From positions 172,145-236,144 of the forward strand of contig JANWZD010000002.1 of the NCBI GenBank assembly GCA_025054935.1: DNA of 64,000 bases, in the 5' to 3' direction. This document shows positions 1 through 64,000 of the stretch, piece after piece. Below the pieces are notes generated by a model. It was not told the DNA's origin and did no database searches. It saw nothing but the letters and a program-made list of their open reading frames with translations. The translations under genes were made by a program, and so were the position numbers. Source of the stretch: Dehalococcoidia bacterium (lineage in GTDB: Bacteria; Chloroflexota; Dehalococcoidia; SpSt-223). The first letter of the stretch is position 1; every line of letters begins with the position of its first letter.

Positions 1-1
1 C

Positions 2-1120
2 TACACCGAATTCCAACGCTACGGCGGTGTCAGCGTTCTCGGCTATCCCATCTCGCGCCGCTTTCTCCTTGACGGCTTTCCCTCGCAGGCGTTCCAGAAA
101 GGTATCCTGCAATGGCGGAAGAATGAAAACCGGGCCGTCTTCGTTAATGTGTTCGATAAGCTGAGCGAGGCGGGCTACGATGATTGGCTGCGGACGGTTC
201 GTCTTGTGCCAAACCGCACGATCCCGGAGGAGCCGAGAAACGTTCCCTTCGAACAGATCATTGTCACCCGCCAAGCAGTCCTCAACGACAATCCGCAAAT
301 CCGCGCTGCCTACTTTGCCGCGAGAGACCCCCTCCTTCAGTACGGTCTGCCGACCTCGCGCATCGAAGACCTGGGACCGGTTTATGTGGTCCGTCTGCAG
401 CGGGCTGTGATCCAGCTCTGGAAGACCGACCAGCCGTGGGCACGGGCGGGGCAGGTGACGATCGCCAACGGCGGCGACATCTTCAAAGAGGCGGGGATGA
501 TTGAGAGCGGCCCCGCAACCCCGCATCCCGCCCCGGGATATGAGGGTCACGGTCCGGCCCCTGTGCTGCGCGCTCCCGCCGTCACGCCGCGCCCCGCTCA
601 ACCGGCCGACCGCGCGGCCGCGGCCCGTCCCGCCGCGTCGGCGACCCCCGTCCCGAGCAGTGCGGGCACAATTGTGCGGCAGATCGACCCGCGTCGCCGC
701 ACCCAGCCCGCCTACCTCCAAGAGGTGCCGAACGCCGACTTCATCATCATCAAATTACGCCAGCGCACGGCTTGCGAAAACGCCTGGATGGGCCACGGCT
801 TCTTTGAAGTGCAGGATAAAGACGGTCGCCCTCTTGACAAGGTGACGATCGTCACCCAGAGCGGCGACACGATCGTCCGGCACATCTCGGGAACCAAAGC
901 GCCCGGCAAGGTCGAGGCCTATTTCTACCGCGGCAATTGGACTGCTTGGGTCGAGAAGGATGAGAACGGCCGCCCCGTCACCTCCGACCGCGCCGTGAAT
1001 ATGGACACGATGATCTTTACGATCACCCCTGAGGAGCACGCGGAGCGCTTCTGCAACGGCGTCGAGACCATCACGGTCGGCCACTACTCCTATGACGTGA
1101 CGTTCCGCAAGGTGCGCTAG
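2..1120 (+). CDS. hypothetical two-domain protein with Pro/Ala-rich linker; 5' end probably truncated by the window edge
   Basis: The track lists 149..1120 from a GTG, but the same frame is open back to nt 2 with no stop. It translates to a protein-like peptide (YTEFQRYGGVSVLGYPISRRFLLDGFPSQAFQKGILQW...), so the gene most likely starts upstream of the window. No recognisable family motif. Confidence 0.5.
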   Translation, partial: YTEFQRYGGVSVLGYPISRRFLLDGFPSQAFQKGILQWRKNENRAVFVNVFDKLSEAGYDDWLRTVRLVPNRTIPEEPRNVPFEQIIVTRQAVLNDNPQIRAAYFAARDPLLQYGLPTSRIEDLGPVYVVRLQRAVIQLWKTDQPWARAGQVTIANGGDIFKEAGMIESGPATPHPAPGYEGHGPAPVLRAPAVTPRPAQPADRAAAARPAASATPVPSSAGTIVRQIDPRRRTQPAYLQEVPNADFIIIKLRQRTACENAWMGHGFFEVQDKDGRPLDKVTIVTQSGDTIVRHISGTKAPGKVEAYFYRGNWTAWVEKDENGRPVTSDRAVNMDTMIFTITPEEHAERFCNGVETITVGHYSYDVTFRKVR

Positions 1121-1794
1121 CGCGGCGCTTCCTGCTCGAGCGCAGGAGTGGCGGCCGCTTTGCTCGGGCGCCCCGCTGCGCTCTCGCCGCGGGCCGGCGT
1201 CTGGGGTGAAGAGCGGCGCCGCCGCTTCGGCTGCCGTCCTAGGCGCGGTTTGGGCGGGGTCGGGATGCTTCCTTCAAGCGGTTCGGCGATCAACACCCCC
1301 GCCTCGAGGTCGATCGCGAGCACCACATCCTCGATAGCAGGGAGATAGAGCAAACCGTGCGGCGTTGCGACGACATAAACGTCGTTGGCGCCGGTAAAGA
1401 GCACATCAGTGACCGTGCCGAAAACCCGGCCCTGCCGGTCTTGGACGCGAAGCCCCACGAGCTGATGAATGTAAAATTCGCCCTCCGGCAGCGGGGGGAG
1501 TTCTGCTTTCGGGACGAGCAGAAACTCGCCGCGCAGCGCTTCGGCAGCGGTGCGGTCAGTGACCTCTTCGAGCGTGATCGTTGCGTTGGCGCCCATGATG
1601 CGTGCCTCGCGGAGGCGCATGCGGCGGCTGGCGACGATAAATTCGCGGCCGGGAACCAGCCGCTCAGGGAAATCCGTCTCGAGGCGCACCCGCAGCGCAC
1701 CTTTCAGCCCGAAGGCGCCGACGATCTGGCCGACAGCGACGAACTCGTCCGGCACCTCTCGCGGTCGCCGGGGCGGCGCGGGACGATCGGTCAC
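1117..1794 (-). CDS. rimM: 16S rRNA processing protein RimM with Arg/Lys-rich C-terminal tail
   Basis: N-terminal RimM signature ([18 protein letters not shown]) and PRC-barrel-like C-terminal half. Sits downstream of rpsP and a KH gene in the conserved rpsP-KH-rimM order. Confidence 0.85.
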
Positions 1795-2024
1795 TCGATT
1801 TCGAGAACGTACCGGCCGCCGGAGCGGGTGGCCGCAGCCTTAAGCAGCGTCCGCATGGCGCTTGCGATGCGGCCCTGTTTGCCGATGACCCGCCCCATAT
1901 CATCCGGGGCGACCCGGAGCTCGAGGATGGTCGAGTTGCGGCCCCGCACTTCGCGCACCTGCACCTGCTCGGGGTGGTCAACAATCGACGAAGCGATATA
2001 TTCGATCAGTGCTTTCATCGTCAT
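1791..2024 (-). CDS. KH-domain RNA-binding protein (YlqC/UPF0109-like)
   Basis: 77 aa with a KH motif ([16 protein letters not shown]). 4-nt overlap with rimM; lies between rpsP and rimM as in many bacteria. Confidence 0.8.
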
Positions 2025-2030
2025 CGGCGG

Positions 2031-2303
2031 CTACGCCTTATTGGCGGCAAGCTGCTTGAACTTCTCCGTGATGCCGGTAATAGCGAGCAGCTTCGCGACT
2101 CGATCGGTCGGTTGAGCGCCGTTGCGGAGCCAGCGCAAGGCTTTCTCTTCGTCGATGACAATCGTCGACGGTTCGGTGCGCGGGTTGTAGTGGCCGATTA
2201 TCTCGATGAAAGCGCCATCGCGCGGAGAGTGCGCGTAGGCGGCGACGACACGGTAGGTTGGTTTCTTCTTCGACCCCATGCGGCGAAGACGAAGTCGTAC
2301 CAT
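2031..2303 (-). CDS. rpsP: 30S ribosomal protein S16
   Basis: The C-terminal 90 aa of ORF 2031..2732 read [42 protein letters not shown]..., the S16 family signature. The internal ATG at 2303 is preceded by GAGAGG. The upstream 143 codons of the track ORF are not S16-like and are discarded. Confidence 0.9.
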
Positions 2304-2371
2304 AACGTTCCTCTCAGCTGTTGCAGCAGAAAAGTATAGAACTGTTTCGCGCCCGGGGCGAGGAGAGGGCG

Positions 2372-4051
2372 CTACTTCGGAGTAGGGATGTAGGCGCCCG
2401 TCGGCTTTCTGCCGAGCGCATACGCAGTCGATGTTTTGAGGCCGGCGACGCCGGTAATGATCGGCAGCAGCAGCGGCATCATCACGTAGAAAAGCGCCAT
2501 TTCGACGACCCGGCGCCAAACCGGCGCGCGATCGGGCACGTAGAGCGGGGCTGCAAGCAGCCGCCAGAAGACGACAAGGCCGAGCACCGTAACGATCGAG
2601 AGGAAGAACGGCAGCCCCATCTCGAGCGGGGTTAAGTCGTAGCGAGGATAGAGCGTCTCGACCACGCTGCGCGCAGCAAGAAATCCCCAGCCCGGCAGGA
2701 TGGTCAGCGTATCCCGCTCGATCCCCGCCCACAGTTTCCAGGCGGTGAAATAGGGCGCGCCGGCTTTCACCGACTCAATGAACTCGTCGAGCGGCCCTTC
2801 TCGCCACCGCGCGCTCTGCCGGAACAGAACGCGGAAGCTCGTCCAGTAATCCTGCAGCCGGGCCCAGACGGTTCGGCCCGTCTCAAAGATCATCACCGGA
2901 TAGACGTAGGTGGGCACTGGGAGGCCAGTCACCGCAAAATCGTCGCCATACCGCATCCGGAGCCGCAGCTCGACCCCGCTGTCCTGACTGTGGGACTGGG
3001 TCGGCCAGAAGTCGACCGAGTGCAGCAGCTGCAGGCTCGCAGCGGCGCCTGTGAAAGCGACTTCCGGCCAGCGGTTCCACCCTAAAGTCAGGGCGGAGGT
3101 CCCGAGCGCCGCGATCCGGCTATGGAGCGGCGCTGCCCAATAATCGATCGTGAACATGACGACCGGCTGATAGACGCGTTTGTGCCGGTTGGGGTCGCGA
3201 AGGAATGTCGTCAGGAGACAGGCGAGATAGTTCGGATGGAGGCGAGTATCGGAGTCGAAATCGGCCACGATCACTTTCGCCGGGTCGCCGCCCGCGCGAA
3301 CGACCTCGTCGTACAAGATCCGCCCGGTGTAGTGCATCGCGCTGCTGGGCCCCGGCAGGACATCCGGCTCGACCGGATGGAGGATCTGGCGGACCCGAAG
3401 ACGGCCGGCGAATTCGGCCGCGAGGCGTTCGATCAGCGGCGGCGTGATCGGGTCGGTCACCTCGGTTGCGTACACGACCTCCACCTGGCGGAGCCCCGCT
3501 GGGTCTGGCCAGGCGCTGTTCAGCACCGACTGCAGCGAGGCGCGCAGCATCTCGACATTCTTCTCGCGGAACGCCCGCACGAGAAGGATGAGCCGATAGT
3601 CCTGCCAGCCATCGCATTGGGCGAGCTGGGCAGCCCAGTCTTCCGCAGCGGCACGCTGGACCGGGGCGTAGTTCCGGATCGCCCCGAGCCCGAAGCGAAG
3701 GACTTTGAAGAAGAAGATCCCCGTCGCGATCAGCACAAACGCGAGGCCCGCCATCGGGTGGATCGCCGTCAGCCATATCGGCGCAAGGACGATCAGCCAC
3801 GCGAAAAGCCCGGGGTAGGCCTCAATAAACCGATCGCGGAGCGAGACATGTGCTCGCGCGGCGGCCGCGCTGGCAAGTCGCTCTTCGCGAGGGCGGACTG
3901 AGTTTTCCATCTCAAGACGTCCTTCGAGCGGCAATTGGAACAATTGCGTCGCGCTGCCTGAGAGTCTCGCCACTGTCACATGGGAGCCGAGGCGCGACAC
4001 AGCAAGAGGGGCGCCCGCGCGTGCCGAGTCCGCCGGCAGTATATCAATCAC
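2372..4051 (-). CDS. family 2 glycosyltransferase, multi-pass membrane protein (processive, cellulose-synthase-like GT2)
   Basis: D,D motifs ([12 protein letters not shown]) and a QxxRW motif ([10 protein letters not shown]) flanked by N- and C-terminal TM segments. An alternative start is Met48 (ATG at 3910, preceded by GAAGGA), which would remove a low-complexity N-terminus. Confidence 0.7.
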
Positions 4052-4173
4052 TCATTTCTTCAGCAACCGCTCGCCTGCCTGACTGCTCGATCAGCGCGAG
4101 CCGTTAACCGTTCTCTCGCCGTGCCGCCTTCCATCGTCGCCCGCTGAGCAATTGGGTACACTTCGGTAGCGAT

Positions 4174-5880
4174 GTGCAGCACGTTCGCGCGGCGAAAGAC
4201 CCCGCTTCTCGTTGGGCTCAGCCGACCTCGGCGCGGGAGCGCGGGGGGGTGATCGGACGCCGTCGTTTTCTCCAGTTGGCGGGCGCGGCTGCGGGGCTGG
4301 CGTCGGTCCGCTGCGCGCCGATCCTGCCGGCCAGCACCGACATCGGCCCGCCGCTTATCCAGCCGGGGGGGATGCTGCGCGTGGCGGTTGCTGGTGAACT
4401 GCCGAGCGGCGACCCGCTGGTGACAACGCCCGCGAACCAGGTCCTGTGTGGGCTGCTCTACAGCCGGCTTCTGCGCCCCCGCGCGGGCGCTGGAGTGCCC
4501 TACGACTCGGCCGAGATTATCGAAGACCTCGCCGAGAAGTGGGAACAGGTCGATGACTATGTCTACATCTTCTATCTGCGCCGCGGGGTCCGCTGGCACG
4601 ACCTCCCGCCGGTCGCTGCCCGGGAGGTCGTCGCTGATGATGTCCGGCTGACCCTCGAACGGCTGATCGCGCTGCGGCCTGCCGCCGCCCCGCTCGCCTT
4701 CGGCGCCATTGACCGGATTGAGCTGCCCGACCGCTACACCCTCAAGCTGACGCTCCGCGAGCCCCTTCCGTCGATCATCGCGGCGATTGCCAGTCCTCTT
4801 GCGCGGATTGTGCCGGCGGAGCTGATCGATCGCGAAGTCGACCTGCGGCGTCATCCCGTCGGCTCGGGCCCCTTCCTGCTGCCGCGTCCCGACCGCAGCG
4901 GCCGGATTGTGCTCCGCAAAAACCCCGGCTATTTTCGCTCCAGCCAGCCCTATCTCGAGGCGGTGGAGCTGGTCTTGGTGCCGGACCGCGCCACAGAACT
5001 GGCGCTGCTCAAAAACCGAGAGAGCGACCTCGGCATCGAACCGGCCGGGCTGCTGCAGAGCGAGGCAGACGCGCTGCGCGCCGCGAACCCCGACCTCGTC
5101 ATCAGCCGCATCCAGCGGCCGACCGTCATCCTGCTCGGCTACAACGACGCCCGCGCGCCGTTCCACGACGTCCGCCTCCGTCAGGCAGTCTCGCTCGCGC
5201 TCGACCGGCGGCGCCTGGCGAGCGAGGCGTATGGCGAGAATTATGTCTTGTCTGGGCATGTCCCGCCGTCGGTAGCGGACTGGGCGCTTTTCCCGGACGA
5301 GGTAGAACGGTTGTGGGGGCGCCGAGACATCGCCCGAGCGCGCGCGCTCTGGGCAGAGGCGGCCGTTGTCGACCCGGGCGAGCTGACGTTGCTGGTGCAT
5401 CCCAGCGCTGACCTTGGCGGGCTCGCCGACGGGATCGTGGAGCAGCTTCGGGAGGCGGGGATCCGCGCTCGCCTCTCTCGTCTCGAGCCGGTTCTGCTCG
5501 GGCGGGCGCTTGCTGACCGCGCTTTCGACCTCCTACTCATCCAGCCCGCGCCCTCGACCGAATTCGATGACTGGACCGGCGCGCTCTACAGCGCGGCCTC
5601 CCCGCGCAATCTCTGGGGCTATGTCGACCGCCGGTTTGAGGAGCTGCTCCTTCGCACGCGCCGCGGCCCGGACCGAGAAGGACGCCGTCGCGCGGCGCTC
5701 GACCTCCAGCGCTACCTTGCCGATAAGGTTCCGGTCGCCCCCCTCTTCTCGCCAGTGCACTACTATGCTGTTGCCGCGAACGTGAAGGGCTGGGCGCCCC
5801 ATTGGTCCGCCGGCTTGCCCGGCCTCGATGAGGCGTGGCTTTACCGCCCGCCGCTCCCGACACCGACCGGGCGGGGATAA
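4174..5880 (+). CDS. ABC transporter substrate-binding protein, family 5 (peptide/nickel/oligosaccharide type), Tat signal
   Basis: Twin-arginine signal (GRRRFLQLAGAAAGLA) followed by the SBP_bac_5-type core (GGMLRVAVAGELPSGDPL...). The start is uncertain (GTG at 4174 or downstream GTG at 4249). Confidence 0.8.
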   Translation: MQHVRAAKDPASRWAQPTSARERGGVIGRRRFLQLAGAAAGLASVRCAPILPASTDIGPPLIQPGGMLRVAVAGELPSGDPLVTTPANQVLCGLLYSRLLRPRAGAGVPYDSAEIIEDLAEKWEQVDDYVYIFYLRRGVRWHDLPPVAAREVVADDVRLTLERLIALRPAAAPLAFGAIDRIELPDRYTLKLTLREPLPSIIAAIASPLARIVPAELIDREVDLRRHPVGSGPFLLPRPDRSGRIVLRKNPGYFRSSQPYLEAVELVLVPDRATELALLKNRESDLGIEPAGLLQSEADALRAANPDLVISRIQRPTVILLGYNDARAPFHDVRLRQAVSLALDRRRLASEAYGENYVLSGHVPPSVADWALFPDEVERLWGRRDIARARALWAEAAVVDPGELTLLVHPSADLGGLADGIVEQLREAGIRARLSRLEPVLLGRALADRAFDLLLIQPAPSTEFDDWTGALYSAASPRNLWGYVDRRFEELLLRTRRGPDREGRRRAALDLQRYLADKVPVAPLFSPVHYYAVAANVKGWAPHWSAGLPGLDEAWLYRPPLPTPTGRG

Positions 5881-5883
5881 GCA

Positions 5884-6834
5884 ATGCCCACGGAGACAAT
5901 CCTTGGTCGGCACGCGGTCAGCGAGGCGCTTCGCGCCGGGCGTCCCATCCGTCGGCTGCTGGTGGTCGGCGCGCGGGGGCTTGTGCCTCCGTCGTACCAC
6001 GATCTCGCCGCGCTCGCCCGGCAGCACGACATCCCGGTGCACATCGTTAACCGCCAAACGCTCGACCGGCTCGGCGCTCAGCATCAAGGAATTGCGGCGG
6101 AGGTGGAGCCGTTCGCCTACGTTGAGCTCGACGCGCTCTTCGAGGCGGCAGCCGCAAGCGGGCGCCCCTTCTTGGCCGTCGTGCTCGACTCGGTTCAAGA
6201 TCCCCAGAACTTCGGAACACTTCTCCGCACTGCTGCCGCGCTTGGCGCCCACGGCATCCTTCTTCCGAAGCACCGGTCGGTAGCCGTCACCCCGGCAGTG
6301 GAGCGCGCCTCTGCCGGCGCCGTATCGCGGCTGCGTATCCACCGCGCCACGAACCTTCCCCGAGCGCTCGACCAGCTCCGAGAGCGGGGAGTGTGGGTGT
6401 ATGGGATCGATGCTCGCGCTCCCCTGCGCTACGATCAGGTGGACCTGACCGGGCCGATTGCTCTTGTCGTCGGCTCGGAGGGAGCCGGGATCAGTCGTCT
6501 CGTCGGCGAACACTGCGACCGGATGCTCCGCGTGCCGATGGCCGGCGAATTCGACTCCCTGAACGTCGCGGTCGCCGGCTCAATCGTCTTGGCCGAAGTC
6601 TTCCGCCAGCGCGAGCGAGTAGGCGAAGCGGCGGAAGGGCCGCTCCCCCCGAAGCAGGCCAAGGCGAGCTCCGCCGCCGGCGCGCGCGAGACCGCGCCAG
6701 TCTCTGCTCCTCCGACGCCCGGCCTGCCCCGGCCGACCCCTGACCGCCAGCCGACGCGGGCTCAGGGCGGGAAGCGACGCTCCGGTCGGCCGCCGGGCAT
6801 GGGCGGGCGGGGACGCCCCGGCCGCCGGAAATGA
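5884..6834 (+). CDS. rlmB: TrmH/SpoU-family 23S rRNA 2'-O-methyltransferase (RlmB-like) with basic low-complexity C-terminal tail
   Basis: SpoU methylase motifs (LDSVQDPQNFGTLLRTAAALGA; LVVGSEGAGIS; EFDSLNVAVAGSIVL) and an N-terminal substrate-binding-like domain. About 70 aa of Pro/Arg/Gly-rich tail. Confidence 0.8.
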   Translation: MPTETILGRHAVSEALRAGRPIRRLLVVGARGLVPPSYHDLAALARQHDIPVHIVNRQTLDRLGAQHQGIAAEVEPFAYVELDALFEAAAASGRPFLAVVLDSVQDPQNFGTLLRTAAALGAHGILLPKHRSVAVTPAVERASAGAVSRLRIHRATNLPRALDQLRERGVWVYGIDARAPLRYDQVDLTGPIALVVGSEGAGISRLVGEHCDRMLRVPMAGEFDSLNVAVAGSIVLAEVFRQRERVGEAAEGPLPPKQAKASSAAGARETAPVSAPPTPGLPRPTPDRQPTRAQGGKRRSGRPPGMGGRGRPGRRK

Positions 6835-7415
6835 TGCGGCTGCTGCTCCTCTCGGCGTCGCCGCGCCGGCGCGACCTCCTTGCTGCAAGCGGCCTCTCTT
6901 TTGAGGTCTGCCCAGTCGCCATCGACGAGACCCCCCGCCCCGGGGAGTCCCCCGCGCAGCTCGCGGAGCGGCTGGCCCGCGAAAAAGCGGCCGTGGCCCC
7001 GGTGCGCGACGCTTGGGGCATCGCCGCCGACACCGTCGTTGCCCTCGAAGGCGAGGTGTTCGGCAAGCCGGCAACCCCCGAGGAAGCGGTCGCGATGCTT
7101 CGCCGGCTGCGCGGCCGCTGGCATGAGGTGTATACCGCAGTCGCCGTTCGCCGTCCGGATGGCGTTCTCCTCTCCGCGGTTGACCGCACCCGTGTCCTCA
7201 TGCGCTCGTATAGTGACCAGGAGATCGCCGCCTACGTCGCGAGCGGCGACCCGCTCGACAAAGCGGGAGCGTATGCAATCCAGCATCCGGGCTTCCGGCC
7301 GGTCGAGCGGATCGAAGGGCGATACGATACTGTCGTCGGGCTGCCGGTACCCCTGGTCATGCAGCTGCTCGATGCTGCCGGCTGGCCGCTCAGGTCAGCC
7401 GCAAGTCCGCAATAA
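6831..7415 (+). CDS. maf: Maf-like nucleoside triphosphate pyrophosphatase
   Basis: Maf family motifs (LLSASPRRRDLL ... AYAIQ) over 194 aa. ATGA overlap with the preceding gene. Confidence 0.85.
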   Translation: MMRLLLLSASPRRRDLLAASGLSFEVCPVAIDETPRPGESPAQLAERLAREKAAVAPVRDAWGIAADTVVALEGEVFGKPATPEEAVAMLRRLRGRWHEVYTAVAVRRPDGVLLSAVDRTRVLMRSYSDQEIAAYVASGDPLDKAGAYAIQHPGFRPVERIEGRYDTVVGLPVPLVMQLLDAAGWPLRSAASPQ

Positions 7416-8061
7416 GGTCGGTCTCGCTCGTCTGGATCGCGAGGATTCGAAAGCCGACAGCATTCCGGTAGGCGTTCATGCGGGTGTTGATCGCCTCCTC
7501 AACGACCTCGGCAATCTGCCCCCGAAACGGCAGGAGCAGGAGTGAGGAGCTGAGAGGCGTCACCGCAATGCGGTTTCCCGCCAAGGAAAGCTGCCCCGTA
7601 AACGAGAGGGCGAGGTCGCGCGCGCCGACCGGACGCGCGCGCAGGACGATGATGTTGCCAGGGCGGATGTCGAGGTCAACGGTGTCGATGCCGGCGCCGA
7701 TCCCGCTGGTCGGGATCGACTGGTTGGCAACGGAATTGAGATACGCCTCTGAGATCCGAAGCTGCACGTCATAGCGTCCCGGTGGGCGGGGCGTCGGCTC
7801 GGGGAGCAGCTCCGGAAAAGGCGTCGGCGTTGCGGCGGGAACGAGGACCGGAAGTTCGGTAGGGGTCGGCGCTGCTGGGCTCGCGCCGAAGGTGACCGGC
7901 TCGGCGAACTGGGCGACGATTGTCGCCGCCGCCGCGTAGCCGAGAAGGAGCAGCAGCGCGAGGGTTCCTACCGCGCCGAGCGCCATCATGCCGAGGGAAT
8001 AGAGACATGAATGGACCGGGGGACTAAGGGTCGGGTCGGGTCGGCGGCCCGGCTTGATCAC
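7390..8061 (-). CDS. hypothetical membrane-anchored protein (N-terminal TM, Pro/Thr-rich linker, C-terminal globular domain)
   Basis: ORF with a hydrophobic N-terminus (MMALGAVGTLALLLLLGYAAAA) and a PTPT linker, convergent with maf. No family motif recognised; a start at Met25 (7989) is possible. Confidence 0.4.
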   Translation of the reverse strand: MIKPGRRPDPTLSPPVHSCLYSLGMMALGAVGTLALLLLLGYAAAATIVAQFAEPVTFGASPAAPTPTELPVLVPAATPTPFPELLPEPTPRPPGRYDVQLRISEAYLNSVANQSIPTSGIGAGIDTVDLDIRPGNIIVLRARPVGARDLALSFTGQLSLAGNRIAVTPLSSSLLLLPFRGQIAEVVEEAINTRMNAYRNAVGFRILAIQTSETDLIADLRLT

Positions 8062-8186
8062 GCCTCATCTCCTACAGTGATGTTTTAACGCCGTCGGCCA
8101 GTGTTCGTTCCGCCTCCTTGACTCCTTGCTGCTCGCGCTCGAGAATCGCGTCGGACCCGGACAGGATGGCCGAAAGGGGGCGTGCC

Positions 8187-9521
8187 ATGCGGATTCTTTG
8201 GGTGCTGGCGCTTGCGCTGGCGCTGATCATTCCGGCGAACGTGTCGGCGCAGGAGCCGAGAGCGGGGCGGATCGCGTTTGCCGGACCGTTCGGCCTCTGG
8301 ACGATCGGGAGCGACGGGCGCGGTGAACAGCTGCTTCCCAGCGGGGTGGGCGCCGACATGCCGGCGTGGTCCCCGGATGGCCGCCGCCTCGTCTACGTCA
8401 TCAGCGGCACGCCGGAAGCAGGGGTCTGGCTGCTCGACCTGCAGGACGGCTCCCGCCGCCTCCTGACGCGCGATCTCTGGCGCTGGCCGGCCTGGTCTCC
8501 CGATGGCCGCGCGATCGCGTTTACGCTGCCGCATCCGTTCGGCTCTGACCTCGGCATCTGGGACCTCCAAGTAGGCGCCGGCGTCATCATCGCTACTGGC
8601 GGGTTCAATGAAGCGCCCTCGTGGTGGCTCGACGGCTCGCGCCTGCTTTTCAGCCGGAATGGCGAAATCTGGAACATTCGCGTTGATGGCGGCGAGGCCG
8701 GGCCCCTGCCGGGGCTCGCGGGGATACGAGCGCTGCAGGCTGCTTGGTCGCCGGACGGCTTGCGGCTTGCCTACCTCACGACACCCAGAGAACGCAGCTT
8801 CGACGACCCGACCGCGCCGGTCCAATTGTGGGTCGCAACGAGCGAAGGGTTTGACGGCCAGTGGATCGCCCAGGGCGCGATCGACCGGACGCAGCGGATC
8901 AGCTGGTCGCCGGATGGCAACCAGATCGCTTTCGCGGTCCTCTCCGGCCTCGGGTCGGATATCTACACCATCTACCGAACGGGCGGAGAGTGGCAGCGCC
9001 TCTCGGACGGACGCAATCCGGCGTGGCGGCCGGCGGTGCCGGACGTGACGCGCCCTGTCTCACCGGTGTGCGCGATCGCTCCGGAACGGCTGTATGCCGA
9101 CGCCTTCCGGAAAGTGCCCGCGCTCCAACAGTATATCGGCTGCCCCACCGACCAGATCTCCTCGGTGTATGGGGTGATGCAGGAGTTCGAAGGCGGGTTC
9201 CTCTACTACCGGACCCTGCCGAGCGGCACGACGACATGGGTGTTCTTCAACGACGGCACGTGGACTGCCGGCGACCCCCGTCCGCTGCTCGCAGCGCCGA
9301 TCGTTCCGCCGCCGCCCGGCCGCTTCGTGCCGAGGAATGCCTTCTTCAACGTGTGGGTTGCCCTTGGCGGCCCCGTGTCGCGGCTTGGCTGGGCGACGAC
9401 CGAAGAGACGGGCTTCCCGAGCGACGGGCAGCCGTATGAACGCGGCCTCGCGTTTGCGGGGAACAATCGCGTTATCTTCCTCAACGTCGACGGGACGTAC
9501 CAGATGGTGCTGCTGCCCTAG
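8187..9521 (+). CDS. TolB-like periplasmic beta-propeller protein (PD40/WD40-like repeats) with extra C-terminal domain
   Basis: Signal peptide (MRILWVLALALALIIPANVSA) at the internal ATG 8187, preceded by AAGGGGG. Repeated WSPDGRRLVY / WSPDGRAIAF / WSPDGLRLAY / WSPDGNQIAF PD40 motifs. The track ORF start at 8118 is probably too far upstream. Confidence 0.7.
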   Translation: MRILWVLALALALIIPANVSAQEPRAGRIAFAGPFGLWTIGSDGRGEQLLPSGVGADMPAWSPDGRRLVYVISGTPEAGVWLLDLQDGSRRLLTRDLWRWPAWSPDGRAIAFTLPHPFGSDLGIWDLQVGAGVIIATGGFNEAPSWWLDGSRLLFSRNGEIWNIRVDGGEAGPLPGLAGIRALQAAWSPDGLRLAYLTTPRERSFDDPTAPVQLWVATSEGFDGQWIAQGAIDRTQRISWSPDGNQIAFAVLSGLGSDIYTIYRTGGEWQRLSDGRNPAWRPAVPDVTRPVSPVCAIAPERLYADAFRKVPALQQYIGCPTDQISSVYGVMQEFEGGFLYYRTLPSGTTTWVFFNDGTWTAGDPRPLLAAPIVPPPPGRFVPRNAFFNVWVALGGPVSRLGWATTEETGFPSDGQPYERGLAFAGNNRVIFLNVDGTYQMVLLP

Positions 9522-9666
9522 CGTCCGCTGCCCCTATAGCGGCGGGGGCGCTGCTCTCAGCGCTCAGCAGCCGCCTTCCCGCTGCGTCGCGGTGAAGCCG
9601 CGCGCATTCTGATATGATCCTTCGCGATTCTCTCAATACCGCGCCCAGCGCGCCACAGGAGACGAG

Positions 9667-11277
9667 GTGCAGGAGCTTCGCGGGGTTCAGCTCGGCCCCT
9701 ACGTCCTCGAACGCGAAATTGGCCAGGTCGGGGCGGCGCGTGTCTTTGTCGGGATGCAGACGACCCTCGGCCGTCGCGTTATGGTGAAAGTCCTCAACCT
9801 CTCTGGCGCTGTCAGTCCGACGGTTATCGAGCGGTTCAAACGCGAAGCGGCCGCGATCTCGCGGCTGCGCCATCCGCATATCGTTACTGTCCACGACTTT
9901 GGAGAAGAGAGCGGTCTGCTGTACCTCGTGACCGAGTATGTCGAGGGCGGCACCCTCGCCGAGCGCCTCGGCCAGCCGCTGCCGTTCATCCAGGCCTACC
10001 TGATCATTTCCCAGGTTGCGAGCGCCCTCGACTATGCCCACTCGCGCGGGGTGATCCACCGCAACGTCAGCCCCGATACCTTGCTGCTCGTTGAGCGGGG
10101 CGGCCCGCGGAGCCTCCTCGACGGCAATGCCCATCCGTGGGTCCTGCTCTCTGACTTCAGTCTCGTCAAGCTGACCGACCTGCCGACGGTGACAGGCAAT
10201 GCCGCGCTCTTCGGCGCACCGTATTACATGAGCCCCGAACAGGCCCAGGGCTTGCCTGTCGATAAGACGACCGACATCTACTCCTTAGCGATCGTCGCTT
10301 TCGAGCTGTTGACGGGCCATGTGCCTTTTGGCGGCAACACCGCCTTCGAGGTAGCGAATAAGCACATCACCGAGCCGCTGCCGAGCGTGCGTCTTGTCGT
10401 CCCCGACCTTCCTCCCGAGATCGATCGCGTGCTCCAGACCGCGGCGGCCAAGTACCCGCGCGAGCGCTATCAGTCAGCCGGAGACTTCGCCGACGCGTTC
10501 GCGCGAGCGGGAGGGATCGAGCCGACCGGGCGCGACGCGTCTCTCATCACGCCTAGCGTCGGAAACGGCGTTGCGCCGGCCTTCCCGGCGGGCGAGCCGG
10601 TCGACGACGAAGACGAAGCGCCGATCCGGCCGCTCCCCTCTTGGGCGATCCCCGCTGGGGGCGCGACGATCGGTTTGCTCTTTATCTGCCTCGCCATATT
10701 CTGCGGCCTTAATATCGTGGGTCCGGCGGTCAGCCGCGCTCTCGGGCTGACGACGACCCCAACTCCCACTGCGACCCCAACTGTCCGCCCGGTGCTGCCG
10801 GCAGCAACCGGCACCGTGACTGGCACGGCCGGAACAGCGGCGACGCCGACGATCCCCGTGCCGACGGTTGTTGTGACGGGGGCAGTCATCTTTCCTTCCG
10901 ACGCCGAGGCCGTCCAGAATGTTGTCCGCCAGAGCAACGTTGTTTGGGCGAGGGCAGTGGGCAAGGGCGGCACTACTGATGAACTGAGCACGGTCTTCGC
11001 CGGACGCTGGCTGAACCTGATCACCAGCCAGGTCCGCGCTCTGCGCAGCAATCAGCAATACCGCGACGCCCAGCTGCTCGACCTCCGGATCGAGTCCATC
11101 GAATTCCAGAGCAATACCTCGGCGACCGTGCGGACCGTCGAGCGGTGGAACGACACGCTGCGGGCCGAGAACGGAACGCTCATTACGACCAATCCATCCA
11201 ATCTTCGTCAGGAGTACGATCTCGAGCGGATCAACGGGAGATGGTACGTCGTTGACTCTCGGATCCAGCGCGGCTAG
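9667..11277 (+). CDS. Ser/Thr protein kinase homologue with degenerate catalytic motifs (putative pseudokinase), single TM, Thr/Pro linker and C-terminal NTF2-like domain
   Basis: Kinase fold is recognisable (VMVKV lysine, ERFKREAAAISRL, HxVIHRN, DFS, SPE). However the catalytic-loop Asp is Asn (HRN instead of HRD), LKPxN is VSPDT, DFG is DFS and the Gly-rich loop is GQVGAARV. It is followed by a TM helix (IGLLFICLAIFCGL), a TPTPTATPT linker and a C-terminal domain. Confidence 0.8.
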   Translation: MQELRGVQLGPYVLEREIGQVGAARVFVGMQTTLGRRVMVKVLNLSGAVSPTVIERFKREAAAISRLRHPHIVTVHDFGEESGLLYLVTEYVEGGTLAERLGQPLPFIQAYLIISQVASALDYAHSRGVIHRNVSPDTLLLVERGGPRSLLDGNAHPWVLLSDFSLVKLTDLPTVTGNAALFGAPYYMSPEQAQGLPVDKTTDIYSLAIVAFELLTGHVPFGGNTAFEVANKHITEPLPSVRLVVPDLPPEIDRVLQTAAAKYPRERYQSAGDFADAFARAGGIEPTGRDASLITPSVGNGVAPAFPAGEPVDDEDEAPIRPLPSWAIPAGGATIGLLFICLAIFCGLNIVGPAVSRALGLTTTPTPTATPTVRPVLPAATGTVTGTAGTAATPTIPVPTVVVTGAVIFPSDAEAVQNVVRQSNVVWARAVGKGGTTDELSTVFAGRWLNLITSQVRALRSNQQYRDAQLLDLRIESIEFQSNTSATVRTVERWNDTLRAENGTLITTNPSNLRQEYDLERINGRWYVVDSRIQRG

Positions 11278-11294
11278 CCGCTACCCCCCGAACC

Positions 11295-14114
11295 GTGGTG
11301 ACGTCCTCCTCCCGCGTTGATACTCCCCGCATGCTGACGAGGTTCCCAGGGCGCTTGCAGCGGTCTCAGCCGCCTGCTGCGCTCAGCGTCGGCGACTGGA
11401 TCACGGCGGCCTTCCTCGCAGTCGCGGCGTTTCTGCTCTACCGCCAGACCCTCGCGCCCTCGGTCGTCGCCCTCTTCGATGACACGCTCGAGTTTCCCCT
11501 TGCTGCCCACCAGTTCGCCATCCTCCACCCAACGGGCTATCCGCTCTATGCGCTTTTGCTGGGGCTCTTTGCCCTTCTGCCGGTAGGCGAGCTCGCCTAC
11601 CGTGTCAATCTCCTCTCGGCTGTCGCCGGCGCGGCGGCCGTCGGCGGAATGGCAGTGCTCATCCTCGTCCTCGCTGTCGGCTCGCGGCGGGCGAGCGACC
11701 GCGTGGGGGCAGCGGTCGGCGCGCTGCTGCTTGCCGGCTCGAGTGTGTTCTGGTCGCAGGCGATCGTCGCCGAGGTGTACACCTTGGCGGCGGCGCTTGC
11801 GCTCTTCGCTGTCCTCGCTACCCTTCGCGCTCTCCGCTGCGGCCGGGGCTGGAGCTGGGTCGCGTTTGCAGTTGGGCTGGGCCTTGCGCATCACCGCACC
11901 TTCGTCCTCCTCCTGCCTGCCCTTGCGCTCGCGGCGGCGGCGGCCGGCGCGCTCCCTCCTCCTCGCCGGTGGTGCCCGAGCGTGCTCCTGCGAACATGGT
12001 GGCCGCTCGCTCTTGGGCTGCTGCTCTATCTCTACCTCCCGCTTCGAGCCTCGGTCGGCTCAATCGACGGAACCTACCGCAACGACCTCCCCACCTTCCT
12101 TGGGTGGGTGACCGGCGCGGTCTACGGCGGCTTTCTCGGGGAGAACCCGCTCGCGCGTCCGGGCAACCCGCTCCTTGCGTATGCGCAGCTTGTGATCAGC
12201 CAGTTGACGCCGCTCGGCCTCATCTTGGCCGCGCTCGGCTTCGGCTGGCTGCTCGCGCGCTCGTGGCCGCTCGCGCTGCTGCTTGGGGCGTGGTATGTCC
12301 CGACAGCGCTCTTCGCGCTCCTCTACCGCGTTGCCGACCCTGAGGTTTTTGCGCTGCCCTCCTTGCTTCCGCTCGCTGCGGCGGCGGGCGTTGGCGGGGT
12401 CGCGCTCGGGCGCGGCCTCGCGAATGTCGTCCTCCGCTGGAGCATGCCGTGGCGGGCGATTGCTCGCGCCGGAGGCGGCATCGTGCTCGCCGCGCTCGTG
12501 GTGGCGCCAGCGAGCGCGGTGATCGCGAACTACGACGATGTTGACCTGAGCAGCGAACTGACCGCGCGCGCGTACGGGCTCGACGCCCTCGCCCAGCCGT
12601 TGCCGGCGAGCAGCGCCATCATCGCATTGCTCGGCGAAGCGTCGCTGTTCCGCTACCTCCAAACTGCTGTCGGAGCGCGCCCGGACATCGCCGTCCGCTT
12701 TGCCGACCGGGAAGAAGCGCGGCTTGCTGCTGTTCAAGCTGCGCTCGACGAAGGCCGCGAGGTGTACGTGACGCGGCCTCTTTCCGGACTGGCTGAGCGC
12801 TACCATCTCAGCGGCGTCGGCCCGCTAATCGCTGTCGAGCGTCTGCCCGCGGAGACCCTGCCGCCAGGGGTGCGGCCGGTCAACCGGCTTCTCGGCGAGA
12901 TCGAACTGCTCGGTTACACCAGCGAGATCATTTTCGGCTATGGCCTCGGCCCGGGGGGGCCGTCAGACCTTCGTCCCGCCGCTCGGTCGGTGCGCGTGAC
13001 CCTCTTCTGGCGGGCAAGCGCGCCGATTGCCCAAGACCTCGTCACCTTTGTCCACCTCCAGGAGCCCTCTGGCGAGCGCTGGGCCCAGTCGGATAGCCGG
13101 CCGGTTCGCGGAGCGTATCCCGCGCCCCTGTGGAGACCGGGCACCATCGTCGCCGACGTCCACGACCTCCCGCTGCCGCTCGGCACGCCCCCCGGCGACT
13201 ACATCCTCGTTGGCGGGCTCTATCAGGCGGCAGGCGAAGGGAGGGTGGCGCCCCAGAGTGTCCGCGAGGTGCGCCTTGGCCCTCAGTTTCTCGACCCCCG
13301 CCCTGGCGGCTACACCCGCGCTCGGCTCGACCTTGACCCAGCGTTCGCGCGCTTCAGCGGTGTCACCCTAATTGGCCAGCGCCTGCCGAAAGGGTCGGTG
13401 CCGCCGGGGGGGCAGTTGCCGCTGGAAACCCTCTGGCGCAGCGAGCGCGAGATGGCTTCCTCGCTCACCCTGACGGCAGAGCTGCTCGGCGAGGGCCGAA
13501 CGGTGCCGCTCGGCAGCGCGCCGCTTGGCGGACGCTACACCACGGTTCGCTGGCAGCCCGGCGAGATCGTGCGCGACCGCGAGACGTTTCGGCTCCCGCC
13601 CGACCTGCCCGATGGGCGCTATCAGCTTCGGATCTCGCTCGGCGAAGGAACGCGCCATGTCCTCGGGTCGATTGAAGTCGTCGGCCGCCAGCGGCTGTTC
13701 CAGCTGCCGGCGCCGCCTCCCAATCGAACGGCTGTCCGCTTCGTCGGAGGGCCGGAGCTGCTTGGCTGGACGGCGAAACGCGTGGGCAGTGCGCCGGAAC
13801 AGCGCGCCGAGATCACGCTCTACTGGCGCTCGGCCGGCCCGCTCGACAGGGACTACAGTGTCTTTGTCCATCTCGTTGCAATGAACCGGATCGTGGCCCA
13901 GCACGACGGCCAGCCGGCAGACGGCACCGCCCCAACGACGGGCTGGGTGCCGAACGAGTACATCATCGACCGTCACCGTGTTCCGCTCCCTGCCGGCCTT
14001 CCGCCCGAGCAGCTTCGGCTCGTCGTGGGGATGTATGACCCCGTGACCGGTCGCCGTCTCCTCTCTCCTCGCGGCGACGCGGTCGATCTCGGGCCGCTCC
14101 GGTTTGAGCCATGA
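11295..14114 (+). CDS. GT-C superfamily membrane glycosyltransferase (GT39/PMT-like, DUF2723-type) with three tandem C-terminal ~120-aa repeats
   Basis: About 440 aa with 11+ predicted TM helices and PMT/ArnT-like loops (FDDTLEFPLAAHQFAILHPTGYPLY). The C-terminal 500 aa are a threefold repeat (W.PGE..D...LP..LP.G.Y.L..G.Y), seen for example in ...VFVHLVAMNRIVAQHDGQP...LRLVVGMYDPVTGRRL. The start is GTG 11295 or ATG 11331. Confidence 0.8.
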   Translation: MVTSSSRVDTPRMLTRFPGRLQRSQPPAALSVGDWITAAFLAVAAFLLYRQTLAPSVVALFDDTLEFPLAAHQFAILHPTGYPLYALLLGLFALLPVGELAYRVNLLSAVAGAAAVGGMAVLILVLAVGSRRASDRVGAAVGALLLAGSSVFWSQAIVAEVYTLAAALALFAVLATLRALRCGRGWSWVAFAVGLGLAHHRTFVLLLPALALAAAAAGALPPPRRWCPSVLLRTWWPLALGLLLYLYLPLRASVGSIDGTYRNDLPTFLGWVTGAVYGGFLGENPLARPGNPLLAYAQLVISQLTPLGLILAALGFGWLLARSWPLALLLGAWYVPTALFALLYRVADPEVFALPSLLPLAAAAGVGGVALGRGLANVVLRWSMPWRAIARAGGGIVLAALVVAPASAVIANYDDVDLSSELTARAYGLDALAQPLPASSAIIALLGEASLFRYLQTAVGARPDIAVRFADREEARLAAVQAALDEGREVYVTRPLSGLAERYHLSGVGPLIAVERLPAETLPPGVRPVNRLLGEIELLGYTSEIIFGYGLGPGGPSDLRPAARSVRVTLFWRASAPIAQDLVTFVHLQEPSGERWAQSDSRPVRGAYPAPLWRPGTIVADVHDLPLPLGTPPGDYILVGGLYQAAGEGRVAPQSVREVRLGPQFLDPRPGGYTRARLDLDPAFARFSGVTLIGQRLPKGSVPPGGQLPLETLWRSEREMASSLTLTAELLGEGRTVPLGSAPLGGRYTTVRWQPGEIVRDRETFRLPPDLPDGRYQLRISLGEGTRHVLGSIEVVGRQRLFQLPAPPPNRTAVRFVGGPELLGWTAKRVGSAPEQRAEITLYWRSAGPLDRDYSVFVHLVAMNRIVAQHDGQPADGTAPTTGWVPNEYIIDRHRVPLPAGLPPEQLRLVVGMYDPVTGRRLLSPRGDAVDLGPLRFEP

Positions 14115-16891
14115 TGAGCGTCCCGGCGCGGCGTCTCCGCCGAGCGGCCGTGCCGGCAGTTGCCGCTCCCGGCACCTTCCTGCTCGGCGCAGTTGGGGTG
14201 CTGCTGCTGGCTGCAGCTGCGCGCTTCTACAATCTCGGCGCGTCCAGTCTCTGGTATGACGAAGGGTTCAGCGCCTTCGTCGCGAGCGAACCGCTTCCCG
14301 AGCTCATCGCGCATACCGCCCGCGATATCCATCCTCCGCTCTACTATCTCTTGCTTCATGGGTGGATGCAGGCAGCGGGACGGAGCGACGTTGCTCTCGC
14401 ATTTTTCTCGCTCGTCTTCGGTCTGCTCTCGGTTGCGCTCGTCATCGCGCTCGCCCGGCGCTGGTTTGGCGACGGGGCAGGGCTCTTGGCCGGACTGGCT
14501 GCTGCCGTCAATCCCTTCCAAATCTGGTACTCCCAAGAAGTGCGGATGTACACCCTCGCCGCCTTCTTAGGGCTGCTCGTTCTCGCCGCCGCGGGGCGGG
14601 GCGAGCGTCGCGATAGCGCTCTCTACGTCGCGGCCGCAGCCGCTGGCCTCTTCGTCCTCTATTACCTCGCTTTTCTGCTGGTCACGCTTAACCTAGTCAT
14701 GCTGGGAGCGTTCGTCGTGAAGCGGCGGCTGCTTGGGCAGTGGACGCCGCGCCGCTGGCTGATCGCTCAAGTGCTGGTGCTGCTGCTCTACCTGCCGTGG
14801 CTGCCGATCGCGGTGCGGCACGCGCTTGCGCCGGCGGTGCCGCCGTGGCGCGACTTCGTTCCGCCCGACGCGGCGCTGCTGGAGAGTGTCGCGGTCTTCG
14901 CGGCCGGGCAGCTGGCGACGCCGCAGATCCCCCTCACGCTGCTTGTCGTCGGGCTGGTCCTTGCTGCGCTCGGCACGGTGAGCCCGACCGCCGGCCGCAT
15001 GCCGGTTTTCCTCATGCTCGCCGCCGTCGCGGGACCGGTTCTCCTGATCGTGGCAGTCTCCTTCGTCACCCCGCTCTATCATCCGCGCTACCTCTTCCCC
15101 TTCAGCCTCCCGGTGAGCGTGGTGGTCGGCGTGGGGATGGCGCGCCTGCTTGCCGCGGCGCCCCCGCTGGGCGCGGCGGCGCTGGCGGCTCTTCTGCTCG
15201 GCTCGGCAAGCGCCGTGCACGCCTATCACACCGACGACCGGATCGCGCCTGACGACTACCGCGCTGCCGTCGCCTATCTCGCGGAGCGCTGGCAGCCGGG
15301 CGACGCGCTGCTCATGAATGCCGGCTATATCTATGCTCCCTTCGTCCACTACTGGCCGCATCCCATCGGCTGGCGCGGCCGCCTCACCGACAGCCCGCCC
15401 CCGACCGAGGGAGCGATTGTCTACCAGACGGGAACGATTGATGGCCCGCCGGGCCTCGGCGGCGGTGACCCGCGCGCCGATTTCTACTCGACGACGTGGG
15501 CAGAGACTGAAGCTGCTCTTCAGCGCATCGCCGCTCGCCACGCCCGGCTCTGGGTGCTGCGCGGCTACGATACTGTCACCGACCCCCGGGGACAGATCCG
15601 CCAGTGGCTGACCGACCACGGTCGCCCGTTTGAGGATGTCGTCTTTCGCGGCCCAAGCAACATTCGCGTTCAGGGCTGGATTGTCGGCGAGGCGCCTCCC
15701 GAACGCGCTGCGGCGACCGACGGCCCGCTGACGGCGGGATATCGCCCCGTGCGCGGCGATGTGACGGCCGGCGGCTCCGCGCGCGTGGCGATCGCTTGGC
15801 GTCCTGACGCGCCGGTCGATCGCCCGCTGCGCGCCTATCTTGCCCTGGTCGATGAGGAGGGCCGGATTTGGGCGCAGCAGGACGATCCTGCAGTCGGCCC
15901 GGCGTGGACCGCCGCCGCCTGGCGCCGAGGGCAGTGGACTCCAGACCCGCGCGCGTTTCGCATCCCGCCCGGCACACCGCCCGGCGACTACCGGGTTGAG
16001 CTCGGCGCCTACTTCCCCGGCGGCAGCGCGATAGAGTTCGAGACCGCCGCCGGGCGGGCGTGGCGCCTTCCGGTCGGCGAGCTGACCGTTCGCCGCGGCA
16101 TCGGCCTTGCCGACCCGAAAGTGCTGCTCCCGGTCGGCCGAGAGCTCGCGCCGGGACTGTGGCTGGTAGGGGCCGATTTTGGGCAGTTCGAGGTGCGCGA
16201 GGGCGAGACGCTCCGTCCCACCCTCGTCTGGCGGGCGCGCTCTTCCGCGCCGGCAGGGACAATCGCCCTGCGGCTGGTGATGAAAGAAGGACCCGTTGCC
16301 GCGATGACGGCGGGTGAACCGCTCGGCGGGCGCTACCCCCTGCGGGAGTGGCGCGCTGGCGAGCTGGTCCGCGATCCTCGCGAACTGCCGATCCCCGCCG
16401 GCGTCGAGGGGATCGGCACGCTGGAAGTGTCGGCGGGGCAGGGATGGCATCCTCTCGCTGAAGTGCGGGTGGAAGGACGGCAACGACGGTACGATGTTCC
16501 GCGTCTTGGCCAGCCGTTCGGCGCGCGCCTTGGCGACGTCGCCGAGCTTGTCGCCGCAGCCATTGCTGAGGGCAGGCCGGCGCAGGTCACCCTCGTCTGG
16601 CGCGCTGCCGGACGGACCGAGACGAGCTACACCGTCTTTCTCCAAGCGCTGGATGCGGCCGGGCGGATCGTTGCCCAGCGCGACCTTCCCCCCCTCGGCG
16701 GCGCGGCGCTTACCTCAAGCTGGCTGCCGGGCGAAGTGATCGTGGATGAAATCGCCCTCACTCCGCGGCCGGACGTTCCGGCGGGGCCATACCGCCTCAT
16801 CGTCGGCCTCTATGACCCTCGCACAGGCACTCGTCTCCGGCTGCCGAGCGGGGATGATTATGTGGAAATCGGCACCGTGCGTTTCGAATGA
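14111..16891 (+). CDS. GT-C superfamily membrane glycosyltransferase (GT39/ArnT/PMT-like), paralogue of the preceding gene, with the same threefold C-terminal repeat
   Basis: ATGA overlap with the upstream gene. N-terminal PMT/ArnT-like motif (LWYDEGFSAFVASEPL...DIHPPLYYLLLHGWM) and multiple TM helices. The C-terminal repeats are collinear with those of 11295..14114 (YTVFLQALDAAGRIVAQRD...YRLIVGLYDPRTGTRLRLP). Confidence 0.8.
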   Translation: MMSVPARRLRRAAVPAVAAPGTFLLGAVGVLLLAAAARFYNLGASSLWYDEGFSAFVASEPLPELIAHTARDIHPPLYYLLLHGWMQAAGRSDVALAFFSLVFGLLSVALVIALARRWFGDGAGLLAGLAAAVNPFQIWYSQEVRMYTLAAFLGLLVLAAAGRGERRDSALYVAAAAAGLFVLYYLAFLLVTLNLVMLGAFVVKRRLLGQWTPRRWLIAQVLVLLLYLPWLPIAVRHALAPAVPPWRDFVPPDAALLESVAVFAAGQLATPQIPLTLLVVGLVLAALGTVSPTAGRMPVFLMLAAVAGPVLLIVAVSFVTPLYHPRYLFPFSLPVSVVVGVGMARLLAAAPPLGAAALAALLLGSASAVHAYHTDDRIAPDDYRAAVAYLAERWQPGDALLMNAGYIYAPFVHYWPHPIGWRGRLTDSPPPTEGAIVYQTGTIDGPPGLGGGDPRADFYSTTWAETEAALQRIAARHARLWVLRGYDTVTDPRGQIRQWLTDHGRPFEDVVFRGPSNIRVQGWIVGEAPPERAAATDGPLTAGYRPVRGDVTAGGSARVAIAWRPDAPVDRPLRAYLALVDEEGRIWAQQDDPAVGPAWTAAAWRRGQWTPDPRAFRIPPGTPPGDYRVELGAYFPGGSAIEFETAAGRAWRLPVGELTVRRGIGLADPKVLLPVGRELAPGLWLVGADFGQFEVREGETLRPTLVWRARSSAPAGTIALRLVMKEGPVAAMTAGEPLGGRYPLREWRAGELVRDPRELPIPAGVEGIGTLEVSAGQGWHPLAEVRVEGRQRRYDVPRLGQPFGARLGDVAELVAAAIAEGRPAQVTLVWRAAGRTETSYTVFLQALDAAGRIVAQRDLPPLGGAALTSSWLPGEVIVDEIALTPRPDVPAGPYRLIVGLYDPRTGTRLRLPSGDDYVEIGTVRFE

Positions 16892-17087
16892 CCCTCCGCC
16901 GCCTCGGGCGGCGAGGATCGGCCCTCCGCGGCGCAGACCCCGGCGGCGGAACGCGAACGCCCAGCGTGCGCCAGAGCACTGAAATTCTGCTGAGCATCCG
17001 TCGTCCGAAGCGAGACTGTCGCGCTGCTGGGATCGGCCGGCGCTCGGCGGTCCTGCCGGCGCCGCCGTCGAGGGGTGCGCTGGCCGG

Positions 17088-17714
17088 CTATCCTCTCGCA
17101 GCACGGCAGTAGGCGTGCAGCAGGCCGACATCGCGCGGCAGATCACGGTGCCGTTGGAGCATGCGGCGCAGCACTTCTGCAGTTGCGCGCGCATCGGCCA
17201 ACGCCGAGTGGGCGCCGACGTGCTCCCGGCCGCAGTAGTGCCGAACTGCGGCGGCGAGGTTGCGCTTCTGAAGCTGGGCGCCATCCCGCTGGTGAAAGAG
17301 CGTCATAACGTCGATCAGGGCGCGCCCTGCGAGGGGAAACGTTCTACCGCTGCGCTGAAATTCTTTGGTCAGGATCGGCAGGTCGTAGCGAATGATGTTA
17401 AAGCCGGCGAGGTCGCAGCCGCGCAGCAGCGCCTCGACGGTGGGAGCCAGCGCGCTGAACTGCGGGTGACCGATGACATCGCGGTCGGAGATCCCGTGAA
17501 CGCGCACTGCGTCGGCGGGGATGGGAATGCCGGGGTTGACCCGGAAGACGTTTTGCTCCTCGCGCCCGTCCGGGTGGACAAGGAAGAGGGCGATCTCGAC
17601 GATCCGAGAGTGTGCGGTGGAGATCCCCGTTGTCTCAAGGTCAAGAAAGGCGATGGGGCGATGCAGGGGGAGGGTGTCAGTCAGCATGATCGGCTCCCTC
17701 ATGAGACACCGCAC
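17088..17714 (-). CDS. DnaQ-like 3'-5' exonuclease (DEDDh family)
   Basis: Exo I motif (FLDLETTG) and Exo III motif (HSALADARATAEV). Alternative starts are Met5/Met10. Confidence 0.75.
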   Translation of the reverse strand: MRCLMREPIMLTDTLPLHRPIAFLDLETTGISTAHSRIVEIALFLVHPDGREEQNVFRVNPGIPIPADAVRVHGISDRDVIGHPQFSALAPTVEALLRGCDLAGFNIIRYDLPILTKEFQRSGRTFPLAGRALIDVMTLFHQRDGAQLQKRNLAAAVRHYCGREHVGAHSALADARATAEVLRRMLQRHRDLPRDVGLLHAYCRAARG

Positions 17715-17805
17715 GCAGCGAGCGCGTTCTTGGAGCGACGCCTCGCGCCAGTATAATCGCTCTCAGGACCGGTGAGGGCGCGCAGTTTGCGCGGCCGGCG
17801 GAGAG

Positions 17806-20106
17806 GTGATCACCAGAGCGGTGTACTTCCCGTTGCTCTCCTTTCTTCTCGGCGCGGCGGTTGCCGCTCCGCTCGGCTACATCGGCGCGCGCCGCGCCAT
17901 CGAACGGCGCCGCGCCCTGCCGCGGGTGGTCAGCGGGATCAGCGCGCCGGTGGAGATCGTGCGCGACCGCTGGTGGACCCCGCATGTCCGTGCCGCGTCG
18001 ATTGCGGATGCGCTCTTCGGCCTCGGCTTCGTCCACGCGCAGGACCGGCTCTTTCAGATGGACCTGGCGCGCCGTGCCGCGGCAGGGCGGCTGTCAGAGG
18101 TTATCGGCCCGCCCACCGTCGAGATCGACCGCTACTACCGCACGCTCGGCTTGCAGGCTGTCGCTGAGGCCGAATGGAACCGCACGCCGCCCGAATGGCG
18201 GCGCTATCTTGAGGCGTACGCGGCCGGAGTGAATGCGGCACGCGCGATGCTCCCGCCGCCGATCGAGACGTTCCTCCTGCGCTACCGCATCGAGCCGTGG
18301 CAGCCGGTTGACTCGCTTGCGCTCACGCGGCTGCTCTCCACCAGCCTGACAATGAACTGGGAGTCTGAACTCGCGCGCTGGCAGTTGGCGATGCGCTACA
18401 GCGGCCGGAAGGTCTGGGCGAATGAGCAGCCGGAGCGGCGGCCGGAGGAGTCGCTCTTTGTGCCGGCGCTCGGCCTGAGCAACGCCTGGGCGGTCTCAGG
18501 CGCTCGGAGCGTCACCGGTCATCCCCTGCTCTCCGGCGACCCGCATCTGCGTGCTAGCCTTCCCCCAAGCCTGCATCTGAGCCATGTTCAGGGCGGCGAC
18601 CTCGACGTTATCGGCGCGTCGATGCCCGGCGTTCCTGGGATCCTGCTCGGCCATAACCAGCGGATCGCTTGGTCGGTGACCGCGGCGCTGACCGACTGCC
18701 AAGACCTGTTCATCGAGGAGTTCGACCTCGACGGGCGCTACCGCCGCGGCCGTGAGTGGCGGCAGGCGGAAGTTCGTGTCGAGCGGATCCGCGTTCGGGG
18801 CGCGCCGGAGGTGGTGGTCCGCGCCCTCTCGACCGACCGGGGACCGATCATCTCCACGGTGCTTGATGGCGACCTGCCCCCGCTCGCTCTTTCAAGCTCG
18901 GTTCTCGTGAGCGAGCCGAACACCATGCCGGCGCTGCTGGGGCTGAACCTCGCGCGGGATTGGGAGAGCTTTCGCGCCGCCCTCCGCTGGTGGACCTACC
19001 CGCCGCTCAACTTCATCTATGCCGACGTTGACGGGCATATCGGCTACCAGCTCGCCGGCTTCCATCCGCGCCGCGGCGAAGGGAGCGGGGTGCTGCCCCT
19101 CCATGCCGCCGACAGCCCCGGCTGGGAAGGCTGGGTTTCGTTCGATGAGCTGCCCAGCCAATTCGACCCGCCGGAAGGACAGGTTGTCTCCGCCAACCAG
19201 CCGCCAGGCCCCGGCTACCCCTTCCTCGGCTTCGATATGTTCGACTCCAGCCGCTATGAGCGGATTGTCGCACTGCTCGCGGAGACCGAGCGGCATTCGA
19301 TCGACAGTTTTCGTCGTCTTCTCGCTGACTGGTATTCTGCGCCCCTCCACCGCTTCGCCGAGGCCTTGCTGGCGGCGCGGCCGCGCCGGGCGCTCGAAGC
19401 ACACGCGCTCGCCCTGCTTCGCGAATGGGACGGCCAGCTGCTCCCCGAGAGCGCCGCGGCGGCAGTGGCCCAAGTTGCGCTGCGCCGGCTGATCGATGAG
19501 CATGCCGATGCGGAATTCGGCGAGCTCGCGCCGCTCTGGCTCGGCTTCGGCCCCCATGTTGCAGCTCCGTTCAACAGCTATTCCTACCGGAACCGAACGA
19601 TCATCCTCGGGATGGTCGAGCAGTGGCGAAAAGAGGCGAGCTGGCCCGAGCGCGCCTCTCGCGTGCTCGCTGCTGCTGTCGAGGAACTGGAGGCGACCCT
19701 CGGGGGTCCTGAGCGCTGGGCGTGGGGCCGGCTGCACGTGCTCCACGTGCGCCACCCGCTCGGGGTGATGCCGGGCGTGGCGCGGCTGCTGAACCGCGGT
19801 CCGTTTCCGCTCGGCGGCGATCAGTCGACGGTGTTTCAGTCGGCGCTCGCGCCCAGCGACCGCTACGGTGCCTCGGCGGCAACGCCGGCTGTCCGCCAGA
19901 TTTTTGACCTTGCCGACTGGGACCGCTCGCGAGCGGTCCTGCCCGGCGGCCAGTCGGGCGCGCCCTTCAGCCCCTACTATGCCGACCAGCTCGACGACTG
20001 GCTGGCAGTGCGTGACCATCCTTTGCCGTTTACTCGCGCCGCCGTCGACAAGGAGGCAGTGGCGCGGCTCCGGCTGACCCCGTCGAACGCGCCGACAACC
20101 CGCTGA
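17806..20106 (+). CDS. penicillin acylase (S45) family Ntn hydrolase
   Basis: 766 aa with an N-terminal anchor/signal, the alpha-subunit region, and a beta-subunit N-terminal nucleophile context (LGLSNAWAVSGARSVTGHPLLSGDPHL) typical of penicillin G / AHL acylases. Confidence 0.85.
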   Translation: MITRAVYFPLLSFLLGAAVAAPLGYIGARRAIERRRALPRVVSGISAPVEIVRDRWWTPHVRAASIADALFGLGFVHAQDRLFQMDLARRAAAGRLSEVIGPPTVEIDRYYRTLGLQAVAEAEWNRTPPEWRRYLEAYAAGVNAARAMLPPPIETFLLRYRIEPWQPVDSLALTRLLSTSLTMNWESELARWQLAMRYSGRKVWANEQPERRPEESLFVPALGLSNAWAVSGARSVTGHPLLSGDPHLRASLPPSLHLSHVQGGDLDVIGASMPGVPGILLGHNQRIAWSVTAALTDCQDLFIEEFDLDGRYRRGREWRQAEVRVERIRVRGAPEVVVRALSTDRGPIISTVLDGDLPPLALSSSVLVSEPNTMPALLGLNLARDWESFRAALRWWTYPPLNFIYADVDGHIGYQLAGFHPRRGEGSGVLPLHAADSPGWEGWVSFDELPSQFDPPEGQVVSANQPPGPGYPFLGFDMFDSSRYERIVALLAETERHSIDSFRRLLADWYSAPLHRFAEALLAARPRRALEAHALALLREWDGQLLPESAAAAVAQVALRRLIDEHADAEFGELAPLWLGFGPHVAAPFNSYSYRNRTIILGMVEQWRKEASWPERASRVLAAAVEELEATLGGPERWAWGRLHVLHVRHPLGVMPGVARLLNRGPFPLGGDQSTVFQSALAPSDRYGASAATPAVRQIFDLADWDRSRAVLPGGQSGAPFSPYYADQLDDWLAVRDHPLPFTRAAVDKEAVARLRLTPSNAPTTR

Positions 20107-20198
20107 AGTGAGCGTGATACAATCCTGCGCGTCCCGCTGGTCAGACGGGAGCAAAGCAGTCCGATCGACACTGGGGTCGATCTGTGGGAGGATGACCG

Positions 20199-21242
20199 AT
20201 GGCCGAACCAATCCAGCGCAACCTCGCGATGGAGCTTGTGCGCGTCACCGAGGCGGCCGCGATGGCTGCAGCCCGATTTATGGGGCGGGGCGATAAAGAC
20301 GCGGCCGACCAAGCGGCAGTGGACGCGATGCGCTACGTCCTCAGCTCGGTGGACATGGATGGCGTCGTCGTCATCGGCGAGGGCGAGAAAGACGAAGCGC
20401 CGATGCTCTATATCGGCGAGGAGATCGGCAACGGGCGCGGCCCGCTGACCGACGTTGCGGTCGACCCGATCGACGGTACCCGGCTGCTTGCCAATGGATT
20501 GCCGAATGCGCTCTCGGTTGTCGCGCTCTCTGAGCGCGGGACGATGCTGCGCGTGCCGCGCGAGATCGTCTACATGGACAAGATCGCGGTAGGAGCGGAA
20601 GCGAAAGGCGTGATCGACATCACGGCGCCGGTCGCGGCCAATCTCAAAGCAGTGGCGCGGGCGACGGGAAAGGCAGTGCAGGAATTGACCGTCGTCATTC
20701 TGGACCGGCCGCGCCATCAGCAGATCATCAGTGAGGTGCGTGCCGCCGGAGCGCGATTGAAGCTGATTACCGACGGCGACGTCGCCGGGGCGATCATGGC
20801 GGCGATGGAGGAGTTCAGCGGCATCGATATGCTCCTTGGGATCGGCGGCGCACCGGAGGCGGTGATCGCGGCGGCCGCTCTGAAGTGCTTGGGCGGCGAT
20901 ATGCAGTGCCGGTTCGCGCCCCGCAACGACGAAGAGGCGCGCGCTGCCGAGGCGGCCGGCTTCTCCCCAAGCCGGGTGTTCCATATCGACGATCTAGTCG
21001 CGGGAGATGACATCTTCTTCGCGGCAACCGGCATTACTGACGGTGAGCTCGTCCACGGCGTGCGCTATCGCGGGAAGCGGCTGACGACAGAGTCGATCGT
21101 CATGCGGAGCCGCTCCGGCACGGTTCGCCGGATCTTCGCCAGTCACGACCTGCGCAAGTTGGCGGCGATCTCCGAAATCCGGTACAGCGGCGACGAATCT
21201 GAGCGCGTTTCGGCGCCCGCGGCGGAGCTGGCGAGCCGCTAA
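20199..21242 (+). CDS. glpX: class II fructose-1,6-bisphosphatase
   Basis: GlpX signature ([20 protein letters not shown]...VAVDPIDGT). ATG preceded by GGGAGG. Confidence 0.9.
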
Positions 21243-21296
21243 GCCCCTTGTCGCGATGCGCTTCTTTTCCTGCTCCCGAACGGGAGACAGCGCGCC

Positions 21297-21758
21297 GTGA
21301 CGGCGGTCGACCTCTTCCGCGCGGCGATCCGGTGGCTCCATGTCCTCGCCGCGGTCGGCTGGATCGGCGGGGGGCTCTTCTATTGGTTGGTGCTGAATCA
21401 CGTCTGGGCTGATGCCGGCGTCAAACAGCGCTCGGCAGAAGTGCGCGCCCTGATCGCGCGCCGTTTCCGCGAGGTGACTGCTACCTGCATTCTTGTCGTC
21501 GTTGTCACCGGAGTGATTATCACCGTCGACCGGCTCACCGACCCGCGGGTCTCAATCGAGTACGTGGTGCTCCTGGCGATCAAGCTGGCGCTGGTCGCCT
21601 TCATGTATGTTGTCTTCCGACAACTCGATGACCGACGCGCTCCCCGGCGCTGGGCGACCCCGGAAGCGATACTCGGCGCGGGCGTGCTGGTGTTTTTGGT
21701 GACGGTCGTTCTTCGGCTGGTCTATGAGGCGGCGCTCCGTGCCGCGATCATCGGCTAG
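21297..21758 (+). CDS. hypothetical 4-TM membrane protein
   Basis: 153 aa with four hydrophobic segments (LHVLAAVGWIGGGLFYWLVL...). No CrcB or other family motif identified. Confidence 0.5.
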   Translation: MTAVDLFRAAIRWLHVLAAVGWIGGGLFYWLVLNHVWADAGVKQRSAEVRALIARRFREVTATCILVVVVTGVIITVDRLTDPRVSIEYVVLLAIKLALVAFMYVVFRQLDDRRAPRRWATPEAILGAGVLVFLVTVVLRLVYEAALRAAIIG

Positions 21759-22116
21759 ACGGCTCCGGCGGCGGGTCGACCATCGGCAGGAGCGTTTCTG
21801 GCGCCGGCCGGCGCTTGCGGCTGCCCGGCTCGAGCAGGCCGGTCAAAAAGCTGTGCAGCGCTGCTGCTGTCTGGTGCGTCAGGACGAGCGTGAGGGCGCC
21901 GATGTTCTCGAGGCCGTCGCCCGCTTCGCTGCGCGGCTGCTTCATCGAAACGACGCCCAGTTCGATCGCCCACGCTCCCGCAAGGCGCCGAACCCCGGGC
22001 TCGGGGACAAACTGTTCCGGCGCAGCGATCACCGCCACCTCAAGCGGCCCGTGCCGCTCGGCGAGGAGGTCGAGGTCGCGTTTGATCGAAGACTCGCTCA
22101 TGCTCCCGCTCGGCAC
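21748..22116 (-). CDS. hypothetical small protein (low confidence)
   Basis: 122-aa ORF in the gap between the membrane gene and dapB, with very high third-position G+C (about 85% by eye) consistent with real coding in this genome. No motif; an alternative start is Met6. Confidence 0.35.
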   Translation of the reverse strand: MPSGSMSESSIKRDLDLLAERHGPLEVAVIAAPEQFVPEPGVRRLAGAWAIELGVVSMKQPRSEAGDGLENIGALTLVLTHQTAAALHSFLTGLLEPGSRKRRPAPETLLPMVDPPPEPSSR

Positions 22117-22160
22117 GATTCTATCACCCGGCTATACTCGCAGCAGCGAAGGAGGGGAGA

Positions 22161-22946
22161 ATGCCGGAACGAGTGCGCGTGGTCGTCTCTGGCGCGGCGG
22201 GGAAGATGGGACGGGAAATCTGTGCGGCAGTCGCCCGAGACCCGGAGCTGGAACTGGTCGGCGGGATCGACATCGCGCCCCCGCCCGCCGGGAGCGCTCT
22301 CCCGTGGTCAGCTGACCCGTTCGCCCTCGTCCGCAGTGTGCGTCCGCGGGTCGTCGTCGACTTTTCTACCGCCTCGGCGACGCTTGGGGTGGTTCACGCC
22401 GCCCTAGAGGCGGGCGCCTCGCCCGTGGTCGGGACAAGCGGGCTGACCGAGGCGATGGTCGCGGAGATCCGCGACGCCGCGGCGGCGCGCGGGGTCGGCG
22501 CGGCAGTCGTTCCGAACTTTGCCCTCGGCGCGGTGCTGATGATGCATTTCGCCGCGATTGCTGCCCGCTATTTCGACGCCGTCGAGGTCATTGAAGCGCA
22601 TCATGAGACCAAGCAGGATGCGCCGTCAGGCACCGCCCTCGCGACGGCGCAGCACATGGTGGCAGCGCGCGGGCGCGAGTTCCTCCGCGCTATCCCGGAG
22701 AAGGAGACAATCCTCGGCAGCCGCGGCGCCCATTACGCTGGCGTCTCGATCCACAGTTTGCGGCTGCCAGGGGTAGTCGCGCGCCAAGAGGTGATCTTTG
22801 GCGCCTTGGGCCAGTATCTCACGATTGCACACGACACGACGAGCCGTGAGGCATATTTACCGGGGGTCATGCTCGCCATTAAGGCGATCGTTGGCCGGAA
22901 CGATTTTGTCTACGGCCTTGCGCCCCTGCTGGGGCTAGGCAGCTAG
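22161..22946 (+). CDS. dapB: 4-hydroxy-tetrahydrodipicolinate reductase
   Basis: N-terminal Rossmann (VVVSGAAGKMGREI) and DapB C-terminal motifs (EVIEAHHETKQDAPSGTA). AAGGAGGGG RBS. Confidence 0.9.
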   Translation: MPERVRVVVSGAAGKMGREICAAVARDPELELVGGIDIAPPPAGSALPWSADPFALVRSVRPRVVVDFSTASATLGVVHAALEAGASPVVGTSGLTEAMVAEIRDAAAARGVGAAVVPNFALGAVLMMHFAAIAARYFDAVEVIEAHHETKQDAPSGTALATAQHMVAARGREFLRAIPEKETILGSRGAHYAGVSIHSLRLPGVVARQEVIFGALGQYLTIAHDTTSREAYLPGVMLAIKAIVGRNDFVYGLAPLLGLGS

Positions 22947-22995
22947 GCGGCAGCCGCGACCCGCGCGGCAAGGACGCATTCCGTTGGAGGTAACG

Positions 22996-23898
22996 ATGGC
23001 CACCATTGGCAGAGTGCTGACGGCGATGGTCACTCCCTTTTCCCCCGACGGGTCGATCGACGAAAAGCGGACGGCCCAACTGGCGCAGGCCCTCGTCGCA
23101 AGCGGTTCCGACGGCCTCGTCGTCACCGGCACCACCGGCGAGTCGCCCACCCTGTCCCATCGCGAAAAGCTCCGTCTCTACGAGATCGTGCGCGCCGCGG
23201 TTGGCCCGGAGACGGCGGTTATCGCCGGCACCTCCACCTACAACACTGCCGAAAGTGTCGAACTGACGCGGGAAGCCGCTCACCTGGGGGTCGACGGATT
23301 CCTCCTCGTGGTGCCGCCCTACAACAAGCCGACCCAAGAAGGAATGTACCGCCACTTCGCAGCGATCGCCTCGGCGACGACGCTCCCCTGCATCCTCTAC
23401 AACGTTCCCGGCCGCACGGGCTCAAACCTGCTGCCGAGCACGGTGCTCCGCCTCCGCCAGTTCGCCAACATTGTCGGCATCAAGGAAGCCAGCGGCGACC
23501 TCGAGCAGATCGCCACGATCATCGAAGCGGCAGGACCAGAGTTCCGCGTTTGGAGTGGTGATGACAATCTGACCCTGCCGATCTTGGCGGTTGGCGGCTA
23601 CGGCGTGATCAGTGTCGCCTCTCATCTCGTCGGACGCCAGATCCAGGAGATGATCCACGCGTTTCTCGCCGGCCAGAATGCCCGTGCCGCGGCGATCCAT
23701 CGCCGCCTCCTGCCTCTCGTCAAGGCGCTCTTTGTGGTCGGAAACCCGGTTCCGGTGAAATATGCCCTCGGCGTCGCGGGGTTTCCGGTCGGCGAATGCC
23801 GGTTGCCGCTCTACGGGCCCGATGAAGAGACGGCGCGGATTATCCGCCATGCGATCGAGCGCCAGCAGATCGACTTGCCGATGGCGACAACCGCCTAG
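22996..23898 (+). CDS. dapA: 4-hydroxy-tetrahydrodipicolinate synthase
   Basis: DapA family motifs (GRVLTAMVTPF...GLVVTGTTGESPTLS). ATG 22996 is directly preceded by GGAGG; the track start 22984 is a TTG. Confidence 0.9.
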   Translation: MATIGRVLTAMVTPFSPDGSIDEKRTAQLAQALVASGSDGLVVTGTTGESPTLSHREKLRLYEIVRAAVGPETAVIAGTSTYNTAESVELTREAAHLGVDGFLLVVPPYNKPTQEGMYRHFAAIASATTLPCILYNVPGRTGSNLLPSTVLRLRQFANIVGIKEASGDLEQIATIIEAAGPEFRVWSGDDNLTLPILAVGGYGVISVASHLVGRQIQEMIHAFLAGQNARAAAIHRRLLPLVKALFVVGNPVPVKYALGVAGFPVGECRLPLYGPDEETARIIRHAIERQQIDLPMATTA

Positions 23899-24187
23899 CA
23901 TCGCTTTCCCTGCGGGGGCGGCTGTGAGGTGCCCCGCGTCTGCGGCCGTGACCATCCTCACCCGGCTGTTCTCCTGCAGCCGCCCTGCGCTTGGGATACC
24001 GTGTCGCTGGAGCGAGCGGGACGCGGCAGAGGGGCGGCGGGCGCGCTGGTGAAGCTGCGTGGCGGCGTGGCCCGGCATCTGCTTCCACGGCGGGCGCACT
24101 CCTCGTTCGCCCGGCAGGTCGGCGCCGCGCGAACGAAGGCAGCATCTTCATTCGAGCAGCCGAGCGCCGTGCTAAGATTGAGACGCA

Positions 24188-25948
24188 ATGCTCGGCGTCT
24201 TGCTCGGTGGCCGCTACCGTCTCGAACGAGAAATCGGCGCCGGGGGCATGGCGCAGGTCTTCCGAGCGACGGATGAGGCACTCGGCCGGGTGGTCGCGAT
24301 CAAGATGCCGCGCGACCAGTATGCCGAGGACCCTCTCTTCCGCGAGCGGTTTCTCCGCGAGGCGCGCGCGGCGGGCCGGCTCTCCCATCCCAACATTGTC
24401 GCGGTCTATGACGTCGGTGAGCAGGGAGGGCGGCCGTTTCTCGTCATGCAGCTGGTCGAGGGGCCAACGCTGCGCGAGGAGATTGCGCGCCGGGGGCCGT
24501 TGCCGATTGCCGAGGCGGTTGCCTATGCCCAGCAGGTCGCTGAGGCGCTGGCCTACGCCCATCTCAACGGCATTGTCCACCGCGATGTCAAACCAGCAAA
24601 TATTCTGCTGACGAATCCTCTCGGGAGCGCCAGCCCTTCCGCCCGCCGAGCGCTCCTCTCCGACTTCGGGATCGCCCGCTCGATCGGCGAAGCGGGACTG
24701 TCATCAAGCCACGAAGTGTTCGGCACCGTTCACTATCTTGCCCCCGAGCGAGCGCTCGGCCACGAGGCGACGCCCGCTAGCGATGTCTATGCGCTCGGCG
24801 TCGTCCTCTACGAGATGCTGACCGGCCGGGTCCCGTTCAGCGCCGATACGCCCATCGCCACGGCGCTCGCCCACGCGCGTCAGCCGGTTCCGCCGCCGCG
24901 CGCCTTCAATCCCGCTCTCCCCGCCGCTCTCGAGCGCGTCCTCCTCCGAGCGCTTGCTAAGAACCCTGCGGAACGCTTCCGCACGGGCGCCGAGTTCGCG
25001 GCCGCGCTTGCGGCCATCCGCAGCGGCGCCCTCAGCGACACCGAGCGCTACGCTCCGGTGGCTCAGCCAGTGGATGCCGCTGATGCCCGGACCGTCGCTG
25101 CTGTGCCTGTCGTTGCCGCTGCGGCCGCCGACGGCGAGCGCGGCGGCGGGTGTCTCTGGCTGTGGGCAGCGCTCGGCGTCTTGGTCGCCGCCTTCCTCTT
25201 TGCGCTTGGGCTGCTTGCTGTTGCCAATCGCCACCAGCTAGGCGCGGCGGCGCCCGTTGCGCTGCCGACACGAACTGCCACCCCCGCTCCTCCTACCCCT
25301 ACCGCCATTCCGCAAGTGCGCGTTCCGGCCGTCGAGGGGATGGACGCCGCGGCGGCGCGAACGGCGCTCCGCCAAGCGGGGTTCGAGGTTCGGGAGGGGG
25401 CCCAGGAGTTTCATCCGACGGTTCCAGCCGGCCGGGTGATCCGCACCGCTCCCCCGGCGGGACGCCTCGCCGCCGCAGGCTCGACGGTAGAACTGGTGGT
25501 GTCGAGAGGCCCTGAGCTGATCGAAGTGCCTGCGGTGCAAAATCTCCTGCTCGCCGACGCCAAGAAACGCTTGGAGGAGGCGGGGTTCGAGGTGGTCGAA
25601 ATCGGGGAATGGAACAGCGCCGTTGCCCGCGACACCGTGCTCCTCCAAACCCCCCGCGCAGGCGAGAGGGTACCGCGCGGTTCGCGGGTAACCATTACCT
25701 ACAGCCTCGGGCGCGAGCGGACCCGGGTGCCCAATGTTGTCGGCATGCGCGAGGAGGAGGCAAAACGGGCCATTGAGCAGGCGCGGTTGCGCAATGCGCC
25801 CTATGTCAACTATCAGACACGGCGTGACCTGCCCGAGTCGGTGCTGAGCCAAGTCTGCGTTGGCTGCGTTCTGAGCAGCACGCCCGCGCCGGGGACCGAA
25901 GTCGATCTCGGCACCGAGGTATTCATCGCGGTGCGCGGCCGCGACTAG
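24188..25948 (+). CDS. Ser/Thr protein kinase with three C-terminal PASTA domains (PknB/PrkC-like)
   Basis: Canonical kinase motifs (GAGGMAQVF, VAIKMPR, HRDVKPANILL, DFGIAR, APE), a TM segment, and three PASTA-like modules (VRVPAVEGMDAAAARTALRQAGFEV; IEVPAVQNLLLADAKKRLEEAGFEV; TRVPNVVGMREEEAKRAIEQARL). Confidence 0.85.
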   Translation: MLGVLLGGRYRLEREIGAGGMAQVFRATDEALGRVVAIKMPRDQYAEDPLFRERFLREARAAGRLSHPNIVAVYDVGEQGGRPFLVMQLVEGPTLREEIARRGPLPIAEAVAYAQQVAEALAYAHLNGIVHRDVKPANILLTNPLGSASPSARRALLSDFGIARSIGEAGLSSSHEVFGTVHYLAPERALGHEATPASDVYALGVVLYEMLTGRVPFSADTPIATALAHARQPVPPPRAFNPALPAALERVLLRALAKNPAERFRTGAEFAAALAAIRSGALSDTERYAPVAQPVDAADARTVAAVPVVAAAAADGERGGGCLWLWAALGVLVAAFLFALGLLAVANRHQLGAAAPVALPTRTATPAPPTPTAIPQVRVPAVEGMDAAAARTALRQAGFEVREGAQEFHPTVPAGRVIRTAPPAGRLAAAGSTVELVVSRGPELIEVPAVQNLLLADAKKRLEEAGFEVVEIGEWNSAVARDTVLLQTPRAGERVPRGSRVTITYSLGRERTRVPNVVGMREEEAKRAIEQARLRNAPYVNYQTRRDLPESVLSQVCVGCVLSSTPAPGTEVDLGTEVFIAVRGRD

Positions 25949-26017
25949 GCGAGCAGCGGCTCCCACAGCTTCCGGCAGGAACGAACCCGGGCGCGCTCGC
26001 GAGAAAGAAGAAAGCCG

Positions 26018-26413
26018 TCACTCCGGCGGGGGGGGCGTTTCGGGCGGGACATGCCGGTTCGCGAGCAGGGCGGCAAGAAGCGCTTGGCGTTCTCCGGCAG
26101 AGAGCGACGCGATCGAGCGGCGCTTGCGCCGCCGCGAAGGGGGCTCTTCCTCAGCGAGGTGAAACAGCTTAAAGCCGGCTTCGAGGCTCGCGAAGACCCC
26201 TGCGCCCCGGTCCGCCCAGAGGATTGCGGCGATGCGCTCGGTCTCGGCATCGGAGAGCGGCACCTCGCTGGCAGCGCGGATCAGCTGATAGAGACGCTGG
26301 CGCTCGGCGTCGGAAAGAGAAGCGATCTCCTCGGAAGCGCGCGCCAACTCCTGGGCGAGCGCTTCCCTGGCTGGGCGCCCAACATCCTCGCGACCCCGGC
26401 CCTTGCGTGGCAT
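26018..26413 (-). CDS. hypothetical protein (131 aa), acidic/helical, no family assigned
   Basis: Internal ATG at 26413 is preceded by GGAGAAAGAGGA; the 47 upstream codons of the track ORF read through the promoter island and are discarded. Confidence 0.45.
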   Translation of the reverse strand: MPRKGRGREDVGRPAREALAQELARASEEIASLSDAERQRLYQLIRAASEVPLSDAETERIAAILWADRGAGVFASLEAGFKLFHLAEEEPPSRRRKRRSIASLSAGERQALLAALLANRHVPPETPPPPE

Positions 26414-26453
26414 TGTCAGAACGTCCTCTTTCTCCCGCAACCGACGACAATGG

Positions 26454-26481
26454 ATCGTACCCATTCTTGCCAAGAAGTCAA
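26454..26481 (-). promoter_or_regulatory. sigma70-like promoter (TTGACT-16 nt-TACGAT on minus strand) for the 26018..26413 gene
   Basis: Read on the minus strand: TTGACT (plus 26476..26481), 16-nt spacer, TACGAT (plus 26454..26459), about 40 nt upstream of the ATG. Lies within the only markedly AT-richer stretch of this region. Confidence 0.5.
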
Positions 26482-26502
26482 GCAATTTGCCTGCCTGCTT
26501 CC

Positions 26503-26544
26503 CAAGATATTGCGAACAAGCTAGCAGATAGCCACAAGATATTG
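26503..26544. repeat. two copies of a 10-nt direct repeat CAAGATATTG (26503..26512 and 26535..26544) upstream of the -35 element
   Basis: Exact 10/10 identity with 22-nt spacing, immediately upstream of the predicted promoter. Candidate transcription-factor binding site. Confidence 0.45.
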
Positions 26545-26581
26545 GTAATAACACGTATTAGACCCAGCTGAACCTGCCGCG

Positions 26582-27892
26582 CTAGGGGATGGTCGTTCGA
26601 GTCCACGCCATCGGGTCGACCGCTTCGCCCCGAACGCGCACCTCCCAGTGGAGATGCGGCCCCGTGACCGCGCCGCTCGCGCCGCTCAGTCCAATCCGGG
26701 TGCCCCGATCGACCGCTTGCCCGAGGCGGACATCGGCCCGGCTCAGGTGGTAGTAGCAGCTGAACACCCCGAGGCCGTGGTCGAGAATGACGGCGAGCCC
26801 GCGCACTGCCAGCGTGTCGGCAAGGACGACTGTTCCCGCGGCGGCAGCAGCAACCGGGGTCCCGACGGGACAGTCGAAATCGGTTCCCCAGTGGCGGCTG
26901 GTGATGGGGCCCCCATTGTAGCTGCGCCCGGTGGCGAACTCCGACACAATCGGATGGGGCACGGGAACGAGGAACGGCCCCTCCCACCGCTTGACCGGGG
27001 AGATGCCGGCAAAAATTCGGTCGAGCCGCGCGATCTCCTGGGCGTTGACGTTCGACCCGATCAGTCCGCTTGTCGCGGGCGGGAGCCACACCTCTTCGTT
27101 GGGATAGCGGACGGGGGTGACGGCGACGTCGAATGCGGCCTCGCTCCGGTTGCCGAGCTCATCGACTGCCGCAAGCGCAAGCCGCAGCCGGCCGGGACGC
27201 GTCATCGCGTCGAAGCCGGCGAGCGCCCAATTGAGCAGCCCATCGGCGACGAAGTGAAGCGGCCAGCCGTCGAGCGTTCCCCGCACCTCTGCCGGCACGT
27301 CTGTCCGCACCCGCACCACGAGGGTCTGCCCTTGGCCGACCTGGGTCGAGCGCGGGTCGAGGTCGAGGCGCGGGCCTGAGTTCCGGCTGACAAAAGAAGC
27401 CTGAGCGATTGTCTCGTTCGCGGCTGCAGAGCGGTCGCGCGCGCGCACGGTGACAACGTGCGCTCCGTCGGGGAGAGCAGCGGTGTCGATCCAGTGTTCG
27501 CCTGCCGCTGCCGGCAGCGGCGTCCCGTCGAGGTCGATCGACTCGATTGTCCAATCGTGCGCGTCAGCGACTTCGACAACGACGACCGCGACGCCGCGAA
27601 CCGGTCGCTCGGGGACGCGGATTGTCACCGTTGGGGGCGCGGTGTCCTGGTACCACGCCAGCGTTCGGCCTGCCCGGTCGCGCGCGGCGGGCCAAAGCGC
27701 GCTGATCCCGAGCGCGCCCAGGAGCGCTGGCGGCGCGAGGAGGAGGCAGCCCCGGCGGCTGATCGACCTCAAGCTCATCCCAACGCGCGTATTGTGCCCG
27801 CTTTGCGGCGAGAACACAATCGGCTGGCCGCTCATCCTTGTCTCGTCGGCTGTTTCTGCAGGGTGCACCGGCAGCAGCGGCCGCTCCCGCAC
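26582..27892 (-). CDS. M23 family metallopeptidase (LytM-like) with N-terminal signal and beta-rich N-domain
   Basis: C-terminal M23 motifs (GTDFDCPVGTPV...DHGLGVFSCYYHLSRADV...GPHLHWEVRV). A signal-like segment at Met39 (start 27778) is an alternative start. Confidence 0.8.
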   Translation of the reverse strand: MRERPLLPVHPAETADETRMSGQPIVFSPQSGHNTRVGMSLRSISRRGCLLLAPPALLGALGISALWPAARDRAGRTLAWYQDTAPPTVTIRVPERPVRGVAVVVVEVADAHDWTIESIDLDGTPLPAAAGEHWIDTAALPDGAHVVTVRARDRSAAANETIAQASFVSRNSGPRLDLDPRSTQVGQGQTLVVRVRTDVPAEVRGTLDGWPLHFVADGLLNWALAGFDAMTRPGRLRLALAAVDELGNRSEAAFDVAVTPVRYPNEEVWLPPATSGLIGSNVNAQEIARLDRIFAGISPVKRWEGPFLVPVPHPIVSEFATGRSYNGGPITSRHWGTDFDCPVGTPVAAAAAGTVVLADTLAVRGLAVILDHGLGVFSCYYHLSRADVRLGQAVDRGTRIGLSGASGAVTGPHLHWEVRVRGEAVDPMAWTRTTIP

Positions 27893-27939
27893 TGGGGGGA
27901 GACGGTCAGGCAGGGGAACGCGCTCTTCTCTTCTTTACG

Positions 27940-30276
27940 TTACGGCACCGTGTAGCGCAGAATGACGCCGTCGCCGGCGGCCCACGCCTCGTTCGCGTTC
28001 AGGATCCAGACCGAGCGCAGGTTCGCGTTCGGCGGCGAGACCGACCCGATCCCCGTGTAGAGCGTCCACGTGCCGCCGGAGAGACGCAGGATCGTCAAGT
28101 TGTCGCCGACGGCCCAGCCTTCAGTTGCGGAGAGGAGCGCAACCGCGTTCAGCCGGTTGCCGGTCGGCGAAGGGATCTGGCTCCACGAAGCGCCGTTGAA
28201 GCGCATGATTACGCCTGCATCGCCGACGGCATACGCTTGCCCGAGCGTCGCGCCGGACAGCACCCCTGCCACCCCGTTCAGCGGCACGAGCGCGGTCGCG
28301 ACGGGCTGCCAGACAATCCCGGTCCACTGAAAGATCGAGTTGTCGCCCGGGTCGACCGTTGCATCCGCATTGCCGGAGACGGCGAGCGCGACGGTATCGG
28401 CGAGCGAATGCACGCCGCGGATCGGCGACCCGACCGCAGAGAGCGTGCTCGCGCCAAGGAAGCCCGTGCCGTTCCACGGGTAAGCGCGGCCGAGACTATC
28501 CACCATCCATCCTCGGGTCGCGCTGTGGAGGCTGACGCCGAAGAGATCGACGCCGGGAAGCGGCGCGGGAAGCGGTGCATCGCTCCACGCGCTCCCATTC
28601 CAGCGCTTGGCGGTGCCGTTGCTGCCGACGGCAAGCGCGAGGTTCGGGGCGACGGCGAAGACCGAATGCAGCGTCTCGGAGGTTCCTGCCGCGGTGAGGA
28701 GCCAGCCGTTGATACCGCCTCGAAGCGCCGTTCCCCCATTGCCGACAGCAAAGCCCTCGTTGCTCGACAGCATCGAGATACCGCGCAAGGTGCTGCCGGA
28801 GAACACCTGACGCCAAGTTCCCTGCCCGCTGGGAGGCGGTGTGGGGCACGTCGAGCAGCGAATGATGACGCTCACCGCCTCGATCTGGCGGGAGGCCGGC
28901 GGCGGTCCCTGCTGGCCAACCACGTTCGAGGTGCGCCCGTCCACCCTCGCGACCAGAGCCCGCCCCGCTTGGATGGGAGGCACCGTGAAAGAGAAGTTGC
29001 CGTTGGCATCGACCGTCCCGCTGGCGATCACTTGACCGGTGTCGACGTAGGAGACAGTCACTGGGGTCTGCGGCGTTCCCTGTCCGCTCACAGTCGTCGA
29101 CCCTGGCGTCACCTCGTTCAAGACCGGCCGCGGGTTGAACGCCATGAAGATGAGGAAGTTGTTCGGCCGCTGCCGCCCGACGAACCACATCCACCAGTTG
29201 CCGAATTCATCCTCCACCACCGCGGGGTCGTAGGCGTTGCCGTCGAGAACAGCGTCGTTCGGCAGCGTCATCACGACGCCCCCGTTGAAGCCGTACTTGG
29301 TCCAGTTCACGCCGTCGGTTGAGGTGGCATAGAGGATGCGGCTGGTGTTGGCGGAGTCGTCGCCGCGATACCACATTCGGAAGATCCCGTTGCGGTCTTT
29401 GATCACCATCGGCTCGCCGACGAAATTCGAGTCGGGAGCGCCGGGACCGCCGCGCTCTAGGACGGGGCGATTCCGAATGTTCCAAGTCAAGCCGCCGTCG
29501 AGCGATTCCCCATAGCCGATGGATGTGCGTCCCTCGCTATCGACCGCCGTGAACCAGACTTTATAGACATTGCCGTCTTTCAGCCAGGTGGGGTCGCCGA
29601 CCTCGGCGGCCATGTAGGGAAAGAGGCCGCGGCGGATGACGGGGTCGTCCGGGCGGATTGCGCCGGGGTCGCGGTCGGTCGGCTGAAAGTCGACGAGGGT
29701 GGTGGTGGTGGCGAGGCCGATCTGGGAGACGTTGTTCCTGCGCCCTTCGTAGAGCACCCGATAGCAGCGGCAGTCGCTCGCTCGGTCGTCGATCACCGAC
29801 GGCGCAATCACGCGGCTGTCGAAGCGGCCGGCCCGGGGGTCCATCACCGGGTTTTCGCAGCCGGCGCAGTCGCCGCCGATCACATACTTGCCCCAGACAA
29901 TCCCGTCGCCCGAAATGGCCATGTTCATGTTCGAGTTCGTGTTGCCTGTATCCGGGCATTCGCCGGTGTAGTACATCAAGAAGTTGTACGGTGCCGGGCC
30001 GCCGCCGGGACCCATCCGCGGAAAGGTTGAATTCGGCTGGTAGAGCACCGTCGGGGCGTAGGCGTTGGCGCAGTCGCCTTGGTTGCCCGATTCGCTCGGG
30101 TTGCCCGGAGCGAGCGACGGCCCGCCGTCAGTCGGCAGCCGCGTAAAGACCCCCGGTCTCGTCTGGTAGATCGGCGGCCCCTGCGTATCGGTTGCCCAGG
30201 CCGGGCGCGGCACGCTCATGACGGAGCTGAGCGCCACGGCTGCTGCGAGCAGGAGGGAGGGTAGGACACGAGGCAT
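27940..30276 (-). CDS. secreted multi-domain protein: N-terminal GH43/GH130-like beta-propeller-like region, Ig-like domain, C-terminal Ycf48/BNR-like beta-propeller
   Basis: Signal peptide (MPRVLPSLLLAAAVALSSVMSVPRPAWA). The middle Ig-like segment is VTPGSTTVSGQGTPQTPVTVSYVDTGQVIASGTVDANGNFSFTV. The C-terminal repeats (GTWRQVFSGSTLRGISM..., GTAKRWNGSAWSD..., GVIMRFNGASWSQ...) are typical of Ycf48-like propellers. Confidence 0.7.
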   Translation of the reverse strand: MPRVLPSLLLAAAVALSSVMSVPRPAWATDTQGPPIYQTRPGVFTRLPTDGGPSLAPGNPSESGNQGDCANAYAPTVLYQPNSTFPRMGPGGGPAPYNFLMYYTGECPDTGNTNSNMNMAISGDGIVWGKYVIGGDCAGCENPVMDPRAGRFDSRVIAPSVIDDRASDCRCYRVLYEGRRNNVSQIGLATTTTLVDFQPTDRDPGAIRPDDPVIRRGLFPYMAAEVGDPTWLKDGNVYKVWFTAVDSEGRTSIGYGESLDGGLTWNIRNRPVLERGGPGAPDSNFVGEPMVIKDRNGIFRMWYRGDDSANTSRILYATSTDGVNWTKYGFNGGVVMTLPNDAVLDGNAYDPAVVEDEFGNWWMWFVGRQRPNNFLIFMAFNPRPVLNEVTPGSTTVSGQGTPQTPVTVSYVDTGQVIASGTVDANGNFSFTVPPIQAGRALVARVDGRTSNVVGQQGPPPASRQIEAVSVIIRCSTCPTPPPSGQGTWRQVFSGSTLRGISMLSSNEGFAVGNGGTALRGGINGWLLTAAGTSETLHSVFAVAPNLALAVGSNGTAKRWNGSAWSDAPLPAPLPGVDLFGVSLHSATRGWMVDSLGRAYPWNGTGFLGASTLSAVGSPIRGVHSLADTVALAVSGNADATVDPGDNSIFQWTGIVWQPVATALVPLNGVAGVLSGATLGQAYAVGDAGVIMRFNGASWSQIPSPTGNRLNAVALLSATEGWAVGDNLTILRLSGGTWTLYTGIGSVSPPNANLRSVWILNANEAWAAGDGVILRYTVP

Positions 30277-30483
30277 CGATCCTCCGTTTTAGCCGTGATC
30301 AGGACGCGGCGAGACCGGCCACTGCGCTCTGGCATCGGGCGGACACCCCAAGCGCGAGCGGCGCGGATTATACCGGATGGGCCGCCGCTCTTCCCCGCAT
30401 TCTGGTCGTCTGCCTGGTCAACGAATGAAAGCCGGCGCGGTTGCGTCGGCCTATACTTGCGGCAGAGGGCGCGAGTTTCACAG

Positions 30484-31602
30484 GTGAATGTCGCTATCGA
30501 TGCCCGGCCGCTTTCCGATCGCTTTCCCGGGATCGGCCGCTACTTGGCCGGACTGATCCCTGCCCTGCTCGAGGCGGAGCCGGCGCTTCGTCTCACGCTG
30601 TTCGCCGACCCGGCGGCGCGGGGAGGGCGCCATGACCCCTTTGCGCTCGCGGGCGAGCGGTGCGTCGTTGTGCCGCTTGATGCGCCGATCTTCTCGCTGC
30701 GGGGGCAGCTGCGGGCGGCGCGCGCTATCGACCGCGGGCGCTTCGACCTGCTGCACGCCCCGTACTTTCTCTCCCCGCTCGGCGTGCGGACGCCGGTGGT
30801 CCTGACGATCCACGACCTGATCCCGCTGCACCATCCTGAGATTCTGCCGAGCCGGCTCGCCCGGCTGGTCACGCCCTTCCTTCTCGCCGCGGCCGCGCGG
30901 TCGGCGCGGCGGGTGATTGCGGTGTCGCAGTGGGTCGCCGACGATCTCGTCGCGCGCGGGCTGGCCGACCGGGTGGCGGTCGTGCATCACGCTGCCGACC
31001 AGCTGCTCGCTCGAGCCGCCGCCGAGCGTGACCCGAACTGGCCGCCGCCGCCATACCTCCTTTTCGTTGGCGCCGACAAGCCGTTGAAGAACCTTCCTCT
31101 CGTCGTGCGCGCCTATGCGGCAAGCCGGGTGACGGTGCCGCTCGTCATCGCCGGACCTGCCGACCCACGCCATCGCGCCACGGCGGAGACGATCGCGGCG
31201 CTCGGTCTCGCCGGCCGTGTCCTGATGCTCGGGCCGGTCCCGGAGGAGCGGTTGGTGGCGCTCTACCGGGGCGCGCTCGCGCTGCTCTTCCCCTCGCGCG
31301 CAGAAGGCTTCGGCTTGCCTCCCCTCGAAGCGATGCAGCTCGGCGTGCCGGTCGTCTGCTCGACGGCGATGGCACTGCCGGAGGTCGTCGGCAACGCTGC
31401 GCTGCTCGTTCCCCCCGACGATGAGGCGGGCTGGGCGCGCGCCATCACGCGGATCGTCGAGGATGGAGCGCTGCGCGCTGCGCTTGCCGCGGCCGGGCGA
31501 GCGCGCGCAAAACAGTTCTCCTGGGCAGCGGCCGCCCGCCAGACGCTCGCCGTCTATCGGGAGGCGGCGCGTGGGGAGGCAGCGCGGAGCGCGTTCCCGT
31601 GA
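30484..31602 (+). CDS. glycosyltransferase family 4 (GT-B, GT1-superfamily)
   Basis: GT4 motifs (LLHAPYFLSPLGVRTPVVLTIHDL; LLFPSRAEGFGLPPLEAMQLGVPVV). The start is assigned to GTG 30484; the 63 upstream codons of the track ORF are low-complexity and span a divergent promoter region. Confidence 0.75.
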   Translation: MNVAIDARPLSDRFPGIGRYLAGLIPALLEAEPALRLTLFADPAARGGRHDPFALAGERCVVVPLDAPIFSLRGQLRAARAIDRGRFDLLHAPYFLSPLGVRTPVVLTIHDLIPLHHPEILPSRLARLVTPFLLAAAARSARRVIAVSQWVADDLVARGLADRVAVVHHAADQLLARAAAERDPNWPPPPYLLFVGADKPLKNLPLVVRAYAASRVTVPLVIAGPADPRHRATAETIAALGLAGRVLMLGPVPEERLVALYRGALALLFPSRAEGFGLPPLEAMQLGVPVVCSTAMALPEVVGNAALLVPPDDEAGWARAITRIVEDGALRAALAAAGRARAKQFSWAAAARQTLAVYREAARGEAARSAFP

Positions 31603-32786
31603 CCCCACCCCCGATCGACGTCGTGCATGTCTACAAGGACTTCTGGCCGGTTGTCGGCGGGATCGAGAACCATGTGCGCCGCCTCGCCGCTGGTCTCGCG
31701 CGCGACCCGGCCTTCCGCGTTCGGGTGCTGGTCACGAATACCGGGCGGAAGACGGTGCGGGAGGAGATCGACGGCATTGAGGTGATCAAAGCAGGGCGCC
31801 TCGCGACGGCCGCCTCGACGCCGCTCTCGCTCGCCCTTCCTTGGGAGCTGTCGCGGCTGCGGCCTGACCTGATCCATCTGCACTTTCCCTATCCGGTCGG
31901 CGAGGTGTCGTCTCTGCTTGCAGGCCGGGGCGCTCCGCTGCTCATCAGCTATCACAGCGACATTGTCCGGCAGCGGCGGCTGCTGCGGCTGTATCGTCCT
32001 TTGCTCCGGCGTGTTCTCGAGCGTGCCGATGCGATTATCGTCTCAAACCCGCGCTCTGCGGCGAGCTCGCCGTTTCTGCGCGCCGCGCGCGCCAAGCTCC
32101 GGTTCGTTCCTTTTGGGATCGATCCCGCGCGCTACGCTCTCACGGAGGCGCGGCGGGCGCAGGCGGCGGCGATCCGCGCTGCGCTGCCTGGCCCGATCAC
32201 GCTGTTTGTGGGGGTGCTGCGCTATTACAAGGGGGTCGACGCGCTGATCGACGCAATGCGCTGGGTGCCGGGCACGCTCGTGATCGTCGGCGACGGGCCG
32301 GAGGCAGCGCGGTGGAGGGCCCGAGCGGATGCGATGCCCTACCGCGACCGCATTGTGTTCCGCGGGCGCCTGTCGGACGAAGAGGTGGCGGCGCACTATC
32401 ATGCGGCAGATGTCTTCGCGCTCCCGTCGACGCTGCGGGCAGAGAGCTTCGGGATCGTGCTGATCGAGGCGATGGCCTGCGGAGTGCCGCTCGTCACCAC
32501 GGAGCTCGGCACTGGGACCTCCTATGTGAACATTCACGGTGAGACGGGGATCGTGGTCCCGCCGGGCGACCCGCGCGCTCTCGCCGCTGCCCTTCGGGTG
32601 ATCCTCGACGACCCCGTGCGGCGAAGGCGGTTCGGCGAAGCGGCGCGCCGGCGTCTCGAGCAGCAGTTCAGCGAGACAGCGATGATCGAGCGGATAAAAG
32701 CGCTCTACCGCGAGGTGCTGGCGGCGCGCGCCCGGTGGCGGGGGCGTGCTCCCTTTTCCGCTGAGAGCGAGCGCGACGGTGAATGA
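31599..32786 (+). CDS. glycosyltransferase family 4 (GT-B)
   Basis: GT4 motifs (VVHVYKDFWPVVGGIENHV; FALPSTLRAESFGIVLIEAMACGVPLV). GTGA overlap with the upstream GT4. Confidence 0.8.
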   Translation: MTPPPIDVVHVYKDFWPVVGGIENHVRRLAAGLARDPAFRVRVLVTNTGRKTVREEIDGIEVIKAGRLATAASTPLSLALPWELSRLRPDLIHLHFPYPVGEVSSLLAGRGAPLLISYHSDIVRQRRLLRLYRPLLRRVLERADAIIVSNPRSAASSPFLRAARAKLRFVPFGIDPARYALTEARRAQAAAIRAALPGPITLFVGVLRYYKGVDALIDAMRWVPGTLVIVGDGPEAARWRARADAMPYRDRIVFRGRLSDEEVAAHYHAADVFALPSTLRAESFGIVLIEAMACGVPLVTTELGTGTSYVNIHGETGIVVPPGDPRALAAALRVILDDPVRRRRFGEAARRRLEQQFSETAMIERIKALYREVLAARARWRGRAPFSAESERDGE

Positions 32787-32816
32787 GCTGGAACGCCCCT
32801 TTGATACAATCGAAAC

Positions 32817-33827
32817 ATGCCCTTGGCTTCTGAGGAGCGTGCCGTGACCCTCGGCGGCTCCGGCCGGGCGCTGGTGACAGGCGGCGCCGGCTTTATCGGC
32901 TCTCATCTCGTTGAGCGGCTCCTCGCCGAGGGATGGGAGGTGGTGGTTCTCGACGACTTCTCGACCGGCCGCCGTGCCTGGCTGCCGGGGCACCGCCGGC
33001 TCCTCCTGCACGAAGGCGATGTGCGGGATGCCGCTCTCGTCCGGCGCGCGATGGACGGCTGCTCGGTGGTCTTCCACCTTGCGGCGGTGGTCGGTGTCCG
33101 CCGGGTGGTGGCCGACCCGCTGCGCGCGCTGCAGGTCATTGTCGAGGGAACGGAGCGGGTGCTTGCGGCGGCGCTCGACGCGCAGGCGCGGGTCGTTCTC
33201 GCCTCATCGTCGGAAGTGTACGGCGTGAGCGACGCGGTGCCGTTTGCGCCGGACGGCCGCCGCGTGCTCGGCTCGACCCGCGTTCACCGCTGGGCCTACG
33301 CGACCGCGAAGGCGCTCGATGAGCATCTGCTCTTTGCCTATCGCGAGCATGGCCTGCGCGGGGTGGTCCTGCGCTATTTCAACACGTATGGGCCTCGCCA
33401 AGATGCCGAGGGCTACGCCGGCGTCCTTGCCGCTTTCTGCGACGCTGTCGCGCGCGGACAGCCGATGACGATCCACGGCGATGGCCGTCAGACCCGCTGT
33501 TTCCTCTACGTTGACGATACCGTGCTCGCCACGATCCGTGCTGCAGTCGCTCCCGAGGCAGAGGGAGCGATCCTGAACGTCGGGTCGACGGAGGAGGTGT
33601 CGATCGTCGAGGTGTCGCGCCTTGTGGCGGAGATAGCGGGCGTTCCGCACAATGTCTGCTTCGTTCCGTTCGAAGAGGTGTTCGGCGCCCGCTTCGAAGA
33701 CCCGCGGCGGCGAGTGCCCGAGATTAGCGAGAGTGAGCGGCTGCTCGGCTTCCGGCCGACTGTTTCGCTTCGCGAGGGAATTGCGCGCACGCTCGAATGG
33801 AGAATGCGTCCGAGGGGAAGGGGCTAA
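32817..33827 (+). CDS. NAD-dependent epimerase/dehydratase (extended SDR; UDP-sugar 4-epimerase / UDP-glucuronate decarboxylase-like)
   Basis: TGGAGFIGSH Rossmann motif, YATAKALDE catalytic YxxxK, RYFNTYGPRQ. Confidence 0.85.
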   Translation: MPLASEERAVTLGGSGRALVTGGAGFIGSHLVERLLAEGWEVVVLDDFSTGRRAWLPGHRRLLLHEGDVRDAALVRRAMDGCSVVFHLAAVVGVRRVVADPLRALQVIVEGTERVLAAALDAQARVVLASSSEVYGVSDAVPFAPDGRRVLGSTRVHRWAYATAKALDEHLLFAYREHGLRGVVLRYFNTYGPRQDAEGYAGVLAAFCDAVARGQPMTIHGDGRQTRCFLYVDDTVLATIRAAVAPEAEGAILNVGSTEEVSIVEVSRLVAEIAGVPHNVCFVPFEEVFGARFEDPRRRVPEISESERLLGFRPTVSLREGIARTLEWRMRPRGRG

Positions 33828-33830
33828 GCC

Positions 33831-36593
33831 GTGCCGACGCGATTTGCCGCCCAGCTCGACCGGCTGCTTGAAGCAAGCTGGCTCATGGTCGCGATCGTGG
33901 TTCCCCTCTTCTTCAATGTGTTCAGTTCGCGGGTGTTCGAGCCCGACAAGCTGACCGCCTTCCGCGGGATCATGATCTTTGCGCTTGCCGTCTGGCTGCT
34001 CCGCGAACTCGAGCTGCCCGGCGCGCCGGGCAGCCTGCCGCGCCGCTGGATCGCGGGCTTCAAAGCGAACCCGCTTGCTGGGCCAGTGGCGATTTTGGCG
34101 CTCTCCTACGTCATCTCGACGATCTTTTCGGTTCAGCCGCTCGTCAGTATCTTCGGCTCCTATCAGCGGCTGCAGGGGACGCTGAACAATTTCTTGTACT
34201 TCGCGCTGTTCTTCCTCGTTGCGGCTGGGCTTCGCGATTGGGGCCGTCTTGATCGGCTGATCACGACGTTCATCATCGTTAGCGTGCCGGTCAGCTTGTA
34301 TGGGATGTCGCAGCGGCTCGGCCTCGATCCGCTCCCGTGGGGGGCCGATGTCCAGTCCCGTGTCGCCGGCTCGGCCGGCAACCCGATCTTTCTCGGCGCC
34401 TACCTCATTCTCGTTCTCCCCTTCCTCCTCGCCCGCCTTGTCGATGTGGCGACACGGTTCCGGGCCGGAGCACGCGATGGCCGCACGATCGCGCTGCTTG
34501 CGGCCTACAGCGGGGCGCTGCTCGTTAACCTGATCTGCCTCTACTGGACTGGCAGCCGCGGCCCGTGGATGGGGTTCGCTGCCTCGCTGGTGGCGATGGC
34601 GTTCTTCCTTGGGGTCGCCCTGCGCCGGCGGCTGCTGCTGCTCGCCCCGGTGGCGGGGGTCGTCGCTTTCGTTGGGGTGATGGCCTTTCTCAACTCGCCG
34701 CTTGGGGCGCCGCTGGTCGAGGCGAGCGCCTTCGCGGAGCGGCTTGCCAGCATTGACGACGTGACCACGGGGACGAACCGGGTGCGGATGCTCATCTGGT
34801 TTGGCGACGGGGTGGCCAAAGGGGCTGCCGGCATGGTGACCGACAATCTGTTTCGGACGATCGTCGGCTACGGCCCCGAGACGATGTACGTCGCCTACAA
34901 CCGCTTCTATCCCCCCACCCTCGCTCACTACGAATCGCGGACGGCAACGCCCGACCGTTCCCATAACGATTTGATCGACTTTCTCGTCACGAACGGCGTG
35001 ATCGGTCTCTTCGCCTACTTGCTGATCGTCACGACGTTCTTCAGTCTCGCCTTCCGCTTTGTGCGTGACGCCCCGCCCGGCTATCGCCGGCTGATCGCCG
35101 TGGCTGTGGTCGGCGCGGTTGTCGCCCACCTTGTGGAGGCGCTGCTGGGGATCCCGATCTCGTCAACCCGCACCCATTTCTGGATGATCATGGGCATGGC
35201 GACGGCGCTCCCGGTGCTGCTGGCACCAGCCCCCGCTCCCGCTGCCGCGCCGACCCCCGCAAAGCCCAGTTCTGCCGCGCAAGCGCGCGGCCGGCGCCGG
35301 CGGCCGGAAGGGCGGCCCTCCCCGGCGCCGGCACCGCCGCCGGCGAGTCCTACCTGGCTTGCAGCAGCCGCGTGGGTTGTCGTCACGGTCGTCGTGGTCT
35401 ACCTGCTGTTGTTCCAGCCGCGCCTTGTCCAAGGGCTCGTCGGCCAAGACAGCTTTCCCACGCTCGTTGTGCTCGGCGCGTTCGCGTGGGTCTGGGTCGG
35501 CATCGTTGCGCTCGCCACGGCGCTGCCTCTGCCGCCGAGCGGAACCCTGACCCGCACCAACCGCTCGCTCTGGATGGTTGCTCCGTCGCTCGCTTTCCTG
35601 GTCATCCTCCTTGCGGTCAGCTTCGCGAACCCCATCATCGCCGACATTCGCTTCAAGCAGGCGCAATCGCTCGACCAGATCGGGCGCTTCGACTTGAGCA
35701 TTCCGGTCTATTTGAAGGCGATCGAAGCTGCGCCCGGCGAGGACTTCTATCACTTGTTCCTCGGCCGAGCGTATCTCGAGGCGGCGAAGCGCGCGCCGGA
35801 GCAGGGCGCAGCCGTCGTGCCGCGCACGATGGCCGATCTGCAGCGGTTGGCATCCGTCGCCGGCGTCAGCCGCGAGTCGCTCTACTATGCGAGTAAGGTC
35901 GCGCTCGACCAGGCCTACGCCTTAAGTCCGCTCAACACGGACCATTCGGCGAACCTCGGGCGGCTCCATCGCTTCTGGGCGGAGGCCAGCCCCACCCCCG
36001 AGCTGCGCCGCCAGCGGCTTGAGGAGTCGGACCGCTGGTACGAGAGCGCGCTGCGGCTCAGCCCGAACGCCGCCCATCTCTGGACAGAGTGGGGATTGAC
36101 CAAAGAGGCGCTCGGACAGCCGAACGAGGCGGTCCAGAAGTACGAGCACGCGGCGCGGCTGGACAACCGCTATCTCCCGACCTTCCTGCAGCTAGGCAAT
36201 CTCTACTTGAATCAAGCGAACGCGAAGCTTCAGGAGGGCGACCGCGACGGTGCGGCGCCGCATCTCGAGGCGGCTAAGGGCTACTACCAGCGCGTGATTG
36301 AGCTCGATCCGAACCAGCCGATTGCCCACAGCGCCCTCGGGTTCATCTATAACGCGCAGGGCGATACGCGGGCAGCGATCGAGGCGAACGAGCGCGCCGC
36401 TGCCATTGTCCCGAACGACCTTCCGACGCGCCGCAACCTTGCGCTCCTCTACCGCGAGCTCGCGCTGCAGACGAACGACCCCTCCGCACGAGCAAAAGCG
36501 ATCGAAGAGGCGCGGCTGGCGATGAGCCTCGCCCCGGACAATGAGCGCGTCGCGCTCGCGCAGCTGATCGCCGAACTTGGAGGGCGCCCCTGA
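33831..36593 (+). CDS. O-antigen ligase/polymerase-like (Wzy_C) integral membrane protein fused to C-terminal TPR repeats
   Basis: About 450 aa with more than 10 TM helices and a large periplasmic loop. This is followed by an Ala/Pro-rich linker and a roughly 400-aa TPR region (AYLEAAKRAPEQG...LGNLYLNQANAKLQEG...ALGFIYNAQGDTRAAIE). Confidence 0.8.
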   Translation: MPTRFAAQLDRLLEASWLMVAIVVPLFFNVFSSRVFEPDKLTAFRGIMIFALAVWLLRELELPGAPGSLPRRWIAGFKANPLAGPVAILALSYVISTIFSVQPLVSIFGSYQRLQGTLNNFLYFALFFLVAAGLRDWGRLDRLITTFIIVSVPVSLYGMSQRLGLDPLPWGADVQSRVAGSAGNPIFLGAYLILVLPFLLARLVDVATRFRAGARDGRTIALLAAYSGALLVNLICLYWTGSRGPWMGFAASLVAMAFFLGVALRRRLLLLAPVAGVVAFVGVMAFLNSPLGAPLVEASAFAERLASIDDVTTGTNRVRMLIWFGDGVAKGAAGMVTDNLFRTIVGYGPETMYVAYNRFYPPTLAHYESRTATPDRSHNDLIDFLVTNGVIGLFAYLLIVTTFFSLAFRFVRDAPPGYRRLIAVAVVGAVVAHLVEALLGIPISSTRTHFWMIMGMATALPVLLAPAPAPAAAPTPAKPSSAAQARGRRRRPEGRPSPAPAPPPASPTWLAAAAWVVVTVVVVYLLLFQPRLVQGLVGQDSFPTLVVLGAFAWVWVGIVALATALPLPPSGTLTRTNRSLWMVAPSLAFLVILLAVSFANPIIADIRFKQAQSLDQIGRFDLSIPVYLKAIEAAPGEDFYHLFLGRAYLEAAKRAPEQGAAVVPRTMADLQRLASVAGVSRESLYYASKVALDQAYALSPLNTDHSANLGRLHRFWAEASPTPELRRQRLEESDRWYESALRLSPNAAHLWTEWGLTKEALGQPNEAVQKYEHAARLDNRYLPTFLQLGNLYLNQANAKLQEGDRDGAAPHLEAAKGYYQRVIELDPNQPIAHSALGFIYNAQGDTRAAIEANERAAAIVPNDLPTRRNLALLYRELALQTNDPSARAKAIEEARLAMSLAPDNERVALAQLIAELGGRP

Positions 36594-36598
36594 CGCCG

Positions 36599-36859
36599 GT
36601 GACCATCTATACCCGCGCCGACTCTGCGGATTGCCGCGCGCTCAAGCTGTTCCTCGACGCCCGCGGTGTTCCCTACCGCGAACTGGACGCCCGCCACCCC
36701 GGCGTCCGCCATCAGATGTTCCAGCGCTACGGTGTGCTTGTTGTCCCGATCGTCGTCATCGGCCGGCAGGCGTTCTTCGGCTTTGCCGAGAACCGCGCCG
36801 CAATCGAGCGCGCGCTCCGCGAGGGAGTGCTCAGGCCCACGGAAGAGGACCGTACTTAA
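36599..36859 (+). CDS. glutaredoxin-fold protein with atypical SxxC active-site position
   Basis: 86 aa with thioredoxin-fold landmarks (IYTRADSADCRALKLFLDARGVPYRELD ... VPIVVIGRQAFFGF). SADC occupies the canonical CPYC position. Confidence 0.6.
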   Translation: MTIYTRADSADCRALKLFLDARGVPYRELDARHPGVRHQMFQRYGVLVVPIVVIGRQAFFGFAENRAAIERALREGVLRPTEEDRT

Positions 36860-37697
36860 ACACCCACGCCAGCAGTTCGTCGCTCAGCGCTTTGAGGCGC
36901 CGCCGCTCCTCGTTGGTCGGGCGCTGCGACGACCGGAGCAGCGCTTCGATGGCCGCGATCGCGCGCTGCGCCGGGCTCACCTCCGGGGGCGGCGGCTCGG
37001 CTGCTGGCGCGGCCTCGCGGCGGACGAGCGCGCGCGCTGTTTGCTGGTCGAGGTCGCCCTGCAGGATGCGTTGGCGGATGCGGGCGCGCATCTCGGGCGA
37101 CTTCACCGAGAGCAGACGTTCGGCGGTGGAGACGGCGATCTTGCCGGAGCGCACGGCTTCGCCCAGCTCGGGGTCCTCGTAGACCCGGACGCGGCGGCTG
37201 ACGTAGGAAGGGTCCTTATGGATCTTGCGGGCGAGCTCGCGCACGCCGAAGCCGCGCTGCCGCATCAGGGCGTCGAAGGCTGCTGCTTCTTCCTCCGGCG
37301 GAATGTTCTCGCGCTGGAGGTTCTCAATCAGGGCGGCAACGACCGCCTGCTCTTCATCAAAATCCCGGATCACCGCCGGGATCTCTCGCAGCCCGAGCTG
37401 CTGCGCCGCGCGATAGCGTCGCTCTCCCGAGATGAGGATGAACCCATCTTCGGCACGGCGGACGACAACTGGCTGCAGGAAGCCGACATCTTGGATGCTT
37501 CTCGCAAGCTCTTCGAGAGTGGCCTTGGGAAAACTCTTGCGCGGCTGCTGGGGGTCGGGACGGATCTGGTCGATGGGGACCATCTTCGCGCTCGGGTCGG
37601 GGCGGGTTGCCCGTTCGCCGACGATCGTGAACAGCATGCGGTCGCTCACCTCGGACGCATCGCGGGCAAACGTCGGCTGAACTCGGCTAGACGGCAT
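36831..37697 (-). CDS. parB: chromosome partitioning protein ParB (Spo0J)
   Basis: ParB box ([21 protein letters not shown]) and an HTH region. The ATG at 37697 overlaps the parA stop (ATGCCGTCTAG); the longer track ORF (to 37775) would overlap parA by 89 nt. Confidence 0.85.
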
Positions 37698-38460
37698 AGC
37701 GGACCATCCCCATTCGTTCGAGCAGGGTCTCAGCGAGCGCGCGGTAGGTGGCGGCGAGCTCACTGTTCGAGGCATAGTCGAGCAGGCTGAGGCTGCGCTC
37801 CTGCGCCTCGAGCACTTTCACGGTCTGCCGGATGGGCGGCGCGAGAACAAGGTCGCCGAGCGCGTTGCGCACGTCGGCGAGCAGTTCGCGGTCGTAGAGG
37901 CGGCGCGGGTCGAAGAACGTCGGCAACACGCCGATCAGGTCTAAGGCGGGATTGAGATGGCGGCGGACGGCCGCGATCAGCCCCCGGAGATGGTTCAGGC
38001 CGAGAAGAGGCAGTCGCGCCATCTGAACTGGAACGAGCGCCCAGCGAGCGGCAGCGAGGGCATTGACTGTCAGCAGGCCAAGCGACGGCGGGCAGTCGAT
38101 CAGGACGATCTCCCACTCGGCGCGGTCGGCGAGTTCGTCCCGAAGGATCGTCTCGCGGGCGAGCGCCTGCTGAGCAGCCACCTCCGCTGCGGCGAGGTCG
38201 AGGTGTGCCGGCGCGACGGCAAGGTTCGGCCTGAGCGCGCGGACAATCGCTCCCAGCGAGCGCTCGCGGCTGAGGAGGGCCGCTGTCGACTCGCCGGCGT
38301 CGATCGTCTCGAGCCCCAGCGCCGCGGTCAGGTTTGCTTGCGGGTCAAGGTCGATTAGGAGAACCCGCGCTCCCTGCTCTGCGAACGCCGCGCCCAAGTT
38401 GAGCGCCGTCGTCGTCTTGCCGACGCCCCCTTTCTGATTGGCGATCGCGATCACCACCAC
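37687..38460 (-). CDS. parA: chromosome partitioning ATPase ParA (Soj)
   Basis: Deviant Walker A ([20 protein letters not shown]), 257 aa, immediately upstream of parB. Confidence 0.9.
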
Positions 38461-38594
38461 CGGTATGCTCCTTGCCCGCCAGTGTAGGTCGGCTCGCTCC
38501 TCTGCTCCAAGGAGTTAGTAGAATTGCGGCGAGGAAACAGCCGCCAGCGCAGGAGCCCCTCAGCTGCGCGCGGTTTTACGGACAAGGAGTTCCC

Positions 38595-41171
38595 ATGTCG
38601 TCGGTCGCGCCCTCGATCACCCCGGCGGACGAGACCTCGTATCGGCTTCCCCGCACCGTTATCCCGCACCGCTATGCGATTCGTCTTGTCCCCGACCTTG
38701 CAGCCGCAACGTTCTCCGGCGAGGAGACGGTCGAGGTGACTGTGCGCGAGCCGGTGCGCGCCATTGTTCTCAATGCCGCCGAACTGGAGATCACTGCGGC
38801 CGAGCTGGTCAAGGAAGGGCGCGCGCTTCGGGCAGCGCCCGACTACGACGAACCGCTCGAGCGGGTGACGCTCGCGCTCGACGCGGAGGCCGAACCGGGC
38901 GAATGGCGTCTCCATCTCCGCTTCACTGGCACTCTCAACGATAAGCTGCGCGGCTTTTATCGCAGCACGTTCAAGGACGAGCAGGGCCAGCAGCAGGTGA
39001 TCGCGGCGACCCAGTTCGAATCGACCGACGCGCGGCGCGCTTTCCCCTGCTGGGACGAGCCCGATTTCAAGGCGACGTTCGCAGTGACGCTCGTCGTCGA
39101 TGAAGGGATGATGGCAATCTCGAACGGACCGGAGGTCCGGCGAGAGCCTGTCGGAGCGGGCAAAGTCGCGGTCACGTTCGCTGAGACGATGAAGATGTCG
39201 ACATATCTCGTGGCGTTTGTCGTCGGGCCGTTCGAGGCGACCACGCCAGTGGATGTCCGCGGCGTGCCGCTGCGGGTCGTCGCCCCGCGCGGCAAGCTCC
39301 ACCTTGCGAACTACGCCCTCACGATCGGGCAATTCGCTCTCACCTTCTTCGCCGACTACTTCGGCATCCCCTACCCTGCCGAAAAGCTCGACCTGATCGC
39401 GATCCCCGACTTCGCCTTTGGAGCGATGGAAAATCTCGGCGCCGTCACCTTCCGCGAGACGGCGCTCCTCGTTGATGAGGCGAACGCCTCCCAGTCCGAG
39501 CTCGAGCGGATCGCCGATGTCGTCGCGCACGAGATCGCCCATATGTGGTTTGGCGACCTCGTTACGATGCGCTGGTGGAACGGCATTTGGCTGAATGAAG
39601 CGTTCGCCACCTTTATGGAGATGGTCGCGGTCGATGCCTGGAAGCCGGAGTGGCGGCGCTGGGACAGTTTTGCGATCGAGCGGAGCGCCGCGATGGCGGT
39701 CGACGCCCTCGAGTCGACCCGTCCGGTCGAATACCCCGTTCGGTGGCCCGCTGAAGCAGCGGACATGTTTGATGTCCTCACCTATCAGAAGGGCGGCGCT
39801 GTGCTGCGGATGCTCGAGCAGTATCTCGGCCCTGAGCGGTTCATGGAAGGGATCCGCCACTACCTCCGCGTCCATGCTTACGGCAACACCGAAACCACCG
39901 ACCTGTGGGATGCCATTGAGGCGACGACCGGCGAGCCGGTGCGCGCGATCATGGACAGCTGGATCTTTCAAAAAGGGTTTCCGCTGATCACGGTCTCGCG
40001 CGGCGACGATGGGCGGGTCTGCCTCCGCCAGCAGCGTTTCCGCTATCTGCCCGTTCCTGAGGAGACTACGCGCTGGAAGGTGCCGATCCTCCTGCGCGCA
40101 GAAGCCGCCGGGCAGACGACCCACTCCAAAGTGCTGCTCGAGGAAGAGACGCTCGCCCTTGACCTCGGCCAGCCGGAGCGGGTTGTCGTCAATAGCGGCG
40201 GCAGCGGCTTCTACCGCGTTCACTACGAGAGCGGTCTGCTCGCGGCGCTTCTGGAGCAGGTGGGCGCGCTCAATCCCGTCGAGCGCTACCAGCTGGTTGA
40301 CAACACGGCTGCGGCGATGGTCGCCGGACGAGCGACGCCAGCCGACCTAATGGCGCTCGCCCGCGCCCTCGCGAACGACGACGACCGCAATGTCTGGGAG
40401 GCGCTGATCAGCGCGCTCAGCTATCTCCACCGCGCCGCCGACGACGACCTGCGGCCGGCGGTGCGGCGGCGGATTCGCGAGCTGCTCAAGCCGAAGGCTG
40501 ACCAGCTTGGCTGGGACCCGGCCCCGAAGGAAAGCGACCTCACCCGCGCCCTCCGCGGCCAGCTGATCCAGGCGCTCGGGACCCTCGGCGACGATGAGGA
40601 GACCCGCGCTCACGCCCGTGCTCGCTACGCGCGCTACCTCGACGACCGCGCTTCGCTCGACCCGAACCTCATAACGCCGGTGGTCGAAGTTCTTGCTTAC
40701 ATCGGCGGCGCCGAAGAGTACGCGCAGTTCGTCGACCGCTACAAATCAGCCGCCACGCCGCAGGAGGAGATGCGCTATCTGCTGGCGCTCGGCGCGTTCC
40801 GCGACCGCGCGCTCGCCTCGCGCACCCTCGAGATGACGCTCAGCGGCGAGGTCCGGTCGCAGAACTCGGCGCTGGTGATCAACCGCGTCCTTGCGAACCT
40901 CACGGCGAGCGACCTCGCGTGGGAATTTATCAAGGGGCACTGGGACGAGATCCTTCAGAAGCTGCCTGCCAACATGGTCCCCCGCACCGTGAGCAGCCTT
41001 GCGGTGGTGATGGACCGCCAGATCGCCGAGGACGCGAAGCGGTTCTTCGCGACGGCGCCGCTGAAGGAGGGGCGGAAGCTGATTGAGCAGACGCTGGAAC
41101 GGCAGGAAACTGCCGTCGCCTTCAGAGAGCGCGCTGCCGGTGTGCTCCGGGAGCTGTTTGGCGGTTCGTGA
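38595..41171 (+). CDS. pepN: aminopeptidase N (M1 family)
   Basis: GAMEN motif, HEIAHMWFGDLVTMRWWNGIWLNEAF zinc site, ERAP1-like C-terminal helical domain. ATG 38595 is preceded by AAGGAG; the track ORF begins 41 codons earlier. Confidence 0.9.
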   Translation: MSSVAPSITPADETSYRLPRTVIPHRYAIRLVPDLAAATFSGEETVEVTVREPVRAIVLNAAELEITAAELVKEGRALRAAPDYDEPLERVTLALDAEAEPGEWRLHLRFTGTLNDKLRGFYRSTFKDEQGQQQVIAATQFESTDARRAFPCWDEPDFKATFAVTLVVDEGMMAISNGPEVRREPVGAGKVAVTFAETMKMSTYLVAFVVGPFEATTPVDVRGVPLRVVAPRGKLHLANYALTIGQFALTFFADYFGIPYPAEKLDLIAIPDFAFGAMENLGAVTFRETALLVDEANASQSELERIADVVAHEIAHMWFGDLVTMRWWNGIWLNEAFATFMEMVAVDAWKPEWRRWDSFAIERSAAMAVDALESTRPVEYPVRWPAEAADMFDVLTYQKGGAVLRMLEQYLGPERFMEGIRHYLRVHAYGNTETTDLWDAIEATTGEPVRAIMDSWIFQKGFPLITVSRGDDGRVCLRQQRFRYLPVPEETTRWKVPILLRAEAAGQTTHSKVLLEEETLALDLGQPERVVVNSGGSGFYRVHYESGLLAALLEQVGALNPVERYQLVDNTAAAMVAGRATPADLMALARALANDDDRNVWEALISALSYLHRAADDDLRPAVRRRIRELLKPKADQLGWDPAPKESDLTRALRGQLIQALGTLGDDEETRAHARARYARYLDDRASLDPNLITPVVEVLAYIGGAEEYAQFVDRYKSAATPQEEMRYLLALGAFRDRALASRTLEMTLSGEVRSQNSALVINRVLANLTASDLAWEFIKGHWDEILQKLPANMVPRTVSSLAVVMDRQIAEDAKRFFATAPLKEGRKLIEQTLERQETAVAFRERAAGVLRELFGGS

Positions 41172-41186
41172 GCGTGCCAGGCGGCG

Positions 41187-41942
41187 CTACCAGCGCCACC
41201 ACAGCTGACGAGACGGGGAGAGCAGAGAGAAGAGGCTCGGCGGCGCCGCGGGAGCGACGACCGGGTTGCCTTGCCGGTCGAGGACCCAGCCGCGCGCGAG
41301 ATACGCGTTGATCGCCCCGGCCGGCGTGGAAAGAAGCGTGGGTGCGCTGCTGGTCGCCAAGCCGCCGCGGACGATCCCCATCAGCTTGCCGTCCGCATCG
41401 AGCACCGCACCGCCAGAGTCGCCGAACGACGCGGGGGTGTCGCTCGAGATGAGCGGCCAATCGCGGCCGTCGGGACCGAGAGCGCCGGGAGTGACGAAGC
41501 CGGTCACGCGCCCCGATTTCACGCTCGGCTGCTCAGCGGCATCTTGGCGATAGCCGATGACGGTCTGCGCTTCGCCGAGGCGGACGGGAGTATCGCGGAC
41601 AACGAACGGCCGCGCCGGGAGCGAGCGGTCGGCGCGAAGGACGGCGAGGTCGGCGGCTGGCTCGAGCAGCACCGGACGGGCCGGCGCTATCGTCCCGTCG
41701 AGGAAGACAAGTGTGATCGACTTCGCCTCCGCCACCACATGGTAGGCCGTGATCGCAAGCCGGTCGCCGATCGTCGCCGCTGACCCGAGGGTGATCCCAG
41801 ATCCCCCGTTGCGGCTGCCGACCACCTTCGGCACCGCCTGACGGTGGGACGAGGCCGGCTGCCACGCCGCAGCAGGCGCAGCCGCGATCGCGGTGAGGGC
41901 GAGGACGAGAAGAGGAAGGAGGAGGCGGCGGACCGAGCCCAT
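41187..41942 (-). CDS. secreted trypsin-like (S1) serine protease
   Basis: Signal peptide (MGSVRRLLLPLLVLALTAIAAAPAAA) from the internal ATG at 41942. His (ITAYHVV) and Ser (GDSGGAVLD) catalytic motifs. No PDZ domain. Confidence 0.75.
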   Translation of the reverse strand: MGSVRRLLLPLLVLALTAIAAAPAAAWQPASSHRQAVPKVVGSRNGGSGITLGSAATIGDRLAITAYHVVAEAKSITLVFLDGTIAPARPVLLEPAADLAVLRADRSLPARPFVVRDTPVRLGEAQTVIGYRQDAAEQPSVKSGRVTGFVTPGALGPDGRDWPLISSDTPASFGDSGGAVLDADGKLMGIVRGGLATSSAPTLLSTPAGAINAYLARGWVLDRQGNPVVAPAAPPSLFSLLSPSRQLWWRW

Positions 41943-42022
41943 CGCCACCAGTGTGGCAGATTTGGCCGTCGACCGGCAAATGGGGTTTTCCCTAATCCTG
42001 GCCCTCTGCGTTCCGCAACACG

Positions 42023-44923
42023 TCAGCGGGCGCCAACCGCAGTCCGCGCGCGCCCGCGGAGGATTTTCGCCAGGAACTGGCCGGTGTATGAGTTCGGATT
42101 GGCGGCAACCTCCTCGGGCGTGCCGACCGCGACGACGGTACCGCCGCGCGTGCCGCCGCCAGGCCCGAGGTCGATGATCCAATCGGCGGCTTTGATCATG
42201 TCGAGGTTATGCTCGATCAGCAGCACCGTATTGCCGGCGTCGACCAGCCGCTGGAGGACGCGCAGGAGCGCAGCACAATCCTCGAACGACAGCCCTGTCG
42301 TCGGCTCATCGAGGACATAGAGCGTTCGTCCGGTCGCGCGGCGCGACAACTCGGTGGCGAGCTTAACCCGCTGCGCTTCTCCGCCCGAAAGCGTGGTTGC
42401 CGGCTGCCCAAGCCGGATGTATCCCAGCCCGACATCGAACAGGGTTTGCAGCTTGTTGCGGAGCGCCGGCACGGCGTCGAAGAACGCCAGCGCTTCGGTC
42501 ACCGTCATATCGAGCACGTCAGCGATACTTTTTCCCTTATACCGCACTTCGAGCGCTTCGCGGTTGTAGCGCTTCCCTTTGCACACCTCGCACGGGATCG
42601 TGATGTCCGGCAGGAAGTGCATCTCGATCTCGACGTAGCCTTCGCCTTTGCACGCCTCGCAGCGGCCGCCTTTGACATTGAAGGAGAACCGCCCCGGGCC
42701 ATAGCCCCGCGCCCGCGCCTCGGGCACTTGGGCGAACAGCTCGCGGATGGCAGTAAACGCTCCGGTGTAGGTAGCGGGGTTCGACCGCGGCGTGCGGCCG
42801 ATCGGCGACTGGTCAACGTTGACGACCTTGTCGAGATGCTCGATGCCCAGGATCTCGGTGTGCGCGCCGGGCTTCTCCTTCGCCCGATAGAGCGTTTGAG
42901 CGAGCTTCCGGTAGAGAATGTCGTGGATGAGCGTGCTCTTCCCGCTGCCGCTCACCCCCGTGATGCAGACGAGGAGCCCGAGCGGCAGGGTGACGTCAAT
43001 GTTGCGCAGGTTGTGCTCGCGCGCGCCGCGGATTTCAAGGACCCGGCCGCTCGGCCGCCGCCGTGTCGCAGGAACCGGGATTTCGCGCGCGCCGGAGAGG
43101 TATTGACCGGTGAGCGACCGCGGGTTCGCCATAATCTCGTCCGGCGTTCCGGTCGCAACCACTTCGCCGCCGAACTCGCCTGCTCCGGGTCCCATGTCGA
43201 TGATGTAATCGGCGGCGCGGATCATCGCCTCGTCGTGCTCGACGATCAGCAGCGTGTTGCCGAGGTCGCGCAGCCGCTTCAGAGTGCGGATCAACCGCTC
43301 GCCATCGACAGGATGGAGGCCGATCGACGGTTCGTCGCAGATGTAGAGGACGCCCATCAGGCCGCTGCCGATCTGGGTGGCGAGCCGGATGCGCTGCGCT
43401 TCGCCGCCCGACAGGCTCGAGGCCGGCCGGTCGAGCGTCAGGTAGTCGAGGCCGACGTCCATCAGAAAGCCGAGCCGGCTCCGGATCTCTTTCAGGATCT
43501 GGTGGGCGATCGCCCGCTCGCGTTCGGTCAGGAGCGGCGGACCGTCGGCTGGCCGCTCGTCGCTCAGCAGCGTGAAGAAGCAGATTGCATCGGCGATCGA
43601 CATCGAGACGACCTCGTCGATGTTCTTGCCGCCGACCCGGACAGCGAGCGCTTCAGGCCGCAGCCGCTTGCCGCGGCAGGTCGGGCATTGGCGGGTCGTC
43701 ATGTACTGCTCGATGTCCTGCTTCACCCAATCGGAGTCGGTCTCGCGGTAGCGCCGCTCGAGGTTCGGAATGACCCCCTCGTAGGTGGTGGTGTATTCGC
43801 GGACCCGGCCTTGGGCGTTGCGATAGCGGACGACGATCGGTGTCGGCCCCGTTCCGTAGAGGACGATGCGTCGCGCCTCGTCGCTCAGCTCCGCCCACGG
43901 CGTTGTGAGCGAGAAGCCGATATGCTCCGCCACTGCCCCCAGCAGGTTGCGGTACCAAGTTGCCTCGCTCGTGCGGCGGGTGTAGGGGACAATGGCGCCG
44001 TCGGCGATTGAGAGGCGCGGGTCGGGAACGACGAGGTCGGGGTCGATCTCAAGCCGCGTCCCGAGGCCGGTGCAGTCGGGGCAGGCACCGTGGGGGCTGT
44101 TGAACGAGAAGGTGCGGGGCGCGATCTCGGCGAGCGAGACATGCCCTTCCGGGCAGGCGAGCCGCTCCGAAAAGAGCAGTTCCTCTCCTCCGACGACCGA
44201 CGCGATCATCACTCCTTCGCCGATCTTGAGCGCCGTCTCGACGGAGTCGGCGAGGCGGGCAGCATCGACGAGCACGCCGTCCTCCTGCTGAATGACCAGC
44301 CGGTCGACGACGACTTCGATCGTGTGGCGTTTGTTCTTGTCGAGGGTGATGGGCTCGCTCAGGTCGCGCATCTGGCCGTCGACACGCACGCGGACGAAGC
44401 CCTGTTTGCGCACTTCATCGAGCAGGGCGACATGCTCCCCTTTCCGGTCCTTGACGAGCGGCCCGAGGATGAGAATGCGCGTGCCGCTCGGCAGCTCGGC
44501 AAGAGCATCGACGATCTGCTGGACCGTCTGGCGCGCGATCGCCCGGCCGCACACCGGGCAGTGCGGCCGGCCGACGCGGGCGAAGAGCAGACGGAGGTAG
44601 TCGTAGACCTCGGTGATCGTCCCGACAGTCGAGCGCGGATTGCGGCTCGCCCCCTTCTGGTCGATCGAGATCGCAGGAGAAAGCCCGTCGATGTGATCGA
44701 CGTCCGGCTTCTCCATCTGCCCGAGAAACTGCCGCGCATAGGCCGAGAGCGACTCGACGTAGCGGCGTTGGCCTTCGGCGTAGATGGTGTCGAAGGCGAG
44801 GGAACTTTTCCCGGAGCCGGAGAGGCCGGTGATCACCACCAGCTTGTCGCGGGGGATCTCGACGTCGATGTTCTTGAGATTGTGCTCGCGCGCGCCACGG
44901 ACCACGATCCGGTCAAGAGGCAT
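42023..44923 (-). CDS. uvrA: excinuclease ABC subunit A
   Basis: 966 aa with two ABC ATPase modules ([12 protein letters not shown]; [10 protein letters not shown]), zinc-finger cysteines ([15 protein letters not shown]) and UvrA-specific insertions. Confidence 0.95.
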
Positions 44924-45059
44924 GTTGTCGCGGCTCCATCCAGCATGCTGACGCCCTCTGCTGCCGCGTTGCGGGCGAAAACTGGGTCATAATCATGCGG
45001 AGTCTACACGAACAGACGTGCGTCCCAACAGCAGTTGGCGGATGAACGGTCCGTCACGA

Positions 45060-45089
45060 TTGAAGGGCAAGCGGAGCGGCGGTTATACT
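45060..45089 (+). promoter_or_regulatory. sigma70-like promoter for tRNA-Thr (TTGAAG-18 nt-TATACT)
   Basis: TTGAAG at 45060..45065 and TATACT at 45084..45089; the tRNA 5' end lies 13 nt downstream of the -10 element. Confidence 0.55.
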
Positions 45090-45101
45090 AGCTTCGTGCT
45101 T

Positions 45102-45176
45102 GCCGACATGGCTCAGCGGTAGAGCAGCCGCCTCGTAAGCGGCAGGTCCCCGGTTCGAATCCGGGTGTCGGCTCCA
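45102..45176 (+). tRNA. tRNA-Thr: tRNA-Thr (anticodon CGT), CCA encoded
   Basis: 75 nt: acceptor GCCGACA/TGTCGGC, D-arm GCTC-AGCGGTAG-AGC, anticodon arm GCCGC-CTCGTAA-GCGGC (CGT at 45134..45136), T-arm CCCGG-TTCGAAT-CCGGG, discriminator T and CCA. Confidence 0.9.
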
Positions 45177-45217
45177 TCTCTCTCACCGTTGTACCCGCTG
45201 GGCAGGTCGCTTCCGCA

Positions 45218-46387
45218 TCAGCGCGGCGGTCGTCCTTCGCTGAGCGCGTGCTTTCCCAGAAGTTCCGTCGCCGCCAGATGATTCAGCGGGTGAACGGTGG
45301 CGCTGCGCACGTCGCGGTACAGCTTTTCGAGCCCGGTTCGGCGATAGAGCGCGACGCCGCCCAGGATCTCCATCGCCCGCGTCACGACCTCAACCGCGGC
45401 GTGCGACACGTAGTCCTTCATCGCCATCGCTTCGAGATGCTCTGTCGCCCCCCAGCCGGCTGCGGTTGGGTGGCGCATGATGAGCAAGTCGAGCCACGCA
45501 TTCGCCGAGCGCCAAATGATCTCCACTTCGCCGACGCGGCTCGGCAGGCGCGGGTCGGCGGCGAGCGGCTGGGTGGAGCCGAATTGTGTTCGCGTCGTCA
45601 GCGTGTCGATGAGGATGCGCCGGGCGGCGTCGGCGACCCCCAAATAGAGCGACATCATGAACAGGACGCCGTAGCTGAACGCGAGGAAGTTCAGGTTGTT
45701 GGGGTCAGGGCTGAGGCGGTCGCGGTCAGGGATCAGAGAGAAGACCCGTTCGTCTGGGACGAACACGTTCTCAAAGACTAGGTCTTGGCTGCCGCTCGCC
45801 CGCATCCCCAGAGCGTCCCAGTCGTTCTGAGGCTTGACGCCGGGGTCGGAGAAGGAGAAGAGTCCGCTGACAGCAATCGGCTCGCTGTCGATCAGGGCCG
45901 GGCAGGAGAGGATGCCGAAGTCGGCCGCCGGACTGAGCGTTCCCCAGCCGGCGCGGCCGTTGAACAGCCAGCCGCCTTCAACCCGCGTTGCCGAGCGAGG
46001 GACGCGGCCTTCGAACTCGGGCAGCCCCCCGTAGAACCCGATCACCCATCGGTTCGCCGCAACTTCCCGCAGAAAGGCGGCGCCGTCCCACGCGCCGCGC
46101 CGGACCAGTTCGCCGAGGAGGTAGAGCGAAAGCTGATGCTGCAGCAGCCCGAGCGTCGTGCTCGGGCAGCCGCGGCCGAGGATGCGGATCGTCCGGCACA
46201 GGTCGGGCACGCCGACGCCCCACCCGCCGAACTCTTCCGGCAAGCCCGCCAGCACGTAGCCGGTCGCTTTCGCCGCGGCGATGTTCTCGTGAGGAAATCG
46301 GCTCGTGCGGTCGGTCTCGTCGGCAAGCTCGGCAAAGCGTGCCGACAGCTCCTCGGCGACCCGATAGACATCGGTTGCAGTCATCAT
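45218..46387 (-). CDS. acyl-CoA dehydrogenase family protein
   Basis: ACAD-like motifs (EGGWLFNGRAGWGT; WDALGMRASGSQDLVFENVFVPDERV), 389 aa. Confidence 0.8.
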   Translation of the reverse strand: MMTATDVYRVAEELSARFAELADETDRTSRFPHENIAAAKATGYVLAGLPEEFGGWGVGVPDLCRTIRILGRGCPSTTLGLLQHQLSLYLLGELVRRGAWDGAAFLREVAANRWVIGFYGGLPEFEGRVPRSATRVEGGWLFNGRAGWGTLSPAADFGILSCPALIDSEPIAVSGLFSFSDPGVKPQNDWDALGMRASGSQDLVFENVFVPDERVFSLIPDRDRLSPDPNNLNFLAFSYGVLFMMSLYLGVADAARRILIDTLTTRTQFGSTQPLAADPRLPSRVGEVEIIWRSANAWLDLLIMRHPTAAGWGATEHLEAMAMKDYVSHAAVEVVTRAMEILGGVALYRRTGLEKLYRDVRSATVHPLNHLAATELLGKHALSEGRPPR

Positions 46388-46415
46388 GAGCGCTCTCCCG
46401 AATGGGCGATCACAT

Positions 46416-46445
46416 TGCTGCCCGTCGGCTCTTGACTGGGCAGCA
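46416..46445. promoter_or_regulatory. inverted repeat TGCTGCCC-N14-GGGCAGCA in the divergent intergenic region, 29 nt upstream of the ACAD start codon
   Basis: 8-bp perfect arms (46416..46423 / 46438..46445). The spacer contains TTGACT. Candidate operator (for example TetR-type) for the ACAD gene or the divergent operon. Confidence 0.35.
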
Positions 46446-46852
46446 GGCGGCCGCGCGCTCCGAGAGCGGGCGCAGAGGGGGAAGCGCCCGCCTCCCGCGC
46501 GGAGCGCTGCGGACCTCAGCCGGCGGTCTGGTCGAGGATGAGGCCGGTGCTCGCGATGCCCGAGCGCGTTCTCGGCGTGAGGGGGAGATCGCGCAGCGCC
46601 GACCTCGCCGCCCGACCGCGCCAGCAGCGAGGCCGGCGCGCTGCGAAGCAGCGTTGGCTCCGCTTCTGTCCCACCGGCAGGGGCACGAGCGGGGGAAACG
46701 CCGTCTCAAGACCTCGGACAGGAGCACAAGCTGGGAAACCGCGGTATCAAGCATCTGTTTGCGCTTCTCCGCGGCCTATTCTACGCTTCGCGCCAGCATT
46801 TGCGAGTGCGTCCTCAGCGGGCGCAGAGACCTGCACGAAGGTGGAAGAAACG

Positions 46853-47299
46853 ATGACCGACCATGCTGGCTGTCTTCCCGCCCTAACGCTCGCCGATGCG
46901 CTCCGCTTGGTCGAAGCGGCTGAAGCGCGGGCGCGCGAGATCGGCGTGCCAATGGCGATCGCCGTCGTCGACGCCGGCGGTCACCCGATCGAAGTGCGGC
47001 GGATGGACGGCGCTCCCGTGGCGGCGATGACGACGGTCGTCGCCAAGGCGCGCACTGCGGTCCACTTCCGGACGACGACCGAGGCGCTGGTTGAAGGGGC
47101 GAAAGCCTGGCCCGAGGTATACCAGTCCTGGATCACGGTGTCGGGCGGGCAATGGGTGCTGTCCAAAGGCGGCGTTCCGCTCTGGAAGAACGGCCACGTC
47201 GTCGGCGGCATCGGCTGCAGCGGCGGCACCGGCGCCCAAGACATCACCTGTGCGGAGACCGCTCGCGACCGCGCCGGCTTTGCCGCTGGGCCCGAATGA
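46853..47299 (+). CDS. GlcG/HbpS-like (DUF336) heme-binding protein
   Basis: ATG 46853 is preceded by AAGGTGG. Motifs AIAVVDAGGHPIEVRRMDGAP and GGVPLWKNGHVVGGIGCSGGTGAQD. The upstream 105 codons of the track ORF are Arg-rich junk. Confidence 0.7.
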   Translation: MTDHAGCLPALTLADALRLVEAAEARAREIGVPMAIAVVDAGGHPIEVRRMDGAPVAAMTTVVAKARTAVHFRTTTEALVEGAKAWPEVYQSWITVSGGQWVLSKGGVPLWKNGHVVGGIGCSGGTGAQDITCAETARDRAGFAAGPE

Positions 47300-48237
47300 C
47301 CGCGCGGCTGCTCGGCGGGATCGATCAGGTGTGCGTCGGTGCGCAGGACCTCGAGGCGACGACCCGCTTCTTTGTCGACGGCCTTGGGCTCCACGTGGTG
47401 GACGAGGGGCAGGTCGGCGGAGCGGGCTACGCCGCGCTGTGGGGGATCCCCGCCGATCGAGCGCTCCGTCTCCGGGTCGTTGGCCATCCCGCCGTCCCGC
47501 GCGGGCGGGTGCGAATCGCCGAAGCGCTGCTGCCGGCGCCGCCCCCGACGATGCTGACCGACCTCGGCATCTTCGACGTCGATTTCCTCGCGCGCGACCT
47601 CGATGGCATATGCGCGCGGGTGCGCGAGGCCGGCTTTTCGCTCTGGTCCGCCCCCCTTGCCTATCAGATAGGGGCGATCACCGTCCGCGAAGCGATCGCC
47701 GAGCCGCCCGACGGCCTGCGCTCGGCGCTCATTCAGGATACCGGCTCGGCAAGCGCCCTGCGCGACCAGCCGCACCTCGCCGTCTCGGAGGCGGTGATCA
47801 CCGCGGTCGGGGTCGACGATGTCGAGCGCGGACTGGCATTCTACCGCGCGGCATTCGGGCTAGCGCCGCTGCGCGTCTTCGACATCCGCAGCCGCGAACT
47901 GAACGCTCTCCTTCTCCTTCCCGGCGAGGTTGCGCTGCGCGTTGCCCTGCTCGACATGCCGCCGGCTCGCCTCGAACTGATCCAAGTCGTTGACGGCCCC
48001 GCGCCCTGCCGCGACATCCGCCCGCTCCAGCGGCCGCCCCGCGCCGGCTTCCAGGGCAACGCGTATTGGATCGCCGACCTCGACGATGCCGTCGCTGCCT
48101 GCGTCACGGCGGGCGCGCGGCTCCTCGCCGGGCCGGTTGCGCTGCCGGCGGACGTCCTTTCCCCGCGGCCACGCCGCACTGTCCTCCTCGTCGACCCCGT
48201 CGGCACGGTACTTGAACTGTCGGAGCGTCGAGGCTGA
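47296..48237 (+). CDS. VOC-family (glyoxalase/bleomycin resistance/dioxygenase fold) protein, two tandem VOC modules
   Basis: ATGA overlap with the GlcG-like gene. Two betaalphabetabetabeta modules (IDQVCVGAQDLEATTRFFVDGLGLHV...; ITAVGVDDVERGLAFYRAAFGLAP...). Confidence 0.7.
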   Translation: MTARLLGGIDQVCVGAQDLEATTRFFVDGLGLHVVDEGQVGGAGYAALWGIPADRALRLRVVGHPAVPRGRVRIAEALLPAPPPTMLTDLGIFDVDFLARDLDGICARVREAGFSLWSAPLAYQIGAITVREAIAEPPDGLRSALIQDTGSASALRDQPHLAVSEAVITAVGVDDVERGLAFYRAAFGLAPLRVFDIRSRELNALLLLPGEVALRVALLDMPPARLELIQVVDGPAPCRDIRPLQRPPRAGFQGNAYWIADLDDAVAACVTAGARLLAGPVALPADVLSPRPRRTVLLVDPVGTVLELSERRG

Positions 48238-48240
48238 GCG

Positions 48241-49254
48241 ATGGCGATCGCGATGGGGATCGGGATGTCGGGCGACGGCGTGACCGGCCGCCGGCTGGTC
48301 GAGCTCGGACGCCGGATGGACGAGGCCGGCATGGATGCCATCTGGCTTGGGGAAGTGCTGTATGACATCTTCACCGTCTACGGCGCGCTCTCCCAAGTGA
48401 CGCGGCGGCTGCGGCTTGGTGTCTCCGTTGCGACGTGGGCGCGGACGCCGCCCCTGATGAGCGTCTCCGCCTCGACGCTCGATGCCCTCGCGCCCGGGCG
48501 GATGATCCTCGGCCTCGGGACGATGCCGAAGTTTCGCAACGAGCAGCATCACGGCATCTCCTACCATCGGCCCGTCGCCCGAATGCGCGAGTACCTGACG
48601 CTGATGCGGCTGCTGTGGAAGGCCGTGCCGGGCTCGCCGCTCGACTTCGAGGGCGAGTTCTATACCATCCGCCGCTACGAGCGCTGGAGCGCGCCCGAGT
48701 CGCCCGACCTGAAGGTCTATCTCGGGGCGGTCGGGCCGAAGATGCTGGAACTGGCGGGGGAGCTGGCCGACGGCGTCATCCTTCATCCGGTTCACTCCTA
48801 CCGCTCCTACGCCGAGCTGACCCTCCCCGCTCTGCGCCGCGGCCTCGCCAAGCGCGACCCGAGCCTCGGCCCATTTGAGGTCGTCGGCTCGTTCGAATGC
48901 TCGATCGACGATGATCCCCGCCGCGCGATCGCGCGCGCCCGCAACGGGATCATGTTCTACTTCCGGACGCCCTACATCACGCCGGTGATGGAACTGCACG
49001 GCTTCGTCGAGGAGCAGGCGGCCATTCGTGCCGCGCTCGAAGCGGGCGACCTCGCCAAGGCGGCGCGGATGGTGACCGACGAGATGGTGAAGGTGCTCGC
49101 CATCGCCGGAACAGCCGACGAGGTGCGCGCCGAGGTCGCCCGCTATGAGGGCATGGTCGATGCCGCTGCCCTCGCTGTGCCGACGGCCGGCCTTCCGCCG
49201 GATGAGGTGTGGGAGCAGTACGAGCGTGTTATGCAGACGTTCGGCGCTTCCTGA
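48241..49254 (+). CDS. luciferase-like monooxygenase (LLM class, probably F420-dependent) oxidoreductase
   Basis: LLM TIM-barrel motifs (AIWLGEVLYD; RLRLGVSVATWARTPP; GLGTMPKFRNEQHHGISYHRPVARMREYL). Starts 3 nt after the VOC gene. Confidence 0.8.
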   Translation: MAIAMGIGMSGDGVTGRRLVELGRRMDEAGMDAIWLGEVLYDIFTVYGALSQVTRRLRLGVSVATWARTPPLMSVSASTLDALAPGRMILGLGTMPKFRNEQHHGISYHRPVARMREYLTLMRLLWKAVPGSPLDFEGEFYTIRRYERWSAPESPDLKVYLGAVGPKMLELAGELADGVILHPVHSYRSYAELTLPALRRGLAKRDPSLGPFEVVGSFECSIDDDPRRAIARARNGIMFYFRTPYITPVMELHGFVEEQAAIRAALEAGDLAKAARMVTDEMVKVLAIAGTADEVRAEVARYEGMVDAAALAVPTAGLPPDEVWEQYERVMQTFGAS

Positions 49255-49264
49255 ACCCTCGTCC

Positions 49265-52200
49265 TTATTCCCGGACCTCGAAGCGCGCGCTGCCGCTTCG
49301 GCCCCACACCTCCGGGAAGTACATCAAGCTTGCCCGCGCCGGCGGGACGACGAAGTCGCCGGCCGTCGTCACGCGGACGAGGTAGGAGAACTGGTAGGTT
49401 CCCCGCGGTAGAGCGCGCGCGAAAAGGGCGACCCGGTCATCGCGGATATCGATATGCGAGAAGCGCCAGGCCGATCGCCCGCCTCCTCGCTCGAAGATAC
49501 TCGCCGTCGCAAGGTCGGGGTTCACGGCCTCGGCGCCGGCGAACAACGGGTCGTCCACCACCACGTAGTCGAGGTCGCTCGGGGCGATGATGGTCAGCTG
49601 GACGCGAATGAGGTCGCCGACCCTCGCAGAACGGATCGGGCTTGTGCTGGTCGGGTCAGCGGGCAGGTACTCGCGGGTGATTGCAATCCCCTCCGCGCGC
49701 GGCTCGGCCTGCTCCCCAAGGCGGAAGGTGCGGAGCGACGCCGTGTAATAGAGCCGTCCCGCGGCGCTCGGTAGGCCGCTCGCCTCCCGCTCGAGCACGA
49801 GCCGGTTCGGCGCGTCGAGCAGCAGGTCGCGCACGGGGACAACGAGTGTGCGCGCGCCCGGCGTGTCCTGGGTGACGCGGCCGCTCGCGAGTGCTCGGCC
49901 GTTGAGGGAGACGCGATAGCGATAATCGGGCGACGGCAGAGCAGAGCGAACAGCATAGACAGCAAGCGCGTTCAGCGCGGCGGCGGTGTCGAAGGTGGTG
50001 CCCCACCAGCCGTCGCGCCGCTCGATCATCAGCCAGCGCACGGCCGGGTCAATGAGCGGGCTTTGCGGGTCAGCGGCGAGGAGGGCTTGCAGGACGACTG
50101 CCGTCGATCGGCTCGTTCCGCCGAGTCTGCGTCGGTCGCCGGGGTCGTTCCAGTGGACTCCGGTCGCGCTCCACGTGGCGGTGCCGACAAGTTCGTTCAG
50201 CAGGGTCGCAGTGCGGGCGTCGCCGCGGTCGCCGTTCGCCCGGAAGATGGCGAGGAGGAGGGACGCCTTGGCCCAGTCGGCGAGGGCAGCCCGCCGCTCG
50301 AATAGGGCGTTGAGCGCTCCGGTCGAAGGCCGCCCCGCTTCGGCGAGGACGAAGAGGGCATAGGCGCGGGCGTTGGCATCGTCGGGACTGCCGACGTCGA
50401 CAGGACGCTGCAGCTGCTGCGTCACGGCATCGAGGCCGCGCGCAAGGCTGCTTTCATCGACTGCGTAGCCGGCCTTCTGCGCCCTGATGAGGCCAAAGAC
50501 GGCGTAGGCGGTGAGGAAGGGCTGGCTTGGGTCGCCGCGGAACCAGCCCCAGCCGCCGTCGGTCCGCTGCGCCAGCGCAAGCCGCTGGAGGGCAGCAATA
50601 TTCTGGTCCGCAATCCGGCTGACGAGCTCCGGCGTCAGCGTTCCCGTCGCGCTCAGGACGCGCAGGTAGTCGAGCGAGGAGAGTAGCCGCGAGACGGTTA
50701 CCTCGGTCGGCTCCCACGGGAAGGCGCTCAGTTCGCGGAAGCCGGTTTCTAGGCCGGCGGTGAGTGAGGGAGCGAGTTCGACCGTCAGTTCGCCGAGATT
50801 GGGGTTGACGGGGCTCGGCACCCGGACCGTTTCGACCACTTGGGCGGCGACTTGCCCGCTAGAGGCGACGACCTCGGCGGTCGCGAGCGGATTGACCGGC
50901 AGCGCAATTTCGACGGCGTCGCCGGGGGGGCTGGTCCCGCCGGTGTCGGCGCGGAAACGGAGACGCGCCTCGCCCGGCTGGCCGGCGCTCACCTCCCAGC
51001 GGGCGCTTGCCGTCCCGCGCGCCGGGACGCTCAGCCGCGGCGCCGCGAAGCCGCCAGCCGGCGAGGCGAGATTGCTCACCTCAAGGGTGGCGGTAACCTC
51101 CAGCGGCCGGTCGGTCAGGTTCTGGACGATCGCGCCGACTGTCGCCCGATCGCCGCTGGTCAGGAAGCGCGGCACCACCGGCCGCACGAGGAGGTCCTTC
51201 GTGCTGACGATGTCATGGGTCGCTTGACCGAACTGGGAGTCGCGCGTCACCGCCTTGACAGTCAGCCGCCACGTTGTCAGATTGTCCGGAAGCATGACAT
51301 CGAATGTCGCCTCGCCGTTGCGGTCGGTGACAAGACGGGGGCTCCAGAAGGCGGTATCGGCAAAGCGCGAGCGCACCTCGCGGATCGCGCCGCCGCCTCC
51401 CTTGCCGGCGGCGCGTGAGGCGATGTCGAGGCGGGTCTGCGATGCCGCTAATGTCGCGGCAGTGACGACGCCGAGTCCGCGCTCGCGGTAGAAGCGATCA
51501 AACAGCCACGTCGGCGGCTCGTCGTCGGCGAGCGACAGGACAGCGCGGTCGACGACCGCCGCCGAGAGCTGCGCCTGCACCGGCCGTCCGGCGGCATCGG
51601 TCGCCTTCACCCGGTAGCGGACGGTCTCGCCGGGCTGGTAGCGCGCCTTGTCGCTGCGGATCTCGAGCGTGAGCAGTTTCGCCGAGGCATCCACCCGAAG
51701 ATTGGCGTAGCCGAGCTTGTAGGAAGGCGGCCCCTGGGCGCTGTCGCCGGCAAAGGCGACGACCGAGACGAAAACGTTCGGCAGGTAGTCGGGCTCGACG
51801 GGGATGTCGAGAACGGGGCTGCTGGATGTCAGCGTGACGACGCGGGAGGAGCGCACGCCTTGGCGCTCGATGGTGAGGAGCGCGGTTGAGGTCGCGAACG
51901 GGGTCGGCACGAGCAGCTTCGCGGTCTCGCCCGGCGCGTAGACCGGCTTGTCGAGGACGAGGTCCATCCGGTCGTTGCTCTCCAGCCCCCAGTTGACGAA
52001 CTCGGTTCCGGCAACCCAGAGGAAGGCGACCGTTCGTACCTCGTTGCCGAGTTCATCGCGGCCCGTCGCTTGGATGCGGTAGAGGCCAGGGCGCGGAGGC
52101 GTGAACGCCGCTTGGGCGCGGCCGTTCCTGTCCGTTGTCAGAGTGCGCGCTGCGCCTGGCACCGGCGTGTCCTCGAAGGTCGTGACCCAGACGAGGTCAC

Positions 52201-55057
52201 CCTCGGGCGTGCGCTCCTGCACCGAGTAGTAGCGCCGAGCGGCGAGGTCGAGCGTGAGCGGCACGCTCGGACGCGGCCGCACGTCGATACCGACCGTTGC
52301 GATGTCCCACGTCGCTGTCTCGCCGCTGCGCACGAGGCGCGTCGGGCTGCGCACGCCGATGTAGAAAGCCCCTTTGTGAGCGATGATCTCTGCCCGCCCG
52401 CTGATCTGCTGGGCGCTCTCGTCGCTGACCGACGCCTCGACCGTCAGCAGCCGGCTGCCCTGAAAGCGGTCGAGATCAGCGCGAAAGGCGATGTCGACGC
52501 GGCCTTGGCGGTCGAGTGTCCCGAGGCCGGACGCGAGCGCCTCCGGCCCGCTGCCGACCGGCGGCGGCCGGAGATCGACGACGCCGTAGGTAAAGCCGGT
52601 CCAGTCGGTCCCCGTCGGGCCGCGGAAGATGTAGGGGTCGCTGGCAACGCGCCACGTCACGCGGCCGCCGGCAACCGGCGCTCCGAAGAAGTACTCCGCG
52701 GCGACGGTGACGCTGACCGTCTGGTGGGCGACCACCTGCTCCTCTTGCGGCCGCACTTCGACCTGGAACTCAGGACGACGATACTCTGCCACTTGGAAGC
52801 CGGCCCACGCGGAGAAGTCGGTCGCGGGGTCTCGGAGCGTGATCGACCAATCGCCGGTCGCGGCATTCTCCGAGAGCGGGATCTGGCCGGAGAAGGTGCC
52901 GAAGTCGTCGAGGATGACTGTCTGCGAGAGGACGGAGCGGCCGGTCGGGTCGGTGACTGCCAGCTGGAAAGACGACAGCGCTGTCGGCAGGCTGTAGGCG
53001 CCGTCGTCATCGCGCCGGACGATCCCTTTGAAATAGACAATCTGGCCGGCGCGATAGACCGGGCGGTCGGTGAAGATCGCCGCGCGGTACGGCGAGAGCG
53101 GCAGCTCCCCCTCGATCCCGAATTGCCACGGCTCGATCCCGTCTGACCAGCTGGCCGAGACGACCGATGGCCCGTCCGGCTCGTCGAGAAGCACCCAGAG
53201 ATTGGGCGGCGGCCCCCCCGGGAGGGGAAAGCGGGCGACGCCGTCGGCGCCGGTACGGACTGGCTGGGGCATCGGGAGGGGCTGGGTTGGACCGAAGAAT
53301 GCCTGCACCGGCGCGTTCGCGACCGGTTGGGCCGTCGCCGGGTCGGTCGCCCAGAGCAGCGCCTCGTTCGCGCCGAGCTTCACGGTGAGGGCGCGCCGCG
53401 AGACAGCGAGCAGCTGGGAGTCGCGCACTCCCGCGCCCTCGGCGGTGAGGAAATAGAAGCCGGGCCCAAGCGGCTGGCCGCCGACCGTGAGCGTCTGCGT
53501 GACGACCCGCGTCGCATTCAGTTCCCCGCGCGTATCGACGGTCCATTCGCCGGCAAGCTGGCCCGGCGGCGCGGCCGGATTGTTCCCGCCCGGCCTCGAA
53601 GAGGCAAGGTCGAGATAGGTCCGCTGATCGAGCCGGTAGAGCCGAAGGGTCGCCGACGGGACATTGACAGCCTCGAGCGCGCCCAGCAGCGGTGTCCCGG
53701 CGAGCACTGTCGTCGTCTCGGCAGTGCTGAGGAAGGTGAGCCGCGGCGGGGTCGTCGCGGTGGTAAAAGCGATCCGCTGCGGCGTGCCAATCGCTCTGCC
53801 GAGCCGGTCCCGCGCGTCCGGTCCGACAACGACGCTGTAGGCGGTCGACGGCTGGAGCCGGAAGAAGAAGGTCAGGCGCGTGTTCGACTCGGTCCACGAG
53901 GAGAAAACCTGCGTTGGCGCGGGCACGATCGTCAGGTTCGCCGCCACCGAGGCGGGATCCATCGGCTGATTGAAGGTGAGCGAGAGCTGGGTTGTCGGCG
54001 CGGCGGTGGCGCCGTCGGCAGGGGTCGACGCGACAAGGCGCGGCGGCCCGACGGTCTGGAACGTCCACCGGAACGGCTCGGGTGAGGGGAGCGGCCCGTC
54101 GCTGCCCCGGAGGCCGGCGGCAAGCTGTGCCGCGTAGGTGACATCGGCGGCAAGGGGCTGCGCCGGCACGAACGCAACGCGGCGGTCGCTCTCCCACCGG
54201 AACGTGCCGGCAACAGGCTGATCCGTCGGCCCCGTGAGGCGGAACGCCGCTTCCACGCTCGCGCGGTCCATCGGCTGGTTGAAGACGAGGGTCAGTTCTT
54301 GGGTCGTGGGGACGAAGCGGCTGTTCGCGGTCGGCGTGAACTCGGCGAGTGCCGGCCGAATGGTGCTGAAGGTGGAGCGGACATCGCTCGCCAGCCGGCC
54401 TCCGGTGACATCCTCGACATCGCGGCGAAGAGTGACGGTGTAGACCGACGCGGGACGGAAGCCGTCGCGGCTTTGGAAGCGGTAGACGCTCGGGCTGATC
54501 CAGCGTCCGGTTCCTAGGAGCGACGGCGTGATGACGAGCGGGTCGGGGGTGCTGCTGGCGCCGAGCGCGACGACTGGCCGGTTGAAGGCGACTGTAATCG
54601 CCGCATCGAGCGGAACGTCGAGGGCGCCGTCGAACGGAAAGAAGGCAACAGGAACGAGGTCGCCGGCGGTGGTGAACTCGGCCGAGAACGGCTCGCGCAG
54701 CGGCAGAGCGGCGGCGCTCCGCGCGGTTGTGCCGAGGGTGACGGTGTAGGTGGTATTCCGCGCCAATGGGCGGGACGGCGCGAAACGGACAGTATCGCCG
54801 CTCCACTCGAAGCGGCCGTCGACAGCCGGCTGGAGCTGGAACGCCCGTTCGACCGAGGCGCGGTCCATCGCGGTGTTGAAGGAGATGACGATGGTCGCGG
54901 TGGGCGGGACCTCGCGCTGCTGCTCCGGCTCGTAGGCGATGACCGCCGGAGCGACTGGCGCACGGCGAAGAAGGAGCAGCGTCGCGACGGTGCCCCCTGC
55001 CAGAACGAGGAGGGCGAGGAGGATACCGGCGATGGCGATCCAGAAGCGCGCGCTCAT
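49265..55057 (-). CDS. alpha-2-macroglobulin family protein (1930 aa), N-terminal TM anchor, tandem Ig-like repeats, MG domains; no cysteine, so thioester-less
   Basis: N-terminal anchor (FWIAIAGILLALLVLAGG) and at least four SbsA-type Ig-like repeats (...FNTAMDRASVERAFQLQP..., ...FNQPMDRASVEAAFRLTGP..., ...FNQPMDPASVAANLTIVP...). A2M MG/bait region (REVRSRFADTAFWSPRLVTDRNGEATF...TTWRLTVKAVT), alpha-helical TED-like region and receptor-binding-like C-terminus. The position equivalent to CxEQ reads SAFPWEPTE. The gene is immediately downstream of pbpC. Confidence 0.85.
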   Translation of the reverse strand: MSARFWIAIAGILLALLVLAGGTVATLLLLRRAPVAPAVIAYEPEQQREVPPTATIVISFNTAMDRASVERAFQLQPAVDGRFEWSGDTVRFAPSRPLARNTTYTVTLGTTARSAAALPLREPFSAEFTTAGDLVPVAFFPFDGALDVPLDAAITVAFNRPVVALGASSTPDPLVITPSLLGTGRWISPSVYRFQSRDGFRPASVYTVTLRRDVEDVTGGRLASDVRSTFSTIRPALAEFTPTANSRFVPTTQELTLVFNQPMDRASVEAAFRLTGPTDQPVAGTFRWESDRRVAFVPAQPLAADVTYAAQLAAGLRGSDGPLPSPEPFRWTFQTVGPPRLVASTPADGATAAPTTQLSLTFNQPMDPASVAANLTIVPAPTQVFSSWTESNTRLTFFFRLQPSTAYSVVVGPDARDRLGRAIGTPQRIAFTTATTPPRLTFLSTAETTTVLAGTPLLGALEAVNVPSATLRLYRLDQRTYLDLASSRPGGNNPAAPPGQLAGEWTVDTRGELNATRVVTQTLTVGGQPLGPGFYFLTAEGAGVRDSQLLAVSRRALTVKLGANEALLWATDPATAQPVANAPVQAFFGPTQPLPMPQPVRTGADGVARFPLPGGPPPNLWVLLDEPDGPSVVSASWSDGIEPWQFGIEGELPLSPYRAAIFTDRPVYRAGQIVYFKGIVRRDDDGAYSLPTALSSFQLAVTDPTGRSVLSQTVILDDFGTFSGQIPLSENAATGDWSITLRDPATDFSAWAGFQVAEYRRPEFQVEVRPQEEQVVAHQTVSVTVAAEYFFGAPVAGGRVTWRVASDPYIFRGPTGTDWTGFTYGVVDLRPPPVGSGPEALASGLGTLDRQGRVDIAFRADLDRFQGSRLLTVEASVSDESAQQISGRAEIIAHKGAFYIGVRSPTRLVRSGETATWDIATVGIDVRPRPSVPLTLDLAARRYYSVQERTPEGDLVWVTTFEDTPVPGAARTLTTDRNGRAQAAFTPPRPGLYRIQATGRDELGNEVRTVAFLWVAGTEFVNWGLESNDRMDLVLDKPVYAPGETAKLLVPTPFATSTALLTIERQGVRSSRVVTLTSSSPVLDIPVEPDYLPNVFVSVVAFAGDSAQGPPSYKLGYANLRVDASAKLLTLEIRSDKARYQPGETVRYRVKATDAAGRPVQAQLSAAVVDRAVLSLADDEPPTWLFDRFYRERGLGVVTAATLAASQTRLDIASRAAGKGGGGAIREVRSRFADTAFWSPRLVTDRNGEATFDVMLPDNLTTWRLTVKAVTRDSQFGQATHDIVSTKDLLVRPVVPRFLTSGDRATVGAIVQNLTDRPLEVTATLEVSNLASPAGGFAAPRLSVPARGTASARWEVSAGQPGEARLRFRADTGGTSPPGDAVEIALPVNPLATAEVVASSGQVAAQVVETVRVPSPVNPNLGELTVELAPSLTAGLETGFRELSAFPWEPTEVTVSRLLSSLDYLRVLSATGTLTPELVSRIADQNIAALQRLALAQRTDGGWGWFRGDPSQPFLTAYAVFGLIRAQKAGYAVDESSLARGLDAVTQQLQRPVDVGSPDDANARAYALFVLAEAGRPSTGALNALFERRAALADWAKASLLLAIFRANGDRGDARTATLLNELVGTATWSATGVHWNDPGDRRRLGGTSRSTAVVLQALLAADPQSPLIDPAVRWLMIERRDGWWGTTFDTAAALNALAVYAVRSALPSPDYRYRVSLNGRALASGRVTQDTPGARTLVVPVRDLLLDAPNRLVLEREASGLPSAAGRLYYTASLRTFRLGEQAEPRAEGIAITREYLPADPTSTSPIRSARVGDLIRVQLTIIAPSDLDYVVVDDPLFAGAEAVNPDLATASIFERGGGRSAWRFSHIDIRDDRVALFARALPRGTYQFSYLVRVTTAGDFVVPPARASLMYFPEVWGRSGSARFEVRE

Positions 55058-55071
55058 GGCTCGTCTCCCTC

Positions 55072-57468
55072 TTATCTTCCGTCGACCCGAATGCGCCGCT
55101 CATCGGCAGCTACTTCGCTGCCGTCGCGGAGGAGGGCGGCTCGGACGACATGCTCGCCCGGCTCGAGCGTCCACCATCCTTCAGCGGCTCCGAGCGGAGC
55201 GATCGGGATGCCGTTCACGGTGAGGAGAACAGCGCCGCCGGCGGCGGCAGCCCGGACGCGCAGCCGCTGCATCGCCGTCGGCAGCCGCGGCGAGATGACC
55301 AGTTCGGCGCCGTCGTCGGGCGCGACGAGCCGGACGAACCGAGGTGCCTCGTCGCGCTGACCGGTGAGACAGCTCTCAGTCGGCGGCAGGGGGATGCCGC
55401 GCTCCTGCGCCCACGCGAGCGCCGGTGGCGGGACGATCCAGAACAGGCGCTCGCTGACCGGTCCGCGGCAGCCCGGCTCCCACAGCCGGCCGGTCGCGCT
55501 GTCGATCCGGAGGCGCTGGTAGCTCGTCGACGGCTCGCTCGGCTCGCGGCCGGCGAGAAACGGCTCAAGGACGACCCGCGGGCAGTCGGGCGCAGCGCGC
55601 TTGCCGTCCACCTCGCAGACTGCAGCCCAAACAATCCCCGCCGGGACGGGAAATGCCTGCGCCGGCTCGCCGCGCAGCGCCTCGCTGATGAAGTCGCGCC
55701 AGATCGGGGCCGCCCCGGAGATACCGCTCACCTCGCGCATCGGCCGGCCGTCGCTGTTGCCGACCCAGACGCCGACCACCAGCTGCGGCGTGAAGCCGAT
55801 CGTCCAGTTGTCGCGGAAGCGGCTGGTCGTGCCTGTCTTCACGCCGGCCGGACGGGAGAGCGTCAGCGGATTGTTCATGCCGAAGGACAGTTCGCGGGCG
55901 CGGGGGTCGCTCAGCACGTGGGCGACAAGGTAGGCGATTTCCGGGGCGAGCACCTGCCGCGGCGGCGGCCGCTCGATCGCAACGAGCGTCTGCCCTGCGC
56001 TCGATTCGATCCGCAGCAGGTCAGCCGGGGGAGAGAGAAGCCCGCCGTTTGCAAACGCAGCGTACGCTGCCGTCAGGTCGAGCAGCGTCACCTCGCCGCC
56101 GCCGAGGGTGAGGGCGAGGTCGTAGCGGTCAGCGTCGTGCCATGTCGAGATCCCAAGCCGCTGCCCCATCTCGACCAGCGCCGAAACGCCGATCCGGTCG
56201 AGCAGCTGGACGGCAACGACGTTGATCGAGGCGCCGAGCGCGGTCCGGAGGGATATCGGGCCATGATAGTCGTGGTCGTAATTGACGGGGACGAAGGGCT
56301 CGCCGCGGCGGGTTGTGAACGTCGAGCGGACGTCAAAGAACACATCGGCCGGCGCATAGCCGCGCTCGAAGGCGGCAGCGTAGGTGAGCGGCTTGATCGC
56401 CGAGCCGGGCTGGCGCGGTGAGACGGCGACATTCACTTGGCCGTCGATCGCGGGGTTGAAGTAGTCGGCCGAGCCGGCAAGCGCGAGGATGTCCCCCGTT
56501 CGCGGGTCGATGGCGATGAGGGCAGCGTTGGTGACGTCGTGGTTGGCGAGGCGGGCGAGATGGCGCGCGATCGTCCGTTCGGCAAGCTGCTGCAGGCCGG
56601 CGTCGAGCGTCGTGATCACGCGGCTGCCGCCGTGCTGAGCGGCAAGCGCGAGCGCCCGCTCGCGTGTCCCGACCACAAAGTGCGGCGCAACGACCGGCGG
56701 CGCTGACGGCCGAAGCTCGAGCGGTTCGGCGGCGGCGCGTTCCGCCTCGTCCCGGCTGAGCATGCCGCGCCGTGTCATCAGCGTGAGCACGGTCTGGCGC
56801 CGCTCGAGCGCAAGCGCTGGGTCGTCGCGCGGGTCGTATCGCGCGGGGGCTTGGAGCAAGCCAGTGAGAAGAGCCGCTTGGCTGACCGAGAGATCGGACG
56901 CGGCGACGCCGAAGTACGCCCGGCTTGCGGCGTCGATCCCGACGGCGCGAGCGCCGTAGGGGGCGCGGTTGAGGTAGAGGCGGAGGATCTCGTCTTTCGG
57001 GAAGTGGCGGGCGATCTGGAGCGCGAGGGCCAGTTCCCGCGCCTTGCGCCGCAGCGGGGGGTGGGCGAGCGGGTCGTCGCGGAGCAAGGCCTGCCGTGCC
57101 AGCTGCATTTCGATCGTGCTCCCGCCCGACGGCTCGCCGCGCAGCGACTGACCTGCCGCCCGGAGGAGCGCCACGAGATCAACGCCGGGATGCTGGAAGA
57201 AGCGGTGATCTTCGGTCGCGAGGGTCGCCGCCACGACGCTCGGCGCAATTTCATCACGCCTGACCGGCCGGACGCTCCCAACCTCGGTCTCGATCTCGTA
57301 GAGCAGGCGCCCGTTGCGGTCGAGGATGAGGATGGACGCGGGCGGGTCCGCGAGCATGACGGGCGAGGGCAACTCGGCCAGTGCCCAGCGGAAGGCCGCG
57401 ACAGCCGCGACCCCGACGATCGCGAGGGCGAGACCAGGGTGCTGCCATGCTCGCATTGATGCTGACAA
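55072..57468 (-). CDS. pbpC: penicillin-binding protein 1C (bifunctional GT51 transglycosylase / transpeptidase)
   Basis: TM anchor, GT51 motifs (ATLATEDHRFFQHPGVD; GGSTIEMQLAR), transpeptidase SxxK/SxN/KTG context (GSAIKP; KTGTT), and a PbpC-type C-terminal beta-domain. 14 nt upstream of the A2M gene on the same strand. Confidence 0.9.
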   Translation of the reverse strand: MSASMRAWQHPGLALAIVGVAAVAAFRWALAELPSPVMLADPPASILILDRNGRLLYEIETEVGSVRPVRRDEIAPSVVAATLATEDHRFFQHPGVDLVALLRAAGQSLRGEPSGGSTIEMQLARQALLRDDPLAHPPLRRKARELALALQIARHFPKDEILRLYLNRAPYGARAVGIDAASRAYFGVAASDLSVSQAALLTGLLQAPARYDPRDDPALALERRQTVLTLMTRRGMLSRDEAERAAAEPLELRPSAPPVVAPHFVVGTRERALALAAQHGGSRVITTLDAGLQQLAERTIARHLARLANHDVTNAALIAIDPRTGDILALAGSADYFNPAIDGQVNVAVSPRQPGSAIKPLTYAAAFERGYAPADVFFDVRSTFTTRRGEPFVPVNYDHDYHGPISLRTALGASINVVAVQLLDRIGVSALVEMGQRLGISTWHDADRYDLALTLGGGEVTLLDLTAAYAAFANGGLLSPPADLLRIESSAGQTLVAIERPPPRQVLAPEIAYLVAHVLSDPRARELSFGMNNPLTLSRPAGVKTGTTSRFRDNWTIGFTPQLVVGVWVGNSDGRPMREVSGISGAAPIWRDFISEALRGEPAQAFPVPAGIVWAAVCEVDGKRAAPDCPRVVLEPFLAGREPSEPSTSYQRLRIDSATGRLWEPGCRGPVSERLFWIVPPPALAWAQERGIPLPPTESCLTGQRDEAPRFVRLVAPDDGAELVISPRLPTAMQRLRVRAAAAGGAVLLTVNGIPIAPLGAAEGWWTLEPGEHVVRAALLRDGSEVAADERRIRVDGR

Positions 57469-57586
57469 CCTCGATCAGTCTAACGCCCGCCGGCGCTTGA
57501 CGGTGCAGGAGATTACCCCCGTTCCGATGGCGACGGCAGGACGGTCCTGCTACGATGCAGACAAGAAGACGGAGGGAAGCACGGCG

Positions 57587-58189
57587 ATGGTGCTGAGCGA
57601 CAAACGCATTCTCGAAGAGCTGGAAAAGGGGAATATCGTCATCGAACCGTTCGACCGCCGCCAGCTGGGGACAAACTCCTACGATGTCCGGCTAGGGGAG
57701 TGGTACTACGAGCCGAACCGCAACCTGATGGTCGTCGACTTCTTTGACGAGGAGTCTGTCCGGGCGTTCTGGGGCGAGCCGAAGCGGGCGAAAGACGGGA
57801 TCATTACTATCCGCGCCGGCGACACGATCCTCGCTCACACCCAAGAGGTGGTCGGCGCGCGCAACGGGTTCACGACCTCGATGCGCTGCCGCTCCAGCAT
57901 CGGACGGTCCGCGCTCTCGGTCTGCAAGTGCGCCGGCCTCGGCGATGTCGGCTATATCGCTCGCTGGACGATGGAGATCACCAATCATAGCCAGTCCAAC
58001 ATTCGCCTCCCTGTCGGCGCCCGCATCGCCCAGATCATGTTCTACGAGGTCGGCCCGACCCTGACTGAATACCGCGGGAAATACGGCCAGTCGGAATGGA
58101 CGCCGGAAGAGATGCTGCCGCGCCTCTACCGCGATTGGGATGTCGAACTGTTTCACCCCGCTTTCTCGATGAACGGAGCGCGATCGTGA
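57587..58189 (+). CDS. dcd: dCTP deaminase (dUTPase superfamily)
   Basis: MVLSDKRILEELEKGNIVIEPF...SYDVRLG..., 200 aa. ATG 57587 is preceded by GGAGGG; the track ORF N-terminal extension is discarded. Confidence 0.85.
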   Translation: MVLSDKRILEELEKGNIVIEPFDRRQLGTNSYDVRLGEWYYEPNRNLMVVDFFDEESVRAFWGEPKRAKDGIITIRAGDTILAHTQEVVGARNGFTTSMRCRSSIGRSALSVCKCAGLGDVGYIARWTMEITNHSQSNIRLPVGARIAQIMFYEVGPTLTEYRGKYGQSEWTPEEMLPRLYRDWDVELFHPAFSMNGARS

Positions 58190-58234
58190 TCCGCCTCATT
58201 GCGGCCGCCCAGATGCCGGCTCCTGCGCGGCAGT

Positions 58235-59548
58235 TCACGATTTCGAAGCCGAAGAAGCGCGGGATGTCCCGGCGGGGAGAGGCGGTGAGACGCGTTCGCC
58301 AGCGTTGACCCGGCGGCTGAACTGCTCCCCGCGCGTGACGAGGGCGACGGCGAGCGCGGAGAGCAGGCCGAGCCCAACGAGCAGTGCCCATGGGAGCGCG
58401 GTCAAGCCGGCGGTGCGCTGCGCGTCAAAGGCGAAGCCGGTGAGGGTATTGCCGATTGTGGCGCCAATCCCCGACCACATCCAGAACACGCCGGTGTAGG
58501 TGCCGAGCAGGCGGTCGCCGGCGAGCAGGGGAATGAGGGCCATCTGAAAGGGGCGGACGATGAGAAGCCCGAACGTGAGGATGGCCGCCGCAAGCAGAAC
58601 GGGGCTGGCATTGATCAGCGCGGCAAAAATGCTCTCGCCGGGAAGGGGGAGGAACAACGCGCCGACGAGCGGCGGCACGAATGCCAGCCCCATCACGAGG
58701 ACCCCCCACGGCAGCGACGCCGCTTCTCCCCACCGTTCTTGGCAGAACGAGGTGACCCGCAGCTGGCCGAAAATAGTCATCGCCGAGGAGATGAAGAAAA
58801 TCGCTCCGACAAGCAGTTCGCTCCCCGTCAGGCGGCGGATCTCCAGCGGCAGCCCGATATAGATCTGGTTGAACAGGGTGAAGAAACCGAGCATCGAGAG
58901 CGAATAGAGAAGGAACGGCCGATTGCCGAACACTTCCCGCCAGCTGCTGAACGCTGAGGCAACTCCTGCGCCGCCCCCGCCGCGCGGCGGAAGAGAGAAC
59001 AGCTGGACGACGCCGAGCACGAAGAACACCGCAGCCGCAGAGAGACAGACGAGCTGAAAGCTGAACTGGAGGAGGACCACGCCGACGAGCGGTCCGAGCA
59101 AGGTGCCGGTTTGGGCGAAGACGGCATCGAGCGCGAACACCTCGGCGCGGCGCTTCGGCGCTTCGGCAGCAAGATAGGCGCGCAGGGAGGGGCCGAAGAG
59201 GGCGCCGGCGAGCCCGGTCAGGATCGCGGCGAGCAGCACCCCCGGCAGGGAGGCGGTGACCCCAAAGAGCAGAAAGCCGATCGTTCGCAGCAGGAGACCG
59301 GCGACGATCACCGGCTTGAACCCGATCTGGTCGGCGAGTGTTCCGCCGAGGATTGTCAATCCTTGCTGGCAGAAGACCCGCACCCCGAGGATGATCCCGA
59401 CAAGCCACGCAGGAAAGCCCAGCGTATCGGCGAAGTAGGTGGCGAGATACGGAAAGAGCATAAAAAAGCTGAGGAAGATCGTCAGATCGTTGATGAGGAG
59501 AAGCTGAACCGGCCGGTCTTGAGCGCGAAAGCGGCGAACGATTTCCAC
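58235..59548 (-). CDS. MFS transporter
   Basis: 12 TM helices with MFS loop motifs (GTLADQIGFKP; ...). The alternative-frame 449-aa ORF on the same strand was rejected. Confidence 0.85.
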   Translation of the reverse strand: MEIVRRFRAQDRPVQLLLINDLTIFLSFFMLFPYLATYFADTLGFPAWLVGIILGVRVFCQQGLTILGGTLADQIGFKPVIVAGLLLRTIGFLLFGVTASLPGVLLAAILTGLAGALFGPSLRAYLAAEAPKRRAEVFALDAVFAQTGTLLGPLVGVVLLQFSFQLVCLSAAAVFFVLGVVQLFSLPPRGGGGAGVASAFSSWREVFGNRPFLLYSLSMLGFFTLFNQIYIGLPLEIRRLTGSELLVGAIFFISSAMTIFGQLRVTSFCQERWGEAASLPWGVLVMGLAFVPPLVGALFLPLPGESIFAALINASPVLLAAAILTFGLLIVRPFQMALIPLLAGDRLLGTYTGVFWMWSGIGATIGNTLTGFAFDAQRTAGLTALPWALLVGLGLLSALAVALVTRGEQFSRRVNAGERVSPPLPAGTSRASSASKS

Positions 59549-59719
59549 GCGGACACTCAGCGGGAGAAGATGCGCAGTCGCTGAAGCAGCCTTCAGTATA
59601 CTGGCCGTGACACGAGGACGTCACGTGCCGCCGCTCTTTCAGCGGCCGGACGGCTCGAGCGGAACGCGGCTGACGGACATCCGCGCCCCCCGCTTGATCA
59701 AAGAGCAAGCAGCAAATCG

Positions 59720-59749
59720 GCGAGCCGTCCCCGGTTAGAGACGGCTCGC
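59720..59749 (-). terminator. hairpin terminator candidate downstream of the SBP gene (10-bp stem GCGAGCCGTC/GACGGCTCGC, 10-nt loop)
   Basis: Perfect 10-bp GC-rich stem 59720..59729 / 59740..59749, about 110 nt after the stop of 59857..61416. It is followed on the minus-strand transcript by a moderately U-rich run (CGAUUUGCUGCUUGCUCUU), not a clean U-tract. Confidence 0.4.
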
Positions 59750-59856
59750 GTTGCAGCGGGGGGAGATGAGGCACGCGCGCTGAGCGCCCCGCCTGCCTGA
59801 CGGCGGCCGAGCGAAACCTCCGGGGGAGGCGCCAGCCTTGCTCCCCCGAGAGCGGT

Positions 59857-61416
59857 CTATGCCTTCTTGCGGATGATGTCGAAGCGGGGCTCTTGGTCGC
59901 CGCGCGGGATGACGTTTTCGAGCTTGCTGCTGGCGGCCCAGAGGCGAACCCCGTCGACGAGAAAGAGGAACGGCGGGTTCTCGTACATCACCTCAATCGC
60001 TTTCTGCAGCAGCTCGACCCGCTTCTTCTCATCCATTTCGGTCAGGGACGCGAGGTAGTAGCGGTCGAATTCGGGGTCGTTATGCCGGCGCGCCGGCTCC
60101 GGTTCGTTGCCGCGGAACCAGGTCAGCGCGAAGTCGGCGTCCATTGCCGGGGAGTTGAGCAGCCCCGCGGTGAGGATATGCGCCCGCTGCGTTCGGCCGT
60201 ACCAGTGGTCGAGCAAGAACGCGGAGTCGGCAGACTGTTCGATTGCAGCCTCGATCCCGACATCGCGCAGGTTGCTCTGGATGAGCAGGAAGGTCGGCTC
60301 CGCCGCCGTCGTGCCGAGGGTGACCGCCATCCGGATCCGAAAGCCAGTCGGGTAGCCCGCCTGCGCCAGCAGCTGGCGCGCCCGCGCCGGATCGTACGGA
60401 TACGGCCGGATGTTCGGGTTGTAGCCGACCGTCGTCGTCTGGACAACCTGGCCCGTCGGCCGCGTCAGTCCTTTGAAGATGTCGCGGGCGATCGCCTCCT
60501 TATCAACGGCGTAGTTGATCGCCTGGCGAACCAGCTTGTTCTGTGTCGGCTCGCCGGCAAGGGTACTGAAGATGAACGCGCCGATTGTCTGGCCTTGGTT
60601 GAAGACGATCACCTGCATCCCGGCGCGCGTCACCGCTTCATACTGGTCGATCGGCACATTGTCGATCAGGTCGAGTTCGCCGGTCCGCAGCCCGGCGATG
60701 CGTGCCGACGCCTCCGGAACCGACCGCACCAAAATCTCGCTCGCGCCCGGCTTCGTCGGATAGTGCGGGTTGGCGACGAGCAACAGCCGGTCGGTGCCGT
60801 TGAACTCTTTCACCATGTACGGACCGGTGCCCATCCCTTTGGTGGCGAACTCGGCAGGACCGATCCGCTCGAGATAGGCCTTCGGCACGATCACGACAAG
60901 GGCGACCCGCTTGAGCAGGATCGGGTCCGGACCCTTCGTCGTGATCCGGATCGTCGACGGATCGACGATCGTCGTCTGGTCGATGGTGCCGGTCCGGGCG
61001 AGAATGGCAAGACGGAGCTCGGGGTTGGTCGCTCGGTCGAGACTGTATTTCACATCCTCGGCTGTCACCGGGCTGCCGTCGTGGAACTTGCGGTTCGGCG
61101 CGAGTTTGAACTCCCACGTTGTCGCGTCAACATTGCGCCATGAGGAGGCGAGCGCCGGCTCCAGCCGGCCAGCTTCGTCCTGAGCAACGAGACACTCATA
61201 GAGGCCATAGCGGCGCGGGTTGTTCCCGATCGCCGCGTGCGGGTCGAGGGTGGTGATGCTCGTCGAGATCGCGATGTTCAGCTTGAAGTCTTGAAGCATC
61301 ACTGGGCCGGTGACGCTCCCCGCTGTCTGGGTCGGCGCGGCAGGAGCGCAGGCCACTCCGACGAGAGCGAGCGCGGCGAGCGGTCTGAGCAGGTTCGGAG
61401 GTAGCGGCCGGAACAT
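59857..61416 (-). CDS. ABC transporter substrate-binding lipoprotein, family 5 (peptide/nickel type)
   Basis: Lipoprotein signal (LAALALVGVACAP) and SBP_bac_5 motifs (NIAISTSITTLDPHAA...RKFHDGSPVTAEDVKYSLDR). Confidence 0.85.
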   Translation of the reverse strand: MFRPLPPNLLRPLAALALVGVACAPAAPTQTAGSVTGPVMLQDFKLNIAISTSITTLDPHAAIGNNPRRYGLYECLVAQDEAGRLEPALASSWRNVDATTWEFKLAPNRKFHDGSPVTAEDVKYSLDRATNPELRLAILARTGTIDQTTIVDPSTIRITTKGPDPILLKRVALVVIVPKAYLERIGPAEFATKGMGTGPYMVKEFNGTDRLLLVANPHYPTKPGASEILVRSVPEASARIAGLRTGELDLIDNVPIDQYEAVTRAGMQVIVFNQGQTIGAFIFSTLAGEPTQNKLVRQAINYAVDKEAIARDIFKGLTRPTGQVVQTTTVGYNPNIRPYPYDPARARQLLAQAGYPTGFRIRMAVTLGTTAAEPTFLLIQSNLRDVGIEAAIEQSADSAFLLDHWYGRTQRAHILTAGLLNSPAMDADFALTWFRGNEPEPARRHNDPEFDRYYLASLTEMDEKKRVELLQKAIEVMYENPPFLFLVDGVRLWAASSKLENVIPRGDQEPRFDIIRKKA

Positions 61417-62383
61417 GTTTCTCCTCCCGGTGGCTGCCTGGCGACGCCGTATTCAGGGGCATTGTATCCGGAAAATACTTCAAGGTGAGATATTTCATAC
61501 GAAGCGATCGCTCCGCACTCGGCACGGTCAGCGTGGCTGTCTGACAGGCGGAGCCGGGTTGCCCCGCTGCGCTGCAATGGACGAGCGCGCACCGGGAAGG
61601 GGGCGTCGGTCTGCTGATCGCTGCACGCTCCTCCTGCCGACCTAGCGGACGGGCCAGCTGCCGCTCAGCTGCAACCGTTCCCCCGCCCTACGTTGTGCTC
61701 AGACTGGAAGGCCTTCTTGCCGCCCGCGCGATCACAGCGGCCGACAGTCATCCGTCGGCGAGCCTTGCCGGCATCGCCATCCCGACGCAGGTTCGGGCGC
61801 GTCCTGCCGAACTGTCCCCGGCGCTCGTCTGCGCGCTGCCGATCCCGCCGCATCGCTTCCCGGCCCCCATCGAGGACTACACCCTTCCGCTGGTGCCCCG
61901 CGGCCCGCCGCGGATCGCCGTTCTCGGCAACTCCGCCTGCCGGATCGCGGGGGCGCGCGCAGGCGTGCGCTGATCCTGAGCAGTGGCCCCTCGTGACGGC
62001 TGACCAGAGCGTCGCCAGCGTCTGTCCTGACCGTATCGTGCCCGTCGGCGACTTCTTTTGCCGGGAGGAGCCCTCTTCCTAGCGACCACCCGGGCTGTGC
62101 CGGCAGCCCGTACAGCGCCACCTAGGAGGCGTGGCGCACCGATTGGCTCGCGCCTGCTGCGCCGGCCTTTCTCACCGCGCCGTGGGCACTGGTGCGCAGC
62201 AATCATGCGGTGTGCGAGCGCGGCGGCGAGGGGTGGTTCCGCTACCGCGGCAGGCACTTCGGCTTCATCACCATCGAGCCGTCGGGAACAAGAGCGTGGA
62301 TGGCCGTCGGCGCGACCCGGGGGGAGGCCCGCTGGACGCCTGCGCGGCGGAGGGCAAGCAGCTGGCCAGCCGCTGAGCTGCTG

Positions 62384-62725
62384 TCAGCTGCGGAGGCGGT
62401 CGAAATACAGCCGCTCCGCGGCGATGCGGCCGTCGCGGATTTCGAGGATCGAGACCCATTTTGAGAGGCGGGTGCTGGTCTCGAACACCCCTTCGACCGC
62501 GACATGGCGGCCGTCGTCGCCGATGATGACCAGATGCGCCGTCAATCGCCCGTCGCCGGCGTTGCGCTGATCCTGCGCGACATGAGCGTCGCGGCCGACG
62601 AGCGGCTCGGAGCGGCCCGGCGTCAGATAGGTGACATCGTCGGTGAAACAGTCGGCATAGGCGGCCCAGTCGCGCCGATTGAACGCCTCGATCCAGCGGG
62701 CGACGAGCGCGCGGAGGTCAGCCAT
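62384..62725 (-). CDS. SnoaL-like / NTF2-fold small protein
   Basis: LVARWIEAFNRRDWAAYADCFTDDVTY... (113 aa). Start overlaps the stop of the upstream PBP gene (TGATG). Confidence 0.65.
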   Translation of the reverse strand: MADLRALVARWIEAFNRRDWAAYADCFTDDVTYLTPGRSEPLVGRDAHVAQDQRNAGDGRLTAHLVIIGDDGRHVAVEGVFETSTRLSKWVSILEIRDGRIAAERLYFDRLRS

Positions 62726-64000
62726 CAGTTTGCTACCACGACGGGGATTGTCGTCGTCTGCCGACCGCCGCTGCGGTCGAAGACGTGCAGATAGATCGTG
62801 TAGCTGCCGTTTCGGAACTGCGTGGTTGGGAAAGTCGCGAGAAAGCCGTCGCCGGGTGCGAGCGACTCCCCAATGGCAGTGAACTGGGCGCCGTTCAGCC
62901 CGGGACTGACCTCAACTTTGTAGGCGGCGAAATTTGCCACGTTGGCGATCCCCGAGATCGGCACATTGCCGCGCAGGACGGCGCCGGCCGCCGGCGCGGC
63001 GATCGCGACCCCGAACGGGCCGCGAAGCTGTGGCCCAGGGGTGCCGACCGGCTGCGGCATCACTGGCCCTGGCGTCGGGGTCGGGGTGAAGGCGGCGATC
63101 GCGCAGGGCGCCCAGCGGGTAGGCGGCTGCGGAAGCTCACGCTCTTCTGGAGTGGGGGTGCCCGCGCTCGGCAGCAGGATGTAGAACTCCCGATCCTCGA
63201 CCTCCTCTGGCTTGCATCCTTCGTTGGCGCGCAGGGAGGGGTCGCTCTTCAGAACGAGCACTTTTTCGACCTTGAACCGCGGTGCCGGCGGCTCAAACCC
63301 GCGAATGTAAAGGTCGTTGGAGACGCGGGCGCATTCTGGGGGGAGCCCTTCGGCGACGCAGGTGCGCGGGTTGACCACGCGGGCCGGCTTGTCGTACCAG
63401 AGCTTGCTGACCCAGTGCTTCTCGCCGGCGCCTTCAGCAGGCTGGAAATGGACGCCGTCAAACTCATCCTTCGGGAAATAGCCGAAGGCGCGCTCCATAA
63501 ACTCGTTCCAAATGAGCGCGGGCGTGCGCGACCCGTTCAGCCCCGCCATCGGGCGATTGTCCGAATTGCCGACCCAGATCCCGGTCACAAGGTACGGCGT
63601 GTAGCCCATCGTCCAGCCGTCGCGATGGTCATCTGTCGTGCCGGTCTTGACGGCGGCGGGGCGGCTGAGGCGAAGGGGCGGACCGGTGCCGAACGTCACG
63701 CGGCGCGCCTGCGGGTCGTTGAGCATGTCGGCGATCATGTAGGCGATCTCTTCCGTCAGCACGCGCTCCGGCTGGCGAGCCGGGTCGGTCGCAGCATCGT
63801 AGACCACTTGGCCGTTCTCGTCGAGGATTTTCAGGAACGGCGTGAGCGGCACTTTCAGCCCGAGATTGGCGAACGTTGCATACGCCTGCACGTGATCGAT
63901 CAGCCGCACTTCGCCGCCGCCGAGCGTGATCGCAAGGCCGTACCGGTTTGCATCCTTGAAGCTGGTGATGCCCATCTTCCGAGCGAGCTCGATCATCTCT
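62725..64000 (-). CDS. penicillin-binding protein, PBP1C-like paralogue (C-terminal part only; 5' end beyond window edge)
   Basis: The frame is open to the window end. The visible region aligns motif-for-motif with the C-terminal half of pbpC at 55072..57468 (MGITSFKDANRYGLAITLGGGEVRLIDHVQAYATFANLG vs LGISTWHDADRYDLALTLGGGEVTLLDLTAAYAAFANGG; KTGTT; PbpC-type C-terminal beta-domain). Confidence 0.8.
   Translation of the reverse strand, partial: EMIELARKMGITSFKDANRYGLAITLGGGEVRLIDHVQAYATFANLGLKVPLTPFLKILDENGQVVYDAATDPARQPERVLTEEIAYMIADMLNDPQARRVTFGTGPPLRLSRPAAVKTGTTDDHRDGWTMGYTPYLVTGIWVGNSDNRPMAGLNGSRTPALIWNEFMERAFGYFPKDEFDGVHFQPAEGAGEKHWVSKLWYDKPARVVNPRTCVAEGLPPECARVSNDLYIRGFEPPAPRFKVEKVLVLKSDPSLRANEGCKPEEVEDREFYILLPSAGTPTPEERELPQPPTRWAPCAIAAFTPTPTPGPVMPQPVGTPGPQLRGPFGVAIAAPAAGAVLRGNVPISGIANVANFAAYKVEVSPGLNGAQFTAIGESLAPGDGFLATFPTTQFRNGSYTIYLHVFDRSGGRQTTTIPVVVAN

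Follow-up and report, generated by a model that had tools for sequence, protein, structure and literature searches.

Does the gene at this locus, annotated as a protein kinase, still encode an enzyme, or has the kinase fold lost its chemistry and been kept for another role? The locus lies in a 64,000-nt stretch of Dehalococcoidia DNA (the window), and the source records label the gene product only 'protein kinase' or 'hypothetical protein', in keeping with the statement of the initial annotation that such proteins are rarely annotated. In the usual sequence-based sense, a kinase homologue counts as a pseudokinase once any of three residues is missing: the VAIK Lys, the HRD Asp or the DFG Asp. 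Bacterial Hanks-type pseudokinases are recognised but almost unstudied, with essentially one worked-out mechanism, that of MviN, among seven families. We consider it probable that the gene product is a bitopic, receptor-like membrane pseudokinase, selectively maintained in a narrow lineage of the Dehalococcoidia (Chloroflexota).

Gene product and domain layout

The gene has a GC3 of 0.79, which is typical for the genes of the window. A protein identical to its product (P0001) is present in public MAGs together with eight further orthologues, and all the orthologues begin with MQELRG or VQELRG. These nine orthologues (the clade) were compared with 133 active relatives, which served as the reference for conservation. 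The N-terminal domain has the PknA/PknB fold: Pfam Pkinase (PF00069) matches the 536-aa protein with 118.5 bits against a cutoff of 31.7 (E = 4.5e-34), phmmer aligns it without gaps to Mycobacterium tuberculosis PknA (4x3f; E = 3.7e-45, 35–37% identity), the AlphaFold model has a pLDDT above 90 over most of residues 1–290, and Foldseek places the domain model on PknA 4x3f and Staphylococcus aureus PknB 4eqm with target-normalised TM scores of 0.86–0.89. A Pfam search found no PASTA repeats in the protein, and the NCBIfam model NF033483 (PknB_PASTA_kin) reaches 248.8 bits against a cutoff of 450, over the kinase part only. By family, the topology is presumably N-in/C-out. The Pro/Thr-rich linker behind the transmembrane helix varies in length among the orthologues and has the highest dN/dS of all segments.

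The ectodomain adopts an NTF2-like fold that is closest to the solved ARC6 and PARC6 domains. Pfam PF13355 (ARC6-like IMS) matches residues 428–527 with 33.8 bits against a cutoff of 22.8, and the same family is recorded in seven of the nine orthologues and in the fragment P0034. Active kinases with a related ectodomain also exist, namely P0180 and P0183. Sequence identity to the intermembrane-space domains of ARC6 and PARC6, which act in chloroplast division, is only 18–23%; moreover, ARC6 carries a J-like, FtsZ-binding domain on the near side of the membrane, where the window protein has a kinase fold.

Table 1. Positions in the window of the pseudokinase gene, its parts, its upstream signals and the genes considered with it
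Feature	Position	Strand	Remarks
Secreted TolB-like PD40 beta-propeller protein with C-terminal LGFP-like repeats, upstream neighbour	8118..9521	+	Pfam PD40
Extended -10-like box TCTGATATGATC, candidate promoter	9608..9619	+	48 nt upstream of start codon
Shine-Dalgarno-like AGGAG	9657..9661	+	5 nt before GTG 9667
Membrane pseudokinase gene	9667..11277	+	complete ORF, 536 aa, GTG start, stop codon 11275-11277
PknA/PknB-like pseudokinase domain, cytoplasmic	9667..10521	+	aa 1-285; Pfam Pkinase, PknA match, AlphaFold model
Degenerate Gly-rich loop GQVGAARV	9721..9744	+	aa 19-26; second Gly to Val
Beta3 strand 'MVK'	9781..9789	+	aa 39-41; Lys kept, VAIK Ala to Met
Catalytic loop HRNVSPDT	10057..10080	+	aa 131-138; catalytic Asp to Asn, Lys to Ser, Mg-binding Asn to Thr
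12-residue insert GGPRSLLDGNAH	10099..10134	+	aa 145-156; between catalytic loop and DFS
DFS in place of DFG	10153..10161	+	aa 163-165; Asp and Phe retained
Activation-loop Thr176, candidate trans-phosphorylation site	10192..10194	+	invariant in 9 orthologues
Single transmembrane helix	10645..10707	+	aa 327-347; hydrophobic stretch WAIPAGGATIGLLFICLAIFCGL, helix in model, conserved in orthologues
Pro/Thr-rich disordered linker	10711..10878	+	aa 349-404; pLDDT < 50 over 349-404
Extracytoplasmic ARC6/PARC6-type NTF2-like domain	10879..11274	+	aa 405-536
GT-C glycosyltransferase, TMEM260-like protein O-mannosyltransferase family, downstream neighbour 1	11295..14114	+	PF11028, E 2e-23
GT-C glycosyltransferase (PMT_2), downstream neighbour 2	14111..16891	+	PF13231, E 8e-9
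Canonical PASTA Ser/Thr kinase, comparison gene and candidate active partner	24188..25948	+	Pkinase E 4.4e-48, three PASTA repeats

Loss and retention of kinase residues

The initial annotation, made from the sequence alone, had read the catalytic loop as a departure from HRDxKxxN and the activation-loop anchor as DFS, a reading that would have failed if the motifs were misaligned. No such misalignment is seen. In the ungapped phmmer alignment 'ihrnvspdtlll' stands opposite 'vhrdvkpgnili' of PknA and 'dfs' opposite 'dfg', so that N133 takes the place of the catalytic Asp, S135 that of the Lys in the catalytic loop, T138 that of the Asn that binds Mg and S165 that of the Gly in DFG; both departures, from the canonical HRDxKPxN and from DFG, are therefore real. 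Position 133 is Asn in all nine orthologues versus Asp in all 133 active relatives, and position 165 is Ser in all nine versus Gly in 100% of the active relatives; positions 135 (S/Q/C) and 138 (T/S) are altered in eight of nine orthologues each. For the Gly-rich loop, which had been called degenerate against GxGxxGxV, the claim stands at positions 21 and 23 and falls at Ala24, which is normal, the consensus of the 133 active relatives being GxGGMAxV. The key Gly of this loop at position 21, present in 98% of the active relatives, is replaced across the clade by a beta-branched or otherwise bulkier residue (T/V/I/S/Y), and Arg25 is found in nine of nine orthologues versus 8% of the active relatives. 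Position 39 is I/V/M/L across the clade versus Ala in 98% of the active relatives, and the gatekeeper has changed from Met to Thr. The insert at residues 145–156, modelled with lower confidence (pLDDT 65–75), is missing in about 90–95% of the active relatives; the closest active paralogues, P0036 and P0037, have a shorter related insert that ends in PW. The second Gly of the Gly-rich loop, the loss of the VAIK Ala, the gatekeeper change and the 12-residue insert had not been picked out in the initial annotation.

Six residues of a working kinase are thus gone from the protein: the Asp that acts as catalytic base, the Lys and the Mg-binding Asn of the catalytic loop, the Gly of DFG, the key Gly at position 21 and the VAIK Ala that contacts adenine. 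These six clade-specific changes are at positions that are 91–100% conserved in the 133 active relatives, and all of them contact the nucleotide or Mg. What is kept is a skeleton made up of the Lys–Glu pair, the His and Phe spine residues, the HRD Arg, one activation-loop Thr, SPE and the Arg of subdomain XI: K41, E60, H131, R132, D163, F164, T176, E191, D203 and R267 are each found in nine of nine orthologues, in agreement with the earlier observation that the beta3 Lys (in VMVKV) and the alphaC Glu persist. Position 176 is Thr in 116 of the 133 active relatives as well, and the second conserved Thr/Ser, two residues after it, is lost in the clade. The low confidence with which the activation loop is modelled suggests that it may be flexible, and Thr176 is likely to be phosphorylated in trans.

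Distribution and phylogeny

HRN and DFS occur together in all nine orthologues (57–100% identity), in none of the 143 other kinase domains among the best 120 database matches and in none of the 133 active relatives. The question whether the orthologues conserve Asn at the HRD position is thus answered by N133 in nine of nine. The orthologues form one clade with a long stem (0.115 versus a median of 0.021), which nests among canonical Chloroflexota kinases. One of them, P0008, still carries HRNVKPAN, and its sequence suggests that the changes of Asp to Asn and Gly to Ser may have come first and the other losses later. In the neighbour-joining tree the active kinases P0062 and P0089 are the sisters of the clade; this placement was given less weight, P0062 being without the insert and the ectodomain of the pseudokinase. 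More weight was given to P0036 and P0037 as candidate sisters: both have the insert ending in PW, and both are from the MAG lineage of the pseudokinase.

Pseudokinase or enzyme

Because its HRD Asp is absent, the protein is a pseudokinase by the sequence definition, and the pseudokinase signature proposed earlier is substantiated by Asn at this position in nine of nine orthologues under purifying selection. Asn and Ser are each one nucleotide change away from Asp and Gly, as would suit a mistake in sequencing or assembly or a gene in decay, but the same substitutions recur in nine independent assemblies (NCBI, JGI, Logan) with intact reading frames. Moreover, whole-gene dN/dS is 0.05–0.19; in the kinase domain, which is the most constrained segment of the protein in four of six pairwise comparisons, it is 0.05–0.12, with dS saturated, and the codons of Asn133 (AAC/AAT) and Ser165 (AGC/AGT) vary synonymously among the orthologues. 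The conserved HRN and DFS, the low dN/dS and the synonymous codon variation exclude such an error or decay, and this explanation is already refuted. The degeneration is indeed specific to this gene, as had been stated on the grounds that the second kinase of the window has all canonical motifs (GAGGMAQV, HRDVKPAN and DFG); it is also lineage-wide and under selection.

From the residues lost, we infer that the pseudokinase does not phosphorylate proteins and has probably lost ATP binding. Complete inactivity can be put no more firmly than this because human HER3 (ErbB3), with its HRN loop, has an accessible ATP site and, as Shi et al. reportedly found in 2010, retains weak activity. It is unlikely, in our estimation, that the protein is a weak or atypical but real kinase that binds ATP through K41, E60 and D163 and transfers phosphate slowly or in an altered way, perhaps helped by Asp137, a new acquisition of the catalytic loop. 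The retention of K41, E60, D163 and F164 in nine of nine orthologues would fit such an enzyme, as would the intact activation segment and SPE motif; Asp137 is found in eight of nine orthologues and is nearly absent in the active relatives, which have A/S/G there. Asp137 was nevertheless rejected as a migrated catalytic residue, since its position is that of a substrate-recognition residue (PKA E170), not of a catalytic one, and is Ala in P0008. HER3 itself, with HRNxxxxN, belongs to the receptor tyrosine pseudokinases that have an accessible ATP site (PMC13259870), but the losses in the window protein, unlike those in HER3, extend to the Lys and the Mg-binding Asn of the catalytic loop, the Gly of DFG, the key Gly at position 21 and the Ala that contacts adenine. 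Less likely still is a kinase fold repurposed for AMPylation (as in SelO), glutamylation (SidJ) or sugar phosphorylation (POMK), possibly on substrates of the neighbouring mannosyltransferase-like enzymes. POMK, a kinase fold once called a pseudokinase, phosphorylates O-mannose (PMC12599244), and the conserved association with two GT-C (O-mannosyltransferase-like) genes and the retained Lys and DFG Asp would suit a chemistry of this kind. The domain, however, is an ordinary close relative of PknA/PknB and not of SelO, SidJ or POMK, and with bulky residues at positions 21 and 39 it is unlikely to bind nucleotide in the normal way. In addition, it is N-terminal and has no signal peptide and should be cytoplasmic, whereas GT-C enzymes work on the outer face of the membrane.

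Comparison with known kinases and pseudokinases

The pseudokinase has the same layout as PknA and PknB of M. tuberculosis, namely an N-terminal kinase domain in the cytoplasm, a single transmembrane helix and a sensor domain outside, but the catalytic Asp, the catalytic-loop Lys, the Mg-binding Asn, the DFG Gly, the second Gly and the VAIK Ala of these kinases are all replaced. At their back-to-back dimer interface, the equivalents of L33 and D76 are kept, while that of PknB R10 is Pro. The M. tuberculosis pseudokinase MviN (Rv3910) is a precedent: it is a phosphorylation target of PknB, serves as a docking scaffold, recruits FhaA and has a regulatory role in cell-wall synthesis; its ATP pocket is filled by bulky residues, and it forms back-to-back dimers through L750 and D793 (PMC12599244). 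The equivalents of these two residues, L34 and D77, are invariant in the window clade, and the window protein is likewise bulkier at the pocket positions 21 and 39. Both are membrane-associated Hanks-type pseudokinases linked to envelope synthesis, but MviN is fused to the MurJ flippase, which the window protein is not, and comes from a different phylum.

HER3 acts as an allosteric activator of active family members. Like the window protein, it is receptor-like, with a single transmembrane helix, an HRN loop and a retained beta3 Lys and DFG Asp (PMC13259870). HER3 keeps the catalytic-loop Asn, DFG and GxGxxG and is without the alphaC Glu, whereas the window protein shows the reverse. The resemblance is an analogy and not a sign of shared descent.

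Seven bacterial pseudokinase families have been published, ActPs1-3, GLW, CP1, DYD and DLHK, several of them with a C-terminal transmembrane helix (10.1101/2025.01.12.632604; PMC12599244), and all are Hanks-type, like the window protein. In ActPs1, ActPs2, ActPs3 and GLW the VAIK Lys and the DFG Asp are lost in essentially all members, and the GLW motif or large indels are present; ActPs3 members are without all three catalytic motifs and have a large deletion in the activation loop (PMC12599244). The window protein differs from ActPs3, including MviN, and from the other three families in that its Lys and DFG Asp are retained, its activation loop is of full length and it has no GLW motif. CP1 is defined by linkage to COG3899 and the absence of a transmembrane helix, DYD by a beta3 Arg, the absence of the alphaC Glu and a DYD motif, and DLHK by the absence of the beta3 Lys and of a transmembrane helix and by helicase fusions. 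The window protein has the transmembrane helix, the Lys and the Glu, reads DFS and carries no such fusions. Judged by the stated features of the families, it appears to fit none of the seven.

Gene neighbourhood and upstream signals

The order PD40-LGFP gene, pseudokinase gene and two GT-C genes is conserved, on the same strand and with short gaps. The PD40-LGFP gene, whose start is probably ATG 8187 (giving 444 aa), adjoins the pseudokinase gene in six other loci and has as narrow a distribution, with seven orthologues at 58–87% identity and the next matches at about 30%; an orthologous fragment, P0191, carries PF08310 LGFP. Kinase–PD40 fusions were considered as a 'Rosetta stone' link to this protein and dropped, the propeller similarity being generic (29% identity). 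The first GT-C gene starts 17 nt past the pseudokinase stop and has the same position in L001, L002, L004 and L005; the second, which overlaps it by 4 nt in the window, is conserved in L001 and L005, and both appear to be co-transcribed with the pseudokinase gene. The case for a link to the GT-C genes is built on gene order within a single narrow lineage, whose members may share this synteny simply through recent common descent. The most divergent orthologue with flanking sequence (P0008, locus L085) has neither neighbour, nor any recognisable neighbour gene, within its 2.4-kb contig. Neither the pseudokinase nor the first GT-C protein receives a family-level name from NCBIfam, and no FHA-domain or PP2C gene was found in the 64,000-nt window.

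The TCTGATATGATC box is unique in the window, where 0.01 matches are expected by chance, and in the alignment of seven intergenic regions from orthologous loci it is kept in six, with a few substitutions at most; it is the putative promoter of the pseudokinase gene. The AGGAG is likewise conserved in six of the seven aligned loci, with only A158, G159, A161 and G162 invariant in all seven. A consensus promoter and terminator scan of positions 7300–17900 gave results no better than shuffled sequence, and an Rfam scan of the window found one tRNA only and nothing near the pseudokinase gene.

Proposed role and significance

Most likely, the protein has no catalytic role and acts in a receptor-like way, as an adaptor or allosteric partner for active Hanks kinases, with a link to envelope glycosylation; by analogy with known pseudokinases, the allosteric or scaffolding role put forward in the initial annotation is plausible. 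ARC6 binds PDV2 and PARC6 binds PDV1, and the ectodomain may similarly bind a partner, possibly its C-terminal tail, with the co-distributed PD40-LGFP propeller protein and the GT-C enzymes as candidates. Such binding may trigger dimerisation of the pseudokinase. Its cytoplasmic domain would serve as a platform on which an active Hanks kinase docks, or as the allosteric partner of that kinase, and would itself be phosphorylated in trans on Thr176; candidates for the active kinase are the P0036-type paralogue, the closest active one, and the PASTA kinase at 24188. The output would probably be control of envelope glycosylation via the two GT-C genes. Going further, we might assume that the protein is at the centre of an undescribed trans-envelope module in which dimerisation makes the dead kinase an obligate, HER3-style allosteric activator of an active Hanks kinase; we regard this as a long shot, and, if true, it would make protein O-glycosylation in Chloroflexota responsive to the state of the cell surface.

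The clade is a new example of a bacterial 'dead kinase', real but fairly ordinary, and for its members the annotation 'protein kinase' overstates function. Nothing is overturned, and a narrow lineage without cultured members leaves little practical impact to expect. The clade is a clean natural case, in which only the residues of the chemistry are gone; the receptor layout survives, as do the structural skeleton and one Thr of the activation loop. With HRNVKPAN it includes what looks like an evolutionary intermediate, close active paralogues can be identified in the same genomes, and the neighbourhood of envelope genes is conserved, all of which makes it tractable for asking how a bacterial receptor kinase turns into a non-catalytic signalling partner.

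Catalytic motifs of the kinase homologue

The pseudokinase gene (coordinates of this and other features are listed below) is the single ORF in its region, and its GC3 is typical of the real genes in the window, where the G+C content is high (63.5–71.3%). Its product matches Pfam Pkinase (E 4.5e-34), and the C-terminus scores above the gathering threshold for ARC6-like_IMS (E 5.5e-8). The closest solved structures are M. tuberculosis PknA, S. pneumoniae StkP, PknE and PknB. The alignment with PknA contains no gaps and pairs 'ihrnvspdtlll' with 'vhrdvkpgnili' and 'dfs' with 'dfg', placing N133 at the catalytic Asp, S135 at the catalytic-loop Lys, T138 at the Mg-binding Asn and S165 at the DFG Gly. 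Thus, the HRN/VSPDT/DFS degeneration described in the initial annotation is correct and is not an alignment artefact. The beta3 Lys and alphaC Glu, which it described as kept, are indeed present (K41 and E60), and the second kinase, cited there as canonical, has every motif intact together with three PASTA repeats. Its description of a degenerate Gly-rich loop holds in part: the second Gly is lost (position 21), but Ala24 is not a lost Gly, being normal in the GxGGMAxV group, which is the consensus of this loop among active relatives.

Features of the window
Feature	Position	Strand	Details
TolB-like PD40 propeller protein	8118..9521	+	probable true start 8187; directly upstream of pseudokinase
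Extended -10-like box TCTGATATGATC	9608..9619	+	5' of GTG start; kept in 6/7 orthologous loci
AGGAG	9657..9661	+	5' of GTG start; kept in 6/7 orthologous loci
Pseudokinase ORF	9667..11277	+	536 codons, GTG start
TMEM260-like GT-C glycosyltransferase	11295..14114	+	about 930 aa; 17 nt 3' of pseudokinase
PMT_2 GT-C glycosyltransferase	14111..16891	+	about 930 aa; 4-nt overlap with TMEM260-like gene
Second kinase (PASTA)	24188..25948	+	
ParA/ParB pair	36831..38460	-	
tRNA gene	45102..45173	+	sole Rfam match in window
Bacterial alpha-2-macroglobulin (A2M)	49265..55057	-	1,930 aa, four Big_5 domains
Class A penicillin-binding protein	55072..57468	-	PBP1C-type C-terminus; adjoins A2M gene

Orthologues and residue pattern

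Public MAG assemblies under the names Chloroflexota bacterium and Dehalococcoidia bacterium contain an identical protein, whose sole annotation there is 'protein kinase'. Eight more orthologues, full-length or nearly so (57–91% identity), were found in NCBI, JGI and Logan assemblies, and all eight have both HRN and DFS. When 152 kinase domains from the 120 best database matches were aligned to one profile, HRN plus DFS occurred in exactly the nine orthologues and HRD/DFG in 126; the check proposed in the initial annotation, on the residue at the HRD position, thus gave Asn in 9/9. The nine form one clade in the tree, with a stem branch five times the median internal branch. They were compared with 133 active relatives, defined by the presence of the Lys, the HRD Asp and the DFG Asp.

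Residues changed in the pseudokinase clade
Position	Role	Active relatives	Nine orthologues
21	second Gly, Gly-rich loop	Gly 98%	T/V/I/S/Y
39	Ala of VAIK	Ala 98%	I/V/M/L
89	gatekeeper	Met 72%	T/S
133	catalytic Asp	Asp 100%	Asn in 9/9
135	catalytic-loop Lys	Lys 91%	S/Q/C in 8/9
138	Mg-binding Asn	Asn 100%	T/S in 8/9
165	DFG Gly	Gly 100%	Ser in 9/9

Relative to the active proteins, the pseudokinase also carries a 12-residue insert (145–156), the second activation-loop Thr/Ser is absent in the clade, and the equivalent of PknB R10 is Pro. Invariant residues of the clade are K41, E60, H131, R132, D163, F164, T176, E191, D203 and R267. The pattern is coherent: all side chains touching phosphate, metal or adenine are altered except the Lys-Glu pair and the DFG Asp, while the residues holding the fold in its assembled state are retained. 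L34 and D77 are also invariant, and we take them to correspond to L33 and D76 of PknB, which lie in its back-to-back dimer interface. In MviN, L750 and D793, analogous to these PknB residues, mediate the dimer contact (PMC12599244). In the profile alignment the divergent orthologue P0008 reads HRNVKPAN with DFS, which resembles a transitional state: the D-to-N and G-to-S changes apparently happened before the Lys and the Asn were lost.

Domain architecture

The AlphaFold model (46 sequences, mean pLDDT 80.9) gives a confident kinase domain with low confidence in the activation loop (169–181), a helix (327–347) covering the hydrophobic stretch, a disordered Pro/Thr-rich linker (349–404) and a confident alpha+beta C-terminal domain. 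Its kinase part reaches target TM 0.8–0.89 against PknA, S. aureus PknB and PknB. When 1.8 billion cluster representatives were searched exhaustively with the C-terminal domain, just 65 relatives turned up at E <= 0.001, the majority of which are non-kinases, including fusions to a trypsin-like protease with SPOR, BNR repeats or a zinc ribbon. Two of the 65 (P0180 and P0183) are active kinases with HRD, so the kinase-plus-ARC6-like layout exists in active form too. In Foldseek, the whole model (9667..11274) matches CaMKII holoenzyme subunits (PDB 5u6y and 8uso) across about 540 columns, because in CaMKII, too, a kinase domain precedes an NTF2-like (hub) domain; since the two domains of the pseudokinase lie on opposite sides of the membrane, the likeness is architectural only.

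Gene neighbourhood

The locus runs Maf, a small membrane protein (opposite strand), the PD40 propeller, the pseudokinase, the TMEM260-like GT-C and the PMT_2 GT-C, an order that repeats at the orthologous loci with flanks, apart from the P0008 contig, where neither neighbour was found within 2.4 kb. Beside the 57%-identical orthologue, an upstream fragment shows 73% identity to the last 60 residues of the PD40 protein. The N-terminus of this protein is signal-like, and LGFP-like repeats lie at its C-terminus (one orthologue fragment has PF08310); it is as narrowly distributed as the pseudokinase, with seven orthologues at 58–87% and next matches at about 30%. The conserved -10-like box and AGGAG suggest that the pseudokinase gene is transcribed from a promoter of its own, independently of the PD40 gene. 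The pseudokinase gene is likely co-transcribed with the two GT-C genes. Each GT-C protein has a long C-terminal part without a Pfam match; the C-terminal halves of the two are about 29% identical to one another across loci. No FHA or PP2C gene was found within the 64-kb window.

Origin of the clade

Among 185,579 species, each represented by one genome, orthologues occur in only three (KatS3mg060, 88%; STL-CHL33, 82%; HOT.Cluster.3, 80%), all Dehalococcoidia or Chloroflexota MAGs, and below them come active Anaerolineae kinases at no more than 47%. The nearest active relatives by identity, the database proteins P0036 and P0037 (48–50%), are from MAGs of the same Dehalococcoidia lineage and have an insert related to that of the pseudokinase but shorter, ending in Pro-Trp ahead of the DFG strand; the KatS3mg060 MAG encodes both P0036 and a pseudokinase orthologue (P0004). 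We therefore consider the pseudokinase to have branched off recently, within this one lineage, from the ordinary receptor kinases of Chloroflexota. P0036 and P0037 sit on other contigs of related MAGs, and their outside regions contain two repeats weakly like the LGFP-like repeats of the PD40 protein (BLASTP E 0.002–0.005), so the active paralogue and the PD40 neighbour may recognise the same envelope feature. Tandem two-kinase-domain proteins are common among the best database matches (P0010–P0021, P0024, P0078), and one of the two domains is degenerate in P0024 and P0078 (HSG/DFA; VCG/TGG), indicating that pseudokinase domains arose several times independently among these Chloroflexota kinases.

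Proposed function

In the window gene and three orthologous loci, the kinase-like domain has a dN/dS of 0.05–0.12 with saturated synonymous sites (Nei-Gojobori) and is the most constrained protein segment in four of six pairwise comparisons. Moreover, Asn133 is encoded by AAC or AAT and Ser165 by AGC or AGT depending on the orthologue, so the amino acids are held while the codons drift. Together with the nine orthologues from different assemblies, this rules out a sequencing error or a decaying gene; the initial annotation, too, had argued against sequencing noise. The protein thus has a PknB-type fold that lacks the catalytic machinery, is under strong constraint and anchored in the membrane, carries an outside domain of the ARC6/PARC6 type and is encoded among conserved envelope genes, and the pseudokinase interpretation is supported at the sequence level.

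A non-catalytic adaptor is, as a whole, the reading we favour with good confidence, and the allosteric or scaffolding role proposed earlier is plausible; we are far less sure of specific partners. Such an adaptor would transfer no phosphate. A partner would bind to its outside domain, which may dimerise; the domain inside the cell, probably phosphorylated at Thr176, would serve an active Hanks kinase as a docking site or allosteric partner, and the protein would modulate the glycosyltransferases encoded next to it. MviN is the closest precedent with a worked-out mechanism: PknB phosphorylates it, it recruits FhaA, bulky side chains occupy its ATP pocket, and it dimerises back to back (PMC12599244). 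Some remaining or atypical kinase activity is improbable given the altered residues, though HER3, a precedent for the HRN loop, cautions against reading complete inactivity from sequence alone (PMC13259870); chemistry other than phosphotransfer to proteins seems more improbable still, and an artefact is the least likely reading.

Seven bacterial pseudokinase families were defined by the 2025 bacterial Ser/Thr kinase atlas and the accompanying review (10.1101/2025.01.12.632604, PMC12599244). The present clade retains Lys, alphaC Glu and DFG Asp, carries a transmembrane helix and groups within the canonical kinases of Chloroflexota. Judged by the families' stated features it falls in none of them, and is therefore a new small family within an already known kind of protein. 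As an example from nature of a kinase turned pseudokinase, the clade is neat and open to testing, its ectodomain is unusual and its gene context suggestive, but the lineage is narrow and uncultured and no surprising principle has been demonstrated so far.

Other features of the window

A2M and PBP1C are a classic gene pairing, and the genome carrying it here also encodes the PASTA kinase and an M23 peptidase; this Dehalococcoidia-class bacterium clearly makes peptidoglycan. The tRNA gene and the ParA/ParB pair are ordinary chromosomal features.

Follow-up and report, generated by a model that had tools for sequence, protein, structure and literature searches.

GT-C glycosyltransferases are membrane proteins that draw on a polyprenyl-phosphate carrier for their sugar, at the outer face of the membrane, and they build many of the glycans of the cell envelope. 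To our knowledge, how the acceptor is chosen and held has been described for only a few of them, among them EmbC, AftD, PglB/STT3 and the PMTs. The envelopes of Chloroflexota, in turn, are poorly understood. The mycobacterial GT-C arabinofuranosyltransferase AftD carries three beta-sandwich CBMs, the middle one of which was judged weak or non-binding (bioRxiv 10.1101/2019.12.22.885152), and the C-terminal domain of EmbC is a lectin-like CBM (PMC3044687). The CBD of Wzt recognises the modified terminus of O-antigen (PMC9445017), and the luminal C-terminal region of TMEM260 is thought to select its substrates (PMC10214176).

Here we describe two adjacent genes, P1 and P2, in a stretch of 64,000 nucleotides from a Dehalococcoidia bacterium (hereafter the window). 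As in AftD and EmbC, each predicted protein has a GT-C membrane domain followed by an extracytoplasmic region with beta-sandwich modules. The likeness to AftD extends to the number of modules, exactly three, and to the weak middle CBM, which is paralleled by a degenerate middle repeat in P1 and P2. However, the repeat of P1 and P2 bears no sequence relation to any PDB chain, and the CBMs of AftD and EmbC neither form a set of homologous repeats nor lie at the extreme C-terminus in a comparable way. The systems also differ in phylum (Actinomycetota versus Chloroflexota) and in GT-C subfamily, and binding has been demonstrated for the mycobacterial proteins, whereas for the P1 and P2 arrays we infer it.

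Organization of the locus

P1 and P2 are arranged head to tail (Table 1), with a 4-nt ATGA overlap in which the P2 start codon (ATG, 14111-14113) overlaps the P1 stop codon (TGA, 14112-14114). Given this arrangement, directly after a kinase gene, the two are probably co-expressed. The kinase (Pfam Pkinase, E 4.5e-34; ARC6-like_IMS, E 5.5e-8) ends 17 nt before the start of P1 and may be co-transcribed with it; a profile search of the six-frame translation of the whole window found no repeat copy in this protein. The close neighbours of the pair, comprising the kinase, a PD40 propeller protein, an exonuclease and a penicillin amidase, are housekeeping genes and not a glycan cluster. No donor-synthase gene was found adjacent to P1 and P2, and a cluster of GT4, epimerase and Wzy_C genes lies about 13 kb downstream of the pair.

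Table 1. Features of the P1-P2 locus, in window coordinates (a, b and c denote the first, second and third repeat of each protein).
Feature	Coordinates	Strand	Description
Ser/Thr protein kinase gene	9667..11277	+	C-terminal ARC6-like IMS domain; upstream of P1
P1 gene	11295..14114	+	939 aa, GTG start; predicted GT-C glycosyltransferase, TMEM260-like/DUF2723 type, C-terminal three-repeat tail
P1 membrane domain, aa 28-414	11376..12536	+	Hydropathy segments; helices H32-416 in full-length model
P1 small soluble alpha/beta domain, aa ~420-515	12552..12839	+	Between membrane domain and repeats
P1 repeat a, aa 519-665	12849..13289	+	Position-1 type, gtPPG.Y signature; beta strands in model
P1 repeat b, aa 670-800	13302..13694	+	Position-2 type: divergent, shorter, without FVHL and Q.D
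P1 repeat c, aa 801-939	13695..14111	+	Position-3 type, nearest to family consensus
P2 gene	14111..16891	+	926 aa, ATG start; predicted GT-C glycosyltransferase, PMT_2 type, C-terminal three-repeat tail
P2 membrane domain, aa 12-371	14144..15223	+	Hydropathy
P2 repeat a, aa 521-666	15671..16108	+	Position-1 type
P2 repeat b, aa 669-792	16115..16486	+	Position-2 type, divergent
P2 repeat c, aa 788-926	16472..16888	+	Position-3 type

Predicted GT-C glycosyltransferases of two types

From their sequences, P1 and P2 are predicted to be two different GT-C glycosyltransferases, each combining a multi-helix membrane domain of the GT-C fold with one or more acidic residues in the first extracytoplasmic loop. 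In P1 this loop bears the acidic motif FDDTLEF (D62, D63 and E66), of which D63 is near-invariant among 11 relatives, while the four closest share all three without exception. P1 matches the TMEM260-like family of Pfam (PF11028; aa 63-213, 83.5 bits against a cut-off of 24.2, E 2e-23) and scores 13.3 bits with PMT_2, below the cut-off. The corresponding loop of P2 contains the motif WYDEGF (D50, E51), whose ‘DE’ recurs in the consensus derived from the 48 top three-copy proteins (43 match PMT_2); P2 itself matches PMT_2 (PF13231) over aa 74-231 (E 8.1e-9, 36.3 bits against a cut-off of 26.1).

The first-loop Asp motif of P1 resembles Asp52 of TMEM260 (PMC10214176), and in both proteins an accessory non-cytoplasmic region follows the membrane domain. 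The content of that region differs, being partly TPR in the human protein (PMC10214176) and comprising an alpha/beta domain and three predicted Ig-like sandwiches in P1; the TPR-containing C-terminal region that marks an orthologue of TMEM260, the O-mannosyltransferase of IPT domains, is thus absent from P1, for which Pfam returned no TPR match. The alpha/beta domain, in which helices and strands alternate with a block pLDDT of about 88-95 in the full-length model, has no Pfam match. For P2, the match above the cut-off is to the ArnT/PMT-like polyprenyl-phosphate-sugar transferases gathered in PMT_2, and Chloroflexota MAGs encode close relatives along the full length that bear the label ‘glycosyltransferase family 39 protein’. 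P2 is not a canonical GT39 PMT, since it has neither a PF02366 match nor a MIR domain; both PF02366 (PMT) and MIR were absent from P1 and P2 in Pfam searches at E<=1. Against the NCBIfam mannosyltransferase model, P2 scored 38 bits, the cut-off being 900.

Six C-terminal repeats of three positional types

A domain profile run on the six-frame translation of the whole window recovered six copies only (E 1e-45 to 1e-25, also given as 9e-37 to 6e-25), with hmmsearch envelopes at aa 519-665, 670-800 and 801-936 of P1 and aa 521-666, 669-792 and 788-924 of P2, the array reaching the last residue of both proteins. The count of three C-terminal modules per protein given in an earlier note on this DNA is thereby confirmed, as it is by the pairwise BLASTP comparisons of the six segments, 15 of 15 of which were significant (E 2.8e-25 to 2.8e-5). 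Whole-protein self-BLASTP of P1 and P2 returned the identity diagonal only, and internal similarity was measured instead by pairwise BLASTP of the cut repeat segments. The same note had put the repeats at about 120 aa and described the last copies of the two proteins as aligning almost residue by residue. They are indeed consecutive, with slightly longer periods of 119-151 aa; no other pair scores as well as the two last copies, which align in register, but at 45% identity over 120 aa (E 2.8e-25) the description was overstated. Compared as a whole, the C-terminal regions of P1 and P2 are in register, with 35% identity across 397 columns (BLASTP, E 1e-41). The motif skeleton that had been proposed, compared here as L.GY ... 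LxW ... VFVHL ... AQ.D..P..G..PT..W.PGE ... LP..PPG.Y.L.VG.Y, fits the family consensus and describes chiefly the copies in first and last position; middle (position-2) copies lack FVHL and Q.D. Conserved residues, in the numbering of repeat c, are W44, H59, Q69, D71, W84 and E88.

Position-specific profiles were built from 154 three-copy proteins other than P1 and P2, and each of the six window repeats scored highest with the profile of its own position. Repeat a was best matched by the position-1 profile in P1 (111.8 versus 102.7 and 93.5 bits) and in P2 (96.6 versus 71.8 and 63.4 bits), and repeat b by the position-2 profile (P1, 93.0 versus 75.7 and 60.9 bits; P2, 75.5 versus 63.5 and 49.7 bits), while repeat c of P2 reached 123.0 bits with the position-3 profile. 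Single-copy proteins are of the position-3 type in 41 of 58 cases, and the terminal copy keeps YTVF.HL, Q.D and P..G..PT..W..GE across very distant proteins. Judged on sequence, the three-copy array is old and has been kept in register: the first position, the degenerate second and the canonical third each have a signature of their own that recurs across hundreds of Chloroflexota proteins.

The profile matches 36,052 representatives of 50%-identity clusters at E<=1e-3, and all sources named so far are Chloroflexota. The number of copies ranges from one to four and varies on the same catalytic family, and in 232 of the 236 proteins surveyed the array forms the C-terminal end. Its catalytic and sensor partners include PMT_2/PMT, TMEM260-like, GT87, PTPS_related and DUF2079 proteins, GDSL lipases/esterases and PASTA Ser/Thr kinases. 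The domain family is a promiscuous C-terminal appendage of envelope-facing enzymes and sensors, and P1 and P2 are ordinary members of a common but uncharacterised architecture.

A compositional artefact was also considered, the sequence being of 69% GC and rich in Pro, Gly and Arg; this was rejected because of the high-confidence fold, the position-specific signatures and the thousands of homologues.

Relationship between P1 and P2

The earlier note had taken the pair for a tandem gene duplication. Such a recent duplication of one GT-C gene would make P1 and P2 sister paralogues, with repeats derived from an ancestor duplicated at this locus, and would fit two adjacent, overlapping genes on the same strand that have a common overall layout and a C-terminal 400 aa 35% identical (E 1e-41). 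The membrane halves tell against it: the N-domains fall into separate Pfam families, TMEM260-like for P1 and PMT_2 for P2, match each other weakly by BLASTP (E 0.01), and align by hhalign (E 3.6e-7) over 137 of about 500 columns, a likeness at the level of the superfamily. Each N-domain has relatives of its own at 38-46% identity, those of P2 at 43-46% carrying the same three-copy tail. Nor do the arrays single out the neighbour, as that of P1 scores 209-182 bits with other proteins versus 152 bits with P2, and in both halves many other proteins outscore the adjacent gene. Moreover, the triple array is present in hundreds of proteins, and it was not produced by a duplication here.

Gene order in other genomes also stands against duplication. 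At the best genome match (L007) a TMEM260-like gene is followed directly by a PMT_2-type gene, and at a further locus (L004) by two PMT_2-type genes; mixed pairs would therefore have been inherited as pairs. Taken together, these comparisons make a recent tandem duplication highly improbable: by sequence relationship P1 and P2 are not sisters, and the duplication reading is to be dropped. The idea of a conserved P1-P2 operon is partly borne out, as mixed pairs or clusters recur at four loci (L003, L004, L007 and L058), but a second repeat-bearing gene lies beside a TMEM260-like gene at only about 5 of 80 genome loci. A genome scan with a four-sequence alignment gave a best match 36% identical, in a Ca. 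Aquidulcis MAG, and no close relative turned up when P1 was used by itself.

We also weighed whether P1 and P2 had undergone gene conversion or swapped modules, and rejected this because their arrays are not each other's best match.

Predicted fold and location of the repeats

An AlphaFold2 model of one repeat gave an eight-strand Ig-like beta-sandwich (pLDDT 95.7), and in the full-length model of P1 the membrane domain and alpha/beta domain are followed by three beta-sandwiches. The repeats are therefore confidently predicted to be Ig-like beta-sandwiches, and the arrays lie outside the membrane, on its non-cytoplasmic side. Elsewhere in the family, the domain follows a single TM helix in PASTA kinases, with PASTA domains in the same protein, and an N-terminal anchor in GDSL enzymes. 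The modules had earlier been described as beta-rich, extracytoplasmic and of a family that could not be named, and all three points hold. Pfam searches of the six repeats at E<=10 returned a 28-residue MalQ_N match as their sole result, nothing in NCBIfam matched the repeat region, PDB searches with profiles of 6 and 64 sequences gave nothing at E<0.29, and family consensus sequences obtained only sub-threshold, E-set-like matches in Pfam. The family is operationally defined by a profile match, C-terminal placement and a beta-sandwich fold, and the six window copies have all three.

A candidate acceptor-binding array

A substrate- or carbohydrate-binding role for the repeats is plausible. In our analysis it is somewhat probable that the old triple module forms an extracytoplasmic acceptor-binding array for a cell-envelope glycan or glycoconjugate, carried by two different GT-C enzymes. 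Both proteins have one layout, in which a predicted membrane catalytic domain with an acidic loop-1 motif is followed by a small alpha/beta domain and by three Ig-like domains at the extreme C-terminus. The array would bind the acceptor, be it a glycan or a glycoconjugate of the envelope, with the canonical terminal copy as the main binding site and the inner copies adding reach or avidity, and would keep the polymer close to the GT-C active site, in the manner of the EmbC and AftD beta-sandwich CBMs.

Ig-like domains of GH2 enzymes are structural and are not known to bind sugars. They are also the nearest solved folds to the repeat, an observation that counts against a role in holding a glycan acceptor. 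A Foldseek search of the repeat model against PDB gave nothing at E<=1e-3, with TM-scores of at most 0.55 for any listed chain. In structure the repeat comes closest to non-catalytic Ig-like domains found in GH2 enzymes (LacZ domains 2/4 and relatives). The GH2 chains themselves matched at E of at least 1.6e-3 and TM-scores of at most 0.49, with 7-15% identity and no Pfam Glyco_hydro_2 match, and their Ig-like domains are internal structural elements, whereas those of P1 and P2 are terminal repeats. By analogy with GH2, the repeats could form a passive array without a ligand site of its own, serving as a wall-spanning spacer or stalk, an oligomerisation scaffold or a stabiliser. One to four copies on the same catalytic family are what a length-adjusting spacer might show, and the conserved polar motifs are lost in the middle copy. 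The terminal copy, however, retains its polar and aromatic motif set across very distant proteins, a degree of conservation that exceeds what a spacer needs. A single copy has also been added to unrelated catalytic and sensor modules, the GDSL esterases and PASTA kinases, as is usual for modules that target or bind, and the array sits at the distal tip of nearly all the proteins surveyed. We therefore regard a purely passive role as unlikely.

Alternatively, the array may recognise protein acceptors, of the kind used by eukaryotic TMEM260 and the PMTs, and this possibility too counts against a glycan acceptor. P1 and P2 would then be protein O-glycosyl (mannosyl) transferases, their repeats playing the part of the TPRs of TMEM260/TMTC or of the MIR domain of PMTs. 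In keeping with this, the Pfam family of P1 takes its name from TMEM260, an O-mannosyltransferase specific for proteins; source databases label P2-type proteins GT39 or mannosyltransferase; and Ig-like domains often make protein-protein contacts. Those labels are nevertheless homology transfers, and the same domain occurs on GDSL esterases and on GT87, DUF2079 and PTPS_related/YfhO-type proteins, and adjoins sugar-nucleotide and Wzy genes. At one such locus (L001) the adjacent genes are of the YfhO, Wzy_C and GT4 families, and another (L006) has genes for DegT, GFO_IDH, a hexapeptide acetyltransferase and a UDP-GlcNAc 2-epimerase. These fusions and neighbours point to glycan polymers, and a protein acceptor seems to us rather improbable.

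The weak link of sequence, and perhaps of fold, that exists runs, moreover, to the glycan-binding Wzt_C. This family (PF14524) gave the best collinear weak Pfam match, with 5 of 64 segments at E<=1 (best E 3.7e-5), and the family consensus matched 91 of its 143 profile positions at a sub-threshold 16.7 bits (E 0.0078; gathering cut-off 30.4); none of the six window repeats matched Wzt_C in Pfam. The two differ in that the match is below the cut-off, with identity of about 10-15%, and in that Wzt_C is cytoplasmic and present as a single copy on an ABC ATPase, whereas the repeat domain is extracytoplasmic and often in arrays. Other weak matches would suit a lipid-binding beta-sandwich of the ML/NPC2, Unc119 or PDE-delta kind, handling the polyprenyl-phosphate carrier or a glycolipid acceptor: NPC2, Unc119 and PDE-delta are among the best non-significant Foldseek matches, and Pfam ML was weakly matched by 5 of 64 segments (best E 0.02) and, among 48 full-length proteins, by 3 (best E 2.8e-4). 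All of these are sub-threshold, however, the ML match spans one beta-hairpin of about 33 residues, and the array occupies the outermost part of an extracytoplasmic tail of 400 aa, remote from the lipid carrier in the membrane. A lipid-binding function thus has very little probability.

Implications for Chloroflexota envelopes

The acceptor-binding reading can be extended to the family as a whole, though we put this forward tentatively and consider it somewhat doubtful. The repeat might represent an undescribed, Chloroflexota-wide ‘envelope-polymer recognition’ domain, common to at least five GT-C families, SGNH/GDSL esterases and PASTA kinases, by which builders, editors and sensing kinases would read the same wall or sheath glycan. 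Position-specialised arrays of one to four copies could set reach or chain length, and the kinase encoded directly upstream of P1 could be part of that circuit.

For the window itself the result is modest. Beyond it, the very large domain family defined here, which has no Pfam or NCBIfam model, marks the outward tip of many envelope enzymes and of PASTA kinases. If the domain binds a specific polymer, it would provide a handle for finding that polymer, would allow tens of thousands of proteins now labelled ‘hypothetical’ or ‘GT39’ to be annotated, and would connect the synthesis of glycans to sensing by kinases in Chloroflexota.

Repeat organization and gene context of two GT-C proteins

The interval 11295-16891 is filled by two ORFs on one strand, encoding two distinct GT-C enzymes, P1 and P2, whose ATGA overlap places the P2 start codon (14111-14113) on the P1 TGA stop (14112-14114). 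GC3 is ~0.8 in both, which fits coding sequence in this GC-rich window (65-70% GC). Because of this overlap and the 17-nt gap to the preceding kinase gene, kinase, P1 and P2 are probably transcribed as one operon. The C-terminal ~150 aa of the PD40 protein upstream had no family match. We also noted a surface-glycan-type gene run ~13 kb downstream of P2 (30295-36593, + strand), which may be unrelated to the pair, and more envelope-facing proteins, an M23 peptidase and a Big_6 protein (26582-30276).

Features of the gene pair and its surroundings, and repeat-bearing loci in other genomes (copy numbers of the repeat in brackets)
Feature	Position	Strand	Remarks
PD40 (TolB-like) beta-propeller protein	8118-9521	+	467 aa; hydrophobic N-terminal segment; upstream of kinase
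Ser/Thr protein kinase	9667-11277	+	ARC6-like IMS domain at C-terminus; 17-nt gap to P1
P1	11295-14114	+	ORF, 939 aa, GTG start
P1 helical membrane domain	H32-416		Full-length model
P1 small alpha/beta domain	aa ~420-515; 12552-12839		Confident in model, block pLDDT ~88-95
P1 repeats a, b, c	aa 519-665, 670-800, 801-936		Envelopes, six-copy profile
P2	14111-16891	+	ORF, 926 aa, ATG start
P2 repeats a, b, c	aa 521-666, 669-792, 788-924		Envelopes, six-copy profile
M23 peptidase	26582-27892	-	Adjoins Big_6 protein
Big_6 bacterial Ig domain protein	27940-30276	-	777 aa; adjoins M23 peptidase
GT4 glycosyltransferase	30295-31602	+	First gene of glycan-type run
GT4 glycosyltransferase	31599-32786	+	Second gene of run
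NAD-dependent epimerase/dehydratase	32817-33827	+	Glycan-type run
Wzy_C (O-antigen-ligase-like) protein	33831-36593	+	Fused to long TPR array, 920 aa; glycan-type run
L007, best genome match			TMEM260-like (3), then PMT_2, 578 aa (1)
L004, Chloroflexota MAG GCA_023382375.1	2649-12910		TMEM260-like (3), PTPS_related/PMT_2 (4), PMT/PMT_2 (3), consecutive
L058			PTPS/YfhO-type (2), then TMEM260-like (3)
L003			620-aa protein (2), then weak PMT_2 protein (2); 4-nt overlap

The earlier note had described three consecutive internal repeats in each protein, and this is confirmed, because all 15 pairwise BLASTP comparisons among the six C-terminal segments were significant (E 2.8e-25 to 2.8e-5) and a broader profile, run over all 64 kb of the window translated in six frames, matched exactly these six copies. 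The top-scoring pair comprised the last copies of P1 and P2 (45% identity over 120 aa). The repeats are real, with a measured period of 119-151 aa rather than the proposed ~120 aa.

Predicted structure of the repeat and the catalytic halves

An AlphaFold2 model of the last P1 repeat, built with a 64-sequence alignment, comprised eight beta strands (pLDDT 95.7, pTM 0.89), bearing out the suggestion of beta-rich modules. The family also proved to be without a name, as suspected, the repeat sequence having no match in Pfam, NCBIfam or the PDB, and Foldseek with the model returned none at E<=1e-3. Judged from the model, the repeat is an Ig-like/E-set-type sandwich with no close characterised relative. 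The sole collinear weak match was Wzt_C, detected in 5 of 64 segments (best E 3.7e-5) and under cut-off for the family consensus (E 0.0078, profile positions 17-107 of 143); a distant relationship is a lead only. The remaining weak matches (ML, MG2, NPCBM_assoc, DUF4832) each span one hairpin.

The full-length P1 model (pLDDT 79.6, pTM 0.62) has four parts, including three beta-sandwiches (block pLDDT mainly 80-92) and low-confidence linkers at 549-561 and 669-677. Its small alpha/beta domain, which has no Pfam match, may be the counterpart of the soluble GT-C subdomain in other GT-C structures; the corresponding region of P2, between membrane domain and repeats, is aa ~372-520. Both enzymes look catalytically competent, because each has a conserved acidic motif in loop 1, FDDTLEF (D62/D63/E66) in P1 and WYDEGF (D50/E51) in P2.

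Origin of the gene pair

The pair had been read as a tandem gene duplication, which is wrong. P1 belongs to Pfam TMEM260-like/DUF2723 (PF11028; 83.5 bits vs cut-off 24.2) and P2 to PMT_2 (PF13231; 36.3 bits vs 26.1). Their membrane halves reach only E 0.01 by BLASTP and E 3.6e-7 over 137 of ~500 columns in profile-profile comparison, similarity that amounts to homology at GT-C superfamily level. In one common database of 245 sequences, the P1 half had full-length relatives at 39-44% identity (P0104, P0179, P0090, P0119), and the P2 half different ones at 43-46% (P0091, P0191, P0159, P0117, P0122). Likewise, the P1 array scored 209-182 bits against many other proteins' arrays and 152 bits against that of P2, whose own top matches also lay elsewhere. 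With both halves of each protein matching others better than the neighbour, neither half favours a sister relationship or local gene conversion, and a recent tandem duplication is highly improbable as the origin of the pair. Pairing of repeat-bearing GT-C genes recurs but is not obligatory, with such a neighbour at ~5 of 80 genome loci encoding P1-type relatives.

Distribution and evolution of the repeat domain

When 1.84 billion cluster representatives were searched exhaustively with the profile, 36,052 proteins matched at E<=1e-3 and 26,915 of them still did so at E<=1e-10. The 150 top-scoring ones were chiefly of 900-1100 aa with three copies, a few with four. Among 236 collected proteins, a sample enriched for high scorers, 58 carry one copy, 16 two, 154 three and 8 four, and the array reaches the C-terminus in 232. 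When separate position profiles were built from the 154 three-copy proteins, leaving out the window proteins, all six window repeats scored highest with their own position. Position 1 carries L.D..G..W.Q.D and gtPPG.Y; position 2 is shorter, without FVHL and Q.D; position 3 reads sYtVF.Hlld ... Q.D..P..G..PTt.W..GEv ... GmYd..tg.RLpv. The triple array is thus an old module with its copies kept in register. Because single-copy proteins are mostly of position-3 type (41/58) and four-copy arrays run 1-1-2-3, the canonical unit is the terminal copy, the inner ones having been added later and specialised. Across the 80 loci, the closest relatives have three copies and more distant ones 1-2.

The domain is promiscuously fused to envelope enzymes and sensors. 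Precomputed Pfam partners in the first 80 matches were PMT_2/PMT (13), GT87/DUF2029 (6), PASTA Ser/Thr kinases (15) and single cases of PTPS_related (with PMT_2), DUF4832 and CBM9-like; 48 three-copy proteins gave PMT_2 (43), TMEM260-like (4), DUF2079 (1) and PTPS_related (1). Locus L006 (GCA_054018195.1; 5160-7962, 14161-15077) encodes three proteins with one C-terminal copy each, two of them GDSL/SGNH lipase-like and the third a DUF2079 membrane protein, beside sugar-nucleotide-modifying genes (DegT aminotransferase, GFO_IDH oxidoreductase, hexapeptide acetyltransferase, UDP-GlcNAc 2-epimerase); in L001, a three-copy protein is followed by YfhO, Wzy_C and GT4 genes. The domain is extracytoplasmic, because it follows a single TM helix in kinases, which also contain PASTA domains, and an N-terminal anchor in GDSL enzymes. 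These PASTA kinases, of ~640 aa, carry it at the C-terminus, and together with the kinase gene before P1 they hint at a functional kinase-glycosyltransferase link.

All but one of the named sources are Chloroflexota (Anaerolineae, Caldilineaceae, Ardenticatenia, Ktedonobacter, Chloroflexia, Ca. Aquidulcis, Promineifilaceae), and P1's best genome relative (36% identity) is from a Ca. Aquidulcis MAG. The lone Acidobacteriota-labelled MAG among the 80 loci (L022, JBLMXX010000375.1) could reflect mis-binning or horizontal transfer.

Proposed role of the array

Within the array, the distal copy is canonical, with conserved polar and aromatic positions, and the middle copy is degenerate. GH2 Ig-like domains are passive spacers or scaffolds, and a similar role here is possible, if rather unlikely. 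On balance we lean towards an array that binds the acceptor polymer (a glycan or glycoconjugate of the cell envelope) and would present it to the GT-C active site. Among working analogies, the nearest are AftD, a GT-C enzyme whose three beta-sandwich CBMs bind complex arabinan, the middle one judged weak or non-binding (bioRxiv 10.1101/2019.12.22.885152); EmbC, with a lectin-like CBM as its C-terminal domain (PMC3044687); TMEM260, with an accessory TPR region proposed to select substrates (PMC10214176); and the Wzt CBD, which recognises a modified O-antigen end (PMC9445017). Recognition of a protein acceptor is a doubtful alternative, and lipid binding by the domain a very improbable one. An unnamed beta-rich binding module, as the earlier note had it, is a reasonable, if unproven, reading. 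P1 and P2 typify an architecture that is common in Chloroflexota and uncharacterised; its noteworthy part is the domain family, a large one with no model in Pfam or NCBIfam.

Follow-up and report, generated by a model that had tools for sequence, protein, structure and literature searches.

A TPR-fused WaaL-fold ligase in a five-gene glycan cluster of Chloroflexota

The gene cluster

The window analyzed here is a 64-kb stretch of DNA from a Chloroflexota metagenome-assembled genome (MAG), in which five genes are packed on the + strand across positions 30484-36859. They code, in this order, for two GT4 glycosyltransferases, an extended SDR, a 920-aa protein with Wzy_C and TPR domains and an 86-aa glutaredoxin-fold protein. 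The first two genes overlap by 4 nt, and the later junctions have spacers of 30, 3 and 5 nt. All five ORFs of the cluster described in the initial annotation were found and their gene families were confirmed by Pfam:

30484..31602, + strand: GT4a, GT4 family glycosyltransferase, 372 aa, GTG start (Pfam Glycos_transf_1, 2.7e-29; Glyco_transf_4, 2.5e-17)
31599..32786, + strand: GT4b, GT4 family glycosyltransferase, 395 aa (Pfam Glycos_transf_1, 1.3e-40; Glyco_transf_4, 2.5e-20)
32817..33827, + strand: extended SDR nucleotide-sugar epimerase/dehydratase/decarboxylase, 336 aa (Pfam Epimerase, 1.9e-53; GDP_Man_Dehyd, 1.7e-47)
33831..36593, + strand: Wzy_C (WaaL-fold) ligase, 920 aa, extended by three TM helices and a TPR array (Pfam Wzy_C and TPR families)
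33831..35228, + strand: 12-helix ligase domain, residues 1-466
34962..35006, + strand: ligase motif H378-N-x9-G389-x-x-G392, where the large outer loop ends
35229..35621, + strand: predicted cytoplasmic linker rich in Pro/Ala/Arg (residues 467-508), then three TM helices beyond those of the ligase domain (residues 509-597), from the model and hydropathy
35622..36590, + strand: TPR array of ~15 helices, residues 598-920, predicted extracytoplasmic (Pfam TPR families)
36599..36859, + strand: glutaredoxin-fold small protein, 86 aa, with S-A-D-C where C-x-x-C is expected (Pfam Glutaredoxin)
36623..36634, + strand: S9-A10-D11-C12 at the glutaredoxin active-site motif position, read directly from the translation and by comparison with CxxC relatives

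Orthologues of all five genes are found in the same order in related genomes, which marks these ORFs as genuine genes rather than accidental open frames in DNA of 68% GC. The short spacing (3-5 nt, and the 4-nt overlap) indicates that the five genes are likely co-transcribed here. A scan for promoters and terminators was uninformative, with 0 promoters and with terminator-like sites at chance level. The 3' end of a convergent parB gene (36831-37775, - strand) overlaps the glutaredoxin-like gene by 29 nt. The cluster is an ordinary, already annotated glycan operon of its ligase family, minus the usual priming partner. NCBI already places the 920-aa protein in the O-antigen ligase family, through a MAG entry of identical sequence (100%) called 'O-antigen ligase family protein [Chloroflexota bacterium]'.

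GT4a matched no NCBIfam model at or above cutoff, and among solved structures it is closest to generic GT4 enzymes, MshA and PimA for example; orthologues of 363-374 aa occupy the same position in three related loci (L001, L003, L004). All NCBIfam matches of GT4b were below cutoff, with stp2, BshA and TuaC at the top, and in 13 of 43 loci a GT4b homologue precedes the ligase gene at a distance of no more than 5 kb. The SDR carries the motifs GGAGFIGSH, SSSEVYG and YATAK, and its best solved relatives are 6wjb/6wj9 (1.6e-49), GalE-type epimerases and the human UDP-glucuronate decarboxylase 4lk3 (1.3e-43). In 21 of 64 loci it is the gene just before the ligase gene, and it is absent from L003.

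The operon ends, as initially proposed, with a small thioredoxin/glutaredoxin-fold protein carrying SxxC (S9-A-D-C12). Its match to Pfam Glutaredoxin is marginal (3.9e-5, 24.2 bits against a cutoff of 22.9) and that to the NCBIfam YruB family (2.9e-9) is under cutoff. An exhaustive search with this protein gave just 5 cluster representatives at E<=1e-10, which corresponds to a very narrow family, and a word-indexed search gave 2 proteins only. The nearest relatives keep SxxC and remoter ones carry CPDC or CADC; orthologues located right after the ligase gene have SADA (L001), SPAC (L003) and SAEC (L007), the L001 gene having neither cysteine nor an ATG, GTG or TTG start. A redox-active glutaredoxin is improbable because the N-terminal nucleophilic Cys of the CxxC/CxxS motif is replaced by Ser. 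The gene directly follows the ligase gene in only 3 of 70 loci, all in the window's own subclade. Judged from these sequences, the protein is probably a subclade-specific accessory and not a redox catalyst, outside the core of the pathway.

Architecture of the ligase

Pfam matched the 920-aa protein to Wzy_C (PF04932; E 7.2e-11, 42.5 bits against a cutoff of 31.7; residues 229-397) and to TPR families (TPR_11, TPR_8, TPR_1, TPR_2 and TPR_12) across residues 604-875. The fusion of both domains was therefore confirmed, with an array of ~320 aa (residues ~598-916) instead of the ~400 aa first estimated. A Pro/Ala/Arg-rich linker and three further TM helices lie between the Wzy_C domain and the array, and in the AlphaFold2 model of the protein (pLDDT 90.1, pTM 0.88) the linker has low pLDDT and the extra helices span residues 510-528, 542-563 and 578-616. 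Foldseek results for the full-length model were dominated by TPR proteins and a second model, of residues 1-475, was used. According to the modelling, the ligase domain has the 12-TM GT-C(B) fold of WaaL. A search of PDB sequences with the full 920-aa protein gave TPR proteins only, and a profile of the N-terminal domain alone gave nothing relevant at E<=10, so there is no sequence-level link to the solved ligases. When 15 helices are considered, with the N-terminus in and the TPR array out, the short loops hold 27 K+R inside and 8 outside, and the invariant polar residues are all in predicted outer loops. As the number of extra helices is odd, the C-terminal TPR domain would be outside, and by the positive-inside rule the array and the catalytic loop probably share the outer face.

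The large outer loop before helix 10 ends, as in WaaL (CAZy GT121; Cupriavidus metallidurans 7TPG/7TPJ; E. coli), in H-N-x9-G-x-x-G, here H378-N-D-L-I-D-F-L-V-T-N-G389-V-I-G392. H378 is invariant across 96 sequences, likewise D375 and R376, and hhalign sets H378-N379 on E. coli WaaL H338-N339 (E 0.0022, 37 columns, probability 12.8%), compared with E values of 0.38 and 0.44 for the E. coli polymerases WzyE and Wzy(O16). A CAZy survey found His at this position in ligases and Asp or Glu in related polymerases (PMC10920833). Invariant arginines also fall in predicted outer loops of the ligase, R243 in a short one and R319, R342, R370 and R376 in the large one, and are candidates for the role of the two WaaL arginines that bind the pyrophosphate of the lipid donor (R191/R265 in 7TPG, R215/R288 in E. 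coli). Further invariant residues (R34, E37, D39, K40) are in the first outer loop. The proposal of a Wzy_C-type membrane protein was in this way borne out by the PF04932 match above gathering score, the predicted WaaL fold and the ligase-type His motif. A WecA-primed donor pathway, present in relatives, is a further likeness to WaaL. The two differ in that there is no profile-level sequence match and identity in the structural alignment is 17%; our protein is longer by three TM helices and by the 320-aa TPR array, and the gene is outside any core-oligosaccharide locus.

Other family assignments were considered. WaaL sensu stricto was discarded, as no LPS core gene was recognized among the scanned ORFs of the window or in the gene tables of five related loci and the host phylum is reported to be LPS-free. 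IctB (TIGR00947) is the top NCBIfam match (8.4e-16), at 58 bits against a cutoff of 366.4, and was rejected. A Wzy polymerase (inverting clan GT-C1) is improbable given the invariant His in place of Asp/Glu and the lack of Wzx/Wzz homologues with low-sensitivity queries. No match to PglL_A (PF15864) was obtained at E<=0.01. Regarding the TPR array, the best solved matches were consensus TPR proteins and, among natural proteins, the TPR domains of OGT and SPINDLY (SPY), with weak NCBIfam matches to BcsC, PrsT and PilW. Residues 700-711 of the array (P-L-N-T-D-H-S-A-N-L-G-R) include invariant D704, N708, L709 and R711, and P700, L701, N702, T703 and A707 are almost invariant.

Gene neighbourhood in related genomes

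We compared 79 genome loci, all from Chloroflexota. The key new fact is that a WecA-type priming transferase gene lies directly downstream of the ligase gene in 58 of 70 loci, a pair present in at least 58 species across several classes. The downstream protein matches TIGR02380 (7e-39) and shares 29% identity with E. coli WecA. It is followed in 25 of 61 loci by an NDP-sugar 6-dehydrogenase that resembles UDP-ManNAc dehydrogenase, and beyond this point the genes are mixed (lone ABC ATPases, cyclophilins, VTT/DedA, MFS). Upstream, GT4 or SDR genes were found in about half of the loci (21 of 43). In the window's subclade the place of the WecA-type gene is occupied by the glutaredoxin-like gene. 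The five genes, which had been taken as the unit, are thus not what is conserved: the phylum-wide core is the Wzy_C-TPR gene with its WecA-type partner. The locus is bordered by housekeeping genes: parAB in the window, the ATP synthase operon in L005 and valS in L004.

As initially reported, no flippase, priming glycosyltransferase or chain-length regulator was found in the window. This was assessed by a Pfam scan of most ORFs of ~125 aa or longer with coding-like codon-position GC, plus a few competing overlaps, and every reading frame of 55 aa or more was also compared by phmmer with WecA, Wzx and Wzz queries. For Wzx and Wzz these were E. coli WzxE, RfbX and WzzE, which makes for a test of low sensitivity. 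These queries gave no Wzx/Wzz homologue in the 79 loci either. Few glycosyltransferases were detected in the loci, no wall-polymer export genes are conserved in them, and an ABC exporter pair beside L003 is not kept in other loci. A suggested link to GT-C genes at 11-17 kb was not sustained, since only about 9 of the 79 loci have homologues of them at 10 kb or less. No rml genes occur at this locus, the Pfam scan recognized no S-layer gene in the window, and no S-layer or other obvious target gene was recognized as conserved next to the cluster. The gene divergent from the cluster codes for a secreted Big_6 protein, a candidate acceptor; as a conserved acceptor it was rejected, being syntenic solely in the window's subclade. 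The window also encodes peptidoglycan-related proteins (a PASTA kinase, an M23 peptidase and class A PBPs). A literature search on O-antigen ligases or TPR proteins of Chloroflexi/Chloroflexota gave no functional study.

Candidate function and acceptor

We tentatively favor a reading, held with somewhat less than even confidence, in which the cluster assembles a short glycan on undecaprenyl-PP in the cytoplasm and, as the last step, transfers it to an acceptor other than LPS, probably a protein. A WecA-type enzyme would prime undecaprenyl phosphate with HexNAc-1-phosphate; its gene, adjacent in most relatives, would have to be elsewhere in this genome. The two GT4 enzymes would lengthen the glycan, with the SDR helping to supply nucleotide sugars, and the 920-aa WaaL-fold enzyme would move it en bloc onto a hydroxyl acceptor. 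Here the pyrophosphate could be held by the invariant outer-face arginines (R243, and R319, R342, R370 or R376) and His378 could activate the acceptor, in line with the proposal for WaaL, with the TPR array, outside beside the catalytic loop, selecting or presenting it. The enzyme would then be an O-oligosaccharyltransferase of the WsfB/PglL functional type that modifies secreted or surface proteins on Ser, Thr or Tyr. A short glycan fits with the few glycosyltransferases and with the absence of Wzz/Wzx homologues in the 79 loci in a low-sensitivity test. The pathway is incomplete as seen here because neither a priming enzyme nor a flippase is in the 64-kb window.

The acceptor must differ from that of WaaL, since Chloroflexota are reported to lack LPS biosynthesis, and hence lipid A-core, as well as BAM genes (PMC13319060). 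The initial claim of a protein instead of a lipid A-core acceptor is therefore partly supported, lipid A-core being unlikely in a phylum reported LPS-free, and a protein or S-layer acceptor is an inference. In this regard, TPR arrays fused to glycosyltransferases are, to our knowledge, found only in enzymes that modify proteins, and this together with the reported lack of LPS makes Ser/Thr/Tyr of secreted or surface proteins the likeliest acceptors. The WaaL motif cannot tell a protein from a glycolipid acceptor because one WaaL is reported to serve both, in the study that also defined the motif (bioRxiv 10.1101/2022.10.31.514599). In Litorilinea, also of the Chloroflexota, the archaellin carries probable O-glycans at Thr66 and Thr145, the responsible enzyme not being identified (PMC12488501).

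Several known systems resemble parts of this one. The S-layer O-oligosaccharyltransferase WsfB of Paenibacillus alvei reportedly combines Wzy_C with a C-terminal TPR motif, and in WsaB of Geobacillus stearothermophilus the TPR is in a separate protein, WsaA (PMC2943079). By published description, WsfB shares with our ligase this architecture, and both systems share a monoderm host and the clustering of the ligase gene with glycosyltransferases that build a lipid-linked glycan; rml genes, a Gal-1-P priming transferase and a nearby S-layer gene are present in those loci, whereas here none was recognized and the partner in relatives is WecA-type. In PglL and TfpO (PilO), Wzy_C contains the two Arg and one His that are conserved in WaaL as well, and a PglL_A/PglL_B signature flanks it (PMC3643930). 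The en bloc transfer by PglL from undecaprenyl-PP to Ser/Thr of periplasmic or surface proteins is, by analogy, the function proposed here. Unlike PglL, the PglL_A signature (PF15864) and an adjacent pilin or target gene are absent, the host is monoderm or atypical, and a long TPR array and extra helices are present that the descriptions of PglL consulted do not include. Lastly, in OGT and SPINDLY as well, a TPR superhelix is covalently attached to the glycosyltransferase and serves to bind the acceptor protein, and TMTC1-4 are GT-C membrane enzymes with lumenal TPRs. Their catalytic domains and donors (nucleotide sugars in OGT/SPY, dolichol-P-mannose in TMTC) are unrelated, so the resemblance would be one of design only.

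A rather unlikely alternative keeps the WaaL-type en bloc transfer from undecaprenyl-PP and replaces the protein by an envelope glycan or lipid, for which a membrane glycolipid, a secondary wall polymer and the sugars of peptidoglycan are candidates. The extra polysaccharide or protein layers observed outside the Chloroflexota wall would be formed in part by the product, and docking on wall-synthesis proteins or stem peptides would be the task of the TPR array. The conservation of the gene pair across classes, among housekeeping genes, suits a core envelope component over a variable surface antigen, and a WecA-type partner with a UDP-ManNAc-dehydrogenase-like enzyme is also seen in ECA, teichuronic acid and wall-polymer linkage units. 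The peptidoglycan-related genes of the window agree with such a role, and the CAZy survey raises the possibility that Gram-positive GT121 ligases join capsule to peptidoglycan (PMC10920833). Against this, Chloroflexi reportedly have LCP transferases (PMC7831098), which are the wall-polymer ligases known so far, so a second route need not exist; the absence of conserved wall-polymer export genes from the loci and the protein-modifying role of the TPR-fused glycosyltransferases that we know of also speak against it.

It is quite improbable that the enzyme is a Wzy-type polymerase which joins lipid-linked repeats into a teichuronic-acid-like or exopolysaccharide polymer, the TPR array being a built-in scaffold or chain-length device. 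Pfam Wzy_C also includes polymerases, sub-threshold matches relate GT4b to TuaC and the relatives' dehydrogenase to TuaD, both of teichuronic acid synthesis, and a separate Wzz would be unnecessary if the array did that job. Furthermore, TPR arrays serve as polysaccharide-export scaffolds too, as in BcsC, which together with PrsT and PilW is among the weak matches. However, the position of the ligase His holds an invariant His and not the Asp/Glu reported for polymerases of the same clan, no similarity to E. coli Wzy or WzyE was detectable, the low-sensitivity queries gave no Wzx/Wzz homologue in any of the 79 loci, and a ligase would still be required, with none nearby. Least probable is that the five genes are not one system, with the glutaredoxin-like gene and possibly the SDR as mere neighbours and the Wzy_C-like protein a non-glycosyltransferase, as once proposed for the IctB 'bicarbonate transporter' relatives: the 3/70 occurrence and the degenerate L001 copy of the former, the missing SDR of L003 and the top-ranking IctB match would agree with it, but that match is far under cutoff, the catalytic-type residues are invariant in 96 sequences, the gene is strongly linked throughout the phylum to those for WecA, GT4 and sugar-nucleotide enzymes, and the gene spacing points to co-transcription of all five.

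Returning to en bloc transfer to a non-LPS acceptor, a broader and somewhat doubtful extension is that the Wzy_C-TPR/WecA pair is phylum-wide envelope-decorating machinery, either for general protein O-glycosylation, with the TPR array reading acceptors, or as an LCP-independent WaaL-type wall ligase. Chloroflexota envelopes are debated and poorly understood: they are reported to have neither LPS nor BAM, yet some look layered or diderm-like. The protein version could explain O-glycans such as those of the Litorilinea archaellin, and in the wall-ligase version a conserved glycan fixed to the wall could build the outer layers that give the diderm look; either one would imply a distinct WaaL-fold ligase family with a built-in acceptor-recognition domain in an LPS-free phylum. 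A WaaL-fold ligase with a predicted extracytoplasmic TPR array and a WecA neighbour is thus a testable candidate for surface glycosylation in Chloroflexota and, as a natural Wzy_C enzyme with a fused putative acceptor-binding module, may interest glycoengineers. Additionally, the ligase has forms of ~1200 aa in Anaerolineae, in which the TPR part reaches up to about 600 aa.

Gene cluster and architecture of the ligase

The five-gene glycan cluster that the initial annotation had proposed at 30484-36859 was confirmed, because the open reading frames lie on the + strand and their Pfam families are those described. GC content is 64-71% across the entire window, and an NCBIfam scan of the five cluster proteins returned no model at cutoff.

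Genes of the glycan cluster (window positions, strand, assignment)
30484-31602, +, GT4a: GT4-type glycosyltransferase (Pfam Glycos_transf_1, 2.7e-29)
31599-32786, +, GT4b: Glycos_transf_1 (1.3e-40), 4-nt overlap with GT4a
32817-33827, +, extended SDR: Pfam Epimerase (1.9e-53), after a 30-nt gap
33831-36593, +, ligase: Pfam Wzy_C (7.2e-11, above the gathering score) and many TPR families, after a 3-nt gap
36599-36859, +, Grx-like protein: Pfam Glutaredoxin (3.9e-5, marginal), after a 5-nt gap

The last gene overlaps by 29 nt the 3' end of a convergent parB, which is followed by parA. GT4a and GT4b look like generic retaining enzymes of the GT4 family. Among solved structures, the best matches to the SDR were 6wjb/6wj9 (1.6e-49), which we take to be the UDP-GlcNAc 4-epimerase PelX, together with GalE-type epimerases and human UDP-glucuronate decarboxylase (1.3e-43). 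Its sequence carries the motifs SSSEVYG and YATAK, and the Glu after the catalytic Ser is reminiscent of decarboxylases and dehydratases.

The full-length AlphaFold2 model of the 920-aa ligase, built with 96 homologues, was confident (pLDDT 90.1, pTM 0.88). It begins with 12 helices (1-466), which a disordered linker rich in Pro, Ala and Arg separates from three more helices (509-597); about 15 TPR-like helices (598-916) follow. Pfam and the model thus agree on the annotated Wzy_C-TPR fusion, although the TPR part spans ~320 aa instead of ~400 aa and does not directly follow the Wzy_C membrane part, since three extra membrane helices come before it. Only TPR proteins were recovered when the whole model served as the fold-search query, and residues 1-475 were therefore modelled separately (pLDDT 89.9). 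At the sequence level the ligase was linked to no solved structure, even by profile search.

The residues invariant among the 96 homologues include R34, E37, D39 and K40 in the first loop, R113, Q115, D166, W170 and S242-R243-G244-P245, and further R319, R342, E350, R370 and D375-R376-x-H378. Within the TPR array, the stretch P-L-N-T-D-H-S-A-N-L-G-R (residues 700-711) is conserved. In a profile alignment with E. coli WaaL, in which the aligned stretch is short, H378 pairs with H338, and comparison of the same profile with two E. coli polymerases gave E values of 0.38 (WzyE) and 0.44 (Wzy). Fold and motif place the protein among ligases of the Wzy_C/GT121 kind. A topology of 15 helices that starts from a cytoplasmic N-terminus puts 27 Lys and Arg residues of the short loops on the inner side and 8 on the outer, and all invariant polar residues fall in outer loops; this predicts an extracytoplasmic TPR array next to the catalytic loop.

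Distribution and gene neighbourhood in Chloroflexota

An NCBI MAG protein with 100% identity to the ligase, encoded on a contig of 736 kb, is annotated as "O-antigen ligase family protein [Chloroflexota bacterium]", and the nearest relatives (81-86%) belong to Dehalococcoidia MAGs from hot springs. A pattern scan using one genome per species found a relative in at least 578 species, and all 79 kept loci belong to Chloroflexota (Dehalococcoidia, Anaerolineae, Caldilineae, Thermoflexales and Chloroflexia). The family has two forms, one of ~900 aa and one of ~1200 aa with a longer TPR array. The Wzy_C+TPR architecture is already annotated and widespread, and our literature search found no functional study of such a protein in Chloroflexota. 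One close relative, P0041 from a KatS3mg061 MAG, is 74% identical to the ligase across the N-terminal 41% of the query and has only 576 aa, with Wzy_C present and TPR absent; truncation, splitting or a frameshift may account for this, or the protein may naturally lack TPRs.

Open reading frames were called in 85 loci, and the five cluster proteins together with the WecA-like protein and dehydrogenase of locus L004 served as queries against them. A WecA/MraY-family gene lies immediately downstream of the ligase gene in 58 of the 70 loci with at least 1 kb of downstream sequence, followed by an NDP-sugar 6-dehydrogenase in 25 of 61 assessable loci. The SDR is immediately upstream in 21/64 assessable loci, and GT4a, GT4b or the SDR occurs on the same strand within 5 kb upstream in 21/43. 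The order GT4a-GT4b-SDR-ligase-WecA(-dehydrogenase) is repeated in distant members (for example L004, L013, L015 and L041), and the loci are set among housekeeping genes: the window has parAB, L004 has valS and L005 has the ATP synthase operon. The WecA-family partner matches TIGR02380 (7e-39, below cutoff) with 29% identity to E. coli WecA, and the dehydrogenase matches TIGR03026 (1e-129), its closest relatives being UDP-ManNAc and UDP-GlcNAc dehydrogenases. Across the family, the usual partner of the ligase is a priming enzyme of the WecA type, and this connects the ligase with a glycan carried on undecaprenyl-PP; the phylum-wide ligase-WecA gene pair is the useful new observation.

In the subclade of the window (the window, L001/L008, L007 and L003), the Grx-like gene fills the slot after the ligase gene and no WecA-type gene occurs within 10 kb in these loci. 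As had been annotated, the window has no priming glycosyltransferase: a WecA-type gene was absent across its 64 kb.

In nine Anaerolineae-type loci (L031:13027-15006, L028, L038, L040, L049, L051, L063, L075 and L083), named as Anaerolineales, Anaerolinea sp., Anaerolineae or Chloroflexota/Chloroflexia MAGs, the WecA-like frame is ~600-660 codons long. In L031, the sole one scanned with Pfam and NCBIfam, it joins a WecA domain to the non-catalytic N-terminal half (TIGR03025 positions 2-222) of a large polyprenyl-phosphate glycosylphosphotransferase. Two loci carry a VTT/DedA-domain gene a few kb from the ligase-WecA pair (L054:15944-16525 and L006:21887-22513). A role in recycling undecaprenyl phosphate has been proposed for some DedA proteins, and this neighbour would fit a lipid-linked pathway, two loci being too few to count as evidence.

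Proposed pathway and acceptor

In the pathway that we propose, undecaprenyl phosphate would be primed by a WecA-type enzyme, and the glycan would be extended by the two GT4 enzymes, exported by a putative flippase and transferred en bloc by the WaaL-fold enzyme. Outer-face arginines would hold the pyrophosphate, His378 would activate the acceptor and the TPR array would choose it.

TPR arrays fused to glycosyltransferases such as OGT, SPY and TMTC bind protein substrates, and the TPR array of the ligase matches those of OGT and SPY. For this reason we tentatively favour a protein acceptor, and also because LPS and BAM genes are reported absent from Chloroflexota (PMC13319060), because WsfB, which serves a monoderm as its S-layer O-oligosaccharyltransferase, is described as a Wzy_C enzyme carrying a TPR motif (PMC2943079), and because the archaellin of one Chloroflexota member carries probable O-glycans, at Thr66 and Thr145, to which no enzyme has been assigned (PMC12488501). 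The locus lacks an LPS context, so the ligase is not a WaaL in the strict sense; it differs from PglL, whose Pfam signature is absent, and from WsfB-type loci in its gene context. One WaaL is reported to serve both LPS and a protein (bioRxiv 10.1101/2022.10.31.514599).

Transfer to a wall glycan or a lipid appears rather unlikely, yet the strong conservation and the WecA and dehydrogenase partners would suit a conserved wall-linked glycan equally well; LCP transferases occur in Chloroflexota (PMC7831098). That the large protein is a polymerase is improbable, because it has His at a position that, in the CAZy survey, is His in ligases and Asp or Glu in related inverting polymerases (PMC10920833). 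We consider it very improbable that the cluster is not one system or that the large protein is not a transferase.

The Grx-like protein and other genes of the window

The 86-aa Grx-like protein has S-A-D-C where glutaredoxins carry C-x-x-C; its orthologues have SPAC, SAEC or SADC, and more distant relatives CPDC or CADC. When 1.84 billion representatives were searched exhaustively, only five clusters reached E<=1e-10. The protein is a narrow lineage-specific YruB/NrdH-like offshoot that has lost the nucleophilic cysteine, and we take it to be an accessory, neither a redox catalyst nor a core pathway member. The orthologue at L001:12750-13011 (identical to L008; KatS3mg060 MAG) reads SADA, a motif without cysteine. 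No ATG, GTG or TTG start lies near its conserved N-terminus, where the codon is ATC, and the original gene call was a 45-aa fragment; this gene may be decaying, or its start may be unconventional.

Divergent from the cluster, at 27940-30276 (-), is a gene for a 778-aa secreted protein with a signal peptide, a Big_6 Ig-like domain and beta-propeller-like C-terminal repeats. Its synteny with the cluster is confined to the subclade of the window (L001, L007, L009 and, in a shorter form, L003), and it could act locally as an acceptor or in glycan processing.

The suggested link to the GT-C genes at 11-17 kb was unsupported, since only about 9 of 79 loci have homologues of them within 10 kb of the ligase gene. 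That region (9613-16891, +) encodes a Ser/Thr kinase with an ARC6-like IMS domain and then two tandem GT-C membrane proteins of ~940 aa (TMEM260-like PF11028, 2e-23; PMT_2, 8e-9), both with no Pfam match in the C-terminal ~600 aa. Four sizeable reading frames with coding-like codon-position GC likewise had no Pfam match: 2-1120 (+), 1243-2115 (+), 2372-4051 (-) and 62725-63999 (-). Lastly, a bacterial alpha-2-macroglobulin of 1944 aa (49265-57474, -; Big_5 x4, MG2, A2M_BRD, A2M and bMG10) is encoded directly downstream of a PBP1C-like gene (Transgly, Transpeptidase and BiPBP_C), with a 28-nt overlap. The A2M-PbpC pairing is known from diderm bacteria, and here it occurs in a Chloroflexota genome.
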